DNA from: Prorocentrum cordatum
Taxonomy: Eukaryota
Assembly: GCA_963575745.1 (NCBI GenBank)
Contig: CAUYUJ010000329.1
Span: 62,001 to 115,293 of the forward strand
Direction of reading: 5' to 3'
Length of the DNA stretch: 53,293 nucleotides
Shown: positions 1-53,293 of the stretch, one piece after another
How the letters are laid out: each line of letters starts with the position of its first letter
How positions within the stretch are numbered: position 1 is the stretch's first letter
The notes under the pieces: generated by a model
What the model was told of the DNA's origin: nothing
What the model saw: the letters and a program-made list of their open reading frames with translations, nothing else
The model's database searches: none
Made by a program: the position numbers and the translations under genes

Positions 1-2
1 AA

Positions 3-1820
3 AAGTGGCGCGAGTTAAACGAGACTTTTTGGAGCTACTGGGCCAATGATTTTCCAGCATATGTGAAACAAAGACATTATTGCAGGGGCCTCAATGCCAT
101 GGTGGCATGGAGCGCGAATGACATCGCATGCGCCAACCACGGACAGAACACCGCGGACATGCGTCGACATCAGAATCGTGCACCTACTGACGTATATGAG
201 CTCCAGAAATGGAATGTGAGGGTGGCGTCCCGACGCTCATGCCAGTACACGTACACGTGGACGTATCACGTTTTGTCGATGTGCTGCAGTACTTCCGCTG
301 TCCCACAGTCGTGGGGCCTGGCAAAGCAGCACAATGGGGCGTACATCCGAACTTTGATCACCACACGAACGACCTGATCAATATTATGCAAAATCGTGGT
401 ATCACTGTTCTTCCATCAGATCACTGGGTGGAAGCGTACGATAGGATTACCCCGCAGGCTTGGCATGCAAAACAGAACAACCATAACATGGCGATGTTTA
501 CAACACAGTTCCGCGACGCAGTATGCTATCGTAACTTCTGCGCTTTGATTCAGTCACTGCCCTCTCAACCATATCCATTCAGGGCGCCATTATTGATTCC
601 TGTCACGGATGAGCAGGCCTACACACAGGCCAAAGAGATCATGGCTGCTCTCGACTTCAGAGAAAGGATGACAAACGAATGGAAAAGAGATCACGACGCG
701 ATGACACAGACGGCAAGCGAAATGGCTCATTGTGCGTGGATGGCATCATGTGCCGATGGTACGTTGCCGGCATCACTCCCTGCTGACGCAGGCGACACAA
801 CGGAACCTATTCCTGGAATGCCGAAACGGACACCAGCACCTGATCCTAGCGAGCCAGACAAAGCTATCCCTGAAAATGATCCATGGGGTGTAGCGTACGA
901 CGACTTATTCAACGACTATCAACGACTATCCTGGGGCTTGGGCATCCTGGCATTCAGTCGAGAAACAAGAGCTCCTCCACCCCAAGATCATTAAAACGGT
1001 TGAAGATGCACATGCAGTTACTTGGGTTGTGTTCGAGCAGTTTTTACAACAGATTACTGACTTGGATGGAGATGATAACGCGACCAAGTCACGACTCACT
1101 GCGGAAAACAACAGGTTGACTTCTCACTGTATCGGCCCTGCTGCCGAGAACGAGCGGACCATCATAGCATGCAAAACTTTCTTCAGGCAGAATGCACTAG
1201 ATCGCGTGGCATTGGGATATGATCCTGATGTTCCGACGTCCGTGTGGCGTGCGGCGGCTGATACAGAACAGCCAGCCCCACCAGGCCCATTGCCTGACCC
1301 ACTGCAACCTGGACCGCAATCGATAGACGTGCCACAGCCATCGACTCCTGGACCAACAGCAGACCAGCAGCCAGCAGATCAGCTCCCAAAAGCTGAGGCG
1401 GTACCGATCCCTGACAACGGCACTGACCTAGAGGCCATGGAGCTGGAGGCAACTCCTGCCGAAGAGGAATCTTCTCCACACGAGATGAATTTATTATCAT
1501 GGCAGGACAGCTGCGAGCGTTCCATGTATGAGGACATCAGCCAGGTCGGGATGTTCGATAACGCATGCACTATTCGAGAGTGGAAGCTGCAAGCAGGCAT
1601 CAAGGATGACCATCCGTACGTATGTCCAGTATTGCGGGGTACATCCGCGATCAATGGATTCGCCTGCCTGGACAACAAAGACTGGTACGAGCAACTGTTA
1701 CACGATGATTGTGTGATTGCTCACGCGCCTGATATCGCACAGTCTGGTTGCTTTCCAGAATGGAAGTGGATATCGCTACCAAAATTACGACGACGTACGT
1801 TATGGTCCCGAGTTAATTGA
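3..1820 (+). pseudogene. Frameshifted N-terminal part of the element's large ORF (unknown function)
   Basis: Overlapping + strand ORFs 3-377 (open from the window edge), 209-994, 883-1119 and 1029-1820 tile the region and overlap ORF 1717-5814. Frame switches near 210, 910-1030 and 1740 suggest one ancestral reading frame broken by indels or sequencing errors. Confidence 0.55.
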
Positions 1821-4800
1821 TGATGAATGGCTGGGAGCAAACAAATACATGAGCAAAGACATCGCGACCATGTTACGCCACGAGATTCACTACAAAAAGT
1901 TCTATATAAATCAATTTCACGATAGACGGGTCAACATTTGGACGAAAACAACAGATCGTGAATGGAAGATTCCAAGCAATTGGAAATCCTTTCAGGAAAT
2001 GGTTCAATGGAAATTCAAAGATCGCAATAACCACAACGGGCCGTCCATGAACGCGGTCGTGTCACACTTCAAGAAAGATGGTGGAAATGATGGATATGCC
2101 GATTGGAACGATTATTACCCGATCTTCATCATTCGTGCGTTCCAGAAACATATTGATCCGCAGAAAAATAGAATCGAGATATACGCCAAACCAATCCCCG
2201 AGGGAGGTGACCCCAGCTGTTTCGATTGGAACAGCGTCATTGCCATTCGATGTGTTGGAGGTCACAGTTGTGTTAACCCACTTACCAAACCATGGAATAT
2301 GGGCTGGGAGAGCCTACAATGGACAGACGTGAAATACCTCCACCACGGCACAGCAGCCCGTGCTTGGCGCAACATCTTGAAGACAGGAATCATTCCAGGC
2401 TACGTTGATCCATCTTCTCAGAGAGACAAGCATCATAAACCATCACAGCGCTCGGAGGCATGTTCCAGCACATATTTAGACAATGTCCAGAAGAATCCCC
2501 ACACCTCAGTAGAGTCATATAAGTTCTACAAGAACGAGGTCGAGCTAGTGATCAATATGGAGATCGCCACAAAAGCAGGTTGCAGATTTTGGCTGGGCGC
2601 TCAAGGCGCTATCATGACAGAGGACGTGGTTCCAGCTGCGGCAGTTATTGCAATCCGCCGCCTCAAACCACATCACATGCACGGCCAGCAGATATGGCCA
2701 GACGGCGCCACATGGGATTGCCCGCCATTGGCCGCGAGACCGCCATTGAGCAAGTACGAGATTTGCGCTTATCTTCCTGGAGAGTTCATCGAAGACCCTC
2801 CTGGGATTGCACCTGCTGGCACGGATCAGAACATGGAGCAGCCAAGGACAACGTCAGCATCAGCACCTTCGGCTCAGCTGGGGGCAACCCCTGCTAGCCG
2901 TATATCTGGAGCCGATGCCTTGGATGAGCAAATGGTCCGTGTTATGATTCAGGACACCAATCACAAAGCAGATGATAAAGAATGGTTAATTGCCCTGTCA
3001 TACTGCCGAGAGGCTCTTCGACCTATTACATCAAAGATTACACAAAAAGATTGGGATCGTCGCCCTGCATTTAATGATGTTCGCATGGGGGACTTCATTA
3101 TCATTAAGAATTGGGGATCTATCAAATGTTATCATTATGCCAATCACTACCCCAAGGGCAATCACAATACCAAGGTCCCCACGAATAAGGCCCACATATA
3201 TGGTCCAATCATTCATTTCGGAGTCTTTGACAAGTTCTTCGCAGTACAGATACCTATTTTCAACTACGGTTTACGATGGGTAAACATATGGTACAATGAC
3301 AAGAGCATGCCTCTGAAGGGCGTTGTCTTTGCATTACCAATTCGTATCGACGAACATGCCATTGACCCGACATATATGAATACTGTCTTGGAGGGACCAT
3401 CCTCATGCCGTGACCAAATACTCCAGCACAAAATTGATGGCAGTCTACCATATCTTGGTATGCCGAGCATTTATAGGCCACGCATTCCACGTACACTGAC
3501 CAGACAGCCCGCTCCTCGGACACCCGATCCCGAAGAGCTGGTGGCCACACCTGCCGGAGATACCGCTCCTACGGACGATGGGCCTCAACAAACTGCAGGC
3601 TCATCTGATGAACCTTTGGTTACCGTTATCGTGGATATATCAAACATATCACTCACCGCTGAGGAAAAAGCGGTAAATGACAATATGAGAGCAGATCTAC
3701 CAGCAGAGATCCGAGCAGACGAGCATGTTGATGCGAGCATACTCGACAACGTTATTGACCCGCCAGAGGACTTCCTCAACCACCCAGACTACGACCCAGA
3801 GGAGGATTCAAGGTGTATTAAACAGTCATACGACCGCCGCATATACCGCTGGACGTCGGAGTTGTTGGTGGAGTCACCTATGATAAAGATGAACCAAATC
3901 ATTGAGGTACACACTGGCGCGGACAGAATTGTGGTTGATAAAACACAATTGCACTTACGATTTGAGATTCAGTTCGGATCCAAAGCATGGAATGCAGAGA
4001 CATACTATCTGAATTATGATCATACCCACAAATGGGCACGTGACTTGCCAATTTGCAGTGCAGACCACTCTTTCAAAAAGTTGGTACACTACCTGGACCC
4101 AGAGACCATCGAGGAGTCGACTACAGGCGTCTTTCGATGGATCTCCAAAGTAGATCAAAACATATTGATGGACAGTATTGCGGAGCTCCGTGACTTCACA
4201 AAAGATGCCATCCATCAGAAACATCCTGCACTCCAAACGTTGCGTGATCTATTTAAACATTGCATCGACACATTCGGTAATCCAGACTTCCCCGTATGGA
4301 AGGAGCTGGTGGAAACACCTGCCGCGCCACGTGACCCAGGCGCGGAGCAGGATATTCCCCAGGACCCAGGCAGCGTTGCATCCGCAGCCCCTGATCAAGA
4401 AACCATGGTACGGATCATAGCCGAGCAGACGGGAGTCAACCGCGAAGAGGGCGACAACGAGTCTGCCTTGCAGGAGAAGGCTCGCCGTCTTCGTACTGAA
4501 AACGTATGCCATGGTGATACCGAGGATGCGGACAACGACGCAACAGAGCACATAGGACTGTCTGGGGAAAGATTGTCTAGGATCGAGATCGAGGGATTGA
4601 GTAGATCAATCGCTTCCCGACCGAACGCCGAGATCAACCGCGAAGCCATGGATCAGATCGGCCGCAGTCTTGCTCGTGGTCAGGATACTCGCTGGGGATC
4701 TCGTGAGCACCTCACGACGGAGGGAGCCCCAGAAACGATCCTGCATGATATCGCGCGATGTCGGAATTGTGGTCGAGACTTATCCCTTGGGATCGTCACA

Positions 4801-5814
4801 GGTGATGGTGCCCTTTGTGACATCTGTTGGCAGTGCACCGTGGCCGTAGGTGCGACGGGTAAAAGTACCGCCGTCCAGAGCGACCTAGCATACCTCCACA
4901 AGTTGACCAACTGGATCAAGATGACGCTCTCCCAGGATGGTATCACGAGGTACATGAGAGACGGAGCGCAAGTCATTATGACGGGCGCGCGCTCATTCCC
5001 AGGCAATGAGAAAGATTCGCTGAGGAGAATGGCTAATGTGTCTAGGAAGAGGTATCAGAAGTGGGTCGAATCTGGTCGCCCTCCTGCACACGAGTGCAGA
5101 CTGATGGGCGAGGCTGGTGACGACAGACCTCTGCACTACCCATATGCCAATCTCGTTCAGCGCTTTCTCAACGATTTGAAGTTCCACCACCAACTGACAG
5201 GCGCTCGCGTGAACGTGGGCAAGAAGGCCTGGAACGTGGACGACATGCGTGATGCATGCACGATCCTCGATGCCAGGATCAGGACTGGACAAGCTGGTCG
5301 GAAGAAATGGTGGCTGAACGAGGGCAGACTCGACAAGCAAATGCGGCAGGCTCGCGGACTTGTCACGATTGCCCTCCCTAGAAGGGATGGCACCCGTGAG
5401 AAAGTCACGCAGCGCAAGCTTGCTGCGATTGCTAACGAGTTGTTGGGCTCCCTCGATCCGTCACATACCGACCAGAGGGGGGGTGATTCAGGGATGAGAA
5501 CCGATCCGATCGAACCTGATACACACTCCCATCAGTCTGATGATGCCATGGAGCCGCGCCATCCACCGCCGCCGCCGCGCCCTGCCCCTGGCGATGCTGC
5601 ACAGTCCAGCGCCTCTGGCGCGGCGGACCACATGCCCGCGGGGCCGCGCGCCAAGAGAGCGCGTACCACAGATTACGCCGCCTACTGGCGCGACGACCTT
5701 GAGGACAGTCATTGGGGTCTCAGGTATTGGAGCTACTACATCAACTGTTGGATCTACATCGCGATGAACAACGACGAGTTCGTGTACATCCACGACATCC
5801 AGTACAACGATTAG
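1717..5814 (+). CDS. kptA: Large protein with an N-proximal Tpt1/KptA-like RNA 2'-phosphotransferase (ADP-ribosyltransferase fold) domain (about 1849-2660) and a CxxC..CxxC zinc finger (about 4759-4836)
   Basis: Tpt1 motifs in the correct order: SKDIATMLRH (SKxLSxxLRH), DGYADW (DGW), KNRIE (KxRF), IRCVGGHS (IRAxQGHS), LHHGTAARAWRNILKTGIIP (LYHGT..W..I...GL.P), ELVINMEIATKAGCRFWLGAQGAIMTEDVVP (IDx..A...G..F..S.NGV.LT..IP). Reading continues plausibly past TAG 5812-5814 to a stop at 5923-5925. Confidence 0.8.
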   Translation: MLTRLISHSLVAFQNGSGYRYQNYDDVRYGPELIDDEWLGANKYMSKDIATMLRHEIHYKKFYINQFHDRRVNIWTKTTDREWKIPSNWKSFQEMVQWKFKDRNNHNGPSMNAVVSHFKKDGGNDGYADWNDYYPIFIIRAFQKHIDPQKNRIEIYAKPIPEGGDPSCFDWNSVIAIRCVGGHSCVNPLTKPWNMGWESLQWTDVKYLHHGTAARAWRNILKTGIIPGYVDPSSQRDKHHKPSQRSEACSSTYLDNVQKNPHTSVESYKFYKNEVELVINMEIATKAGCRFWLGAQGAIMTEDVVPAAAVIAIRRLKPHHMHGQQIWPDGATWDCPPLAARPPLSKYEICAYLPGEFIEDPPGIAPAGTDQNMEQPRTTSASAPSAQLGATPASRISGADALDEQMVRVMIQDTNHKADDKEWLIALSYCREALRPITSKITQKDWDRRPAFNDVRMGDFIIIKNWGSIKCYHYANHYPKGNHNTKVPTNKAHIYGPIIHFGVFDKFFAVQIPIFNYGLRWVNIWYNDKSMPLKGVVFALPIRIDEHAIDPTYMNTVLEGPSSCRDQILQHKIDGSLPYLGMPSIYRPRIPRTLTRQPAPRTPDPEELVATPAGDTAPTDDGPQQTAGSSDEPLVTVIVDISNISLTAEEKAVNDNMRADLPAEIRADEHVDASILDNVIDPPEDFLNHPDYDPEEDSRCIKQSYDRRIYRWTSELLVESPMIKMNQIIEVHTGADRIVVDKTQLHLRFEIQFGSKAWNAETYYLNYDHTHKWARDLPICSADHSFKKLVHYLDPETIEESTTGVFRWISKVDQNILMDSIAELRDFTKDAIHQKHPALQTLRDLFKHCIDTFGNPDFPVWKELVETPAAPRDPGAEQDIPQDPGSVASAAPDQETMVRIIAEQTGVNREEGDNESALQEKARRLRTENVCHGDTEDADNDATEHIGLSGERLSRIEIEGLSRSIASRPNAEINREAMDQIGRSLARGQDTRWGSREHLTTEGAPETILHDIARCRNCGRDLSLGIVTGDGALCDICWQCTVAVGATGKSTAVQSDLAYLHKLTNWIKMTLSQDGITRYMRDGAQVIMTGARSFPGNEKDSLRRMANVSRKRYQKWVESGRPPAHECRLMGEAGDDRPLHYPYANLVQRFLNDLKFHHQLTGARVNVGKKAWNVDDMRDACTILDARIRTGQAGRKKWWLNEGRLDKQMRQARGLVTIALPRRDGTREKVTQRKLAAIANELLGSLDPSHTDQRGGDSGMRTDPIEPDTHSHQSDDAMEPRHPPPPPRPAPGDAAQSSASGAADHMPAGPRAKRARTTDYAAYWRDDLEDSHWGLRYWSYYINCWIYIAMNNDEFVYIHDIQYND

Positions 5815-6050
5815 TTTCGTCGCTGGACCCCGAGGACATATTGGGAGACGTTCACGACGAGCTACGCGACGTACAATGGTCAGAGGATGTGGGACCGCAG
5901 GTTCTACAAGAACGGCAACACGTAGGGGGTCGGCTGCAAGGCCCACCGCTCAAAGGCTTGAACTTCATTATACTTCAAGTTCGCCTTGAGCGGTGGCTAT
6001 TATATACTTTTAGGCCACTTCACTATACAACACAAGTGGCCACACATACA

Positions 6051-6134
6051 AACATCTTTTGCGATAACCAAGGCAGCGTCCTAAGGAGCAAGGCCAACGG
6101 GAGTCGCCATATAGAATTCACATACATGCAACTT
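6051..6134 (+). pseudogene. Possible relic of a Ty1/copia RNase H C-terminal segment
   Basis: NIFCDNQGSVLRSKANGSRHIEFTY resembles copia IxCDNQSAI...RTKHIDIRY with a shorter spacer; short and isolated. Confidence 0.4.
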
Positions 6135-6597
6135 TCGTGTTTGTCAACACGACCTTTCGTCTGGCCAGACATTTGTTTTTACACATAATTGCGTTCCATA
6201 GCACGATCGTGTTCATCAACACGATCTCAGCGTGCATATTCGTTATAATATATCTACATTGCGTTGAGAATACTCTGACAGCTGGTGGCAACACCTGCCT
6301 CGCAAAGGCGAGGCAGATTACAAGTTGCTCTATTGCTCAGATCTTCTTTCTCCGCCCACCCTTGTCCCATTCTTCTCCGCCCTCGAGTGCCGAAGCGTTT
6401 TGGGGGGCGCGCCGAGGGGGCACCAAAGTGTGCTTGGCGAAGAAATGGGGACCCAGGGTGTTCCTTCTCACTTTACTTTGCAGCTGTGGCTATACTGACT
6501 TTAAGCTCAGCTGCCTGCAGACCTAAGGATTAAAGGAGTAAAAGGGTGACGGATTCTTTTCCTCTGTTCCCGAGTCCTACCCTCACGGGCGGGATTC

Positions 6598-6610
6598 AGG
6601 ACGGGGGGTG
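6598..6610 (+). other. Polypurine tract (plus-strand primer) candidate
   Basis: AGGACGGGGGGTG directly abuts the TG start of the putative 3' LTR. Confidence 0.55.
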
Positions 6611-6793
6611 TGAATAGAACCCGTGTAATACCCTCATATATACTCCTTATCCTTACCTCTCCTGCGCCTGGCCGTTTTGGCTCAGGTATTGGGACATATC
6701 GATCAGACCTTTGATCGTGCAGGAGGGAAAGACATCCATCTATCCCTCCTTCCCTCTACCAACGGATCAGGGGTTCTGTATCCTTGTACTTCA
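6611..6793 (+). repeat. Putative 3' LTR (183 bp)
   Basis: Begins TGAATAGAACCC and ends GGGTTCTGTATCCTTGTACTTCA (TGAA/TTCA termini plus an AGAACCC/GGGTTCT inverted match). Contains TATATA at 6637-6642 and an SL-like motif at 6671-6686. Composition changes right after 6793. Confidence 0.6.
6671..6686 (+). promoter_or_regulatory. Dinoflagellate spliced-leader (DinoSL)-like sequence inside the LTR
   Basis: GCCGTTTTGGCTCAGG vs the 3' part of DinoSL GCCATTTTGGCTCAAG: 14/16 identical. Confidence 0.7.
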
Positions 6794-7994
6794 ACCCCAT
6801 GCACAGCTGCTACGCACTGCTTGGCTCGCAGTCGTTCGGCTTCCCCCCTGCGCTGTTGGGTGGACTGGCGGGCGTTGAAATCGCCGCGGAGTGGTTCAGC
6901 CCTTCGCAGCAGCTGCAGCACCCCAGGCTCACCTACCAGCTATCGGCAGGTTGCGTTGCACCACGTTCCGCGACAGCTCAGCCCCCCTGGCTAGCACACG
7001 TCGTCTAGGGCGTTTGGGGCCTGGCGCTCCGCCAGCGACTCGCTCCTCGGGCCTCGCGCCTGCCCCCACTCAGTACGACGGACTCGGTTGCTCAGGTACA
7101 CGTCTTGTCACTGTGTGGGCCGTGCCTCATGGCAGGCATCGAATTCCCCGACATTTTGTCCTGTGCATGTGCTCGAGCTTCCCAGGATGCCCCCCGCCGT
7201 CAGTCCCCCCACGCCTCGCGGCTGCTTTGTGAGTGGGCCGGCCGGCAAGTGCGCCTCTTGTAGCTAATTAGGCTTGCCCGTTGGCCCAGACGCCCTGCCC
7301 GCCGCCTGCCTCTTCGCTCGTGGCCGCGACCGAAAAAGTATCCCCGCGGTGTCCGTGTACTGGAGTTCTCCCCGCGGTGTCCGTGTACGTCTGTCGCCAC
7401 TGCCGGTGTGCTGACTGCGGGCACGCGCTCCCTATTCAGGGCTTCTGGTGCGCGACTTCGCTGGCGCCACCTGTTGCACCCGTCTGGCCCTGGGTCACGG
7501 CTTGGTTCCCCGAGCTTCCAACGGTCGCTTTCGTGGTGCCCCCGCGCCATTTTGGCCGCGCTGCAGCTTGACTGCTCTTCGCACTTGCGCGTGCTGCTGC
7601 TGTTGGACCCTTTGAGTTGCGGCCACCCTGGTACCTCGCAGCTTGCCGATGCTCATGCCCACCCTGGGCACCCAATTCGACCTCCGAAAGTCGGTTCACT
7701 TGGCTGCGGCCACCCTGGTACCAGTAGTCCGGGTGCTTGCGCCCTTGCAACTAATTCCCGTTCGCAGCTTTCCCCGGTCGCCAGTTACCCTGGCCGCCTG
7801 CTGCCACCGACGTTTTGAATGCAACCCGCCAGCACTGGTATCCAGCCTACCGCCAGCCTTTTCCATTCGCCGGCCCGCCGCCGAGGTGCTGCATGAGGCC
7901 CCGGCCCACCGGTTTAGTTTAATTCGTCTTTGCGCGCCCCGCTCTGACTGGACTCGCCGCTGGCGCGCTCGCCTGCGGTCGCTGACAAACTGCG

Positions 7995-9115
7995 TCCCCG
8001 CCAGTGCCGGCGCGGCCCGCCGTAGCACGCTCGGCGTTCGATTTGTTTCGCGCGTGAGCATGGTCGAGTCGGGCAGCGCAACGTCGAGCAGTACGATCTC
8101 GAGTGCGACATAGGCGAGCAGCGCCGTCCGGCCAGCGCCACGGTGAACAGTGTCACGACGCTGACGGAGACGACCAGGTCTTACCATACCACGTTGGCCT
8201 CGAGCACCACGGTCACGGCCAGTGCAGCCCCGAGCAGTGCGACGTCCAGAGCCACTTGCACGGTGAGCTCCACGACGGCAATGAGCAGCAGCGTGAGTGG
8301 TTGAAACGAGAAGCCCAATGTCGGACAGTACGTCTCGTGGGCGACACTATCGGGCAGCAACACGCCGGCCAGCATTACGACGAGCAACGGCGCGACATCG
8401 ACGGATACGACAAGATCCTACAATACCACGTTGACCGAGACGAGACCAGGACGATACCTTAGACGGCTTGCACGAACGGCACCAGCAGCACGATGGCCAA
8501 CTCGAAGGTGGCCAGCAGCACCAATGCATCCTTCACCAACTTGACTTCCAGTGCTACGTTGTCCAGCAGTACGTTTCAGACGACCTGCAGGGCGACCTCC
8601 GGCCGCACGGTCACGACCAGGGCGGTCTCGAGCAGCGCGACGTCCACGGCCACTTTCACGGTGGGCTCCACGACGACATCGAGCATAGTACGAGCGGCAC
8701 CAGCAGCACGGCGGCCTGCTCGAGCGTGACCAACAGCACGACTGCACCGTCCACCCCTTCAGTGAATAGGTGTCTAGCAGTACGCTTCAGACGACCAGCA
8801 GCACGACCTCGAGCAGCAGGGCCCCCACCAGACTGCCCCGAGGAGCGCCACCGCCACGGCCACCTCCACGGTGAACTCCACGACGGTACTGAGCAGCAGC
8901 TCGAGCGCGGTCGTGGCGAGCAGCGCAACGTCGAGCAATACGACTCGAGTGCGACACAGTCGAGCAGCACCACGCCGTCCAGCACTACGGTGAGCAGCGG
9001 CACGACGCTGACGGATGCGGCAGGGTCATACAATACCACGCTGCCCTGGACGAGGTCTTCGGCGGCTAGTGCCAGCGGCTCCAACAGCACGACGGCCAAC
9101 TCGAGGGTGACCTGC
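7995..9115. repeat. Degenerate internally repeated block (Ser/Thr-rich in + frames); its left 58 bp recur at about 10649-10706
   Basis: Recurring TCGAGCAGC/CACGACG/GCCACTT..ACGGTG units near 8060-8290, 8600-8730 and 8850-9110. CCCCGCCAGTG..GGCGCGGCCCGCC.TAGCACGCTCGGC.TTCGA occurs at both 7995 and 10649. Stops interrupt all frames. Confidence 0.55.
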
Positions 9116-10839
9116 CGCGCAATTGGCTCGTCCCTCTTCGCATTGGGGCCAGCCCCAGACGGGGCCCCTCGGCGCGCCACTTCGGCTCCGCGCCTAATAC
9201 CGCCTCGGGCGCGCCTAGCTGGGGCTGCTGGCTCGCCCCTGGCCCTCCGGAGACCTTTACTCCTGGCCACTTTGCGGCCTCTCGCCCCCTGGGTGATCGC
9301 CGCCCCTCCTAGCCCGCCTCTGGCGCCGCCCAGGGGCCTCGGCCCCCCCTCCCGCGGTGCGACCCGCGCTGCTAGATCCCTCGCGACAACAGGACTCGCA
9401 GCCTGACGCAGCACGCTGCAATAGCCACATTGCGACTGTTAGTCGCGCCCCCCGACATTCCCCGCCCCTTTCTGCACCGCTCTGCAACTGTCAGTCGCCT
9501 TTACCGCCGCTCCTCCTCCGCACGCACCTTCGCTGCCTTTCGACGCTCCACTCTGCGGCTGCCAGCTGCTTTCTCCCCGCCCGGACTCCTAGTCCTCGCC
9601 CCCCACGGTTGCGACGCTCCACTGCGGCTGTCAGCTGCCCCCCCGCACGCCCCCCGCCCGCCTCCTGGCCTCCGTGCCCCGGCCCGCCCCCCGCGTGTTC
9701 TCCTCCCATACTGTGCGACTGTCAGTCGCCCCCGCTGGCCCCCCTGCCCAGCCCCCCCCCGCCTACGCGCACTACGGCTGCCAGCTACCTTCCCCCCCCC
9801 ACTGCGGCCCGCTTCACGGCCGCGGCGGGCCGCGCCTCGCCGCCCCCGGCCTCTCTCTGCTGCCGCCGGCCCCCCCCCCCCGGTCCTCGACGAAGCCCTG
9901 GGGCGTCGCGGCCGGCGCCGGCGGCCCCGCTCCGGCGCGCGTGGCCTCGGTGCTCCCTCGCCCACCGCGCCGTCGCCCCTGCCCAGCTGGGTGCCTGCTG
10001 TCCTTGGTCGGCCTCGCCGGTCGCTCTGGGGCAAGCCGCTCGCCCTCCCGTCGGGGTGCCCCCTTGCCGTTTGGGCCCCCCTTGGCTCGTGGGCGCCGCT
10101 CGCCCGTTCGGGGTCGTCGGACACCTTGCCTCCCCCGTGCCGGTTGGGCCTCGCCGCCGCGAGTTTGGCGATGTTCCTGGCGTTCTTGGCGTCCGGCCGC
10201 CTCGCTCTCGGTGCTTTGCTTGGCACTGTCCTTGCCCCATCGCCGCGGCTCCCGCTCTCGTGCTCTCCTTGCGCGTGGGGGGCTCCCTCATGTCGTGCCT
10301 CTTGACCTCCCCCTGGCGATCCGGAGTCCTCCGTTGGGCGCTTGCACGGTTTGTTTTCTTCGACTACGTGACTGCGGTCATGTCCCCCTCGATTGCGCGG
10401 ACGTGGTCTTCGGGAACTAATTAGGCCTCGAATTACCTCGCCATTTTGGCGCTGCACGCGGACCGGGTCCACCTCCTGGTCTCCTACGGCATCGGCGTTT
10501 TCGGCTTGTCTTTCAGCGTCGCCTTCGCCTTCTGAGTCGCAGCGTAGCTCGCTCCTGCGCGCTTAGTGCCTAATTTAGATCTTGGCGCGGGTGCCTCGCT
10601 TCTGGACGGCGCGCGATTAGACCGTGACGCTCGCGAGCAAAAAAAGTACCCCCGCCAGTGTTGGCGCGGCCCGCCATAGCACGCTCGGCATTCGACTCGT
10701 TTCGCGAGCCCACTAACCAAAAAATGCCCCCGCCAGCCGATCCGGAAACGATGCCCAGGGGAGTTGTCTGGAGGAGGGGCGTAGGTAAAAAGATCGCGAA
10801 GCAACGGGGCCAAGGAGAGTGAATTTGTCGGGGCCCTCC

Positions 10840-11400
10840 GGGGGGCTTCATTGAAGCCCTGGAAAGCATCTTGGGGCCATTGTGAGGGCGTCGATCAAAC
10901 GAGGGAAGGTCTTAAATGTCCTTCACCCCTTTGGGACCATCGAGATCGCTTCTCGGGGCCCTCTTGGGGCACTCTTGGACGCTCTTGGGCGCTCTTGAGG
11001 CAGTTTTGGGGGCATGTAAGGCCCCTCCTGGGTTTTTCTTGGGACCATCTTGAGGCTTCTGACGCCCCTTCGGAAGCGAAAAACGATATGGCAACATTCG
11101 TGGGATTGCAATGTAGTTGTTGCAGGATGTTTTTTGCGTGGAAGGGGTCCTTGGAGGGCTCCAAGGACACTCCGAAATTCTATTGTGTTTCTCTGGGGTT
11201 CGTGGAGGCATGACGGAGGCCATTTTGAAACATTTTTGTTTTTTTTTGAACCAGCTTGGAGGCTATCTTGGAGCATGGAAAGAAAACCCTCTTGGAGCCA
11301 TCTTGGGCCCTCAGACACATCTCGGGGGGGGAGGGGGCGAAAAACCTTTGGGAGGGGCGGGGCACGGTACCCCTACCCGAAGGGAACAAGGGCTTCGGAA
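10840..11400. repeat. Dispersed low-complexity repeat family built from CTCTTGGGG/GGGGCC units (also about 37040-37380, 41770-42400 and 52900-53280)
   Basis: The same CTTGGGGC/CCATCTTGG words recur in four separate regions; no coherent ORF. Confidence 0.6.
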
Positions 11401-11461
11401 CAGGAAAAGACGATTGCTCTCGACCACTTTAAGCCCAGATGTCTGGTGCGATTCAGAACGC

Positions 11462-12000
11462 TTATCTGTCAGCTTCGAGGAACACGCCAGATGTCGCAGC
11501 AACTCTAACTTGTCTGAGCGTATGCAAACTGGGCAGTGCCTGGACGTCATATCCCCATTCGTGTGAACGACTGGTTGTTGCACATGAGCAGGTGAGCATT
11601 TGTTGATAACGCTTGCGTATCTTACTGTTGCGAGAACTCGAGGAATTCCAACAGCCCCTCGGAGGATCCACGCAAACGCCTCGCTGTGATATATCCAGAG
11701 CGCGTTCGTCCTCGTTACCCCGAAAAACTTCTATAGTCATGCTGGTGCCAGTGTGCTCTTCACATAGGTCGTCCATGAACCACGTAGCCACTTGACAGTG
11801 CGGCGTGTCTGCAATAATTCGAGGATCACCAATGAATCTGGTAGAGTGGCCTGGCCCCTGAACTGCCCATTTTAGCTCTAACCGTCCGTTGCGCACATCC
11901 TCAACACAGGGCCGCGAGCACGGACCTCCGGTGAGCCTTTCCGAGGGAATTCCAAAGTAGTTAGGACTAGAGCGGATCACTTTGACAAATCAGCTCCACG
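11462..12000 (-). pseudogene. Decayed non-LTR reverse transcriptase fragment
   Basis: Minus strand gives RT-like motifs in order across frames: ADLSK* (DLxKxF), FGIP, GGP, WAVQGPGHST (GxxQG..S), WFMDDL (YxDD), LDIS, WGYD (LGxD). Confidence 0.45.
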
Positions 12001-12129
12001 GCTGATGAGACCAAGAAGGCCTGCATATTACTAGCGAAGGCGCCGAATCTCCAGCCGGGGCCATCCCACCCTTGTCGCAAGTCGTGGCTCACAGCGATCA
12101 GAGGTGTGGGTCCCCTCCTCCCTCCCGAG

Positions 12130-12220
12130 GTGCCGTTCTACATACAGAAGACGAACATCATGTTCGGGGAGCTGGTGACGGCCGCCCTGATGGCAAAGTT
12201 CGTGTCCCTGGGCCGCGGAG
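12130..12220 (+). CDS. Exon of an SLC35A-like nucleotide-sugar transporter (VPFYIQKTNIMFGELVTAALMAKFVSLGRG)
   Basis: CCCGAG|GTG acceptor and GGAG|GCGAGG GC donor; GC-ending codons; PFYIQK corresponds to the SxWxxN loop motif of SLC35A; joins the next exon in phase 1. Confidence 0.7.
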
Positions 12221-13340
12221 GCGAGGAGGAGGAGGAGGAGGAAGAGGAGGAGGAGGAGCAGGAAACGGGAGTGGGTGGGGGGAAGGAGGGGAGGACGAGG
12301 AGAAGCAGCAGCAGGGACAGAGGAGGAGGAGGACGAGGAGGAGAAGGAGGAGGAGGAGGAGCTTTTTTGTCCCCAGCTCTCCTGTGGAGCTTGGTCCGCG
12401 GTTTGTCTTCGCCGTGCCGCGCGTCTCCCCCCCGCCCCTCTCCCGCTCCTGCCGATGCTGCTGCGCTGCCTGGCGCAATGCTGCTGCCACTCCGCCGCTG
12501 CTGCTTCTCGCGTGCCCATCACGGATCCTGCCCTACAGGGGGCTCCACTTCTGCGGCCCCAGCAGGGGCGCTCCCACAGCGTCCGTCCCCAGACCCGTGG
12601 CCTGGCGCACCCCTCCCACGGATATCGTGCCCCACGGGCAGCTCCATCGATGGCCCCCGAGGGAGTGCGCTTCTCTCGCGCCCCGCCCCGCCCACTCGGG
12701 CACGCCGCTCACACGCACCGCGCCCCATGGGCGGCTCCAGCTACTGTTCCGGCGGCGCGCGGGGGGTATCGCGCAGCACCTCCCCGCCCGTCGAGGCACA
12801 CCCGACGGACCGTGTCCCACAGCGAGCTCACAGCTTCAGTGGGGGAGCGCGCGTGGCGTCGCAGTGCCCGTTCGATGCGTTTCGGCACGCCGTCGGCGCA
12901 GACGTGCCCCGACGAGGGGTCTCCGGCTCCCTCCCTCCCGCGGCGCGAGGGTCTTCCGGGCGGGCCGCCTAGACGGAGCAGATTGTTTGCTCGGCTTGGC
13001 CCCAGCTCCAGCTGGTGCGTCGCCGCCCTCGCGCGGAATCGCCTCGCCCGCACGCACATCACACAGCGAAGCCGAATTCGATCTCCCGCTCGAGGCCACG
13101 GGGCTTTCACCACCCCCGTCCTTCGACCGCCGCCGCGTCCTCTCCTGGTCCTGCTCCTGCTCCTGCCACTGATGGTCCTCCCCTTTCCTCCGCCACCTCT
13201 TGCTCGCCCCTTTTGTTCATCATGTCGTCGCTCCTCCTCTCCCTGGCTTTCTCGCGTCTCTTCTCCCTCGCCACTAAAACATAGGAAAACCTGCCCCCAA
13301 ACAACACTTCCTATCCTCGCCTTCTTCTGGGCCGCAAAAG

Positions 13341-13375
13341 GCGAAGACACGTGCTCCTGGGATCAGATGCACCTG
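13341..13375 (+). CDS. Micro-exon of the same transporter (GEDTCSWDQMHL)
   Basis: AAAAG|GC acceptor in phase with the previous exon and CTG|GTCGGC donor; the exact 3' boundary is uncertain. Confidence 0.55.
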
Positions 13376-14242
13376 GTCGGCGCCACCTCCGCCGACCACT
13401 TGAGAGAGGGAGGAGGAAAGGAGAAGTAGGTGGATCGGGGGGAAGGAAGGGGAGTGAGACGAGGAGGATGAGAATGAGGAGGAGGAAGAGGAGGAGGAGG
13501 AGGAGGAGGAGGAGGAGGGAGGGAGGAGGGAGGGAGGGAGGGAAGGAAGGAGGGAGGGAGGGCTTTTTTTTTGACTGTACTAGGCTCGTTGCAAGTTAGC
13601 TTGAGCGCAGCGGCCAACAGGACTGGCACAGGCTGCACACGAGAAGCCCGAGAGCATGGACGCTGAGCTGCTTCCGCTCTCGTCCCGAAAACTGTCGGGA
13701 GAGAGGTATTGGCGCTGCGGGAGGGGAGAAGAGGGATCATATAGGAGAGAGGAGGAGTTTGCAGCGCCGTGCGAAGAGAGACATCAGCGGGGCCCTGCTT
13801 CGTTGCCCATAGCAGGGCAGCCCTCGAGGCAGAGAGCAGTGCAGGGCTAGAAAAGAAGTATCTGGCCTGGGAATGCCTACCCAAATTAAGTAGACTGTGC
13901 GGAGAGAGAAGGAGCTGGACGGAGGGCCAAAATGGCCGTGGGCGGTCGAACCGCCTTGTTGCTGCTGAGCAGCACATTGGGGGAGGGAGGAGGCTTGATA
14001 GAGAGAGGGACAGAATGGCATTGCCGTGCTGCAGGGCGGACGCTGCAGCTGAAAGGCCTGTACGGGCCGGCCGCGGCGGGGAGGTGGGTGTGCCTGGGCG
14101 CTAGCCGAGACCAGACAGCAGAGACCCACCTCCGTGTGGCCCCTCACAGGCACACAGGGACCAAGGGGACCCTGCTACACCTGGACGAGGGCCAAAGAGA
14201 CAAGCCAGGGCAAAGTGCCACGGTCCTCTCACGAGGCACTTG

Positions 14243-15070
14243 TGGCTAGGGCTGTCTAGGTAGTGAGCTGCCAAGGCGAACGAGTATTAGGCCTGCTCAC
14301 CACCTAGGAGACTCAGCCGTGGCGAGTCTGCGAATTGCTGTGTGAGCTTAGCCGATCGCTGTTTAGCGAGGCTGCTAAAATGTGCCGCATTGGCCGCACT
14401 CGTGCGGCAAAGTGAGAAGACGCGCCCAAGAATGGCAACTACTCTTGCACAGGCCCTCAAGGGGGGGCCGGTGGAAAAAAGAGTGACTAGGCGGGCTGCC
14501 GAGTGAAGTATTAAGCTGGCTCCGCCCCTGTGTGGCGCATTGGCGGTTGCACCATGGGCGCCCATCCCATGTTGAACAGAGATGGTGCCGACTGGCGCCG
14601 CAAGAGTTGCAGTGAGAGTGTGTACCTGAAGGACCCACTGCCGCGGACTGCATGTCGGCTCGGCCGACCTTAAATTGGAGACGCGGCGTCTCCTTGGTAG
14701 ATTTTGACTCGTGTGATGGCTAGGGCTGGATAGGTGGTGGGCTGCAGGTAAACCGGGATCCGAGCAATGTGCTAGCCCACCACCTATGCGTGAGGACTCA
14801 GCCGTGGCGAGTCTGCGAATTGAGATGTGTGAGCGGCGTTTAGCCGCCTCACTGTTAGCGGGGCTGCTCAAGGTTGCTGAGCCGCACTATGACGGGATAG
14901 GCTAGTGCTGCTAGGCTCGCGTGGCCTACAACTCAGCTATGCAGGACGGCTCGACCGACCTAGAATTGGAACGGCATGGCTCCAGCTGTTTAGGTGGTGG
15001 GCTGCCGAGGTAAGGAGAGAACGCAGGAAAGATGAATAAAGGGAAAGTATTAGGCGAGCCCACCACCTAA
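14243..15070. repeat. Three related hairpin modules in the LINE 3' region
   Basis: Inverted arms: 14256-14268/14295-14307, 14731-14743/14774-14786 and 14990-15003/15057-15070 (TAGGTGGTGGGCT..AGCCCACCACCTA). An identical 28-mer occurs at 14310-14337 and 14795-14822. Confidence 0.85.
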
Positions 15071-15151
15071 GTGGGAGCGCTGCTAGTTGCGCCGAGGTCG
15101 CTTAGGACGACCTAGAAGGGCGCTGATTGATGCAGCACTAATGTGGCTCGC

Positions 15152-15631
15152 TCAGGCACCGAAGGGCGACGGGTTGAGAGTGCGGGCGGCAGCCGAGAGC
15201 GCCGAGAGACCTGCCGCTGTCGCCGCCGCTCGCGCCTGGGCCTCTTGCGCGGCAGCCTGCTGCTGGTTGTAGTGGTCCCTCAGCATGGCCTCCACCTCTG
15301 CGATGGTCGCCAGGCCTGGGGTCTCGATCCACTCCCAGTCCCAGGTTTCGACGACCTGGCTGTCGATGACGTCCAGCGACTTGAGCTTCCAGACGAACGG
15401 GTAGAGCATGCCGTTGGGCATCTTCCACTCGCCAGGGCATGTGGAAGGCCACCACTTTTTGAACTCACGCGTGGCGGCCGTGTATTGGGAGCCCTGCCAT
15501 GCCGAACCAGCATACGTGTCTCCTGAGAGGCCGAAGAGCTCCCGCGTGTTGGGCGACGCCCTGCTGGCCTCGGCCGCGCCCGTCTCCGCCGCGGCCGCTG
15601 CGGAACCGCCCGCGGGAGGCATGGGCACCAT
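15152..15631 (-). CDS. Hypothetical LINE cargo protein (about 159 aa; Trp-rich globular core, Ala/Gln C-terminal helix)
   Basis: ORF 15152-15781 with a likely ATG at 15631; strong GC3 bias; sequence KKWWPSTCPGEWKMPNGMLYPFVWKLK..WDWEWIETPG is not low complexity. Confidence 0.55.
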   Translation of the reverse strand: MVPMPPAGGSAAAAAETGAAEASRASPNTRELFGLSGDTYAGSAWQGSQYTAATREFKKWWPSTCPGEWKMPNGMLYPFVWKLKSLDVIDSQVVETWDWEWIETPGLATIAEVEAMLRDHYNQQQAAAQEAQARAAATAAGLSALSAAARTLNPSPFGA

Positions 15632-15729
15632 GGCGGCGTGGGGCGCGCTGAGAGAAGGGGGGAGTGCATAGGGAACAAAAAGAAGTAGCCCATAAGCCAA
15701 CGGCCAAATATGAGTGAAACCTAGCTGGC

Positions 15730-16152
15730 CTATGCTTGCATCTGTGTGAGGAGGACCCTCCTGACGGGCCGATTGATGCATGCTTGGCCTGGTGCGGAGT
15801 CTATAGGGATGAGGATGTTACCGCTACGCATGTTGACCCGCAGAGAAAGGCCGGTGCGGTAGGGTATGCCCGTGCCAAATAGGATGGGCCGTGCATCCAT
15901 CTCCTGAAGAATGGGGAGGTGAAAAAAGCGCGGCCTTTCCGCAGTGGATGGCAGCCTGGTCTCCTGCCCATGGAATTGCTCCATTAGGGGCCCTACATTG
16001 ATGGGCAATGGGGACCAAAGCGGAATGTGGCCTGTCGTTATTACTACCATCCACTGCACTACTGTAGGCGGTGGTGGCACTGACTCAGTGGGGGCGCAGC
16101 GGTAGTCGCCGTGCTCGAACTGCGGCAGGTGCTGCGCCTCTGGGGTCGGCAT
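15730..16152 (-). CDS. Hypothetical LINE cargo protein (140 aa)
   Basis: ATG-initiated ORF starting 11 nt after the stop of the upstream ORF; hydrophobic beta-rich composition; no recognised family. Confidence 0.4.
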   Translation of the reverse strand: MPTPEAQHLPQFEHGDYRCAPTESVPPPPTVVQWMVVITTGHIPLWSPLPINVGPLMEQFHGQETRLPSTAERPRFFHLPILQEMDARPILFGTGIPYRTGLSLRVNMRSGNILIPIDSAPGQACINRPVRRVLLTQMQA

Positions 16153-16163
16153 GGCCTGAGGGA

Positions 16164-16856
16164 TTAGGGTTCGGGGAGACGGAGGATACGAGCGAGGTGG
16201 GACAACGGGAGGCAGAATGGCCGAACCATGATCATGGCCTGGAAATCTATAAGGATGGGGCTGCCAGCCGCTGCATCCTGCAAAAGACGATGAGGGCTGA
16301 GGGAGGACTGCTCCCAGGCCCCCGATTGGAGCAGGTCCAGAAAAAGCTGGTCCGGCACGTAAACAGAAACTAGCCCTATGGTGGGTGAGAAACGCGCATC
16401 ATAGGGGCCGTCCCCCGCAGCACATTGAGGGTAAATGTGGAGTAGGTTAGGGGAGTTGGCCTCGCGCCAGCGCCCATGCCAGCGCTCGAGTGTGCGATTA
16501 ACGGCCGTGGGCAAATCTAGGTGAAGCACAGGGCCCACGAAGGCGCGCGCGTGTGGCCATGCGGGCGGCCCGCTCTCGAGCTGCCATGTGGCTTGCCACT
16601 GGGGTACCGCATTATGCTGGTACACCGTGGCGGGAGACAGAATGAGTGCGCGGCGCCTCGCGCCGCCGCTGAGAAAGCGGTAGACTTGCTGGTGAGCCAA
16701 AAGAAACCGCTCAGCCAAATGCTTCCATAAGGAAGCCAAACGAGAGGCTGGTGGCGAGATGCTGCGCGGCTCTAATTGTTGCCCCGGGTACGCCTCAGCA
16801 GCGGGCATGTCCTCGTCTGCACCGGCGCTGCCCAGGATACTGGGCTCGCTCCTCAT
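16164..16856 (-). CDS. Hypothetical LINE cargo protein (230 aa)
   Basis: ATG overlaps the upstream stop as ATGA (16853-16856); globular-looking sequence; no recognised family. Confidence 0.45.
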   Translation of the reverse strand: MRSEPSILGSAGADEDMPAAEAYPGQQLEPRSISPPASRLASLWKHLAERFLLAHQQVYRFLSGGARRRALILSPATVYQHNAVPQWQATWQLESGPPAWPHARAFVGPVLHLDLPTAVNRTLERWHGRWREANSPNLLHIYPQCAAGDGPYDARFSPTIGLVSVYVPDQLFLDLLQSGAWEQSSLSPHRLLQDAAAGSPILIDFQAMIMVRPFCLPLSHLARILRLPEP

Positions 16857-18240
16857 GGCCTGAAGGGGATGAGGCGGAAAAGGGAGCTGGTAAGAGGAAA
16901 GAAGGAGAGGTTAGGCTGAGGCTGAGGGTTAGCTGCCTGGCAAATGCTAACGCCTGGCAGCATCACCTCCTTCATGAGGTTTACGCGGCCTCCTGGGCGA
17001 AAGACGCTGACCGCAATGCGAGAGGCTTTCGCCTTCTCGCAACTGCAGCCTGAGGCGCTCCCTGTGTATCCTGTCGATACGGAGCTGGTCCTGCCTATGC
17101 TCCTCTTTGAGCTGGGCAATTCTATTCTCGTGCTCCTTGAGAAATGAGCTGCGCTGCTCGTCCGCTGCTGCGGCTGACGCAGCTGCAGCTGCGACTGTAG
17201 GCGGCAGGCGCGGAGCTACCTGGGCAGCATGGTGAGACTTGCGAGCCTTATGGCGCCTTGGGGGAGGAGAGGCTGGAGGCGAGGCCGGGCCGTGGGAGTC
17301 CTGCGGGCTGCTTTGAACCTCTACTGGTTCTTGGCGCTGTGGCGCAGGCTGCTCGTCCGAGGCTGCATCAGACGCTTTGGCAGGCGAGCGTGAGCGCTGA
17401 GCTGCATGGGCCGCGCGGTGCGCCTTGGCCTTGCGAGCCCGATGGTGCCCAGGGGGAGGAGAGGCTGGAGGAGACGGCGGGCCGAGGGACTCCTGCGGGC
17501 TGCTTTGTGCCTCAGCAGGTTCCCTGCGTATCTGCGCTGGCTGCTTGAGCGCGCTTTTGCGCGGCTCGGTGCGTAAGCGCGAATTATAAGCCACCTTGGG
17601 GGGCTCGGCCATGAACTCGTCCGCAAATTGAGACCTGTTTGCGCTTGCGAGTTGCAGAGGCGCGGGGCGCAGCGGACTGTTCCGCCGGCTCTGGAGAGTC
17701 ATGCGGAGGAAATGGTGAGGAGGCAGAGGAATATGAGGCGTCGTCCACCTGATCCAGCCTTCTAGGCGATGCTGGGGGACTAGAAGCCCTGCTCGGCTGG
17801 CTCCTGTGCGGCGCAGCTTTTCGAGACTGTTTGCGAGGCTCGCGCAGGGGTGGAGGCGAGGTGCACGCTGAGAGGGGTGGAGAAAAAGGAGAGGCTGCCT
17901 GGCCTATCCAGCCTTCCGGAATGGCTGCTTTGGCAGGCACCCCGGGATGATCTGGGGGCGGCAAGGGAGGCAAGGCGGGCGGAGGTGGCGGAGGATGAAA
18001 AGTGGCCCCGTAAATGTGCCTGCCTCGACCCATGGGGGGGCCGCTGAAATCGCCAGGCGGCCGCGGGGGATCTGAGGCTGGTGGGGTGCTGGACAGAGAG
18101 CGCTGCACCGCTTCGGCTACCTGAGCGAATTGGGCAGGCGAAAGTAGGGGTGGAGGAGCTGAGGCGGACCGAAATTGGCCCGGTGGGGGATGCTTTGGCC
18201 TGGCTTCACGCGGCGCCAGCACCCATGGCCGTCTGGACAT
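16853..18240 (-). pseudogene. Frameshifted Pro/Ser-rich plus coiled-coil ORF downstream of the DNMT
   Basis: ORFs 17584-18240, 16947-17702 and 16853-17119 overlap in series. The ATG lies 10 nt after the DNMT stop. Internal duplicated peptide QSSPQ(E/D)S.GP.SPPASPPP..H.ARK. Confidence 0.45.
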
Positions 18241-18250
18241 GAGACGCCAG

Positions 18251-19978
18251 CTAAGTGTCGAAGATGTCGGCGTTGAAGTCCTGCGGGGCGGGCGAAGCAG
18301 GGTGCCGCATGTGAGAGAGGGAAATGCCCGTGAGCGGGACGGGTCGTGCCGCTTGCCGGGAACGCTCGGCCCTGATTTGTCTGGCCCGTCCCCTATTGCA
18401 CTGGATGCGCCTTTTCTGATCCAGAGTTAGGGAGGGCGGGGGTGGCGGCGGAGGGGGGGTGGAGGGAAAAATGGGGGCTGCGCCCAAAAAGTGCATGGCC
18501 TCTTGTTCCGCTTCCGAGTCCTGATCGGCGGGATCAGGCTGCTCGTGAGCGTCTAAGGGGAGGTCGCTATGGCGCCGCGGCTCGCGGGGCCTGGAGAGAG
18601 CCAAAAGCCTGCGGAAGCGGTCCAGCTCCCCATCTACTTTGGCACGGGTGCGAGGGGCGGAGGGATCAACAAAGTCGGGGCCTAGCCAAAAGTCGCTGGT
18701 CATGGAAGCGGAGAAGCGGATGAGGGGAGCCAGAACCGAGGGGTCCGACTGGGGAAGAGGATCCTGTGGGTCGTCAACAAATGGTAAAATGACGTCCTGG
18801 TATATAGCCTGGGCGAGACATTCGTAAAGGGCAGAAGGATAGGTCTTTTTGTCAGCAGTGAAAAAGCGGTCATTCTCGTCCTTACCTAGAAGTGTGCGAT
18901 GTGACCCCCGTGGGTGCGTGCACTTGGTCCCTTGGGGACGGTTAGTAAGGAGCTCTGGGAGCGAGGGAAGGCGGAGCGATAGCAAGCGCGTGGGGGCTTT
19001 GCCGAATTCGTTAGGAGGGCGGCAAGACGGCTGGAACATGCACTGGTCGATGTCCGTGGTGCGGACCGCCGGTGCAGCAGCCAGGGCCATTAAAGGCCTC
19101 CATATCCAGCTAGGCTGCGCCCTGGGTTCCCAGTGGGCAGGGCATGGATGTTCCATCCATGCCGAGGTACCCATTTCCAAATGAGCGGCAAAGAGGAGAA
19201 TCAATGAAGCGAGTAGCAAGTTGGCTATCTGCAATTGGCGGGATTGCTTGGGCGTTGCGTTGGGGATGCCCCAGTAGTGCTCGGTAGTGCGTAGCGGCGG
19301 TGGTCCGTTGGGCTTCCAGCGGGCCGCGCAAAAGGTTTCGCACGGCGGGCCCCCACCTGAAACAACCACTCTGCCGGCATAAATATGTTGTTGCCAGAGC
19401 TTAATGGTCTCCGACTTGGTGAGATCGCCTGAGTCGGGGTCGATAGCAATATCGACCGACAGTATATGTACCTCTATCGAGGGGTCAGGCGTGAATGATT
19501 CCAGGTGATGCTGGATATCCCCTTCGCGCCTGCGGCCAGAGAAAAGATTGAGGATGAAAATTTCCTTGCGCCTTATACGGGCTGGAATTTCTCTGGTCGC
19601 TAGACCAGAATAATCCTTCGGTTGAAATGGCCATTCAGGCAGCGCAGGAAGAGGAGGAGGTAGTGGCGGAGGAACATCGGCGGGAAAAAGTAAAGAGACG
19701 GCATCAGAGTCCAGCGCGTAATCTGTAACCGCCATTATGGCGCGAGCGTCCGCTTGCGACAAGTGTTTGGCAAAGTCACGAAAGTGCTGTGTGGTAGCAC
19801 GCTTGGCACGATGTGCCGGTAATGCCACACGCCAGCGACCTACGCCTGACTTAACTTGTAGCTTGGCATTTTCGCAGCGTTGCATAGCAAGCGCTGCGAT
19901 TTGCTCTTGGGGAAGGCGTTGGGAATGGCACAGGAGGTAGAGAGCACATATGAAGGAGTCGAAACAGAGGTGCTGCAA
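18251..19978 (-). CDS. C5 cytosine DNA methyltransferase-like domain; C-terminus of LINE ORF2 (separated by a frameshift near 19980)
   Basis: Ordered DNMT motifs: ILNLFSGRRREGD (I), LSVDI (II), GDLT (III), GGGPPCETF (IV, catalytic PC, about 19340), WMEHP (VI), DQCMF..KAPTRLL (VIII), KTYPSAL (X). Confidence 0.85.
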   Translation of the reverse strand: MQHLCFDSFICALYLLCHSQRLPQEQIAALAMQRCENAKLQVKSGVGRWRVALPAHRAKRATTQHFRDFAKHLSQADARAIMAVTDYALDSDAVSLLFPADVPPPLPPPLPALPEWPFQPKDYSGLATREIPARIRRKEIFILNLFSGRRREGDIQHHLESFTPDPSIEVHILSVDIAIDPDSGDLTKSETIKLWQQHIYAGRVVVSGGGPPCETFCAARWKPNGPPPLRTTEHYWGIPNATPKQSRQLQIANLLLASLILLFAAHLEMGTSAWMEHPCPAHWEPRAQPSWIWRPLMALAAAPAVRTTDIDQCMFQPSCRPPNEFGKAPTRLLSLRLPSLPELLTNRPQGTKCTHPRGSHRTLLGKDENDRFFTADKKTYPSALYECLAQAIYQDVILPFVDDPQDPLPQSDPSVLAPLIRFSASMTSDFWLGPDFVDPSAPRTRAKVDGELDRFRRLLALSRPREPRRHSDLPLDAHEQPDPADQDSEAEQEAMHFLGAAPIFPSTPPPPPPPPSLTLDQKRRIQCNRGRARQIRAERSRQAARPVPLTGISLSHMRHPASPAPQDFNADIFDT

Positions 19979-22787
19979 GAGACTGGCGCGTGAGCCAAAG
20001 GGGAGACTGGCAGGCCGGGCGCACCTGGGTGTCCGGTACTAGGCCTTTGACCCTGTGGGACAAGGTCCAGTGCACCTGGGCAACGTGTTGTTTTAGCCCC
20101 CGAAATTTTAGAAATGTGCGCGAGCACCATGGGCAAGTGAGCACCGCTGGGTAGTGCGCTGCCAGGCGTTGCTGCTCGATCGGGTGCTGTACATGGTCCG
20201 TCGGCAGGGGGATCCCACATGGGACAGTAATGGCAAAAAAGTGCTTGGCAGCTGCCTCGGCGAGTGCTGCGCGAGCGAAATGCTGTGCTCCCGCTGTAAG
20301 GGCATTGCGAATTCGACGCTTCCATCCTGTGTGGGATTGGAGAGCGAGGGCCTCCCACTGGTCCAGGTGCGACATTGGCGGGGGCATTTGTGCTAGATTG
20401 GCAGAAAATTCGCCCAGCCACTGTAGGTCCTTCTGCACCAGGGCAAGCCATGAGTCTGGGACGTCTGCGGCTAATTTGGCCAGCAGGGAGGTGAGGTGCG
20501 GAGGTCCCGTGCGGAGGAGCCTGCCAAAGAGGCGCAGACGCATTGCACTAAAGATATGCGGCAGAGGGGGTCTGCAGACCTTGGCCAGGACGAATGAGTC
20601 CCGCTCTGCCGTGCTGTCGCACCTTGGGAGGTGGAGCAAGCGCCTGTGCATTCTCATGAACTCTCCTTGTAAGGAGACTATTTGCGGTCCAGTGAGCAAT
20701 GGCCAAACCGCGGCATTAAAAAGGCGGGAGGAGAGGATGAGGGAGTCCAGTAAATGCAGGTGCTCATGAAGCCAGGTACTAGAAGAGTGGCGCAAGAATT
20801 GACGGGCAAGATTGCGCCAGCTGGGGGCCGCCTCCGATCGCCTGTGGGCGAGTTCGGGGCCTATGCTGCCCTTTTCGTCCAGGTGCGTACCTAGATATGT
20901 GTATATTCTGGCGAAGTGGAGGGAAAAAGGCGAATGCCCGAGAGTAGGTGAGACTAGCATTTGCCCATTGAGCCCTTGGGGGTCCCAGAGCTTGCGACGA
21001 AGTGATATGGAAGCTTCCCCTCTAAACTGAAAAAGGCACATGGTTTTGTTGACTTGAAAATTTAGCTTGATGCCTGAGAGCGCGTAGGCTTCGACTACGA
21101 TGGCCATTAGCACGGGCATGGCGTCAAATAGCTCCTTAGTGGGACCAAGGAAGGCATAGGCACCATCATCGAAAAAGCATGAGTCCAGATATTGGTGCAC
21201 TTCTGTCTCTGCGGAGGCTATATTGTCCTTGTTATGAGCGAAAAAAGAGCGCGGGGCATCCTTGTCCACCTGGACATTGAGAATAAGGTGTGCAAGCGGT
21301 GATTCGGTGAGCTGCTTGACAGCTTCGTTATTGGCTCGGGCCATGAGGAAGTTGAAAAGAACGTCTCCGAGCTGCTGTCCTGGGATGGTGCCACGTAATG
21401 TGAGTGCTACCCCTGAGGCTCCTGGGTAGAAGGCCCAGGTATGCTCGCATGCAGCCGAGATTTGTGCGTGGAGATGCGGGGGGAGACCAGCCTCCTGCAG
21501 TATAGGAGGGGCAGAGAGCAAATGTCTTATTAGTTCTTCACCTGTCTCCTGGGGGAGATCAAGGGAAGCAACTAAGTAGTAAAGGTCAGCTTGTTGCGAG
21601 TCGCAGTAAAATATGAGCTGTCGGAGGGCCCTGTAAAAGGCTGAGACAGCATCTATAAATATGTATGCTGAGGAAATGCGCTGGCTATTTGCGTAGGCTT
21701 GGTGCGCTAAGACCGCGAGCGTGGCGAAATCTGTGCCCCGTCCAGCGATGCCGCCAGACTGTGAGGCGCCTGCCATGGGAGGAAGATATTCCACCAGTTC
21801 TTTGCGCAATAGGGCACGATGCCGCTTGGAGAAGTGGGGGGAGGCCATTACCGAGCGGGAGTTGGCCATTATGGCCGGATTGCCTTTACCTTTAAAAATG
21901 TCGAAGTTGTACCCTCCCCGCCAAGCCAGCGGTTCCTCAAGGCGCACCTGCGCCTTGAGGTGGACCGGGTAGTACTGCTTCGCAAGTAGACGGTGAAACG
22001 ACTTGACAAAGGCTCCTTTGAAGCCATCCACGCTGGCTGCCGAGTCTGGGGTCCTGGCATAGGCGCGCTCGATTTGCGCTAGGGAGAAGAGGGAGTATGG
22101 AGGGGGAACATCCACAGTAAGGTCAGCGGGCAAATACGATGCACTAGCGTCGTAGGCCTTGGCATGTTTGAGCGGGATAACTGCACCATGCTCCTGTCGA
22201 GCAAAATGGGATAGCCACGTGTCGGCCGCTTGGGTGGCGTCTACCACGAAGGTGCCCGCTGCCGTGGAGAGGATAGGTAGGGGAGAGGGGCGTAGCTTCT
22301 TTTTGGAACCCACGCCCAACGTGCGTAAGCGCGCAAAGGCAGTGCATTGTTGTGAGGTCTGCCATGCCTCGTGAACTTCGGCGGCAATGCCTTGTAGGTG
22401 AAAAGCGGCATCCAAGTCGACGGAGCAACGTACTGCCTGTGTGAATTGAGCTAGGACGATGGCCCTGATGGCGCTTGCGCGCGCGCGTAATTGAATGGCA
22501 GCCGCGTGTGCGGTACCTATGGTAGGCGCAGAGCAAGCATGCGGGAAGCGTGTTTTAGCAACGCGTGTAGGCGAGGATGCTAAAAACTGATGCAAGCAGG
22601 CCATGCGAATTCTGGGCTTCCATTTAATGGAGGCATTAGGGTCAGCCATGCTGGCACGCATGCTGCGGAGAGCAGCGCCGAGCTCCGCTAGTTTGGCAAA
22701 AGTATTATTAATTGCGGGCATCAGCGAGAGCTCTTCGTGATGTCGGAAGGCCGCTTTGGGACGTGTAAATGCTTGCCTGGATCGCAC
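19851..22787 (-). CDS. LINE reverse transcriptase plus C2H2 zinc finger (ORF2 middle)
   Basis: AASVDG, W.GG..FDIFKGKG...NSRSV, SQSGG, FIDAVSAFY, GTIPGQQLGDVLF, FFDD (about 21165-21176), GIKLN...KT, YTYLG; CPWC..F....GLKQHVAQVH. In frame with the upstream ORF across a single TAG at 22839-22841. Confidence 0.92.
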   Translation of the reverse strand: MRSRQAFTRPKAAFRHHEELSLMPAINNTFAKLAELGAALRSMRASMADPNASIKWKPRIRMACLHQFLASSPTRVAKTRFPHACSAPTIGTAHAAAIQLRARASAIRAIVLAQFTQAVRCSVDLDAAFHLQGIAAEVHEAWQTSQQCTAFARLRTLGVGSKKKLRPSPLPILSTAAGTFVVDATQAADTWLSHFARQEHGAVIPLKHAKAYDASASYLPADLTVDVPPPYSLFSLAQIERAYARTPDSAASVDGFKGAFVKSFHRLLAKQYYPVHLKAQVRLEEPLAWRGGYNFDIFKGKGNPAIMANSRSVMASPHFSKRHRALLRKELVEYLPPMAGASQSGGIAGRGTDFATLAVLAHQAYANSQRISSAYIFIDAVSAFYRALRQLIFYCDSQQADLYYLVASLDLPQETGEELIRHLLSAPPILQEAGLPPHLHAQISAACEHTWAFYPGASGVALTLRGTIPGQQLGDVLFNFLMARANNEAVKQLTESPLAHLILNVQVDKDAPRSFFAHNKDNIASAETEVHQYLDSCFFDDGAYAFLGPTKELFDAMPVLMAIVVEAYALSGIKLNFQVNKTMCLFQFRGEASISLRRKLWDPQGLNGQMLVSPTLGHSPFSLHFARIYTYLGTHLDEKGSIGPELAHRRSEAAPSWRNLARQFLRHSSSTWLHEHLHLLDSLILSSRLFNAAVWPLLTGPQIVSLQGEFMRMHRRLLHLPRCDSTAERDSFVLAKVCRPPLPHIFSAMRLRLFGRLLRTGPPHLTSLLAKLAADVPDSWLALVQKDLQWLGEFSANLAQMPPPMSHLDQWEALALQSHTGWKRRIRNALTAGAQHFARAALAEAAAKHFFAITVPCGIPLPTDHVQHPIEQQRLAAHYPAVLTCPWCSRTFLKFRGLKQHVAQVHWTLSHRVKGLVPDTQVRPACQSPLWLTRQSLAAPLFRLLHMCSLPPVPFPTPSPRANRSACYATLRKCQATS

Positions 22788-22838
22788 ATATCGCTTCCAA
22801 GCCGCGATAGCTGCCAGCAGGAAAAGGTTGCTTGCTTC

Positions 22839-24669
22839 CTATTGAAGCGTGTTGGCTTGGCTTATAATTAAAGCTCTGGCATCCATGAGCCTCAGGGTGG
22901 CCATGGAGACGCGGGAATTCGAAGGTGCGCGACCTGTAGACGTGCGGGGTTGGGGAAATGCCTGTAGCATGGCATTGCGCGCTTCCCTGTCCAGGATGAG
23001 CGCGTGGTCGGAGGCGTGCAGGTCGAAAGTTAAAGCTTCAGGGGGAGGCGAGAAAGCGTCTTCAAAAAGCTGTCTGGCCGACGGGTCGAGGTATGCAGTA
23101 GGATCGTGCGGAATACGCATGACCTGGCGTCCCTGGTCTTCATTAGGTCGGAGCTGTAACTTGAAACGGCATACTAAGCACGTGGCAGCGTGGTCTAGCA
23201 CTGCGAGTGCTAAAGTAAGAGAATACTTGACTTCGCATTCATTGGCAGAGGCGCCTATGGGTATAGCTATGTAGTCCCTGCGCTTCCAGTGCTGTTTGAA
23301 GGCGGGATCACGTGCTGGCGCGATCCATGTGCCCGCCCCCATAGGGTGTGGCACAAAGGTGGCCGGCAGCCAAAGTTTAGATGCAAATAGGAATCGATGG
23401 CAAAAGAAGCCAGCCGTGTTAACTTGCTCCGCGTGTTGTGGGCCAATGGCCGCTGATGTTTGCGTGCCCACTGCAGCATTGGAGTCCATAAGGACAAGAG
23501 TAGGAGTGGGCTGCGGTAAAATATGGTCGTGCACGTGTCTAAGGTGCTGCCACCATGCGGCCTGCTCGTGGAGAGGACGCCCGGAATGATGAGCACGTGC
23601 CACGAGGATGCTGAAACGTAGGCCGTTCTGACTGATGACGGCCGCGATAATGCGCGGGTCTTGGTGTACAATACGCACGCTGTGAGACTTAATAGGGAAA
23701 GTGGGAATGCCTTTGGCATTGGGAAAAACGGGCGTGGTAAGGTTGACCCATAGCGCGCAGCCGCAAGCATGAGTTCCAGCTTGAGACTTTGACAAAAAGA
23801 CAACGTACGGGGGAACCTGGCGTTTGCCAGAGCCCGCGGCTGTGACTCGCGTCTCTTGCATACCGATAACGTCGAGCCCATTGCGTTGAAAAGCGGCGGC
23901 CAGTTGGTGGAGGCGCCCTTTGACGGCCACGCCTGTAAGCCTGGCTCTTTGGGAGATGCGCGAAGCAGGCGTGAGAGAGAGAATGTTGGCTGAGGCTAGC
24001 CTGAGACAGCATGATGCCGTGGCGTCTGCGATCGGGGCTGCCTCTTTGGAGAGACCTGGAAAAACATCAGCAAGCGAGGTGCACGGGGGGAGAGGAGGAT
24101 TGAGACTAACTTGATGGTTCGGCGGGTAAAGCGCACGCTGTTGCTGAGGAAGGCACTCAAGCCAGAGCCATTCCAAAATGTGCGCATTGTCTTGGAGAAA
24201 GCTCATGAGGGGCGGAAGCACTGGAGGAGGTAGCAGTGCGAGGGAGTATAGTCTGGCGACCGTGTCAACCATTTCGTTGAGCGGGTCAGCTTGGTGACCG
24301 TGCACGTGCTGCCATGTAAAGCGACGCTTCAGGCCAAGAACCTTGCACAGACTGTCGAGGCGGCTTCTATGTTCCATTAGTGGCTCGGCCACGGTACCGC
24401 CTTGGGCGGTGGCGACAACGTCCATGTTGTCTGAGTGAAAGGTGAGAGGAACGGCGGGAGGGAAGGGGGACTGTAAAGCCCATAACGCCGCCCAGGTGGC
24501 GGCATCGAATTCCGCTTTAGCGGAGACTCTAGTTGCTCCCATTGTCTGCGCGGTGGGACACCCTAGGAAGCCTAGAAAGTGTCGAGTGCCGTTAAGCCAT
24601 GCAAAGACCAGAAAAGCCCACGCTGGCGGGCCAGCGAGATCTCCTTTGGAGGCCCCTCCGCTGGCGTCA

Positions 24670-24708
<39 letters not shown>

Positions 24709-24901
24709 CGGAATCAAAAGCCGCGTAGGGAGTATCGAAGACAAAGCTGTGCCAGGTGGGGATGGAGGAGGAGTGGAGGGCTGGAAAAATGACATCGAAG
24801 TCCCTGACCAACTGTATGGAGGTAGCCGTAAGCACCGGTAGCATCCACCCCATGGGCGGAAGCGGGCTGCGGCGTATACCTTGCCGCCCCCCCAGGTTCA
24901 C
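22839..24901 (-). CDS. LINE ORF2 N-terminus: RNase H followed by AP endonuclease; frameshifted by a (TA)n expansion at 24671-24705
   Basis: RNase H: IYTDAS, AKAEFDA, FHSDN, WQHVHGH..DPLNEMVD. APE: ASANILSL, IGMQETR, LMDSNA, TW, RRDYIAI, LDH. Confidence 0.85.
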
Positions 24902-27468
24902 CCGTGGGCAGTGTCCGGGGGAGCGACCTGAAAAACCGTGCCGTCGCGCGCTGCCTGGGCTAAATCGTCCTGAGCAGCTTGTGCCGCGTGGGCCTCGGCT
25001 TCAGCTCGAAGGTCCGCAGCCTCTGCTTCTGCCATTGCATCTGCAGGACTGCGTGGGGCAGACGTGGCGGATGTCCCTGCACGTGCCTTTGGCTCAGCCT
25101 CGGCTGTCTCGGGCCTGGGGCGACGTGAACCACGAGGGCTCTTGCTGCGTGCTGCCTGCCTAGCTACAAAATCTTCCTCGCTAATGCCTGAAAGCGCGCG
25201 CTCTTCGGCCTGACCCGCGCGTGCGGATCTGCCCCTGGCCTGCGCGCTTGCGCTGCGGCGGGAGGATGCCATGGAGACTGGCTCCCCTTTTTCATCGGAG
25301 AGGTCCCACCCAAGCTGGCTGGCAGAGCGGGTAGGCGGGGGCATGCCGTTGGGATCCTCTACGGAAGCTGCTGCCGGGCTTTGCTGGTTGATAGCCTCCT
25401 CCCTAACCGAGCTATCTTGAAACGAGGGCGCAGTGGTGATCGCCTCCCCTGTCGGCGACTTGGGCACTGGCGCTGGCCCTGGTTTGGGCACGAAACCTAG
25501 GCGGAATAGCGGGCCTGCTTTGGGGGAAGCGCGGGCCTGTTCACATCCTAACGGCGCTGTGGTCCCCCCCCGGACCGTAGCGCCGTGGCTAGAAGTGGCG
25601 GCTGGCACTAGTTGCCCGGCCTTGATCTGTGAGACTAGGGTGTCTACTGAGTTGCGCATGGCTTGGGCCTGGGAGTCAAAACTTGCCTTGATGGTGGCAA
25701 CCTCCCTGGCCATGGCCTCGGCGTTGCTTTGCATGGCCGCGGAGAGTGATGTGATGCAAGGCTGTTCCAACCCTTGGATGCCTGGGAGGGGCGCAGGGCA
25801 GTGGAGGAGTGGGGGAGAGGTCGGCGCTGCCGTGAGGGGCGTGGCCGTTCCCAGGTCATGTGGGTCGGCTTGCTCCTCGCCTGTATGCGTTGCAGAGAGT
25901 GCCGCAGTGCGCTGTACTGCACCTGGCTCCTCCGCCGCGTCCCCCATCATGAGCGAGTCAGTGATGGCGGCGGCTGGCGGTGCTTGCGACTTGAAATAAG
26001 CTAGTAGCATGGAAGCCTGGCTGAGGTCCGCTTGTGCGGTCTGAAGGGCCAGGGCGATGTTGCGCACGTGCTCCTCCGCCTGCGCTTGTTTGGCTGCCAA
26101 TTGCTCACAATCGGCCTGCAGGGAGGCCACCACGTGCTCTTGCTCACTAATCTTGGCCAGCGGATCCCTCGCGTTGGCCAATTGAAAGTTAACTAGTGAA
26201 ATCTCCTTTCGGATCTCGGTGATACGCATATCGGAGTGTCCTAGGAGAGTTGAGGCCCTAAGCTGCAGGATTAGTGCCTCCTTGCTCATTGCAAGGGCCT
26301 TGCGGTGCTCCAGCAGGCGGTCGGGCTCGAGCGGGGGGTAAAGCCAGGCTGAGTGAGAGTGCGCCTCGTCTGGGGCAAGGGTAGGGCACTGCGCTGTGAG
26401 CTCCGCCTCCGAGAGCTCAGTGACAGGATCCAGCGCGCCGAGCGAGGCGGAGGCCTGTTCGGCCGCGAGGAAAGGAGACTGCTGTACAGATGTTGGGCCG
26501 AAGAGTGTAGGGGGAGTGGCCGCACCGTCGTGAGGAGGCGCAAAAGGGGAAGGCTGTGTCTGGGGAGACTGTCCTATGATGCCTGTGTCCCTAGCCCCGT
26601 GTGGGGTGCCAGGAGCCTTCGATGGAGGCTGTTCCCCATCTCTGCGCTGGTACTCGCGATCTCTACGAGCATCGTCCTTCTCGCGCTTCTTGCGCTCCTT
26701 GCTGGAGATCCCAGCCTCTGGGACCGCATGATCTCCTGGGGGTGCGGGGAGCAGGCCGTATTCCGCTGCCCATGCAGCCACCTGATCGAAGGACGGCGCC
26801 CCTGTCGGTGCGTGGCCCTTGCCTAAGCGCACCCCCCCCGTGCTTCCGGAAAAGGAGCGAGGGCCCTTGTGGCCCGGCCCCGCGCCCCCATCATGCAGGG
26901 GCCTGTGCTGCCCCTGACCTTTGGCTGGGCCGACCTTCGCATGTTGGTGACCTGCTGCCCGAGTCGGAAAACAGTTGGGACATGAGACGTCCATAGTGGT
27001 ATTGGCCCGGCCACATTGCAGGCAATACCAGAACTCGGGAGGGGCGCTGCCTTTCTGGTGCACTGGCTGCTGGGGTGGAGGAAAAAAGTCCATGGGAAGG
27101 CGCGTGGCATAAAGAGACGGTGAGGGAGGAGCAGCCAAACGCTGGGTGGGAGAAGTAGCCATACCGTGCTGCTGCAGCCCAGATGTTGGCGAGAGAGGTG
27201 GCGCGTGCGGAGGGGGTAGGGTAGGAGGAACAGCGCCTTGCTGGGGGATACCCTGGAAGGAGTGGTGCTGCGAAAGCATCATCGCAGCCTTGTGCACCCT
27301 TAAAAGAGTGCGGGCGTTAGCGCGCTGCTTGCGCGCTCTGCGATGAGGAGCGGGCTCGTCGCGAGGCCGCTGGGGATAGGAAGGAGGAGAGTAGGCAGGC
27401 GTCGCGCCTGGCAGATGGCGGCCCGATAGGGCGTCGCGGCGGGGATCGGCGCGGAACCGGTTGTGCAA
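24898..27468 (-). CDS. LINE ORF1 (RanBP2-type zinc finger, coiled coil, Pro/Ala-rich)
   Basis: 856-codon ORF directly upstream of ORF2. WYCLQCGRANTTMDVSCPNC (26971-27030) fits W-x-C-x2-C-x3-N-x6-C-x2-C, followed by a heptad-rich segment. The true start codon is uncertain. Confidence 0.8.
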   Translation of the reverse strand: MHNRFRADPRRDALSGRHLPGATPAYSPPSYPQRPRDEPAPHRRARKQRANARTLLRVHKAAMMLSQHHSFQGIPQQGAVPPTLPPPHAPPLSPTSGLQQHGMATSPTQRLAAPPSPSLYATRLPMDFFPPPQQPVHQKGSAPPEFWYCLQCGRANTTMDVSCPNCFPTRAAGHQHAKVGPAKGQGQHRPLHDGGAGPGHKGPRSFSGSTGGVRLGKGHAPTGAPSFDQVAAWAAEYGLLPAPPGDHAVPEAGISSKERKKREKDDARRDREYQRRDGEQPPSKAPGTPHGARDTGIIGQSPQTQPSPFAPPHDGAATPPTLFGPTSVQQSPFLAAEQASASLGALDPVTELSEAELTAQCPTLAPDEAHSHSAWLYPPLEPDRLLEHRKALAMSKEALILQLRASTLLGHSDMRITEIRKEISLVNFQLANARDPLAKISEQEHVVASLQADCEQLAAKQAQAEEHVRNIALALQTAQADLSQASMLLAYFKSQAPPAAAITDSLMMGDAAEEPGAVQRTAALSATHTGEEQADPHDLGTATPLTAAPTSPPLLHCPAPLPGIQGLEQPCITSLSAAMQSNAEAMAREVATIKASFDSQAQAMRNSVDTLVSQIKAGQLVPAATSSHGATVRGGTTAPLGCEQARASPKAGPLFRLGFVPKPGPAPVPKSPTGEAITTAPSFQDSSVREEAINQQSPAAASVEDPNGMPPPTRSASQLGWDLSDEKGEPVSMASSRRSASAQARGRSARAGQAEERALSGISEEDFVARQAARSKSPRGSRRPRPETAEAEPKARAGTSATSAPRSPADAMAEAEAADLRAEAEAHAAQAAQDDLAQAARDGTVFQVAPPDTAHG

Positions 27469-27471
27469 CCG

Positions 27472-27482
27472 CTCGAGCCAAA
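27472..27482 (-). promoter_or_regulatory. DinoSL relic at the LINE 5' end
   Basis: TTTGGCTCGAG vs TTTGGCTCAAG (10/11), at the element boundary. Confidence 0.6.
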
Positions 27483-27520
27483 CCTAGGGAGGGAGGGAGG
27501 GAGGAGGGAGGGGGGGCGGG

Positions 27521-29003
27521 CAAGCTAGATGCGCTCGCGTCATATATGACATCCTACCCCTCCCTCCCATCCCTTACCATGGCGTAGATCCCCTCTCTAC
27601 TCGCACAGTCGGATGTCGAGCAGGGCAATGATCCCGAAAGGGTACGCGATGCATTGTAGAGCACGGCATGGCATGGCGTAGAAGAGCACCGCAAAGCGTA
27701 GTATGTCACAGCATGGCGTAGCGTGGCGTAGTGAAGAATTGCATCACAAAGCTTTGCAACGCAAAGCATGGCATCGCACAGCGGTCCCGCACAGAGCATT
27801 GCATAGCATGGCGTTGAAGATCAAAGCGTAGCACGGCATAGCACGACGTGGCACTTAAGCACTGCATATCACAGTTTCAGCTGAAGGCATGGCATCGCGC
27901 AGCGGAACGCAACCTAGCATTGCATTGCATGCCGTGGCATGGCACGGGAAATGACGCCAGCGCTGCAGCGGGAGCACGATTCGGAACGAGCGGAAGCGCG
28001 GAAATGAGGCCAGCGCTGCAGCGGGAGCACGATTCGGAACGAGCGGAAGCACGGAAATGAGGCCAGCGCTGCAGCGGGAGCACGATTCGGAACGAACGGG
28101 GCCCGAAAATGAGGCCGGCGCCCCAGCGAGAGCAGCATTTTGAAAAAAAATGCAGGCGAAAACCCAACTCCGGGGAATCCTGTGTGTAAAAAACAATACG
28201 CGGGGGGGGGGCGAACACTCCCAACCCGTCATCAGGGGAATGAGGAGAGTAGTATTCATATGCAAGCTAGGTGCGCTCGCGTCATATCTGACATCCTGCC
28301 CCTCCCTCCCATCCCTTACCATGGCGTAGATCCCCTCTCTACTCGCACAGCCGGATGTCGAGCAGGGCAATGATCCCGAAAGGGTACGCGATGCATTGTA
28401 GAGCACGGCATGGCATGGCGTAGAAGAGCACCGCAAAGCGTAGTATGTCACAGCATGGCGTAGCGTGGCGTAGTGACGAATTGCATCACAAAGCTTTGCA
28501 ACGCAAAGCATGGCATCGCATAGCGGTCCCGCACATGACATTGCATAGCATGGCGTTGAAGATCAAAGCGTAGCACGGCATAGCACGACGTGGCACTTAA
28601 GCACTGCATATCACAGCGTCAGCTGAAGGCATGGCATCGCGCAGCGGAACGCAACCTAGCATTGCATTGCATGCCGTGGCATGGCACGGGAAATGACGCC
28701 AGCGCTGCAGCGGGAGCACGATTCGGAACGAGCGGAAGCGCGGAAATGAGGCCAGCGCTGCAGCGGGAGCACGATTCGGAACGAGCGGAAGCACAGAAAT
28801 GAGGTCAGCGCTGCAGCGGGAGCACGATTAGGTACGAGCGGGGCCCGAAAATGAGGCCGGCGCCCCAGCGAGAGCAGCATTTTGAAAAAAATGCAGGCGA
28901 AAACCCAATTCCGGGGAATCTTGTGTGTAAAAAACAGTACGCGGGGGGGGGGGCGAACACTCCCAACCCGTCATCAGGGGAAGCAGGAGAGTAGTATTCA
29001 TAT
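27521..29003. repeat. Tandem duplication of a 742-bp repeat unit (27521-28262, 28263-29003), each with GCATG-like pentamers and about three 53-bp subrepeats
   Basis: CAAGCTAG..GCGCTCGCGTCATAT starts at 27521 and 28263; GCCAGCGCTGCAGCGGGAGCACGATTCGGAACG recurs at 27956, 28009 and 28062. Confidence 0.9.
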
Positions 29004-29028
29004 TGAGTAATTGTTGAGTAATTGTGGA

Positions 29029-29029
<1 letters not shown>

Positions 29030-29060
<31 letters not shown>

Positions 29061-29245
29061 GAGGAGGAGGAGGAGGAGGAGGAGGAGGAGGAGGAGGAGG
29101 AGGAGGAGGAGGAGGAGGAGGACGACGACGACGATGACGACGACGACGACGACGAGGGGACGAGGAGGACGCTGAGGACGAAGAGGAGGACGAGGACGAG
29201 ATGCGACCGAGGACGAGGACGATGACGAGGACGAGGACGAGGATT

Positions 29246-29277
<32 letters not shown>

Positions 29278-29327
29278 AAGGAGGAGGAGGAGGAGGAGGA
29301 GGAGAGGAGGAGGAGGGAGGGGGAGGA

Positions 29328-29359
<32 letters not shown>

Positions 29360-29610
29360 GAGGAGGAGGAGGAGGAGGAGGAGGAGGAGGAGGAGGAGGA
29401 GGAGGAGGAGGAGGAGGAGGGAGGAGGACGAGGAGGAGGACGAGGAGGAAGATGAGGAGGATGAGGAGAAGGAGGAGGAGGAGGAGGAGGAGGAGGAGGA
29501 GAGGAGAGGGAAGGAGGAGGAGGAGGAGGAGGAGGAGGAGGAGGGAGGAGAGGAGGAGGAGGAGGAGGAGGAAGGAGGAGGAGGGGAGAGGGAGGGAGAG
29601 GAGTAGGAGG
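29030..29610. repeat. (GGA)n/(GAC)n microsatellite
   Basis: Direct reading; similar purine/pyrimidine triplet runs at 30290-30880, 37670-38160, 39400-39610, 47930-48080, 49480-50110 and 51890-52090. Confidence 0.95.
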
Positions 29611-30387
29611 CGCGGGCAGCCTGGTGGTACACAATCCGTCGGGAAGTGCCAGCACGCAACCTCGAGCCACAGCAGGCATCTTGTCGGCCACTGGGGCGAA
29701 CGGGACAGCATGGATGGGGCACATCACGTGTTGTTAGGGGGCCGCGCGGTTATCAAGGATTGTACCCTTCGCTCCCACGGAAGGCCCCCCTCCCAAAAAT
29801 CAGAGTCAGTCCAGGGCCTTTCCCACATCCGAGTGGAGGCCTCGAGCAGCATACTTGATTTTCAAAGCGTGGGTGATTCGATTGCTGGGGTGGGCGCTGC
29901 GCCCTTGGTAGAAAACGCCCAGCCCACGGCTGGCACACCTGCGTGGGCACGAGATTGATGCCCTCGGCTACGCCGACGACGCTATCCCCTGCAGTATCCT
30001 TTTGTGCCAGGGTCGCCCATGGGTGTGCCTGATCAACGATCGGGCCCTGGAAGTTACAGAGAGCTCTCGCTGGGCAACGCCCGAAGGAAAGAGTGTATTA
30101 TGCGGTGATTTGAAGAGCCCCCATGCCTCTCGCCTAGGCGGTGACAGGAGCTGCAGGAAGCGAGCCGCAGCATCGTGCGGCATGCGCAAGGGACAGTCGG
30201 AGTCATGACATCTGCGTGCTGGTCCCTCGGTGTCCCTCATTCTTCCCCATTCCCCCATTTTTCCTATCTCTCTCTCCATCTCTTCTTCCCGTTCTCTCCT
30301 TCTTCTTCTTCTGTTTATCGCCTCCTCTCTCTTCCTCTTCCTCCTCCTCCTCCTCCTCCTCCTCCTCATTATCCTTCCTCCTCCTTC

Positions 30388-30441
<54 letters not shown>

Positions 30442-31556
30442 GCATCATACTCCTCATCCTCATCCGCCTCCTCCTCTCCCTCCTCGTCATACTCATCATC
30501 TTCATCCGACCCACTCATCACCACAATCAACATCGCACCACCACGTGTGTCATCGCCCTCATCGTCACCATCGTGGTCGTCGTCGTCACCGTGTCGTCGC
30601 CTTTGTCATTATAATCATCATGACCTCCCCCGGAAATCCATAACAACCCGAAGAGCCCATATATGGCCCGAAACCGCACAAAACCTACTAATCCTCATCG
30701 TCTATCCTCATCCCTCCTCGTCTCTCATTCTCCTCTTCCTCTTCCTCCTCCTCTGCCTCCTCCTCCTCCTCCTTTTCCTCCTCCTCCTCCTCCCTCTCCT
30801 CCTCCTCTCCTCCCTCCTCCTCCTCCTCCTCCTCCTCCTCCTCCTCCTCCTCCTCCTCCTGCCCCCCCCTCTTCCCTCCCCCACCTTCCTTGTGTGGCCT
30901 TCGCCTTTCCCTTTTCCCTGCCCCTCATCATCCGCAGGCATCCTCCTGTCCCTGCTCGTTCGCATCTTCTCCTCGTCCCCCCTCCCTCCTTGTTGCCGTG
31001 ATATGGACCACGGGCGGAGCATGTACTTCGCGTCTCTGGTTTGAGTTTGGCCCGGAGTGGTTAGGCAAGCAGTTGCCAGGGGCTAGAACCAGTTTGCCCC
31101 GTTTTCTGAACGGTTTGCACCCCCACTGCAGGAACGAAGGCGAGCGCGGTACCCAATCTCCTCGGCGAGATGTCAATTACTTGTGCTATGCTGCAACCGC
31201 TCCTCCACCTCTCGAAGTTTCACTGCCAGCTCAGGGCATTGAAGGTTTGGTTCAGACGCCTGAGATGGTTGAAGTGATATCCCGCATCGAGGCGAGAGAG
31301 GCTGCACGGCAAGGCGCATCCCACAGCTTAGGCTAAAGTGTTGGCCTCCTCGGTCTTGCCCACTGGCTCGCAGAGGGAACACGTCCTCCACTTCTCGAGC
31401 TCCGCGTTCCGCTCCTCCCCCCTCCGCCTCTCTCCAATCCGTCCGTCCTCCCCTTCTTCCCTCTTCCCTCCGTCCACCGACGATGAGGTCTGGGTCTAAG
31501 GTCCCTGCCGTGGGCTCACCCTCCTGATTGAGGAGACCTTTCCACGAAGGGGGGAG

Positions 31557-31634
31557 GCTCGGCGGATCCTGGATTGGCGACAACTGCCCGTCCTCCTGAT
31601 CTGGTTCGTGCACGGCTGGATCGCGGGGCTATTG
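31557..31634 (+). CDS. Exon of the nucleotide-sugar transporter ((ARRIL)DWRQLPVLLIWFVHGWIAGLL)
   Basis: TM helix ending G.IAGLL, the segment before VK in SLC35A; TTG|GCGATC GC donor in phase 0 with the exon at 37544. The 5' boundary is ambiguous (AG|G at 31557, or non-canonical 31566-31572). Confidence 0.7.
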
Positions 31635-31974
31635 GCGATCGTCGTCGTCATGGTGGCGGTGGTGGTGGTGGTCGTCGCCATCGTCTTCGTAGTAGCCGTC
31701 GTCTCGTCTTGGTCGTCTCGACGCCATGGTCGTGGTCGGCGTTGTCGTCGTCTTCCTCCTGCTCCTCCCGCTCTTCATGCATCTCCTTCTCCACCTCCTC
31801 GGGGAAGAGCGGGGGAGGAGTGGAAGGGAGACGAGGTGGAGGATGAGGTGGATGGAGGAAGAGAAGGATGGGTGGAGGGGTGGGGAAGGGGAGGGAGGAG
31901 GGTAACGAGGGAATGATGGGGACTTTCGGGTACAGCCGGGGGGGGAACATGAGCAGGTGGTAGCAGGAAGGAGG

Positions 31975-32286
31975 GCGAGGAGGAGGAGGACGAGGATGAG
32001 GATGGGGACGATGCCGCTATTGATGATGTGGATGATTCTTATGATGTGGATGATGACTATGACGATCATGATGCTGCTAATGACCACGACGACGATGATA
32101 ATGTGGATGATGACGACGACGAAGAGGAGGAGGAGGAGGAGGACGGTGATGATGATGATGATGCTGATGCTGATGCTGATGATGATGCTGATGTTGATGC
32201 TGATGCTGATGATGACAATGATAATGATAATGATGCTGATGCTGATGATGACAATGATAATGATGATGATGATGATGATGATGATT

Positions 32287-32330
<44 letters not shown>

Positions 32331-32355
32331 GATGATGATGATGATGATGATGATT

Positions 32356-32423
<68 letters not shown>

Positions 32424-32589
32424 GGTGGTGGTGGTGATGGTGGTGGTGGTGGTAGTGGTGATGATGATGGTGATGGTGGTGGTGGTGATGGTGAAGGTGG
32501 AGGCGATGATGATGAGGAGGAGGATGAGGATGACGAAGACAGAGCGATAGAAAGAGAAAGAGAGAGAGAGAGAGAGAGAGCGCGAGAGC

Positions 32590-32621
<32 letters not shown>

Positions 32622-32626
32622 GAGAG
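31975..32626. repeat. Compound (GAT)n-(GGT)n-(GA)n microsatellite
   Basis: Direct reading. Confidence 0.95.
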
Positions 32627-33848
32627 TTCAATATGACAATATTGGTGCGGTCGCGCAACATGTGACGTCATGCCACTCGCTCCCATACCTCGAGGCGCGG
32701 GCCGACGAGGCCGAGGCGGACCTGGCCGCTGGCGCCGCTGCAGTGCCCGGAGCGGGGGCGCGGGGCGCTGGGGGCGACGCTGCGCTGGCCGCCAGAGCGG
32801 GCCCTGCTGGCGGCGCAGCGCTGCCAGCGCTGGCCGACGCGGACGGCGCCCAGGGCGCGGCCCCCGCCCACGCGGCCACTGCAGTGGAGGATGCTGCTGG
32901 CGCGCCGCCCAGGGGCCTGGGGGCTCGTGTCCAGGCCCTGCGGCTCGTCTACGGGCGCGGGCCCGGGCGAAGGCGGAGCCGAGGCGGCGATGGTGCAGCG
33001 GTGCGGGCTGGCGCTGCAGGGTGCGGTGCAGCGGTGCGGGCTGGGGTGTTGCGAGGAAAATAAAGGTAAACCCTTTCTGTTCACAGAGTCGAATGGCGAA
33101 CAAGACATGGATCGCGAAAGTGCGACTTTGTCCTGAAACGTGGCGCACGCAATAGCGGGAGCGTCTCTTTTGCTCTTGCACCATTGCAGTCAGCGTTTTT
33201 GCGGGAGCGTCGTTCCGTGAGAGGGAGGCCCTAGGTAAATCTCTACATGTGGCAGGCGCTTCAAAGGGAGCTACATGTCTACTGATGCACAATAACTACA
33301 TGCGCTACGGCGAGAGCGTCGTTCCATTGGATAGTTTTTGTCTGGGGAACTTCTGAAACGTTGCAAGCGCCTCAGCAGGAGCACGACGTGCTGATGCAAG
33401 ACTGCGGCCAACGATGCGGCGAGAGCGACGTTCTGTTGGATGGTGGCCTCGGGGAGATCTGCCAATGGGGCCAGCGCTGCAACCAGGGCACACGATCTGA
33501 GCGGCTGCGAACGGGTGAATTTCGGAAAGTTGGATCGGACATTACATGTGGGCAATGTTGTAATTGTTTGCGTTCGCACGTCAAAATGACAACGGGGGAT
33601 AGGCGGCTGCACATGACGGCAGCAAATGGGGAGAGATGATCAGTTTTTCACATTGACGAGCTGTGCGGAAAGGACGTGGAAGGAATACTTGATTGGATGG
33701 GGAATGACTGAGAAGCAGGACACGAGGAGGAGGTGCAAAAGGAGGGGGGATGAATATAGTGTCACAGCGGGGAAGGGAGGTCGGCAAACACGAATCGTAG
33801 TACAGGAATTGTAGTAAGCGTATTAGCAGCGACAGCAGCAGCATTAGA

Positions 33849-36985
<3,137 letters not shown>

Positions 36986-37543
36986 CGCCGAGTGGCCGTC
37001 GGCCCATCCCGCCAACGAGCCTGTGTTGTGGGTCATAGGCTTCATGGATGCTCGTTGGGATGTCGTGTGAGGCCCATCGAGGGCCTCGTGAAGGCAGTTT
37101 TGCAACCTCTTGGGGGGGGGGGCGTCATTGGGCCTGTTGGGGCGTCTTCGGGCCCTTCGGGGGCCTTGAGGGAACCTCTTGGGGCTTCCTGGGGGTTCAC
37201 TGGGACGGAAAGCTCGAATTGTTTGTTCGGACTCGGCGTTGTTGGCCCCATTTGGGGTCATCATGAGACGCCTCTTGGGCCGTTGTGGGGCCTCTTGGGC
37301 CCTCTTGGGGCCTGGTGGGCCGTCTTGAGGCGGTAGTGGGGGCCTCCTGGGTCGTCTTGATTGTCGTGGGACCGAGGAGTCGTTCGTATACGTAGTCACA
37401 GTCGTAGCTGTCGTGGCACAAGCAGTGAACAGCAGCAGGAGGAGGGAAATACGGGGAGGATCAGCAGGAGGAGGGAAGGGATTGTGAGCAGGTTGGCAGG
37501 GCGGGTGAGGAGATGGAGGCAGGAGAAAGAGGAGGAACAGCAG

Positions 37544-37582
37544 GTGAAGCGCTGCTCCGCGCTCATCAAGAACGTGTCCCAC
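37544..37582 (+). CDS. Micro-exon of the nucleotide-sugar transporter (VKRCSALIKNVSH)
   Basis: CAGCAG|GTG acceptor; matches the SLC35A VKYxDNILKxF motif (conserved K...K). Confidence 0.75.
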
Positions 37583-38600
37583 ATCCCAGGGCCGAGAAAT
37601 CTACGCGGTGAAGTGCTCCAGCGCTCGACCACCCACGCACAAGAGGACACGTACGGGGGGAATGCAGAGGAGGAGGAGGAGGAGGAGGAGGAGGAAGAGG
37701 AGGAGGAGGAAGGAGGAGGAGCAGGAGTAGGAGGAGGAGGAGGAGCAGCAGGGAGAGGAGGAGGAGGAGGAGGAGGAGGAGGAGGAGGGGAGGAGGAGGA
37801 GAGGACGAGGAGGAGAGGAGAGGAGGAGGAGCAGCAGCAGCAGTAGCAAGGAGCAGGAGAGGAGGGAGGAGGAAGAGGGAGGAGGAGGAGGAGGAGGAGG
37901 GCGGGAGGAGGAGGGAGGAGGAGGAGGAGGAGGAGGAGAAGGAGGAGGAGAAGGAGGGATGATGATGATGATGATGATGATGCTGATGCTGATGCTGATG
38001 CTGATGCTGCTGCTGCTGCTGATGATGATGATGATGGTGATGGTGATGATGATGATGATGATGATGGTGGTGGTGATGATGATGATTTGTGATTGATGAT
38101 TGATGATTGATGATGATTGGTGATGATTGATGATGATGATGATGAGGAGGAGGAGGAGGAGCAGGAAGAGAAATAGAGTAAATCCAGGTTGCGTCAACGA
38201 TACTGTCGCACACCATCCCGTCCAAAGCCTCCTTCCCATCTGTCCCTGCGAGGATATTCATCCTGGGTTCGTTACCGGGGTGTGGGTCGGCGGTACGGAT
38301 TGAAATTCAACTTATGAGGAATGCTGAATGTTGATCACCTACCCTTCCCACCAGCCAGGATCTGTTTTCCGGCATTGATACGCATCCCCTGGCGCCTGCA
38401 CCCGGGTTCTTCTCAGGGAAGCCCTGCGCGCGAAATTGCGGTGTTGTCCCCGCCTTCCCCGCGCACCACCACATGCTCTTGAAGGATGTCCGTCTGTCCG
38501 AGGTCCAGCCGTAAACGCCCCCAACGGTTTTTTTGATCATCGAAAGGCAGGAGGAGGGCGGAGGAGGAGCACCGCATTGCGGGCACTTATCGGCCCTGAC

Positions 38601-38738
38601 ATACTCTCCGCGCTGGTCACTTACTTCCTGCCGATCATCTTCGCCGTGCCGCACGTGGCCCACTCCTGGCCCGTCACGCTCTCGGCGCTGCTCGTGCTGG
38701 CCGCGGTGCTCGTCTTCGCGACGGTGCCGCTGCCGAAG
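38601..38738 (+). CDS. Exon with the last two TM helices of the nucleotide-sugar transporter
   Basis: ILSALVTYFLPIIFAVPHVAHSWPVTLSALLVLAAVLVFATVPLPK; GC3-rich; AAG|GAGCC GA donor. Confidence 0.75.
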
Positions 38739-39043
38739 GAGCCTTGGAGTCGGCTGGGGTTCTTGGGTGGCCCAGCACTGGTTCCGACCAGCAAGAAAGG
38801 CAGGAAGAGGTTCGAGCTTCTGGGTTCGGAACGGTTTTTTTGGGGGGGTCTTTTCCGGTCTTCTGGGGCCGTTTTCGGCTTTCAAGACCGTCGGACATGG
38901 ATCCGGAGCGAAGAGCTGCACCAGAGGGACTTTCGAAGGGGTCCGGGGATTGATTTTGAGCCGACTTGGCCTCGTCCCCTGTCCTGGCCAATGTTCTGTG
39001 GTCCCAGCCAGTGCAGACCCCCCCCCCCCGCCGCCTCCAAAAG

Positions 39044-39150
39044 GAGGCAAAGTCGGGCCGCCATGTCAGGCCCAAGAGAGCGAAGGGCGGCCAGCGGCTG
39101 GACCTCGCGGGGCGGCTGCTGCCGCGGTCCAACTCGGAGAACGCGCTGAG
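39044..39150 (+). CDS. Exon of the transporter's cytoplasmic C-terminal tail; further small exons probably follow, up to the stop at 39935-39937
   Basis: AAAAG|GAG acceptor in phase 0; EAKSGRHVRPKR...LLPRSNSENAL; AG|GA donor. Confidence 0.5.
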
Positions 39151-40517
39151 GACTCCTGCGTCCTCCCCGCCGCCCCGCCTCCGCTTTGTCGCCTCCCCCC
39201 TCCCTCCCCCCTCCTCCTCCGCCGCCGCCGACCGCGACAGCGCGACGTCGCTGCATCGCACGTGCCAGCGCATCGCGCCGGCTTTCCACAGTGTTCCGCC
39301 AAGTGAGGGTGCAGACGGCGCCGACGCCCGAGGAGCATCGCCTCGGCGGGTGCAGCCGCCCGCGCCCTCGTCTACTCGTCTGGCGCCAGGGAAGACTCCT
39401 CCTCCTCCCCTCTCCTCCTCCCCCTCCTCCCCCTCCTCCTCCTCCTCCTCCTCTCCTCCCCCTCCTCCCTCCCTCCTCCTCCTCCTCCTCCTCCTCCTCC
39501 TCCTCCCCTCCTCCTCCTCCCCTCCTCCCCCTCCCCCTCCCCCTCCTCCTCCTCCTCCTCCTCCTCCTCCTCCTCCTCCTCCTCCTCCTCCTCCTCCTCC
39601 TCCTCCTCCTCGGCGCGCCGCCGAACTCGCGTCCCACGGGGCACCGGAACTCCTCCGCAGGCCTCTGCGAGGGCGGGGCCCGCACCCATGTCTTCGCGGG
39701 GGCACCAGACAGTCGCGTTGCTTGCTGCTCTGCCGCCGCCGTTCGGGCTCGCCTCCAGCGCGCGGAGCCTTCACCTGCCTCCGCCGCCTCGAGCAGGGCC
39801 AGAGGAGGCCCAGGGCGCCGCTGATGCTGCAGCGCGCCCTGCCCGTCCCAAGTCCCTTCATGCTGAGTCAGCGCTGGTATTCTCGACCCAGTCAGAATGC
39901 GCTGGGGAAGCGAGGGCGCCATGGGCCGGCATGTTGAGAACTCAACGCATGTGGCCTGAAATGCGCATCGGCCATCACGTTAACGGCTGACCGCACCAAC
40001 CACGTTACACAGCACAATGACCATAAGAGGCGATCGTCCTCCAAGAGGCTGGTTTGCAGCATATCATAAGCTTGAGTGTTGCATCCGCCAGGCCTCCTGC
40101 CATGACGCATCGTGTAACCCGAGAGAGATGCGGTTGTGTTGTAGATTGGAGGGCAGTGGACGCCTGTGGGTCCTTTTAAGCCCAGTCGACAAGTGGGATC
40201 CAGGCGCGTGCGCCACGTTATCGATTGAACACGAAACATACAATATATCTCACTCGCTGGTAGAAGCTTGAAAAACAATGGGCGCACGAGCGAGAGCTCA
40301 GTTTAAAACGCATGTGCGCTCCATTCTGGCAATTGCGCGCCACGCTTTCGACGGAAGACAAGCATTCCAATCTATATCAAGATCGTTTGTGAAAGTTGGA
40401 AGACAATGTGTGCGGCGCACGTGCGAGAACACGGTTTTGCAAGATATCTGCTTCCCATTTTCCCCAATCAGAGCTTGCCTCTGTAGGGGTCCTAGCGGAT
40501 TAAAGGCTGAGGTGAGG

Positions 40518-40820
40518 TTCGCCGCCGATTCGGTGGCCGGGCCCGGATGCCCCGGTGCCCAGGTGCCCGGGTTCGCCGCCGATTCGGTGGCCGGGCCCGG
40601 GTGCCCGGGTGCCCGGGTGCCCGGGTTCACCGCCGATCCGCGGTGGCCGGGCCCAGGTGCCCGGGTGCCCGGGTGCCCAGGTGCCCGGGTGACGGGTGCC
40701 CGGTGCCCGGATGCCAAGTGCCCTGTAGCCCTATAGCCTTATAGCCTTATATCCCTATCGCTCTGTAGCCCTATAGTCCGTAGCCTTATAGCCCTATAGC
40801 CCAATAGCCCTATAGCCCCA
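40518..40820. repeat. GCCCGGGT octamer array followed by a CTATAGCC-type array
   Basis: Direct reading; GGTTCGCCGCCGATTCGGTGGCCGGGCCCGG is repeated near 40516 and 40570. Confidence 0.85.
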
Positions 40821-41523
40821 AATAAATTCTGATTGGTTTTTTTCTCCGGTATCATTGCAATGGCTGGAATGTGCACGGCTTGTCGTATTACATTCGATGA
40901 AAATTTGAGGAGAGAGCCAGGTCTTGGAAATGCACTCACTGCCTTTCATCATTACAGCTATATCAAATGTCAAGGCTAAGGTAAGACATGACATGACGCC
41001 TCCCGCGAGACACAGATATTGAAACGGGGCAGCCCTCCAGATGTGCAACTGCCGGAGGTGGCCAGATCTGGACCCATACCATGTGCAGAAGTTCTTGGCG
41101 AGATCACGCTGTTGAAAGACACTTGCCTTACATCCACACAGCGTGTGGATTTTAATGTGCATGGTCGTAGAATGGCGGGGTGCCTCAGGCGAGAGTCGCG
41201 TTTCGCAAACCAAATGCCATCCGCACATCTAACTGTTGGAATGTATCAAGACGAACATGCGCGGGGCTTCGGCGGGCGTCACATTTGGAAAATCAGACAA
41301 ATTCTATTCGTGTAGCGATTGGGAAGCTTTCAGACGAATGTGCGCGGAGCCATGGTGAGGGCAGCATTTTCAAAACGACCCAACCCCCATCCGTGTAATA
41401 GTTGTCTATCCAGCGCGTCTTTCTGCATCAGACATCGCCATATCGTCAGACACAGCCCGTTTCAATCGCAAGTCCAGTGTTCGAATCAAACTGGGCCAGT
41501 CCAGTCGTAGAGCCAATCTTGAG

Positions 41524-41557
<34 letters not shown>

Positions 41558-42424
41558 AGACTGCATTGGCGCTTCGCGCCATGCACCTTGGTTCTTAAAG
41601 CTCGGCATGCAGGATAACCAAATATAGCGATGATTCATTGTTGCCGTTTGCGCCATCGTCGTTATAGTAATATTATGTATTATCCTTATACTTCCTCTCC
41701 TCTTACTCGTAATCTTCCTTGTCTGCGAGCCACTCCTTGTCCTCATCCCCAGTTTTTATTGCAGGGGCTCCTCTTTGGAGGTGTTCTTGGGCCCCTCTCA
41801 AAAGCTTTTTGGGGACCTCTGGGGGCCTCCTGGGCGCCTTTTGGGGGCCTCTGGGGGCTTCTTGCGGCCACCTTGCTACCAACCACGGTCTCCCTGAACG
41901 ACCGGGTCACGATTTGGAGTGCTTCGGGAGGCGTCTTGGGGCCATCTGGGGCTGTCAGCGGGGCTCTCTTGGGGCCATCTTGCGGCCCTGTTGGACCATA
42001 TTGGAGCTCTTTTGGACTGTCTGGAAGCCCTTTGACACCGTTGTGGGAGGATTTTTGGGGCCTCTTCGGCGGACTCGGACGCACGGAATACCGAAGAACC
42101 GAATGTCCAAAAATTCAATAAAAAACTAAAGGAAAGTGTTGTTTTTTGCACTTGGAGGACCTCTTGGGGGTCTTCTTTGGGTCGTCTTCGGGCGTCTTGG
42201 GGCTGTCTGGGGCCGCGTGGGGCTCTCGCGGGGCCGTTTGGCCGCCCTCCTGACCGCTTTGGGCCCGCTGGCAAGGCCCGGCAGGGGCGTCCAGGAGGCC
42301 CGGAAGGCCCGGGGGACCCATTGCAAGGCGTCCAGGGGGCCCCAAAAGCGCCAGATCCCGGGGGTCCGATTTTCCGGGGGGGGGGGGGTTCCCACCCCCC
42401 CGGATTGTAAAAATATAGAAAAGG

Positions 42425-42465
<41 letters not shown>

Positions 42466-43280
42466 GTATCGATGTGCCAATGACCCTTGACACGGACACA
42501 ACCTCCACGAGGCCACGAGGTATTTTCTGGCCTACACACGTTGTGGTTGCGGAGCCACGAGAGCAGCCTCGTCTGAAGTTGTGGGTCTGTTGATCCTTCT
42601 CACTTCCCCCCCCTCGCTCGCCGCCAAGTGGTGACGAGAACTGGCTCAGCAGCCGGAGCACCCAAGCTCTACTGTAGGGGGAAGAGGGATGGGGGATCAT
42701 CCGTCCCTCCCTCCTCGCTCCCCTCTCGTCTTCCCTCCCTGCCTCCCTCCCCAGTCCTCCCTCCTCTCCCTCCTCCTCGTCCTCGTCGTCATCCTCCTCC
42801 TCCCTCCCTGCCTGCCTACCTACATCCCTCCCTCCTCGCTCCACTCTCGTCCGCCCTCCCTCCCCTCCCTCCTGGGTCCCCCGCTCGTGGAGAACGAAGG
42901 GGGGGTGCAGTTGGGAAAAGGGGGGAGTACAACAGCTGCTGCGCGCAGTTCGGCCCCTCCGCCGGGCACATTCATTGATACGTGGTCGCTCTCGTCGCCA
43001 GGAAAACAAGCTGCATGCAGCTGATTCGCAACCCGTCCTTTGACTAGCCCTCCCTCTCGTCCACCCCGACCTTCTTTTGCCCCTCCTGCCACGTCACGGG
43101 TGTTCCCCACTCACCGAACCTTGCTCACTTACGGGTTCCAGTGATGGCGGCCCGCTTTTGCTTTCAGGGTACAGCCGGCCCAATCTTTCTCTATTCCTCC
43201 TCCTCCTCCTCCTCCTCCGCCTCCTCCTCCTCCTCCTCCTCATTCTCCTCTTCTTCTTCCATTCCCTCCACAATTCCACA

Positions 43281-44067
43281 ATATGAGTACTACTCTCCTC
43301 TCTCCCCTGATGACGTTCAGACGATATTCGGTCCCCCTCCGCGTATTGTTTTTTACACGGGAGTCCCGGGAACTGGGTTTTCGCTTCTTTCGTTTTTCAA
43401 AGAGTTGCTCCCGCTGAAGCGCTGGTCTCATTTTCGACCTTCCGCTTGTCCGGGATCATGATGCCGCTGCAGCGCTGGCCTCATTTCCGCGCTTCCGCTC
43501 GGTCCTTCCAAATAGGCCCCAAATCTGAAAATTACCCCCAGAAAAAAGCATCGCAAGTGATCGGCGGCGTTTGGAGGAAGTATCAAGCGGGAGCACCGTT
43601 TCTGTTTTCAGAAAGCAATGTTGCAAGAAGAGCCAGCGGGTGCTCTCCATCAGCCCCGCCTTGTGGGGAGCTTGTCGCGGAGCCCAGGGAGCTAAACATG
43701 GAGCCGCGACTCCAGACCGGCCCCAACCCTTCGAAGACTATCCCTTACTTTCCAAGGAACCTGGTGCCCTGCCATGAATGGTTGTGCGGTGTTGTGTTCT
43801 GCGCCGCTGTGCGATGCCATGCTTTGCGTTGCAATGCTTTGTGATGCAATGCCTCACTACGCAGTGCCACGCCATGCTATGACATTCTACGCTCTGCCGT
43901 GCTCTTCTACGCCATGCCATGCCGTGCTCTACGATGCATCGTGTACGCTCTCGCGATCATTGCCCTGCTCGACATCCGACTGTACGAATAGAGAGGAGAT
44001 CTACGCCATGGCAAGGGATGGGAAGGAGGGGTAGGACGTCAGATATGACACGAGCGCACCTAGCTTG
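43281..44067 (-). repeat. Inverted, diverged third copy of the 742-bp repeat family, with a replaced or inserted segment at about 43500-43790
   Basis: The reverse complement matches 27521-28262 at both ends (CTAGCTTG at 44060-44067; ATATGAGTACTACTCTCC at 43281). Confidence 0.85.
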
Positions 44068-44699
44068 CCCCCTCCCCGCCCTCCCCTCCCTCCCCACCCT
44101 CCCCTCCCTCCCCTCCCTGCTGGGCCCCACCCCTTCCCCCGAGGGCGAACCCGCAGCTTCCGAAGCGCAGCCCCCGCGCGCTGGACCAGACGCCGCCAGG
44201 GCCGACGTCGGGGTGGCACTCGACCGGGCTCGACCGCCGCCAGATCTCGGACCCACCCTCCGACTGGCGCCCTCGGGGCGGCAAACACCCGAAGGGGCGG
44301 AGCCATCGCCGACGCAGCCGTTGTCGTCGCCGTCACAGTCGTCGTCGAGGCGTTGACACCGTCGAGGTCGCGGTCGAGGTTGGAGTCGTCCAGGAGGAGG
44401 AGGAGGAGGAGGAGGAGGAGGAGAAGGAGGAGGAGGAGGAGGAGGAGGAGGACCAGTGTAAAACCACGATCGTCAACGATGTTGCAATCAGCCCTCCCTC
44501 CAAGCTCCCTCCTCATGTGCTCCCGTGTCGGGTTCTCGTTTTGAATTGAGCACTGTGGTCTCCACTACACTCTTCCGTCCTCCTCCCCCTCCTGCGTCTT
44601 GCCTCCCATTTCCCGTCTCTTGTCTCCTCTTCATTCTCTTCCTCCTCCCTTCTATCTTTCGTCCTGCTTGCGGTGCAGCCCCGTTGTGATTCTGCCTCT

Positions 44700-45470
44700 C
44701 TCGTAGCCACTTGCGTGGGCTCCTGGCAGACTCAGCGGGGTGGAGCGGTAAACAGACCCAGCCGAGACCTCGCGGGCCATTGGGGCTGCGAAGTGTCCAA
44801 CCGTCGCCATTGTCGTGGGCTCCTGGGAGGCTCAGCGGAGTGGAGTGGTAAACAGACCAAGCCGAGACTTCGCGGGTCATTGGGGGGGTTGCGAACTGCG
44901 CGATTGTCACCACTTTCGTGGGTTCTTGGAGGCTCAGCGGAGTGGAGTTGTAAACAGACCCAACCGAGGCCTCGCGGGTCACTGCTGTGGATTGTGCAAG
45001 TGTCGCCGCGTTCGTGGGCTCCAGGGAGGCTCAGCGGAGTGGAGTGGTAAACAGACCCAGGCGAGGCCTCGCTGGTCATTGGGGGCTGCGCAGTGCGCAA
45101 TTGTCGCCATTTTCGTGGGCTCCTGGGAGGCTCAGTGGAGTGGAGTGGTAGACAGACCCAGCCGAGACCTTGCGAGTCACTAGGGGGCTGCGCAGTGCGC
45201 CATTGTCGCCATTGTCGTGGGTTCTTGGGAAGCTCAGCGGAGTGGAGCGGTGAACAGATACAGTCGCGACGTCGCGGGTCATTGAGGGGCTGCGAAGTGC
45301 GCAATTGTCGTTTTTTTCCGTCGGCCCTTGGGAGGCTCAGCGGAGTGGAGTGGTAAACAGACCCAGCCGAGGCCCCGCGGGTCACCAGGGGGGCTGCGCA
45401 ATGCGGAAGTGTCGCCATTTTCGTGGGTTCCTGGCAGACTCAGCGGGGTGCAGCGGTAAACAGACCCAGC
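44700..45470. repeat. Minisatellite, about 101-bp unit, 7-8 copies
   Basis: CTCAGCGGAGTGGAGTGGTAAACAGACCCAG core at about 44731, 44831, 44933, 45030, 45131, 45233, 45336 and 45439. Confidence 0.9.
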
Positions 45471-47528
45471 TGTTTGTTGCACAGGGGTTGAATATGCGTG
45501 GATAACGTGGTCGCGCGCAGGCGTGGAACATCAAGAACGGGAAAGGGGAAGGAGGAGAACGAGACGCAGGAAAGGCTGAGGATTTTTGTTGGGTGACTCT
45601 ACGGCCCTTCTCCACCAAAGAACTGCAGCTGGCGGTAACGCAAAATCGAGAGTTGAAGCACTGAATCAAGCCGTCAGTGTTCACGTTCACTCCCTTTTTG
45701 CTGCAATGGGGGTGAGCACTGTGCCTGCTGTGCTTGCACAACGTGAGCCAGCCCTTCCTCGTCGCCCGCGTCGGAGCTGCACAGGGCGACGCGAGACCAC
45801 GGACATTGGCCCCACTGAAGTGGCAATCGCACTTCACACGAATGAAAAGATAGTGCCATCTTCGCAGTCAAAAACAACGACTCGGTGCCCTGGTGCATCA
45901 TCAAGTCTGCTGGAGTGCAACTTGCTTGTGCCAGGGCACCGCCATTCCGAGTGTTTGCCCTTCAGGCATACTTCACATCTCCAACCGCCTGCCCACTGCC
46001 GCCACCTGCGGGAGGGTCCTGGCTGCACAGGGGACGCTTTGTCAAGAGCAACCAGAAACAGGTCCAGCGGGTCCCAAAAAGCCAGGGTGCAATGCAGACC
46101 AGCTTGCCGATGGCATCGGGCTGGTCTCGATCCGAGAGGTGGCGGTTCACTGCATGTTCCGCGCCACCATCCGCATGCGCGTTCCCCACTCTCCTCCAAC
46201 GCTCGAGGCTGTCCAGACCAGCTCCCTCGGCATCCTTGTGGGCAGAAGCCTCCGCAAAAGGAATCAGCGAGGCGAAAGAAGAAACACGCTGCAAGCAAGC
46301 TCCCGAATCCATGCGCTTGCCAGAGAGCATCTCATTACTAGGCAACGCCGCCTGATGGACCACGTCGGCACAGTCCGAAACGGCTGTGGGGTGCTGGGGG
46401 ACAGCACGGAGGTGAGACCAGGTGTAGGCAGAAAACTCCGCATTCTGAGGCGTCTGCGGGCACGGGGCCCAAACGTGGGCCTCGAAGCTCGGCTAGAAGC
46501 GACCCAGGGTCACTGACCATAGCTATACACGAACCAGCTCTGCCAAGCTCACGGATGGGATGTCCCGAACACGACACATCAATGAATGACGAACCCCACA
46601 GCAATTTGGTAGGGGGTTCTCCAGACGGCGAAACCAGGTCTTGAACATGCCAGTGGACCATCGGACCCTCGTCTGCCTCCGTGCAGGGCTTAGGGTACGA
46701 GTCGGCGGGATGCGCGAAAGCTCCAGACGAAACGGGGAAGAGGTCACCACCAGACGCCGCCGCCGCCTCCAAGGCCGCTTGAATGTCTTCTTGCTTCACC
46801 TCCGACTCTCTGACCTGCGCAGCATCAGCAAGAGTGCAGGTCCGCAAGCGACGGAAACAACACAACAGTGTCTGGCTGCCCGCAGTGAGGGCAAGCAACG
46901 TCGACCTGGCACCCCAGCCTGAGCGCGCACCCACGAGCGGGGACGCCCCCAGTGGTAAAGGAGCGAATCCCACCTTTCTCGAGGGGTGAACGTTTTGCTA
47001 GCCAGCGCTCCCTTGATACTGTCATAGCAGGTGCGATGCTTGACCCCTCTATTGGCAGCCGACTCCCTCTCCCACATTCCCATGTCGGCCTCACCACACA
47101 ACTTGCCACTGAGGAGGGGGGGGTGCCCCAGGGAATCGAGCAACCACGATCATCGCGAAGGGTAATGGAATCCGTCATCACCCGACGTATCCTGGAAATC
47201 GACGTGCGCATGGCTGAAATAGGCTCAGAGACGGCGCGCCAGGATCAGGCCACTGGGGCAAAGACGGCCGACCACGCACGCTTGAGCCTAGGAAGCTTAC
47301 GCGACCATTTGTAAGCGGCCGTCGGGGCCAACCACATCTCCTTCGACCATCTCACAATGGGGGGCAAGCCATGCGCCAGCAGAGGCCATCCTCGAGGATG
47401 GCCGCAGCAGCGAGCGAACGCAGCTTCGAAGAGACACGAGCCGTGCCGACGAGTCTTGGGGGAGGTCCCGATCCGAGGCCCCCGCGATCTCACTCCCGTA
47501 ACCGGCACCCGCAATTGGACCAGAAGGG

Positions 47529-47691
47529 TCGGGAGACTCTCCATGGGGGGGGATCCCATGGGGGGGCAGGAGGGGATCCCCCCCATGGGATCCCCTCCTG
47601 CCCCCCATGGCATCCCCAGGGGATCCTATGGGATCCCCCGCCCTGGGATCCTATCCCCCCATGGGATCCCCCCCCATGGAGAGTCTCCCGA
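47529..47691. mobile_element. 163-bp MITE-like element with 37-bp perfect TIRs and a 5-bp AAGGG flanking duplication
   Basis: 47529-47565 is the exact reverse complement of 47655-47691; AAGGG at 47524-47528 and 47692-47696. Confidence 0.75.
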
Positions 47692-48144
47692 AAGGGCCCA
47701 AAAACATCGTGACGGTGCAATCTCTCGAGGCTACACATCATTTCCTGTCTGTCTGTCTGTTCCCTCATTCTGCCGACCGAGACGTTTGGCCCCCCCTGCG
47801 GCTCCAGAGCCGAATCTGGGCCAGCGGGGGAGGTGGGAGTGGTGCGGTGGAGAAGGCCGAAACGCACCACGGCGAGGAAGCAAAAACTTAGGAAACCCCC
47901 ACACGTGGAAGTTTCCAACGCCGCTCCTTCCTCCTCTCCTTCACTACCTCCTCCTCCTCCTCCTCCATCCCCTCCTCCGCCTCCCTCTCCTCCTCCTCCT
48001 CCCCCTCCTCCTCCTCCTCCTCCTCCTCCTCCTCCTCCTCCTCCCTGCTCCTCCTCCTCCTCCCCCTCCTCCTCCTCCTCCTCCGAATCTAGGCCAGCGA
48101 GGTTCCCCAAACGGACAGCCGCGGGAAAGGCCTTGAAGGCTTCC

Positions 48145-49317
48145 TCAAGCGAGCCTGCCAGGGCTCCCAGGGGGGGTGGTGTGAGACTTGGCAGTGCCAG
48201 CGGCTCGATCACGAATGCTACGGTTTCCCTCATGCAACTCGCTGTCACCAGTCTCGCCATTGGGACGGTCCGTGCCTGCTGGAAGCGTATCAGCCGCAGC
48301 CGCCGCCCCATCAGGTCCCCCACCGTCGGCATTCTGGTCGCACCACCTGCGCTTCGCCGCGAGCCTCTTGAGGTGAACCCCGTGATCAGCGCGAAGTGAG
48401 TCCACCTTGGTTTTGGAGTCCTTGAACATGCTGGCGGCCAGCGAGACGATGCCCTCGCGTAACTTGCTGGCACGAGATTCCCACTCTTGCGTGTCCTCAG
48501 GCGTGAGTTCGTACTCCAGCTCGTCGATCTTGAACATGTCATTCGCCGACAGGTCGAGCGGGTTGGACAGCTTGTCGGCGTCAAGGATATTCCCAGTAGA
48601 GAGCACGGGTTTGGACGCAACAGGCTGTTCGTTCGCGGGAAATTGATTGTGCAGCTTGCGGACCAGCTCGCCGTGCTCGGACTCTGCTTGCTCGAGCTCA
48701 TCACACAAGGCGCCCACATGGGCTCGCTGCGCCTCCAGTTGCTGCTGCATTGTCTCGGTCTTGCGGACCGCAGCCTCCAATTTCTCCGCGGACCTGACCT
48801 TGGAGTGAGCTTTGGACAGATGCGCTTGCAAGCTCTCGCGTGTCGAAGCAGTGAGTGCATTGGCGGCCCTGCGGTATTGCTTCGCCTGCGTCGCATCACC
48901 CATCTTGTCACAGAGGGCCGCTATCTGCAGATACTCTTCCGCCGACAGCCTCGGAGCACCCGCTGCTGGGACGGTAGGCTTGGTCCCCGCAGTAGCATGC
49001 AAAGCGGCAGGCGACGAAACTTTGGCAGCGCCCTTGTTTGGGCTGGAGTGCCACGCACTTCCAATCGTGGGAGGGCGAGACCCACCACAGTGCTTGCACC
49101 ATGTGAACCAAGAGGCGTTCCGACGGCACCCGCATTGCGGACACTCCCAGCGCTGAACAGAATGGATCAGAAGCTGGTTAGATTGAAGACCAGGCTTCAT
49201 GGAAGGCCAAGCTTGAGAGGAAGGACTGTTCACATCCTGCACCCAGGGCGCGCAGTCGAAACCATAGCTCCATTTGCCGCCACCTGACTTGCTCGTGTTG
49301 AAGCCCTTGCCCGCCAT
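48145..49317 (-). CDS. LINE ORF1-like protein (RanBP2-like zinc finger plus coiled coil)
   Basis: 390 aa ATG ORF; WECPQCGCRRNASWFTWCKHC; heptad region KAHSKVRSAEKLEAAVRKTETMQQQLE. Confidence 0.7.
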   Translation of the reverse strand: MAGKGFNTSKSGGGKWSYGFDCAPWVQDVNSPSSQAWPSMKPGLQSNQLLIHSVQRWECPQCGCRRNASWFTWCKHCGGSRPPTIGSAWHSSPNKGAAKVSSPAALHATAGTKPTVPAAGAPRLSAEEYLQIAALCDKMGDATQAKQYRRAANALTASTRESLQAHLSKAHSKVRSAEKLEAAVRKTETMQQQLEAQRAHVGALCDELEQAESEHGELVRKLHNQFPANEQPVASKPVLSTGNILDADKLSNPLDLSANDMFKIDELEYELTPEDTQEWESRASKLREGIVSLAASMFKDSKTKVDSLRADHGVHLKRLAAKRRWCDQNADGGGPDGAAAAADTLPAGTDRPNGETGDSELHEGNRSIRDRAAGTAKSHTTPPGSPGRLA

Positions 49318-50099
49318 GACTCCTCACGAATCGTGGTGACAGACGATCTTCTAGGAGCTCACTAACAGTTAAAGAGGAATGAGCCAGGTTGGCTCGCAAT
49401 GGCACAAGGCCGTTCTGAAGGAGCATGCTGGTGCAAGCGCAGGCTGAGACAGCCTGAACCATAACGGCTAAGGAAAGGCTGAAGAGGAGGAGGGGGAGGA
49501 GGAGGAGGAGGAGGAGGAGAAGGAGGAGGAGACAAGGACGATAAGTGGAGAAGTAGGGGAAGGAGGATGGGGAGGGGAGGACATCGAGAGGACGAGGGGG
49601 AGAAGGAGCATAGTAAGAAGGAGTGGGAGGGCGCTAGGGACGGAGGCAAGGGAGGTGGTGGGGGAGGATGAGGAGGGGGTGGAAAAGAATGTGGGTATGA
49701 GGAGGATATGAAGAGGACGGGGAGGAGGAGGAGGAGGAGGAGGAGGAGCATGGGGAGGAGGACAAGGACGATGATGATGATGAGGAGGAGGAGGAGGAGG
49801 AGGACGAGGAGGAAGACGAGGAGGAAGACGAGGAGTAGCAGTAGGAGAAAGAGGAGGCGGAGGATGTTAAAAGGGCAGGGGAAGTGGATGGGGGGGAAGA
49901 AGATAACGGAGGACGACTATGCTAAACATTAGGAAGAGGAGAACAGGAGAAGAAAGAGAGGGGAGATGGGAACAGACGGATGCGTGTGGGGGGGGGGGGG
50001 GCAGCAGACGTAGAAACAGGAGGATGAGGAGGGAGAGGATGGGGGAGCAGCAGCAGCAGAGGAGGAGGAGGAGAAGGAGGACGAGGAGGACGAGGACGA

Positions 50100-50815
50100 G
50101 GAGGAGGAGTAGGACCAGCGTAAACCTCAGAAATTTCCACTGAGGGAACTGCCTCGTTGGAAGACAACCGTTTGAAGACCCTGACGCATGCCAAAACATA
50201 GTTCTCGGATTTCCAACGCCACGGATCAACCTGACTGCTGCGTCTTGACGATCCTGAATCGTGCCAGAACGCCATTTTTGGGATTTCAATACCGCGAATC
50301 AACGTAATTGTTGCGTCCTCATAATCATGAATCCTTTCAAGAACCACTTCTGATACTCTGTTCATGGGAATCCGTGAGATCCATGCATCTGTTTAAAGCG
50401 AATGTGCGTGGCGCTAAGGCGAGAACCACATTTTGAAAAGACCGCCCTCAATCCGTCAAACTTTTGCATGTTTTAAACGAACGTGCGCGGCGCTAAGGCG
50501 AGAGCCACAGTTTGAAAAGGAACCGCCCTCAATCCGCGAAGCTCTTGCAAATTTGAAATCGAATGTGCGCGGCGCTACGGCGAGAACCACATTCTGAAAA
50601 GGAACCGCCCTCAATCCGTGAAGCTCTTGCAATTTGTGTTCAACGAATGTGCGCGGCGCTAAGGCGAGAGCCACATTTTGAAGACCAACCGCCCTCCATC
50701 CGTGAAGCTGTTGTCAATGTTAAAGCTTCAGGGTCATAAAAGGCGAGGACGTCTCAGGCGAAACGTCCGGACCGCCCTGAGAAACTGGCCTCGGGGTGAG
50801 ACAGGGGGAAGTTAT
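50100..50815. repeat. Dispersed repeat containing four about 82-bp tandem units; second copy at about 52085-52840
   Basis: AATGTGCGCGGCGCTAAGGCGAGAGCCACA units at about 50401, 50480, 50562, 50647 and at 52430, 52513, 52592, 52674; shared ends TTGGAAGACAACC and AAAGCTTCAGG..TCTCAGGCGAAACG. Confidence 0.85.
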
Positions 50816-53293
50816 TCAGAAGGAACAGGAATGGGGCGTGAGACATGCAGTGTCAGGAGGAGGAGGGGAAGTAGGAGGAGGAGAGTGAGGTGTGGAGCGA
50901 GCGGAGAAACGAGGAGAGGGGGGCGGGGACAGGAGCTGGGGGAGGAGGGGGGGAGGGAGGAGGGGATGGGGAGCGAGGGGGGCCGGCGAGGAGGAGGGGA
51001 GCAGAGGGCCGACCTCGGCCGCCCCTTTGGGTCGGCCCTGCCCTGCAGGCACCAGCGCCAGCCCGTCGTCTGCTCGGCGCCCGTGACCGTCGCCCCGGCG
51101 ACCCCCGCCGAGCTGGTCGGCGAGCCGGGCCCGTGGTGTTGTTCCGTGTGGCTGTTGGTGCTCGGGGCCTCCTCCTCCTCCTCCTCCGCGTCCTCCTCCT
51201 CCTCCTCCTCCTCGTCCTCCTCCTCCTCCTCCTCCTCCTCCTCCTCCAAGTAGACGTGCGCTCCTCCTCGGCTTACGTCGTCGTCGTCGTCGTCGTCGTG
51301 GTCGTCGTCGTCGTCGTCGTCGTCGTCGTGGTCGTCGTCGTCGTTGTCGTCGTCGTAATCGTTGTAATCGTCGTCGTCGTCGCTGTCGTCGTCGCTGCCG
51401 TCGTCGTCGTCATCGTCGTCGGTCGTCGGTCGTCTGTCGTCGTGGTCGTTGGTCCGTCGTCCACGTTGTCGTCCATGTCGTTGTCTTCATCGTCTTCCGC
51501 CTCTTCATCATCCTTCCATCTCGTTTGTGTTAAGTAATTTTTTCAAAGCCTCGGGCACAGTTGAGGTTTGCCTGTGCAATATCTATTCTAGACGCTTCGC
51601 GTAACCTCACCAGCTTGTGCTGTGCATGTGCAACTGCGAGCATGCTTGCAGGTGCGGTCGGCTGTCGACAGTGACGGCTGGATTCGCAAATTTACAATGT
51701 ACCGCGCCCCGGACGTTGTGACCGCTCCCTGGGCATTTCCTTGGAGCCGCGACCAAAAAAGTAACCTCACCAGCCCATCCAGAGACGATGCCCAGGCGAG
51801 TTGCCCTGATCAGGGATGTGAAGGAGCATGCAGTGGAATAGAGGGCTAGTGAAGCCGCCGTACCCCAAGAGGGGGAAGATGGAGGAGGAATCGGCGGAGG
51901 AGGAGGAGGAGGAGGAGGAGGAGGAGGAGGAGGAGGAGGAGGAGGAGGGGGGGAGGGGGAGGGGGTGGGGGAGGAGTGAGGAGGGATGAGGGATGAGGAG
52001 GAGGAGGAGGAGGAGGAGGAGGAGGAACAGGCGGATGAGGAGAAGGAGGAGAAGGAGGAGCAGCAGCAGGAGGAGGAGGAGGAGGAGTAAACCCAAGACT
52101 CATCAACGGTATTGCAATAGCCCCTCCCTCCGAGGTCACTCTTCAGAGGCCACATACAAGGGTTTATTTTCAATGAGGGATTTGCCCCGTTGGAAGACAA
52201 CCTTTGGAAATCTGGAACTGTGCCAGAACACAATTAATGGGACTGTGACGCCGCGAATCACCATTACTATTGCGTCTTGATGATCGCGAGTTGCGCCAGA
52301 ACGCCATTCCTTGGACTTGAACACCGCGAATCAGCGTGACTGCGGCGCCCTGATATCTCGACATCGTGCCAAAATACCATCTGTGGACATCAACCATGAG
52401 AACCTTTGAAAATGCTGCAAGCTCTTCAGAATGCGCGCAGCGCTTAGGCGAGAGCCACATTTCAAAAGGGATCGCATTCCATCCGAGAAACTCTTGCAAT
52501 GGTTTAAGACTAATGTGCGCGGCGCTACGGCGAGAGCCATATTTTGAAAGCGGGCCACCCTCTATCCGTGAAGTGATTGCAAATGTTTAGAGAGTGCGCG
52601 GTGCTAAGGCGAGAGCCACAGTTGGAAAGCGGACCGCCCTCCATCCGTGAAACATTCGCAATTGTTTAAGGCGAATGTGCGCGGCGCTACGGCGAGAGTC
52701 ATATTTTGAAAGTGGACCGTCCTTCATCCGTGAAGCTCTTGCACATGTAAAGCTTCAGGATCACGAGTGGTGAGGGAGTCTCAGGCGAAACGCGGGGCCC
52801 GCCCTTTCGACTGGCCTCGGGGTGCGACAGGGAGGAGTTATTGATAAGGAAGAGGGGCGGAGGAGGGCGAGCAGAAAGTCCAGGGGGCGTCTTGCAGGCT
52901 CTCGGAGATTCTTCGGATGTCTCTTGAGAGTTCCTTGGGGTCCTACTGGGGCGTCTTGGGGGCCCCTTGGCGGTCCATGAGGCCTCGTGGAGCGTCTTGG
53001 GTGCCTCGGGTGAGCTTCTTGGGGCCTCGTGGGGCTCTCTTGTGAGCCTTTGGGGGTCTCCTGGGCGCCTCTCGGGGCCCTCTTAGGGCCGTCTTGGGGC
53101 AACCTTGGGAGACTTGGGGTCCATCTTGGGGCCATCTTGGAGGAGATCGATCAAAGAAGGGGGAGGTGCCATATTAGCCCCCCCCCCAAAGAGGCCAACA
53201 TGTGCCCGAAACCTACGTAGCATCAGTGATGTGTGCCTTCTCGCCGAGGCCGTCTTGGACGCTCCAATCGGGCGCGGCCCTCCCCCCTATCCA

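What the first reader, a model, noticed from the sequence alone, without database searches (positions are those of the whole stretch)
1717..5925. LTR element carrying a Tpt1/KptA RNA 2'-phosphotransferase-like domain in a giant non-pol ORF
Seen: the ORF holds the Tpt1 RNA-lobe residues in order (LRH at 1873-1881, KNR, IRCVGGHS at 2245-2268) and the NAD-lobe HGT (HHGT, 2341-2352). It is intronless, whereas the neighbouring host gene is highly split, and it lies upstream of a PPT/LTR. Established: Tpt1/KptA uses NAD+ and an Arg-His-Arg-Arg tetrad to remove RNA 2'-phosphates, and some members ADP-ribosylate 5'-phosphorylated DNA/RNA ends. The second NAD-lobe motif (R..VHxS) is diverged here (RSEACSS). 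Inference: a retroelement-encoded nucleic-acid ADP-ribosylating or end-processing enzyme could cap or protect cDNA or RNA ends, or process tRNA-fragment primers. I know of no characterised function for such a domain in an LTR retrotransposon.
Basis: partly seen in the sequence, partly recalled or inferred. Interest (0 to 1): 0.85.

Follow-up and report, generated by a model that had tools for sequence, protein, structure and literature searches.

The report
Tpt1-like enzyme domain in repeated element
A giant open reading frame in a many-copy, probably mobile repeat of a marine alga carries a real but divergent Tpt1/KptA-type NAD-dependent RNA 2'-phosphotransferase domain; this copy is broken, and nothing yet shows that the repeat is an LTR retrotransposon.

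Summary
ORF 1717-5814 (+, 1365 aa) matches Pfam PF01885 above its cut-off: 27.1 bits for the whole ORF and 33 bits for the domain alone, against a cut-off of 26. LRH, IRCVGGHS and HHGT sit at the stated coordinates. A profile of relatives hits only Tpt1 chains in the PDB. The AF2 model's NAD lobe matches mouse TRPT1 (VIA Z 10.7; Foldseek top 22 rows all Tpt1/KptA). The Arg-His-Arg-Arg tetrad maps to R54, H55, R178 and R245. The "diverged" RSEACSS is the family motif R[ST]EAF[FY]SS minus two codons.

The sequence belongs to a diverged, many-copy repeat: 845-4014 Logan contigs per run lay on 1-9000. Summed depth drops sharply after about 6900, and the last 300-600 nt are 3-9 times more abundant than the body.

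The window's copy is dead. It has three frame breaks upstream (about 207, 911-930, about 1783) and a private stop at 5812-5814. The ancestral ORF ran from before the window's first base to 5922, about 2040 codons or more.

The LTR reading is unproven. The 6.9 kb held here has no LTR pair and no gag, pol, RT or integrase. No other domain was recognised.

The parts
1..6899 (+). Part of the repeated element held in the window. It is cut by the window's left edge, and its 3' boundary is near 6900.
   Evidence: GC is 0.47-0.575 and AT skew +0.12 to +0.15 over 1-6000; GC is 0.53-0.74 in nearly every bin beyond. Summed contig depth in X1 is 875-2896 over 1-6000 and 6525 at 6601-6900, then 104 at 6901-7200. 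In X2 the last two values are 3653 and 9.8.
3..5922 (+). Ancestral giant ORF of about 1970 codons in the window, with at least about 70 more upstream of the window. It is broken in this copy.
   Evidence: Relatives read straight through the frame switches: L002; P0046, P0110 and P0013. The 10-nt duplication explains the second switch. The stop at 5813 reads TGG in all laid contigs, and the next stop is at 5920-5922.
1717..5814 (+).
1849..2622 (+). Tpt1/KptA-like domain (aa 45-302 of the ORF).
   Evidence: PF01885 at 27.1 and 33 bits against a cut-off of 26. PDB profile hits are all Tpt1. Foldseek's top 22 rows are all Tpt1/KptA. VIA gives Z 10.7 to mouse TRPT1.
1876..1881 (+). R54-H55 of the LRH motif, tetrad residues 1 and 2.
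   Evidence: LRH aligns to LRH of human TRPT1, but only in a non-significant stretch (-2.1 bits). It is conserved in relatives. Tetrad definition: Discussion passage of PMC12678800.
2248..2250 (+). R178 of AIRCVGGHS, tetrad residue 3.
   Evidence: The family profile's vlAiRavGGhs aligns to lIRAnQGHS of TRPT1.
2344..2352 (+). H210-G211-T212, the NAD-binding HGT motif.
   Evidence: The R178-H210 spacing is 32, against 33 for R65-H98 in TkoTpt1 (passages of PMC12678800).
2449..2451 (+). R245 of QRSEA, tetrad residue 4.
   Evidence: The family profile's aRsea aligns to GRTHIHL of human TRPT1. R[ST]E is conserved in most relatives that cover it.
2460..2461 (+). Site of a copy-specific two-codon deletion right after RSEA. 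A second two-codon deletion lies at about 2525.
   Evidence: Relatives read R[ST]EAF[FY]SS. Other copies run on unlike the window behind 2461, and a 6-nt insertion sits behind 2525 in other copies.
206..208 (+). First frame break (frame 3 to frame 2): one base is missing relative to part of the other copies.
   Evidence: One base is inserted behind 206 or 208 in contigs of the four runs. L002 reads through. Frames are shown.
911..930 (+). Second frame break (frame 2 to frame 3): a 10-nt tandem duplication.
1781..1786 (+). Third frame break (frame 3 to frame 1), in a run of A.
   Evidence: tblastn of P0110, P0046 and P0013 switches frame between 1781 and 1786. Frames are shown.
5812..5814 (+). 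Private premature stop (TAG here).
   Evidence: Place 5813 reads G in all laid contigs: 6, 3, 7 and 9 contigs in X1-X4.
209..700 (+). Conserved N-terminal domain of unknown fold, with 34 invariant columns across relatives 39-75% identical.
   Evidence: No Pfam or NCBIfam match. The AF2 model is unusable at pLDDT 38.
2929..3591 (+). Conserved strand-rich 'domain B' (aa 405-625) that follows Tpt1 after a Pro/Ala/Ser/Thr linker.
   Evidence: Many fragment hits. P0117 has the same order; P0078 has the B-like part before Tpt1. No Pfam match.
4759..4830 (+). CxxC...CxxC segment, a possible zinc ribbon.
   Evidence: The only match is a sub-threshold Zn_ribbon_Nudix hit, E 0.89.
5923..6546 (+). Non-coding 3' region shared among copies. 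The segment 6110-6206 is variable.
   Evidence: Contig pieces span 5728-6109, 6080-6304 and 6393-6606. Other copies replace 6110-6206 with 21-23 nt.
6525..6546 (+). Purine-rich tract (19 of 22 bases) directly followed by TG: a candidate polypurine tract.
   Evidence: 27 windows with at least 11 of 13 purines in 5815-6950, against 6.95 +/- 5.4 in mononucleotide shuffles. This is the longest cluster.
6547..6899 (+). Terminal segment 3-9 times more abundant than the body: a candidate LTR or other high-copy end. The boundaries are approximate.
   Evidence: Depth bins 6301-6600 and 6601-6900 compared with the body and with 6901-7200. No second copy in the window.

Best explanation
Window 1 to about 6900 is a decayed copy of a diverged, many-copy selfish repeat of a GC-rich marine alga. 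Its single giant ORF was ancestrally about 2040 codons or more. The ORF contains one recognisable module, a divergent Tpt1/KptA-type NAD+-dependent phosphotransferase/ADP-ribosyltransferase. Shown: the domain, its tetrad, the repeat status, and the lesions of this copy. Inferred: in intact copies the domain uses NAD+ to attack a phosphate on the element's own or a host RNA or DNA. It could remove a 2'-phosphate left at an RNA ligation junction or by metal-independent RNases. Or it could ADP-ribosylate a 5'-phosphate end. Either would keep the element's RNA or cDNA usable as a template or shield it from host nucleases. Which substrate it acts on is open. This copy is probably inactive. The way the repeat moves is unresolved; an LTR-type retroelement is the leading candidate, at about one in three.
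For: Domain: PF01885 scores above its cut-off. 8 of the 48 rows of A2, the window's own domain among them, hit it. 5 of 5 PDB profile hits are Tpt1. Foldseek's top 22 rows are Tpt1/KptA, E from 7.4e-6. A Foldseek-independent VIA search puts mouse TRPT1 first (Z 10.7, rmsd 2.6 A, 114 residues) and T. kodakarensis KptA second (Z 8.0). R54, H55, R178 and R245 plus HGT align with the tetrad and NAD motif (PMC12678800 passages). These motifs persist in relatives only 25-40% identical, which argues for selection on catalysis in the family. Repeat: 4014, 3653, 1067 and 845 contigs at 80-100% likeness lay on 1-9000 in four runs. In X1 the likeness classes >=99 / 95-99 / 90-95 / <90% hold 506 / 944 / 1390 / 1174 contigs. 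Depth falls 60- to 370-fold after 6900. Base composition differs from the flanks. 108 protein hits tile query residues 23-1200, the part searched. Decay: three frame breaks, a private stop and two in-frame deletions. Of the 18 window-private substitutions listed within 1717-5814, 6, 8 and 4 fall on codon positions 1, 2 and 3; only 40 of 1947 differing places were listed. Precedent for selfish agents carrying this domain: picorna-like viruses with PTS_2-RNA in the replicase polyprotein (passages of PMC11316551) and KptA in some jumbo phages for clearing 2'-phosphates (passage of PMC7824862).
Against: The RNA lobe of the model is unreliable: pLDDT is below 50 for most of residues 1-111. That lobe also carries about 76 extra residues between the RH and the third Arg. 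Pairwise search of the domain against PDB sequences found no Tpt1 at E<=10, and NCBIfam gave no hit for the window's ORF. No RT, integrase, transposase or capsid domain was found, so mobility is inferred only from copy number, divergence and composition. Summed contig depth is not a copy number and pools all organisms in a run. The peptide fragments carry no DNA, so no dN/dS could be computed. No enzyme activity was tested.
Confidence: 0.6

Rival explanations
1. One reading: an LTR retrotransposon in which the Tpt1-bearing giant ORF is an accessory ORF downstream of gag-pol. The 3' LTR lies in the window and everything from the 5' LTR to pol lies beyond its left edge.
For: The terminal 300-600 nt are 3-9 times more abundant than the body, as solo LTRs would give, and the edge near 6900 is sharp. 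A 22-nt tract of 19 purines directly followed by TG lies at 6525-6546. In the distant relative L001 another ORF of at least 82 codons ends about 90 nt before the earliest conserved coding sequence, so an upstream ORF may exist. The coding strand is A-rich; that retroelements commonly show this is my recollection.
Against: There is no LTR pair and no second copy of 5800-7200 in 53 kb. There is no pol, gag, RNase H or integrase Pfam hit in any ORF of the element or its relatives. The 82-aa upstream ORF of L001 has no family or Atlas match. L001's upstream DNA shows no likeness to the window's tail. Relatives show coding sequence continuing at least about 70 codons left of the window with nothing pol-like.
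Confidence: 0.33
2. An endogenised virus gene: the ORF is a viral polyprotein from an RNA or large DNA virus of algae that was integrated and then amplified.
For: PTS_2-RNA domains occur in polyproteins of some picorna-like viruses (passages of PMC11316551). The ORF is polyprotein-like, with at least five conserved blocks joined by low-complexity linkers and no cellular homologues. Relatives carry labels from very different algae: 9 fragments labelled Pyramimonas sp. by EukProt, and one NCBI protein labelled Prorocentrum cordatum / Polarella glacialis.
Against: There is no RdRp, helicase, protease or capsid hit. The IMG/VR scan with P0001 gave 2 pattern matches and none confirmed. The large number of diverged copies with a defined, over-represented end looks more like a transposable element.
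Confidence: 0.12
3. A host multigene family, or a retrogene family derived from one, encoding a giant Tpt1-containing protein with a cellular role; it is not itself mobile.
For: No mobility enzyme was recognised. The domain's best structural matches are eukaryotic TRPT1. One P. cordatum gene model contains a piece of the family (P0073).
Against: Composition differs from the flanks. More than a hundred layers of diverged contigs include copies with indels. This copy has four disabling changes. P0073 is a chimera with WD40 and PDEase exons and holds only the N-lobe piece.
Confidence: 0.1
4. The Pfam hit is a chance match and there is no Tpt1 fold.
For: The whole-ORF score is only 1.1 bits above the cut-off. 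There is no pairwise PDB hit. The model's mean pLDDT is 62.
Against: Four lines agree: relatives score up to E 2.3e-13; 5 of 5 PDB profile hits are Tpt1; two fold searches put Tpt1 first; and the motif order and the R178-H210 spacing match.
Confidence: 0.03

Closest known systems
Cellular Tpt1/TRPT1/KptA (Pfam PF01885), e.g. mouse and human TRPT1 (7yw2, 7yw3) and T. kodakarensis KptA (9ld3)
   Same: The motifs come in the same order: LRH, then xIRxxxGHS, then HGT, then an Arg-led strand, then a C-terminal G-x-x-F-W/Y...G-A/V-x-x-T strand pair. The Arg-His-Arg-Arg tetrad is present. The NAD lobe superposes at Z 10.7 and 8.0.
   Different: Cellular enzymes are stand-alone proteins; the chains matched here are about 180-250 aa. 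This domain spans about 260 aa inside a protein of about 2000 aa or more. It has about 76 extra residues in the RNA lobe and about 15 between HGT and the fourth Arg. QGHS is replaced by GGHS. The residue two positions before the third Arg is Ala, not the Lys63 of TkoTpt1. Identity to solved structures is 16-23%.
[quoted passage not shown]
   Same: A selfish genetic agent carries a Tpt1 domain inside a very long polyprotein (passages of PMC11316551).
   Different: Those are RNA virus genomes with helicase, protease and RdRp. Here the sequence is genomic DNA in many copies with no such domains. No sequence comparison with those viruses was possible with the tools.
LTR retrotransposons with an extra ORF after pol (env-like or ORF3 types; recalled, not from a call)
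   Same: A long additional ORF lies just upstream of a purine-rich tract and an over-represented terminal segment.
   Different: No LTR pair, PBS, gag or pol was seen. An ORF of about 2000 codons or more is far larger than the extra ORFs I recall, and none of those that I recall holds a Tpt1 domain.
KptA in jumbo-phage RNA-repair gene sets
   Same: A mobile agent's own Tpt1, proposed to clear 2'-phosphates made by host RNases (passage of PMC7824862).
   Different: In phages it is a separate small gene beside RNA ligase and kinase/phosphatase genes. No ligase, kinase or 2H/macro domain was detected in this ORF.

Membership tests
Tpt1/KptA (PF01885, PTS_2-RNA) | Profile match at or above Pfam's gathering score | tested here: met
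   27.1 bits for the whole ORF and 33 bits for the domain alone, against a cut-off of 26. 8 of the 48 A2 rows, the window's own domain among them, hit, the best at E 2.3e-13.
Tpt1/KptA (PF01885, PTS_2-RNA) | Arg-His-Arg-Arg catalytic tetrad | tested here: met
   R54, H55, R178 and R245 are placed by motif and by profile alignment to human TRPT1; the LRH part of that alignment is a non-significant stretch. The tetrad is defined in the Discussion passage of PMC12678800. In this copy the strand after R245 lacks two residues.
Tpt1/KptA (PF01885, PTS_2-RNA) | HGT NAD-binding motif at the canonical distance from the third Arg | tested here: met
   H210-G-T lies 32 residues after R178, against 33 in TkoTpt1.
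Tpt1/KptA (PF01885, PTS_2-RNA) | ADP-ribosyltransferase-type NAD lobe | tested here: met
   pLDDT is mostly 75-94 over model residues about 150-190 and 230-300. VIA gives Z 10.7 to 7yw2 and 8.0 to 9ld3; other ADP-ribosyltransferases score lower. Foldseek's top 22 rows are Tpt1/KptA.
Tpt1/KptA (PF01885, PTS_2-RNA) | N-terminal RNA-binding lobe fold | tested here: inconclusive
   Model pLDDT is below 50 for most of residues 1-111. The LRH motif and Pfam profile positions 6 onward are matched, but about 76 residues are inserted.
Tpt1/KptA (PF01885, PTS_2-RNA) | NAD+-dependent 2'-phosphotransferase or 5'-phosphate ADP-ribosylation activity | not testable with these tools
   Needs biochemistry or yeast tpt1 complementation.
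LTR retrotransposon | Pair of direct long terminal repeats | tested here: inconclusive
   No repeat of 1-7200 elsewhere in the window. The 5' end lies outside the window and no genome is held.
LTR retrotransposon | gag and pol (protease, RT, RNase H, integrase) | tested here: inconclusive
   None in the 6.9 kb present or in any relative scanned. Sequence further upstream is unseen.
LTR retrotransposon | Polypurine tract abutting the 3' LTR | tested here: inconclusive
A better tract at 6525-6546 is followed by TG and coincides with the rise in depth. There is no LTR copy to confirm the junction.
LTR retrotransposon | Primer-binding site and target-site duplication | not testable with these tools
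   The 5' end is not in the window.
Interspersed repeat / transposable element (any class) | Many diverged copies with a common boundary | tested here: met
   845-4014 contigs per run at 80-100% likeness. Depth falls from 6525 to 104 (X1) and from 3653 to 9.8 (X2) across about 6900.
Non-LTR (LINE-type) retrotransposon | RT ORF at the 3' side, and a 5'-truncation gradient of copies | tested here: not met
   No RT hit. Depth is roughly flat over 1-6000 and does not rise steadily towards the 3' end.

The most novel reading that the evidence does not exclude
The repeat is an autonomous mobile or virus-like agent of marine algae of a kind not yet described. Its polyprotein of about 2000 aa or more has no recognisable RT, integrase or transposase but encodes its own NAD+-dependent RNA 2'-phosphotransferase. 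That would point to a life cycle that passes through an RNA joined by a tRNA-ligase-type reaction, for example a circularised or re-ligated RNA, whose 2'-phosphate must be removed before it can be copied or translated.
Probability: 0.12. Interest if true: 0.85.

Novelty: new variant of a known kind. Interest (0 to 1): 0.6.

Why it matters
Tpt1/KptA enzymes are known as small housekeeping or repair proteins. My searches turned up only two reports of this domain in selfish agents, from passages I read: some picorna-like viruses (PMC11316551) and some jumbo phages (PMC7824862). Three full-text searches found no paper linking this domain to a eukaryotic transposable element; I read listings and the passages cited, not whole papers. 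If the family's domain is active, it gives a tractable case of a genomic parasite that manipulates RNA or DNA phosphate ends with NAD+. It also gives a conserved marker for an abundant, otherwise unannotatable repeat family in large algal genomes. The other blocks of the ORF, amounting to roughly 1700 codons, match nothing known.

Tried and rejected
- Whole-genome search: none is held.
- Word-indexed protein search with aa 1-420 among proteins of 750-2389 aa: no hit.
- The same search with ORF 209-991 among longer proteins: no hit.
- Pairwise phmmer of aa 1-420 against PDB sequences: only chance matches, E >= 0.4.
- P0001 against JGI metagenome contigs: 47 pattern matches, none confirmed.
- P0001 against IMG/VR: 2 pattern matches, none confirmed.
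- Alignment A4 against metagenome contigs: only two short contigs, L001 (1551 nt) and L002 (1008 nt). They show read-through of the first frame break but no upstream gene that can be named.
- L001 and L002 upstream DNA against the window's tail: only 8-13-nt chance matches.
- AF2 of the N-terminal conserved domain with 6 sequences: pLDDT 38, unusable, not searched.
- Alignment A5 for aa 405-1260: many fragments misplaced, so it was not folded.
- ESM Atlas for aa 400-1365 and for the 82-aa upstream ORF of L001: no usable hit.
- NCBIfam: nothing for the window's ORFs.
- Rfam: nothing at gathering score in the whole window, and only weak chance matches in 5800-7300.
- tRNA scan: no tRNA genes in the window.
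- Bacterial-type promoter/terminator scan of 5800-7200: no more sites than in shuffles.
- Short-repeat search of 5800-7100: nothing that defines termini.
- Earlier findings of this scan: nothing on this place, sequence or words.
- Sequencing runs: no RNA holder was listed, so nothing can be said about expression.
- Considered and rejected: a spliced-leader relic at 6672-6686. It has 2 mismatches to a 15-mer I recalled. 5 of 100 shuffles gave at least as many matches at up to 3 mismatches, and the host's identity is unsettled.

Full report
**What is at the site.** The plus strand carries an ORF of 1365 codons from 1717 to 5814.

**Is it a Tpt1 domain?**
- Pfam PF01885 (PTS_2-RNA, Tpt1/KptA) matches aa 45-302 over profile positions 6-176 of 177. 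The whole ORF scores 27.1 bits (E 5.2e-6, cut-off 26). The domain on its own scores 33 bits (E 7.6e-8).
- An exhaustive HMMER search with residues 1-1200 found 108 proteins at E<=0.001, of which 66 reach 1e-10 and 17 reach 1e-30. Nearly all are short peptides that together tile query residues 23-1200.
- I aligned the window's domain with 47 of these proteins as A2. Counting the window's own domain, 8 of the 48 rows hit PF01885 at E<=0.01, the best at 2.3e-13. The only other families hit come from one chimeric gene model and one zinc-ribbon match.
- A profile of A2 finds five PDB sequences at E<=1, and all five are Tpt1 (E 0.0046 to 0.36). The alignment pairs the family profile's vlAiRavGGhs with lIRAnQGHS, HGT with HGT, and its aRsea with GRTHIHL. 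It also pairs LRH with LRH, but in a stretch that is not significant on its own (-2.1 bits).
- The AF2 model (48 sequences, mean pLDDT 62) is confident in the C-terminal lobe, mostly 75-94 per ten-residue block. It is poor in the N-terminal lobe, below 50 for most of residues 1-111.
- Foldseek against the PDB lists only Tpt1/KptA entries down to rank 22, with E from 7.4e-6. DarT and toxin-type ADP-ribosyltransferases follow.
- VIA-align against 48,161 representative chains does not depend on Foldseek. It puts mouse TRPT1 first (Z 10.7, rmsd 2.6 A, 114 residues) and T. kodakarensis KptA second (Z 8.0). Scabin (6.7) and yeast Tpt1 (6.6) come next.
- Against this: pairwise phmmer of aa 1-420 against PDB sequences found no Tpt1, and NCBIfam found nothing for the window's ORF.

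I conclude that the domain is a genuine but divergent Tpt1/KptA homologue. Its RNA lobe is not verified structurally.

**Catalytic residues.** The family is defined by an Arg-His-Arg-Arg tetrad. In TkoTpt1 this is Arg17, His18, Arg65 and Arg118, with His98-Gly99-Thr100 contacting NAD+ (passages of PMC12678800).
- Here the equivalents are R54, H55, R178, H210-G-T and R245.
- The R178-H210 spacing is 32, against 33 in TkoTpt1.
- The RH-to-R178 spacing is about 76 residues longer than canonical, and the HGT-to-R245 spacing about 15 longer.
Relatives read R[ST]EAF[FY]SS, and other genomic copies carry extra letters behind 2461. This copy has therefore lost two codons right after the fourth Arg. 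It has lost two more near 2525.

**The ORF is larger than reported, and this copy is broken.**
- Peptides P0046, P0013 and P0110 read without interruption from the frame of ORF 1029-1820 into the frame of 1717-5814. tblastn places the switch between 1781 and 1786, in a run of A.
- The switch from frame 2 (ORF 209-994) to frame 3 is explained by a 10-nt tandem duplication at 911-930.
- The switch from frame 3 (3-206) to frame 2 matches a one-base insertion behind 206 or 208 in part of the other copies. The metagenome relative L002 reads through this point.
- The TAG at 5812-5814 is private to this copy. Every contig laid there in four runs has G at 5813, giving TGG. The frame then runs to a stop at 5920-5922.
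- L002 carries about 70 more homologous codons to the left of the window's first base.
- The ancestral ORF was therefore about 2040 codons or more.
- Of the 18 window-private substitutions listed inside 1717-5814, 6, 8 and 4 fall on codon positions 1, 2 and 3. This is a small sample: only 40 of 1947 differing places were listed. It fits neutral decay of this copy.

**It is a repeat.** No whole genome is held, so I laid Logan contigs of four public runs on 1-9000 at 80% likeness or more.
- 4014, 3653, 1067 and 845 contigs were laid. They spread over all likeness classes; in X1 the counts are 506, 944, 1390 and 1174 for >=99, 95-99, 90-95 and <90%.
- In X1 the summed word depth is 875-2896 across 1-6000, 758 at 6001-6300, 2788 at 6301-6600 and 6525 at 6601-6900. 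It then falls to 104 at 6901-7200 and stays at 34-327 beyond.
- X2 gives 42-659, 115, 1146, 3653 and 9.8 for the same spans.
- Depth summed over contigs is not a copy number. The sharp edge near 6900 and the 3-9-fold excess of the last 300-600 nt are nonetheless clear.
- Composition agrees. GC is 0.47-0.575 and AT skew +0.12 to +0.15 over 1-6000, whereas GC is 0.53-0.74 in nearly every bin beyond.
- No RNA holder was listed, so expression is untested.

**Whose genome?** I looked up the sources of 20 hits. Twelve are unnamed ENA contigs. Six are EukProt peptides labelled Pyramimonas sp. CCMP1952; these include both close (62-72%) and distant (42-46%) ones, so one data set holds several subfamilies. 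One is an NCBI protein labelled Prorocentrum cordatum / Polarella glacialis, a chimera with WD40 and PDEase parts. One is an unnamed NCBI entry. The 5 hits to the N-terminal domain add three more peptides with that Pyramimonas label, one ENA and one JGI. I therefore call the host only a GC-rich marine alga.

**LTR element or not?**
- No part of 1-7200 recurs in the 53-kb window.
- No gag, protease, RT, RNase H or integrase family matches the element's ORFs, L001, L002 or the longer relatives.
- A better candidate is the 22-nt tract at 6525-6546, with 19 purines and directly followed by TG. It sits where depth begins to rise, so 6547 to about 6899 could be a roughly 350-nt LTR.
- In L001 an ORF of at least 82 codons ends about 90 nt before the earliest conserved coding sequence. 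An upstream ORF may therefore exist, but it matches nothing.
- A LINE-type organisation is unlikely: there is no RT, and depth over 1-6000 shows no steady rise towards the 3' end.

The class of the element remains open. I put the LTR type at about one in three.

**The rest of the ORF.** No other Pfam or NCBIfam domain was found; the only extra row is a Zn-ribbon match at E 0.89.
- Conserved blocks are separated by low-complexity linkers.
- The N-terminal block (209-700) has 34 invariant columns across relatives 39-75% identical. Its AF2 model failed at pLDDT 38.
- "Domain B" (aa 405-625) follows Tpt1 in P0117 as it does here, but a B-like part precedes Tpt1 in P0078.
- The ESM Atlas gave nothing.

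**How it most likely works.**
- Shown: a Tpt1-type active site is conserved in a many-copy, decaying repeat family.
- Inferred: intact copies make a polyprotein whose Tpt1 module uses NAD+ on a phosphate of RNA or DNA. It would either clear a 2'-phosphate or cap a 5'-phosphate with ADP-ribose. Both reactions use the same tetrad (PMC12678800 passages).
- Parallels read in passages: picorna-like viruses with this domain between VPgs (PMC11316551), and jumbo phages whose KptA is proposed to clean 2'-phosphates left by RNases (PMC7824862).

**Novelty.** Three full-text searches returned no paper tying PF01885/Tpt1/KptA to a eukaryotic transposable element. I read listings and the cited passages only, not whole papers or supplements. 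I rate this a new variant of a known kind: a known enzyme family in an unreported setting. The element's class and the remaining blocks of the ORF (roughly 1700 codons) are unexplained.

Noticed in passing
window 15155-27483, minus strand: About 12 kb of near-continuous long ORFs (861, 624, 995 and 595 aa, and more). The only matches are an Exo_endo_phos endonuclease (E about 1e-6) and a weak RNase H (E 0.004). There is no RT hit. It may be a LINE-like or other large element with mostly unrecognised content.
   Followed up: partly
window 6672-6686 (+): CCGTTTTGGCTCAGG, followed by T (so GT spans 6686-6687), lies inside the high-copy terminal segment. It has 2 mismatches to a recalled 15-mer of the dinoflagellate spliced leader. 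It is not significant: 5 of 100 shuffles gave as many matches at up to 3 mismatches.
   Followed up: partly
window 209-700 (+): The N-terminal block of the giant ORF has 34 invariant columns (such as GPG and W-H-x-K-x-N) across relatives down to 39% identity. It has no family match and no usable model.
   Followed up: partly
window 8052-8687: Contigs of three runs (X2-X4) join 8685 back to 8052, and contigs of X1, X3 and X4 skip 8193-8687 (X1 also 8193-8473). This indicates copy-number variation of a roughly 500-630-nt repeat in the GC-rich flank.
   Followed up: no
window 33710-37000; also 29000-29700, 30300-30900, 39150-39670 and 47940-48090: Very long trinucleotide arrays: GTA/GTC-type over about 3 kb, and GAG/GGA with their complements elsewhere. 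They come with extreme GC skew (skew).
   Followed up: no
window 27511-27819, 28262-28561 and 43785-44077: A roughly 300-nt segment is duplicated 742 nt apart at 97% identity. An inverted copy lies 15-16 kb away at 88%. 53-nt tandem units lie at 27947-28152 and 28689-28841.
   Followed up: no
window 44714-45490; 50390-50720 and 52419-52750: Tandem arrays of about 100-nt units and about 82-nt units.
   Followed up: no
P0073 (NCBI, labelled Prorocentrum cordatum / Polarella glacialis): This annotated gene model fuses an N-lobe piece of this family to WD40 and PDEase domains. It is probably a mis-joined model that has absorbed a repeat fragment.
   Followed up: partly

Follow-up and report, generated by a model that had tools for sequence, protein, structure and literature searches.

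Dispersed packaging signals occur in phage MS2, satellite tobacco necrosis virus and parechovirus, and the ASH1 mRNA of budding yeast carries three localisation elements within its ORF and a further one at the stop/3'UTR. The Rickettsia palindromic elements are in-frame palindromic repeats, and domain V of group II introns is a hairpin of approximately 34 nt that combines an AGC triad with a 2-nt bulge and a GNRA loop and adjoins the other intron domains. Stringent-type LINEs, according to PMC5135761, bear 3'UTR stem-loops recognised by their own reverse transcriptase, selfish palindromic repeats have been reported from Volvox organelle DNA (PMC2670323), and the packaging signals of coronaviruses provide a further comparison (bioRxiv 10.64898/2026.06.18.733228). 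Herein, we analysed 53,293 bases of the Prorocentrum cordatum contig CAUYUJ010000329.1 (the window, i.e., the whole stretch of DNA under analysis), in which five copies of a hairpin motif belong to one element.

Results and Discussion

Occurrence of the motif

A preliminary description of this DNA had claimed five copies of a hairpin along one element, one of them downstream of the large ORF, and had suggested a covariance-model scan and a check of whether they are restricted to that element family and strand. When both strands of the window were scanned for AGCTGGNGGNNACNCCTGC, exactly five exact matches were obtained, all on the + strand and within the element, and an exact search with AGCTGGNGNNNNCNCCTGC returned the same five positions, again on the + strand in each case (Table 1). 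The five exact copies lie within the first 6.3 kb, spread over 4.9 kb, and the other 47 kb contained no copy on either strand. Allowing up to one mismatch gave six matches versus 0.21 expected, a number reached in 0 of 100 shuffles; the sixth match was located at position 7958, within GC-rich DNA. With up to three mismatches in the 20-base form, the same five copies alone were recovered (1.21 expected; five reached in 0 of 100 shuffles). In the covariance-model scan of the 53,293 bases, the model built from the five copies scored them at 33.0–35.2 bits, versus 14.4 bits for the next best match on either strand. The number of copies was thus reproduced, and within this window they proved restricted to the element and to a single strand. 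Rfam 15 yielded no match at gathering thresholds in the whole window, and only four weak hairpin-shaped matches, far below threshold and none on the five motifs, in positions 1–8000 at E up to 5.

Copy 5 indeed follows the ORF, as several stops in the ORF frame stand between 5812 and 6280. A TGA lies immediately 5' of this copy in the motif's own phase, and the open frame after it showed no sign of coding. Although non-coding and situated approximately 355 nt beyond the family's stop, copy 5 matches the consensus exactly.

Table 1. Positions of the motif copies and of the associated features in the window
Feature	Position	Strand	Sequence	Pair 7:14	Loop	Peptide	Remarks
Copy 1	1441..1460	+	AGCTGGAGGCAACTCCTGCC	A:T	GCAA	ELEATPA	In frame-3 ORF piece 1029–1820
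Copy 2	2876..2895	+	AGCTGGGGGCAACCCCTGCT	G:C	GCAA	QLGATPA	Directly after Tpt1-like module
Copy 3	3536..3555	+	AGCTGGTGGCCACACCTGCC	T:A	GCCA	ELVATPA	Loop not GNRA
Copy 4	4304..4323	+	AGCTGGTGGAAACACCTGCC	T:A	GAAA	ELVETPA	Precedes C-terminal module
Copy 5	6280..6299	+	AGCTGGTGGCAACACCTGCC	T:A	GCAA		Non-coding; in structured 3' region
Neighbour hairpin	6295..6316	+	CTGCCTCGC-AAAG-GCGAGGCAG				Perfect 9 bp
Long element ORF	1..5925	+					Open at the window's left end; family's stop at 5923–5925
Tpt1/KptA-like domain (RNA 2'-phosphotransferase/ADP-ribosyltransferase fold)	1849..2622	+					PF01885 profile match
Structured non-coding 3' region	5926..6420	+					z −4.83; 0 of 100 shuffles fold equally well
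Long hairpin, 3' region	~5943–5996	+					Fold prediction
Hairpin, 3' region	6013–6041	+					Fold prediction
Two-copy hairpin family	6135–6152, 6207–6224	+	TCGTGTT-NNNN-AACACGA				Upstream of copy 5 and its neighbour

Coding copies and their silent sites

A single codon phase is common to the four coding copies (P = 0.037 under a free phase), which encode x-L-(E/G/V)-(A/E)-T-P-A, the third residue varying as previously noted. All of them sit in linkers between folded modules; disorder was at the 80th–99th percentile for three of the four, and the linker of copy 3 had a pLDDT below 50 in the structure model. These features would be consistent with a peptide signal, that is, an x-L-x-x-T-P-A linker motif of a polyprotein acting as a protease cleavage or proline-directed phosphorylation site, for which the nucleotide identity would be secondary. 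T-P-A was further retained in relatives down to approximately 30% identity (QPAVTPA in P0071 and APVATPA in P0098), RLVATPT was found at another position in P0060, and P0077 has ELAATKA, whose Lys codon is incompatible with the stem.

The silent sites, however, argued against such a reading. In all four coding copies, Leu is CTG, the third base of codon 3 is G, the third base of Thr is complementary to N7, and Pro is CCT, and the probability of this fit to the hairpin was 8.5e-10 given the four peptides and the codon usage of the ORF. N7 is the second base of the E/G/V codon and its partner N14 the silent third base of Thr, so that codon 3 is tracked by a base without effect on the peptide. 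Among codons 2–4 of motifs 2–4 in related protein fragments, five of the six distinct variants were second-position changes (L>P, V>A, A>E, E>G, and E>A), which affect the loop, the mismatch, or the base that covaries, whereas the first and third codon bases, which build the stem, were fixed; elsewhere in the ORF this class accounted for 392 of 1432 variants (27%), giving P = 0.007 for the motif codons. The resulting replacements at residues 2–4 are radical rather than conservative (L/P, E/G/V/A, and A/E/G/T/V), the fifth copy is non-coding, and no protease domain was found in the ORF. A signal residing in the peptide with the nucleotides as by-product is thus quite unlikely. The silent-site fit, the covarying Thr base, the pattern of amino acid variants, and the non-coding fifth copy all point to a constraint on the nucleic acid, in support of the earlier suggestion of selection on nucleic-acid structure; judged from the silent sites and the paired base changes, the nucleic acid is conserved in addition to the encoded peptide. 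Meanwhile, since the coding copies share their phase and T-P-A persists in distant relatives, the peptide may have a role of its own.

A recognisable motif was kept in 21 of 25 fragment rows in which motifs 2–4 were aligned, down to approximately 40–48% identity, while the flanking linkers diverged and gained indels. Within the element, the flanks of the copies were unrelated to one another and no larger duplication carrying them was detected, which indicates that they were dispersed in some other way. A small palindrome, mobile or self-copying, that landed repeatedly in tolerant linkers, without function for the element, could have produced such a pattern, for it would be found only where seven added linker residues are harmless. 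In-frame palindromic repeats occur in some bacteria, and the palindromes of Volvox organelle DNA furnish a precedent in green algae (PMC2670323). Selfish spread is nevertheless highly improbable in view of the lack of copies in the surrounding 47 kb of repeat-rich DNA and the uniform orientation and phase of those present. Furthermore, the same sites were kept in subfamilies only 40–60% identical at the protein level although the surrounding linkers diverged, and hence purifying selection is indicated.

Pairing, covariation, and folding of the hairpin

In the hairpin, a U·U (T·T) mismatch separates a lower stem of 3 bp from an upper one of 4 bp, which in most copies is capped by a GNRA tetraloop. 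Both the constancy of the mismatch (T4/T17 in all five copies) and the occurrence of GNRA loops in four of the five copies, as given in the preliminary description, were re-observed, and the closing pair G8:C13 was present in 5/5. The A1:T20 pair was found in copy 2 alone. Standard pairs were formed in 30 of 30 cells, with one of the six pairs, 7:14, covarying, so that the variable stem position changes together with its partner as had been claimed; this covariation comprises only two compensatory double changes among five copies, and its score was reached in 29 of 500 column shuffles. As background, 12 of 35 distinct chance matches to the pattern in viral contigs (34%) were Watson–Crick at this pair. 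At that rate, the probability was 0.005 for five of five Watson–Crick pairs and 0.04 for three independent pair types, the latter rising to approximately 0.1 when G·U is allowed. In copy 3, positions 3541–3548 (GTGGCCAC) were also seen to be self-complementary.

The isolated hairpin folded at −8.5 to −10.8 kcal/mol on the + strand versus −6.5 to −8.8 kcal/mol on the − strand, the + form being more stable by approximately 2 kcal/mol. In minimum-energy folds of 40–56 nt contexts, the upper stem was present for four of the five copies; the local z-scores of copies 1 and 4 were weak (−0.64 and −1.06, respectively). With ±100 nt of context, the probability of the canonical pairs was near 0 for copies 1, 4, and 5, approximately 0.25 for copy 3, and 0.96–1.00 for copy 2 only; thermodynamic prediction in the longer context thus did not favour the hairpin for three of the five copies. 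The hairpins might also be imagined as translational pause sites, which slow ribosomes at domain boundaries and aid the co-translational folding of the modules, considering that the copies lie just after folded modules on the sense strand. Energies of this size are, however, weak for ribosome stalling, pausing has no need of a fixed sequence, and the non-coding fifth copy would be left unexplained, making this role scarcely credible.

The preliminary description had also pointed out a second perfect 9-bp hairpin overlapping copy 5 as a possible alternative fold. This hairpin was confirmed; it has five bases in common with copy 5, excludes the lower stem of the latter, and was the dominant local fold, being formed in both the local and the 501-nt folds. 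When 501 nt of the 3' region were folded, the neighbour hairpin won and copy 5 was unformed.

The measurements on occurrence, silent sites, and covariation are all symmetric between RNA and DNA, and a G·U pair that would fix the strand was present in none of the window's copies. The motif could hence also be a DNA-level signal, in which an imperfect 8-4-8 palindrome, in the form of duplex DNA, of extruded DNA, or of a hairpin on a single-stranded DNA intermediate, is bound or cut by a recombinase, nuclease, or replication protein of the element; the − strand hairpin folds as well, and because the class of the element is unassigned, it may be of the DNA transposon or rolling-circle type. In contrast, the GNRA loops and the additional 2 kcal/mol are specific to the + strand. 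Transposase binding sites normally lie in non-coding subterminal regions, unlike the present copies, which are spread through the ORF, and no transposase, HUH, or tyrosine-recombinase domain was seen in the 5.9 kb of ORF. In addition, coupled changes of both arms within single copies would not be expected to arise from the preferences of a dimeric protein for its half-sites. Taken together, we regard a signal at the DNA level as unlikely.

The host element and its Tpt1-like domain

The carrier is a very abundant, very high-copy repeat element without class assignment, which extends past the left end of the window. Its ORF is degraded in this copy, with frame changes near 200–245 and within 1717–1820 and a stop at 994. 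The TAG at 5812–5814 is private to this copy, as all overlapping contigs from four runs have G at 5813.

The match to PF01885 (E 5.2e-6) scored 27.1 bits versus a cutoff of 26, i.e., above the gathering score but marginal, and the homologues P0077, P0102, and P0018 scored 27.0, 25.8, and 21.7, respectively. When the family profile was compared with the PDB, the five best of eight matches were Tpt1 chains (E 0.013–0.23). The ORF therefore appears to carry a Tpt1/KptA-like domain, albeit by a marginal match. The known substrate of Tpt1/KptA is the 2'-phosphate at a ligated RNA junction (PMC6097658, PMC6333775), and no description of this family in a mobile element was found in the literature searched. 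With such a domain in its ORF, the element may rely on uncommon chemistry at RNA ends or RNA junctions. Neither an RNA-binding, Gag-like, or capsid domain nor an RT domain was recognised across the 5.9 kb of ORF.

This domain, together with the shared phase and the module-boundary positions of the copies, raised a reading in which the hairpins serve as junctions for RNA processing or recombination. Given copies of identical sequence in the same phase, cutting and rejoining or template switching between two of them would remove or shuffle modules in frame, and the 2'-phosphate resulting from tRNA-ligase-type joining would be cleaned up by the Tpt1-like domain; the modules of the distant homologue P0077 do occur in a different order. 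Nevertheless, hairpin-to-hairpin joints numbered 0 of 12 among the best-supported joints listed from four runs, and of the 138 protein fragments, none aligned to the ORF in two or more separate segments, so that no module-skipping join was detected. Endonuclease and ligase were likewise not found in the ORF, and the frame beyond copy 5 lacks signs of coding. Junctions of this kind thus have only a slim chance of being correct. A very slim one attaches to the specific version, in which two hairpins would be opened by an endonuclease and joined by a tRNA-ligase-type enzyme, whereupon the element's own Tpt1-like domain would remove the 2'-phosphate at the junction. The products would be circular RNAs or RNAs that skip modules in frame, with one hairpin regenerated, and the process would amount to an unconventional, HAC1-like splicing owned by a mobile element.

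Proposed role of the hairpins

The preliminary description had proposed distributed packaging, dimerisation, or protein-binding signals on the element RNA. The reading that we tentatively favour, while placing it somewhat short of an even chance, is that the hairpin is a cis-acting, sense-strand, repeated protein-binding site under selection as a nucleic acid. Four copies would be accommodated in disordered linkers between modules, where seven imposed codons are tolerated, and one in the structured 3' non-coding region. On the putative sense RNA, the five identical hairpins would offer multiple sites to a single protein encoded by the element or the host. By marking or coating the full-length transcript, the bound protein might serve its RNP assembly, packaging, export, or stabilisation.

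If the hairpins are such binding sites on the sense RNA, they represent a compact example of a structured RNA signal written into a protein-coding frame, in which the stem uses the first and third positions of the codons, the second positions are free, and the covarying partner is a silent Thr base. Their sequence would also offer a means of tracking down the protein by which this repeat, one of the organism's most abundant, is recognised. Were the motif just a tolerated palindrome or a peptide site, it would be a useful family marker and little more.

Comparison with known systems

The hairpin shares with group II domain V and the U6 internal stem-loop a 5' AGC base, a two-part helix with an internal irregularity, and a GNRA-type loop. 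This resemblance is superficial; the motif has only 20 nt and a symmetric U·U in place of the bulge, and neither other intron domains nor an Intron_gpII match, even at E up to 5, were found. Like the stringent-type LINEs, this high-copy element has a conserved hairpin in its 3' non-coding part, represented by copy 5 and the neighbouring hairpin. Assignment to that type was not supported within the window, as the 5.9 kb ORF has no RT, no A-rich, poly(A), or simple-repeat tail was seen after 6316, and four more copies lie in the ORF.

The translation of a palindromic nucleotide repeat within a protein, tolerated in surface or linker regions, is shared with the palindromes of Rickettsia and Volvox. 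Those repeats are, however, 50–150 bp long, occur in many unrelated genes, and are regarded as selfish, whereas the P. cordatum motif has 20 bases, is restricted to one element within the window, and is kept across subfamilies.

At the sequence level, the locus is similar to the dispersed packaging signals of ssRNA viruses in having several short stem-loops with a common motif, individually weak, in coding and non-coding parts of the sense RNA. It differs from them in that the stems are nearly identical in sequence and not in shape alone, in the single codon phase, and in the carrier, a genomic repeat family of a eukaryote with no coat or Gag gene found in its ORF. Likewise, the ASH1 elements differ mutually in sequence and belong to a cellular mRNA rather than a multi-copy element, but they present the same arrangement of repeated cis-acting stem-loops in the ORF plus one in the 3' region, and those of ASH1 are read by one protein complex.

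Occurrence of the hairpin motif

The 19-base pattern AGCTGGNGNNNNCNCCTGC was matched exactly at the five positions for which the preliminary description had claimed a repeated hairpin, in every case on the + strand. With up to one mismatch, a sixth match appeared in GC-rich DNA (expected number 0.21; none of 100 shuffles reached six), and a window scan with the 20-base form at up to three mismatches returned the same five sites and nothing further (expected number 1.21). In a repeat search of positions 1–8000, the motif was the largest family. When a covariance model of the kind proposed in the preliminary description was derived from these copies and run over both strands of the 53,293 bases, the copies themselves scored 33.0–35.2 bits and the runner-up 14.4 bits. 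This score gap and the pattern scans demonstrated that the motif is restricted to one element and one strand within the window, where no further copies of the element were found. Internal module duplication was ruled out as the origin of the motif copies, since the sequences on either side of them show no relationship to one another and no longer duplicated segment carries them.

Features located in the window
Feature	Position	Strand	Remarks
Hairpin copy 1	1441	+	ELEATPA; variable pair A:T
Hairpin copy 2	2876	+	QLGATPA; G:C; in related protein fragments QLGETPA, SLGATPA, TPGATPA
Hairpin copy 3	3536	+	ELVATPA; T:A; in related protein fragments ELVTTPA, ELVATPG, ELVATSA, QPAVTPA
Hairpin copy 4	4304	+	ELVETPA; T:A; in related protein fragments EPVETPA, EPVGTPA, EPVATPA, EPAATPA, EPAAAPA
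Hairpin copy 5	6280	+	non-coding; exact match to consensus; T:A
One-mismatch match	7958		
Self-complementary 8-mer GTGGCCAC	3541–3548		across upper stem and loop of copy 3
Second hairpin	6295–6316		five bases in common with copy 5
Long reading frame	1 to ~5925	+	single frame, broken in this copy
Frame shifts	near 200–245 and within 1717–1820	+	
Internal stop	994	+	
TAG codon	5812–5814		
Family stop	5923–5925		
Module after motif 2	2896–3450		ORF residues ~394–580
Three-copy direct repeat	419–441, 878–900, 1822–1844		70–78% alike
3' non-coding region	5920–6420		strongly structured (z −4.83)
TCGTGTT-NNNN-AACACGA hairpins	6135–6152, 6207–6224		loops TGTC and CATC; 72 nt apart
Replaced segment	6110–6206		
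Direct repeat, 20-mer	7341–7388		two exact copies, 28 nt apart
Direct repeat, 18-mer	7618–7722		two exact copies, 87 nt apart
Second element	18251–27468	−	series of long ORFs
ORF of second element	22839–24539		endonuclease domain
Skewed segment	34001–37000		GC skew 0.49–0.82; GC content 0.36–0.44

Nucleic acid and peptide constraint

The four coding copies share one codon phase and are located in disorder-type linkers; for the segment around motif 3, the structural model has pLDDT <50. Given the four peptides and the codon usage of the ORF, the probability that all silent sites would be hairpin-compatible was 8.5e-10, the fit consisting of CTG for Leu, CCT for Pro, G as the last base of codon 3, and a final Thr base that pairs with the second base of that codon. 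Across the variable stem pair, the second base of the E/G/V codon is joined to the silent base of Thr, and standard pairs occupied all 30 stem pair cells of the five copies. As an empirical null for this pair, 35 distinct chance matches of the motif pattern in viral contigs were used; 12 of them (34%) were Watson–Crick paired at this position and 4 had G·T, giving a chance of 0.005 for pairing in five of five copies, or 0.04 when each of the three stem types is counted once.

Across motifs 2–4, a recognizable motif was retained in 21 of 25 rows of related fragments, down to ~40–48% identity, with divergence of the surrounding linkers. Within codons 2–4, five of six distinct variants changed the second codon position (in the loop A>E, E>G and E>A; at the covarying base V>A; at the constant mismatch base L>P), as against 392 of 1432 (27%) elsewhere (P = 0.007). 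Judged from these sequences, such an excess is the opposite of ordinary coding constraint and would be predicted by a stem formed from first and third codon bases. Selection at the nucleic-acid level on a hairpin-capable motif is, in our assessment, likely. Small-RNA target sites were rejected as a candidate function, as they leave the paired base change unexplained.

Several observations weigh against the hairpin. Covariation was thin, in that one of the six pairs varies, by two events, and in 29 of 500 trials a shuffled alignment scored at least as high. In folding predictions with ±100 nt of context, the canonical pair probability was 0.96–1.00 for copy 2, ~0.25 for copy 3, and close to 0 in the remaining three copies (1, 4 and 5); in a 501-nt fold, a neighboring hairpin outcompeted copy 5. 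The second hairpin reported in the preliminary description to overlap copy 5 was indeed present and dominated the local folds. Furthermore, two observations leave room for a peptide role: the coding copies have a common codon phase (P = 0.037), and T-P-A is retained in distant relatives, one of which carries a Lys codon that would break the stem. That the motif is a peptide signal appears quite unlikely.

A palindrome acting in DNA, or a hairpin of single-stranded DNA, would also place selection on the nucleic acid. The sole pointers to RNA over DNA are the GNRA loops and an advantage of 2 kcal/mol particular to the + strand, which argue against the DNA-level explanation; we regard the latter as unlikely. 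Copy 3, the sole non-GNRA copy, contains the self-complementary 8-mer GTGGCCAC, which, from its sequence, could engage in intermolecular pairing instead of folding back.

The element and its reading frame

The long reading frame is open at the left edge of the window, and one related fragment continues for another 91 residues past that edge, with no domain in this part. Since position 5813, within the TAG codon, was G in every overlapping contig of four runs, the stop of the family was assigned to 5923–5925. The sole recognized domain was Tpt1/KptA-like (Pfam, 27.1 bits; cutoff 26); this family was also detected in three homologues, and in a PDB search with the family profile the best five of 8 matches were Tpt1 chains at weak E values (0.013–0.23). 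Neither reverse transcriptase, transposase, protease, Gag nor capsid was found in the ORF by Pfam, ESM Atlas, PDB or Foldseek searches, and for domains besides Tpt1 there was no Pfam match, no usable ESM Atlas match, and none in PDB by sequence. The AlphaFold models reached mean pLDDT values of 59.8 and 62.6, and Foldseek gave nothing at E ≤ 0.001; its top match, to a small SH3b-like barrel (E 0.09, probability 0.97), concerned the module that follows motif 2. This module was modeled as helices and a small beta barrel (pLDDT 80–93), the barrel showing a weak predicted likeness to bacterial SH3b cell-wall-binding domains (TM 0.50–0.57 on target). Its signature YGP...FAVQ...WVNIWYN is N-terminal in P0077, a distant homologue, ahead of the Tpt1-like part, so the module order there is unlike that of this element. 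A CxxC...CxxC pair is present in the C-terminal module of the ORF. The three-copy direct repeat encodes D-x-W-x-x-A-Y-D-like peptides near the starts of three ORF segments and may represent a recurring peptide at module starts.

The 3' region contains further hairpins; the two TCGTGTT-NNNN-AACACGA hairpins are exact copies, with none elsewhere in the window (expected number 0.11). In some contigs of X3 and X4, two of the four runs compared with the window, 6110–6206 is swapped for ~21 other letters. The exact 20-mer and 18-mer repeats lie in GC-rich DNA just past the element.

The second element is unrelated to the motif-bearing one, and pattern and covariance-model scans detected no hairpin motif in it. 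In one of its ORFs, an endonuclease domain of the apurinic type (PF03372, E 1.3e-6) is accompanied by a weak match to RNase H, which together give a LINE-like appearance. The segment of very high GC skew and lower GC content suggests G/T-rich simple or satellite repeats.

Abundance and relatives

Part of the window was contained in 10 of 16 listed sequencing runs (maximum 0.29 of words), and in no RNA run among these 16. Contigs from four public runs (2610, 1859, 717 and 500) were 80–99% like the window stretch, covered all 30 bins, and extended over the 3' region to at least ~6383; these thousands of similar short contigs indicated that the element is a very abundant repeat family. Among 40 listed of 1456 contig-versus-window differences, none fell inside the motif, a small sample of little weight.

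Protein-guided scans found no element DNA in viral contigs and confirmed none of 47 pattern matches in JGI metagenome contigs as element copies. None of the 61 single matches of the generic 19-base pattern in viral contigs was element-related by tblastn, and these matches served solely as a background control. When metagenome contigs were scanned with a 24-base pattern, only three loci emerged (L001 2520–2543, L002 1472–1495, L003 7001–7024), all one sequence lacking element similarity, with variable pair C:G and loop GAAA, probably a chance hairpin-capable site in a bacterial gene.

A protein search gave no near-length homologues of the ORF product; an exhaustive search returned 108 matches, nearly all fragments of ≤150 aa, and a search for shorter proteins 38. 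Seven of 10 checked matches bore the EukProt label Pyramimonas sp. CCMP1952, a marine green alga, one was from NCBI and two from ENA.

Proposed mechanism and comparison with known systems

The best-supported reading is that of a dual-coded cis element. A short sense-strand hairpin would be sited where seven linker codons are tolerated, with one additional copy in the 3' region; the hairpins would serve as repeated putative binding sites for one protein, which, once bound, would mark the full-length transcript. This specific mechanism, protein binding to the hairpin on RNA, is put forward tentatively, at somewhat less than even likelihood. In-frame junctions of RNA cut-and-rejoin or template switching, tied to the Tpt1-like domain, are very improbable; no hairpin-to-hairpin joint occurred among 12 listed joints or 138 protein fragments. 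A selfish mini-palindrome has a similarly slight likelihood, and ribosome pausing is the most doubtful explanation. Three further readings were rejected: of an E-box pair (CAGCTG/CACCTG), the first box is present in just two of five copies; the E. coli Chi octamer lies within copies 3–5 but is absent from copies 1–2, and the host is a eukaryote; and a splice donor at CTG|GTG is missing from copies 1–2.

The motif had no match in Rfam, and no description of a comparable motif or Tpt1-bearing element was found in the titles and opening parts of abstracts in the literature searched. In form, the motif is a hairpin with a GNRA loop and a U·U mismatch inside its stem; by analogy, its function would be closest to that of the packaging signals dispersed along RNA virus genomes or of repeated localization elements within ORFs. 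Unlike those, its copies are nearly identical in sequence, keep a single codon phase and stand at module boundaries, and their carrier is an unclassified Tpt1-bearing eukaryotic repeat.

Follow-up and report, generated by a model that had tools for sequence, protein, structure and literature searches.

The minus strand of the 53,293-nt stretch of DNA analysed here (the window) was found to carry a LINE-type (non-LTR) retrotransposon with six ORFs, namely ORF1, ORF2 and then A, C, D and E, four of them downstream of the predicted reverse transcriptase (RT). The cassette formed by A, C, D and E spans 3.1 kb (15152-18240, minus strand) and is located between ORF2 and a hairpin-bearing 3′ UTR (Table 1). 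LINEs are thought to need just one or two ORFs. We consider it probable, with moderate confidence, that this 13.9-kb LINE is a dead copy from a family carrying the four-gene cassette, which would be expressed by reinitiation and, more tentatively, act on the element's own RNP or integration step. Judged from their alignments, at least two of the cassette ORFs, C and E, are genuine conserved genes, which is unusual for the LINE class.

Table 1 Features of the minus-strand element, in the direction of its transcription (window coordinates)
Feature	Position	Strand	Details
Non-LTR (LINE-type) retrotransposon	~27483 to ~13563	-	13.9 kb
ORF1 frame	24898..27483	-	861 codons stop-to-stop; first ATG 27282
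ORF2, first part (apurinic-type endonuclease domain)	22842..24713	-	PF03372, 28.7 bits (cut-off 24.5)
In-frame TAG splitting ORF2 in this copy	22839..22841	-	frame reading
ORF2, RT part	19851..22838	-	FFDD (YxDD-like) motif, by eye
Frame labelled DNMT	18251..20008	-	stop TAG 18253-18251
Spacer, ORF2 stop to ORF A start	18241..18250	-	10 nt, sequence reading
ORF A	16947..18240	-	~430 aa in other copies; stop TAG 16949-16947
Spacer, A to C	16857..16946	-	90 nt
ORF C	16164..16856	-	230 aa; stop TAA
Spacer, C to D	16153..16163	-	11 nt
ORF D	15730..16152	-	140 aa
Spacer, D to E	between 15730 and 15631	-	98 nt
ORF E	15152..15631	-	159 aa; 8 Trp
3′ UTR, three hairpin modules	13572..15151	-	z-scores -6.4, -5.2, -4.1
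Hairpin 1	14990-15070	-	perfect 14-nt stem
Hairpin 2	14730-14787	-	perfect 14-nt stem
Hairpin 3	~14256-14306	-	12-13-bp stem; two-sided change; one G-U pair
A9 tract, candidate element 3′ end	13563..13571	-	followed by (CCCT)n-type repeat

The element was assigned to the LINEs because its endonuclease domain scored above the Pfam cut-off and self-comparison revealed no terminal direct repeats. A weak RNase H match (PF00075, 18.2 bits, below the cut-off of 25.8) was located upstream of the endonuclease domain. In the RT part, a D..AF motif was recognized by eye in the translation upstream of FFDD, and a weak C2H2-finger match fell at residues 900-924; RVT_1 was not matched in Pfam even at E values up to 10, and a PDB sequence search of this part also returned nothing. 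The profile search gave no family match for ORF1. An Rfam search of the whole window produced no match at gathering scores, and one of positions 13000-28500 at E values up to 1 produced only weak, chance-level matches. The 5′ end lies near 27483, where it adjoins a (CCCT)n tract along with a satellite of very high depth. Both flanks of the element are (CCCT)n-type low-complexity sequence, where a target-site duplication is indistinguishable from the repeat. Many variant contigs were found over the element in all four public runs examined (X1 to X4), and self-comparison detected no second copy of any element ORF within the window. Three lesions break the copy in the window: the TAG in ORF2, an extra base at 20009 and another at 17628.

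The frame immediately preceding the cassette had been labelled DNMT in the first-pass annotation, and profile searches lent this label no support: for a methyltransferase in this frame, Pfam (E values up to 10), NCBIfam and the PDB sequence search each returned zero matches, leaving a GGPPC-type (PC-containing) motif recognized by eye only. All contigs in X2 and X4 lack the base at 20009, as does a share of the contig depth in both X1 and X3. Without this base, the DNMT-labelled frame would by arithmetic fuse with the RT frame, and in other copies ORF2 is predicted to be one endonuclease-RT-C-terminal frame of ~2150 codons.

We found that the cassette belongs to the repeated unit. Every bin from 13517 to 27475 was covered by contigs in all four runs, which came from four studies, and contigs bridged the ORF2 stop and A start (X2 18014-18494 and X4 18014-18285), the frameshift site at 17628 (X2 17570-17931 and X3 17575-18074), the C/D junction (X4 16109-16694) and the junction of the ORF E stop with the 3′ UTR (X1 14795-15344, X2 14931-15391 and X4 14926-15373). 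These linkage data consist of short contigs with about 80-100% likeness, none spanning the whole cassette. In each run, the ratio of summed depth over the cassette to that over the endonuclease-RT part was between 0.87 and 1.2, as rough averages of a contig depth that is unsuited to ranking parts of a gene. The cassette has no flanking repeats, and a nested second transposon was thus set aside. The earlier suggestion that the ORF block lies inside the element is borne out by these bridged junctions and by the hairpin-bearing 3′ UTR that follows the block, and the A9 tract, 1.58 kb beyond the ORF E stop, agrees with the tail previously placed 1.6 kb past the ORFs. The refuting case named with that suggestion, a one-off 3′ transduction, does not fit contigs from four runs that cover and bridge the cassette.

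The first-pass annotation had described four tightly spaced units on the same strand. Their packing and strand were as described, and C and E proved to be conserved; the first unit, ORF A, is frameshifted in this copy. ORF A begins 10 nt after the stop of the DNMT-labelled frame, as annotated (TAG at 18253-18251, then ATG at 18240), and exists here as two frames, 18240-17584 and 17903-16947, split by the extra base at 17628. This base was absent from every contig there in three runs and from about half the depth in the fourth, and its removal would join both frames into the ~430-aa ORF A by arithmetic. ORF A is rich in Pro, Ala, Ser and Arg and contains an in-frame 64-codon tandem repeat, with a dN/dS of ~0.5 between its copies on 34 codons; its C-terminal stretch appears heptad-like by eye. 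The ATGA stop/start overlap reported at 16856-16853 is present in letters, and its TGA closes a third frame (16853..17215), not that of ORF A, so that the actual A-to-C spacing is 90 nt with no stop/start overlap of real ORFs. The 11-nt gap lies where it was annotated, between the TAA of ORF C and the start of ORF D, and the Trp-rich 159-aa ORF some 100 nt further on is ORF E, behind its 98-nt spacer.

ORFs A, C, D and E appear to resemble no known family or fold. Pfam, NCBIfam and PHROGs returned nothing for those cassette ORFs that were tested, except for two Pfam rows at chance level in the second half of ORF A (E values of 0.2 and 3), and PDB profile or sequence searches returned nothing for C, D and E. 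Alignments of C and E matched nothing among metagenome or viral contigs. Against prokaryote genome contigs they matched three loci: two of Rhodospirillales type, which were rejected as chance since they belong to the C-terminal region of a bacterial ORF resembling biotin ligase and have only the word ERWYGRW in common, and a third with a match of 23 residues.

Three relatives of ORF C were found, at 92, 69 and 77% identity, all with the same stop position. The start Met was kept in both full-length relatives (92% and 69%), the latter also having 230 aa, and the 77% relative has 201 aa and begins 29 residues in. When neutral evolution was simulated with substitutions only, 3.5% of runs left the ORF C frame open at 69% identity, and 6.9% did so at 77%. 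These comparisons show ORF C to be a protein-coding gene that is intact at 69-77% identity. Rate heterogeneity along ORF C was marginal (permutation p 0.065-0.068), and the ESM Atlas yielded only unnamed clusters with scores of 0.86 or lower. For ORF D, only close relatives were found (four proteins, 88-91% identity), and at this identity the frame stays open 59% of the time in the neutral simulation. A C relative and a D relative each lie on a contig of 2271 nt, and a D relative and an E relative each on a contig of 2067 nt, equal sizes that are only suggestive of the same contig. A D-to-E frameshift fusion was considered and rejected; the two frames overlap by 88 nt, no slippery site was seen by eye, and E relatives begin at or near their own Met.

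ORF E has the most relatives. A word search found 22, at 54-95% identity, and in 20 of them the start Met was aligned with that of ORF E or located inside the variable N-terminal region; the alignment has 19 invariant columns. Family members are ~120-180 aa long with a start Met in common, and the sole named one comes from a transcriptome of Pyramimonas sp., a green alga. These alignments show ORF E to be a conserved protein-coding gene, intact at 54-65% identity in many variants. In its predicted model (mean pLDDT 59), a long helix follows a beta sheet. Foldseek returned no match in PDB or BFVD at E values up to 0.001, the VIA-align match covered the long helix only (Z 5.6), and the ESM Atlas gave no usable match. 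Coat proteins of ssRNA phages recurred in low rows of the fold searches and were rejected (E values of 0.1 or higher, TM of 0.2 or lower).

The distribution of ORF E bears on an alternative that we regard as unlikely, although it deserves attention: the cassette, or at least ORF E, could be host sequence that a master copy gained once through 3′ transduction or template switching and that has been passed on ever since without benefit to the element. In that case, the conserved relatives found elsewhere would belong to the host genomes of related species. ORF E has a GC3 of 0.82, compared with 0.57-0.68 in the other element ORFs, and 22 relatives compared with three for C and four for D; the searches that found the E relatives yielded no partner of C or D at a comparable distance. 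This high GC3 and wider spread fit a host-derived passenger, and no cassette ORF has a retroelement-like domain. Among the 40 best-supported of 2397 window-versus-contig differences, 37 were classified (15301 to 27413); in this subset the cassette had 11 non-synonymous and 3 synonymous differences, compared with 7 and 8 in the endonuclease and RT (rows in the RT/DNMT overlap left out), a tally that may reflect weaker constraint on the cassette.

Other observations speak against such a passenger. The cassette starts 10 nt past the ORF2 stop and is followed by the hairpin 3′ UTR, whereas a transduced flank is expected beyond the 3′ UTR, and its junctions are covered and bridged in all four runs. 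In the profile search, the ORF E family was tiny, with 15 clusters among 1.84 billion representatives, all of 59-182 aa and never fused with other domains. Each cluster held 10-21 distinct variants, each variant on 1-2 contigs, and so many singleton variants fit a multi-copy element better than a single-copy host gene. Taken together, passenger ORFs appear less likely than ORFs that act for the element.

For the cassette as a working part of the element, the full-length element RNA would carry the cassette transcript, and the steps from ORF2 to A (10 nt) and from C to D (11 nt) would be translated by termination-reinitiation, which is the route to ORF2 in other LINEs and also the way in which short stop-spacer-ATG constructs function in green algae. 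Leaky scanning cannot be the route, with too many AUGs upstream, and reinitiation past a ~2150-codon ORF is expected to be of low efficiency. The GCC ATG starts located 3′ of pyrimidine tracts may aid re-initiation or accept subgenomic spliced RNAs. The products might act on the element's own RNP or on the integration step: ORF A perhaps as a basic, disordered protein whose tail forms a coiled coil, working in the manner of an ORF1p-like chaperone, and C, D and E perhaps as small partner proteins. Extracts of a study of green algae describe several ORFs translated from one mRNA, with a spacer of 6-10 nt working well in Chlamydomonas (PMC7896298, citing Onishi and Pringle), and name leaky scanning as the preferred mechanism there (PMC7896298; PMC11291117). 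For the cassette, we favour termination-reinitiation over spliced-leader trans-splicing.

Of the polycistronic module proposed in the first-pass annotation, the polycistron-like packing is supported and the spliced-leader route is not. For the DNMT partners or anti-silencing factors that this module was suggested to encode, the family and fold searches gave no evidence in either direction. That each ORF has its own mRNA, made by spliced-leader or cis-splicing at pyrimidine-tract-CAG sites before C, D and E, seems to us quite improbable. The 90-nt A-C spacer does look like a splice acceptor, with two CTAAC words, a long pyrimidine tract and a CAG immediately 5′ of the GCC ATG of ORF C, and a similar tract and CAG precede D and E. 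In addition, C and D share a 13-nt start context, YYYTCAGGCCATG, that occurs nowhere else in the 53-kb window, a post hoc count of a pattern derived from these two starts themselves. However, a dinoflagellate leader motif had no match in the window at up to 3 mismatches, and the tract before D doubles as the coding 3′ end of ORF C. None of the 15 joints listed of 56 was a splice-like-ended joint in the cassette, in runs that are not recorded as RNA. Splicing from a GT at ~16968 to the CAG at 16860, which would join A to C, was rejected as it reads into a stop. The sole named relative is green-algal, and the lineage of Pyramimonas is not known to use spliced leaders.

The packing of the cassette was further compared with what composition alone would give. 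Of positions 15152-18240, a fraction of 0.967 lies in same-strand ORFs of 100 aa or more, a value reached by none of 1000 dinucleotide shuffles (mean 0.32, maximum 0.79); among 124 real control pieces taken from the window, the highest cover was 0.88. The lengths of single ORFs are unremarkable: in 274 of 2000 shuffles the longest ORF measured 230 aa or more, and 19 of the 2000 contained four ORFs of 140 aa or more. A frame of 430 aa or more, like ORF A of other copies, arose in 3 of the 2000. It is highly improbable that the frames are open through a GC-rich, stop-poor composition or descend from a decayed ancestral gene with no product today: composition does give long ORFs, D and A are without deep relatives and the AlphaFold model of ORF C (mean pLDDT 32) is unusable for a fold search, but the ORF cover, the rarity of frames as long as ORF A, and the intactness of C at 69% identity and of E at 54-65% in many variants argue against it.

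A LINE family that retains four genes in the interval from RT to 3′ UTR would broaden the coding repertoire of non-LTR elements. The cassette would offer a natural test case of how eukaryotic ribosomes reach ORFs behind a 2000-codon ORF, and C and E would supply two orphan protein families for retrotransposition or host-interaction tests. A more far-reaching proposal, which we put forward only tentatively and hold to be possible rather than probable, is that the element represents a lineage of six-gene, ~14-kb LINEs, probably of prasinophyte-like marine algae, whose conserved cassette is expressed by serial reinitiation or subgenomic splicing and whose ORF E founds a plankton family. If this were true, the cassette would be a LINE counterpart to the accessory genes of complex retroviruses, and ORF E would have founded a family of element-borne proteins spread across marine plankton.

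Among known systems, bicistronic LINEs use termination-reinitiation or stop-start coupling, as at ORF2 of human L1 and the UAAUG of silkworm SART1. The element resembles them in placing several ORFs on one RNA, with stop-start junctions that are short or overlap and a structure in the 3′ UTR that the RT uses; in contrast to their two ORFs, it has six, of which four follow the RT and are set off by spacers of 10, 90, 11 and 98 nt. A literature search limited to titles and abstract openings turned up no LINE in which several ORFs follow the RT.

SymbioLINE-Dnmt of Symbiodiniaceae, as portrayed in extracts of its description (de Mendoza et al. 2018, PMC5890265), is likewise a LINE-type element with unusual extra coding capacity beside the RT, conserved UTRs and many copies. 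In SymbioLINE-Dnmt, the DNMT is encoded by ORF1, ahead of the RT ORF, and a poly(A) tail is absent, whereas here the putative methyltransferase-like stretch is at the C-terminal end of ORF2, downstream of the RT. Four further ORFs follow ORF2 in the present element, and those extracts describe none such (PMC5890265).

Bdelloid rotifer retrotransposons also carry captured ORFs of unknown function in addition to gag-pol; according to extracts of PMC5408684, they are of the LTR class and their ORFs are unrelated to A, C, D and E. Polycistronic loci of green algae, in the extracts cited, share with the cassette closely spaced small ORFs on the same strand that are independently translated (Gallaher et al. 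2021, PMC7896298; PMC11291117). The inter-ORF distances of 10-98 nt would fit a green-algal polycistronic mRNA. Those polycistrons are host loci with short upstream ORFs, whereas the ORF upstream of the cassette is the ~2150-codon ORF of a retrotransposon (PMC7896298).

Four ORFs (A, C, D and E), hereafter the cassette, lie between ORF2 and the 3' UTR of the LINE-type element, all on the same strand, with spacers of 10, 90, 11 and 98 nt. Visual inspection of the sequence between the ORFs showed no obvious promoter or terminator. The share of 15152-18240 filled by same-strand ORFs of 100 aa or more was 0.967, and dinucleotide shuffles of this stretch (n=1000) gave a mean ORF cover of 0.32 and a maximum of 0.79, while the best of 124 control pieces from the same window reached 0.88. 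The packing of ORFs in the cluster is beyond chance. The individual ORF lengths are unremarkable: in 274 of 2000 shuffles the longest ORF was 230 aa or more. The tight same-strand cluster described in the first-pass annotation was borne out; its 10-nt gap, 11-nt gap and Trp-rich 159-aa ORF can be read from the sequence on the minus strand. The ATGA that it read as a stop/start overlap is present (16856-16853), yet the TGA within it terminates a third frame (16853..17215), and the gap from the end of ORF A to ORF C is 90 nt. The control piece with the top cover is the "Tpt1 element" of that annotation, a 1365-codon open frame at 1717-5814 (+), the N-terminal part of which matches RNA 2'-phosphotransferase Tpt1/KptA (PF01885 at 27.1 bits, cut-off 26).

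Features of the element and its cassette, in window coordinates and in the reading direction of the element
Feature	Position	Strand	Basis
ORF1 frame, 861 codons	27483-24898	-	open frame
Apurinic-type endonuclease frame	24713-22842	-	PF03372 at 28.7 bits, cut-off 24.5
In-frame TAG	22841-22839	-	sequence
RT frame (label uncertain)	22838-19851	-	FFDD motif by eye
Frame labelled DNMT by first-pass annotation (label uncertain)	20008-18251	-	PC-containing motif by eye only
Stop TAG of upstream long frame (ORF2)	18253-18251	-	sequence
10-nt spacer, then ATG opening ORF A frame	ATG at 18240	-	sequence
ORF C, 230 aa, TAA stop	16856-16164	-	sequence
ORF D, 140 aa	16152-15730	-	11 nt after ORF C
ORF E, 159 aa, 8 Trp (our count)	15631-15152	-	98 nt after ORF D
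A9 tract	13571-13563	-	sequence

To place the cassette within the element, we used contigs of four public sequencing runs (X1-X4). At most 0.33 of the sampled words occurred in any one run, so these runs represent related genomes and not the source. Contig cover was found in every bin of 13517-27475 in all four runs. Among the contigs listed, the junction of the ORF2 stop and the ORF A start was bridged in X2 (18014-18494) and X4 (18014-18285), the C/D junction in X4 (16109-16694), and the junction of the ORF E stop and the 3' UTR in X1 (14795-15344), X2 (14931-15391) and X4 (14926-15373). The A-C and D-E spacers were also covered, with indel rows at 16946, 15700 and 15656. Among the 32 contig pieces listed, out of about 31,000, none spanned the whole block. 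By our own rough averages, the ratio of summed depth in the cassette to that in the endonuclease-RT part was 0.87 to 1.2; contig depth is not a measure by which parts can be ranked. No repeats flanking the cassette were found. The cover and bridged junctions in related genomes, together with this lack of flanking repeats, refute a one-off 3' transduction private to the window copy, the alternative which the first-pass annotation had named. The cassette may have been captured by an ancestral master copy. In X1 alone, the depth at 18170-18686 was about 15 times that of its neighbours, with poly-G loose ends at 18430, and this peak is probably an unrelated G-rich repeat with a short common stretch.

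The cassette is genuine, and so are two of its genes, C and E. For ORF E, 22 relatives with 54-95% identity were found. Their alignment has 19 invariant columns, and 20 of the relatives carry a start Met that either matches in position or falls in the variable N-terminal part. A profile search against 1.84 billion representatives returned only 15 clusters, all of 59-182 aa, containing 10-21 distinct variants that were each located on one or two contigs (~0.5-2.8 kb), a pattern compatible with a multi-copy element. One relative, at 75% identity, came from the EukProt transcriptome of Pyramimonas sp. CCMP1952. The GC3 of ORF E is 0.82, against 0.57-0.68 in the other ORFs of the element; this outlying codon usage fits a host origin, and may reflect either a separate origin or expression at another level. 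The structure model of ORF E (mean pLDDT 59, with 70-87 at residues ~70-140) predicts a sheet of five strands with a long helix after it; no significant match to this model was found in PDB or BFVD.

The three relatives of ORF C, with 92, 69 and 77% identity, all end at the same stop; the start Met is kept in the two full-length relatives, and the 69% relative is exactly 230 aa long. A neutral simulation with random substitutions alone left the frame uninterrupted in 3.5% of runs at 69% identity and in 6.9% at 77%; frameshifting indels would push these shares lower. ORF D has four relatives, each with 88-91% identity, and remains unproven as a gene because a neutral frame at this distance stays open 59% of the time. 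A relative of C and a relative of D were each located on a contig of 2271 nt, and a relative of D and a relative of E each on a contig of 2067 nt. These equal sizes hint that the C/D and D/E neighbourhoods may have been kept.

The first unit after ORF2 does begin 10 nt downstream with an ATG, but it is not a single ORF in the window: the frame that opens at 18240 terminates at 17584, and a second frame runs over 17903-16947. One base at 17628 is absent from all contig depth in X1, X2 and X3 and from 141.5/265.2 in X4, and by our arithmetic its loss joins both frames into one ORF A of about 430 aa. An uninterrupted frame of 430 aa or more was observed in 3 of 2000 shuffles. An in-frame repeat of 64 codons in ORF A gave a dN/dS of ~0.5 across 34 codons. 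ORF A is rich in Pro, Ala, Ser and Arg, with a C-terminal stretch that appears heptad-like by eye.

Searches of Pfam, NCBIfam and PHROGs gave no family match for the cassette, the second half of ORF A drawing two chance-level Pfam rows (E 0.2 and 3). Sequence and profile searches of ORFs C, D and E against PDB gave no match, the ESM Atlas gave no usable match for C or E, and the model of ORF C was unusable (pLDDT 32). Among the 37 classified of the 40 best-supported differences (of 2397) between the window and the contigs, 11 in the cassette were non-synonymous and 3 synonymous, compared with 7 and 8 in the endonuclease and RT parts by our own tally. The cassette count argues against strong constraint. 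Our guess is that the products would assist the RNP or the integration step as accessory factors and would not be passengers.

The whole element is about 13.9 kb long, and the copy in the window is dead. The base at 20009 is absent from all X2 and X4 contigs and from some of the X1 and X3 depth, and by our arithmetic its loss fuses the RT frame to the downstream frame, so that ORF2 in intact copies is one frame of about 2150 codons. The RT frame had no sequence match in Pfam or PDB, and the DNMT label was not supported by Pfam, NCBIfam or PDB. A weak C2H2 zinc-finger match in the RT frame (residues 900-924; 20067-20141, -; zf-C2H2_4, E 0.01; Zn_SUZ12, E 0.0026; both under their cut-offs) lies immediately ahead of the junction to the methyltransferase-like stretch. 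Between the ORF1 stop and the first ATG of the ORF2 frame (24542), a perfect (TA)17 microsatellite (24671-24705) occupies the 5' end of that frame. No terminal repeats of the element were found, and both ends abut (CCCT)n-type repeats, so a target duplication is not distinguishable. Directly upstream of the 5' end is a satellite (27476-28742) whose summed contig depth in the four runs is ~1,400 to 51,000, as compared with tens to hundreds for the element. It contains a 53-nt tandem repeat (27942-28134) and a 481-nt duplication (27520-28000 and 28262-28742, 97.7% identity), and has an inverted relative at 43804-44094 (89.8% identity).

The 3' UTR extends ~1.6 kb downstream of ORF E and carries three copies of a hairpin module (14256-15070, -), two with perfect 14-nt stems and the third with a compensatory, two-sided change and one G-U pair. 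Their folding z-scores were -6.4, -5.2 and -4.1. The repeat units are spaced ~260-485 nt apart, with smaller GC hairpins alongside. Some contigs contained joints stepping back by ~500-530 nt (14570 to 14042; 15014 to 14518), which suggests that the number of modules varies among copies.

The cassette ORFs would be carried on the full-length element RNA, and at the 10-nt and 11-nt junctions we favour translation by termination-reinitiation, the kind of mechanism used by L1 ORF2 and at the UAAUG junction of SART1. In Chlamydomonas, a spacer of 6-10 nt is reported to work well (PMC7896298). The start context YYYTCAGGCCATG is common to ORFs C and D and absent elsewhere in the 53 kb, a post hoc count, since these two starts themselves supplied the pattern. 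Production of the cassette ORFs from subgenomic spliced RNAs is a live alternative, consistent with the two CTAAC words, pyrimidine tract and CAG upstream of ORF C. Spliced-leader trans-splicing, also proposed in the first-pass annotation, is the least supported, as both a search of the window for a dinoflagellate leader motif, which gave no match, and a hint from a green-algal relative speak against it.

At the level of titles and abstracts, the literature yielded no LINE in which two or more ORFs follow the RT. Membership of the element in SymbioLINE-Dnmt was rejected, since the DNMT of that family is ORF1, upstream of the RT, a poly(A) tail is lacking and no downstream cassette appears in the passages of its description consulted (PMC5890265). 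The polycistronic loci of green algae differ from the cassette in being host genes with short upstream ORFs (PMC7896298). LTR elements with captured ORFs have been reported (PMC5408684).
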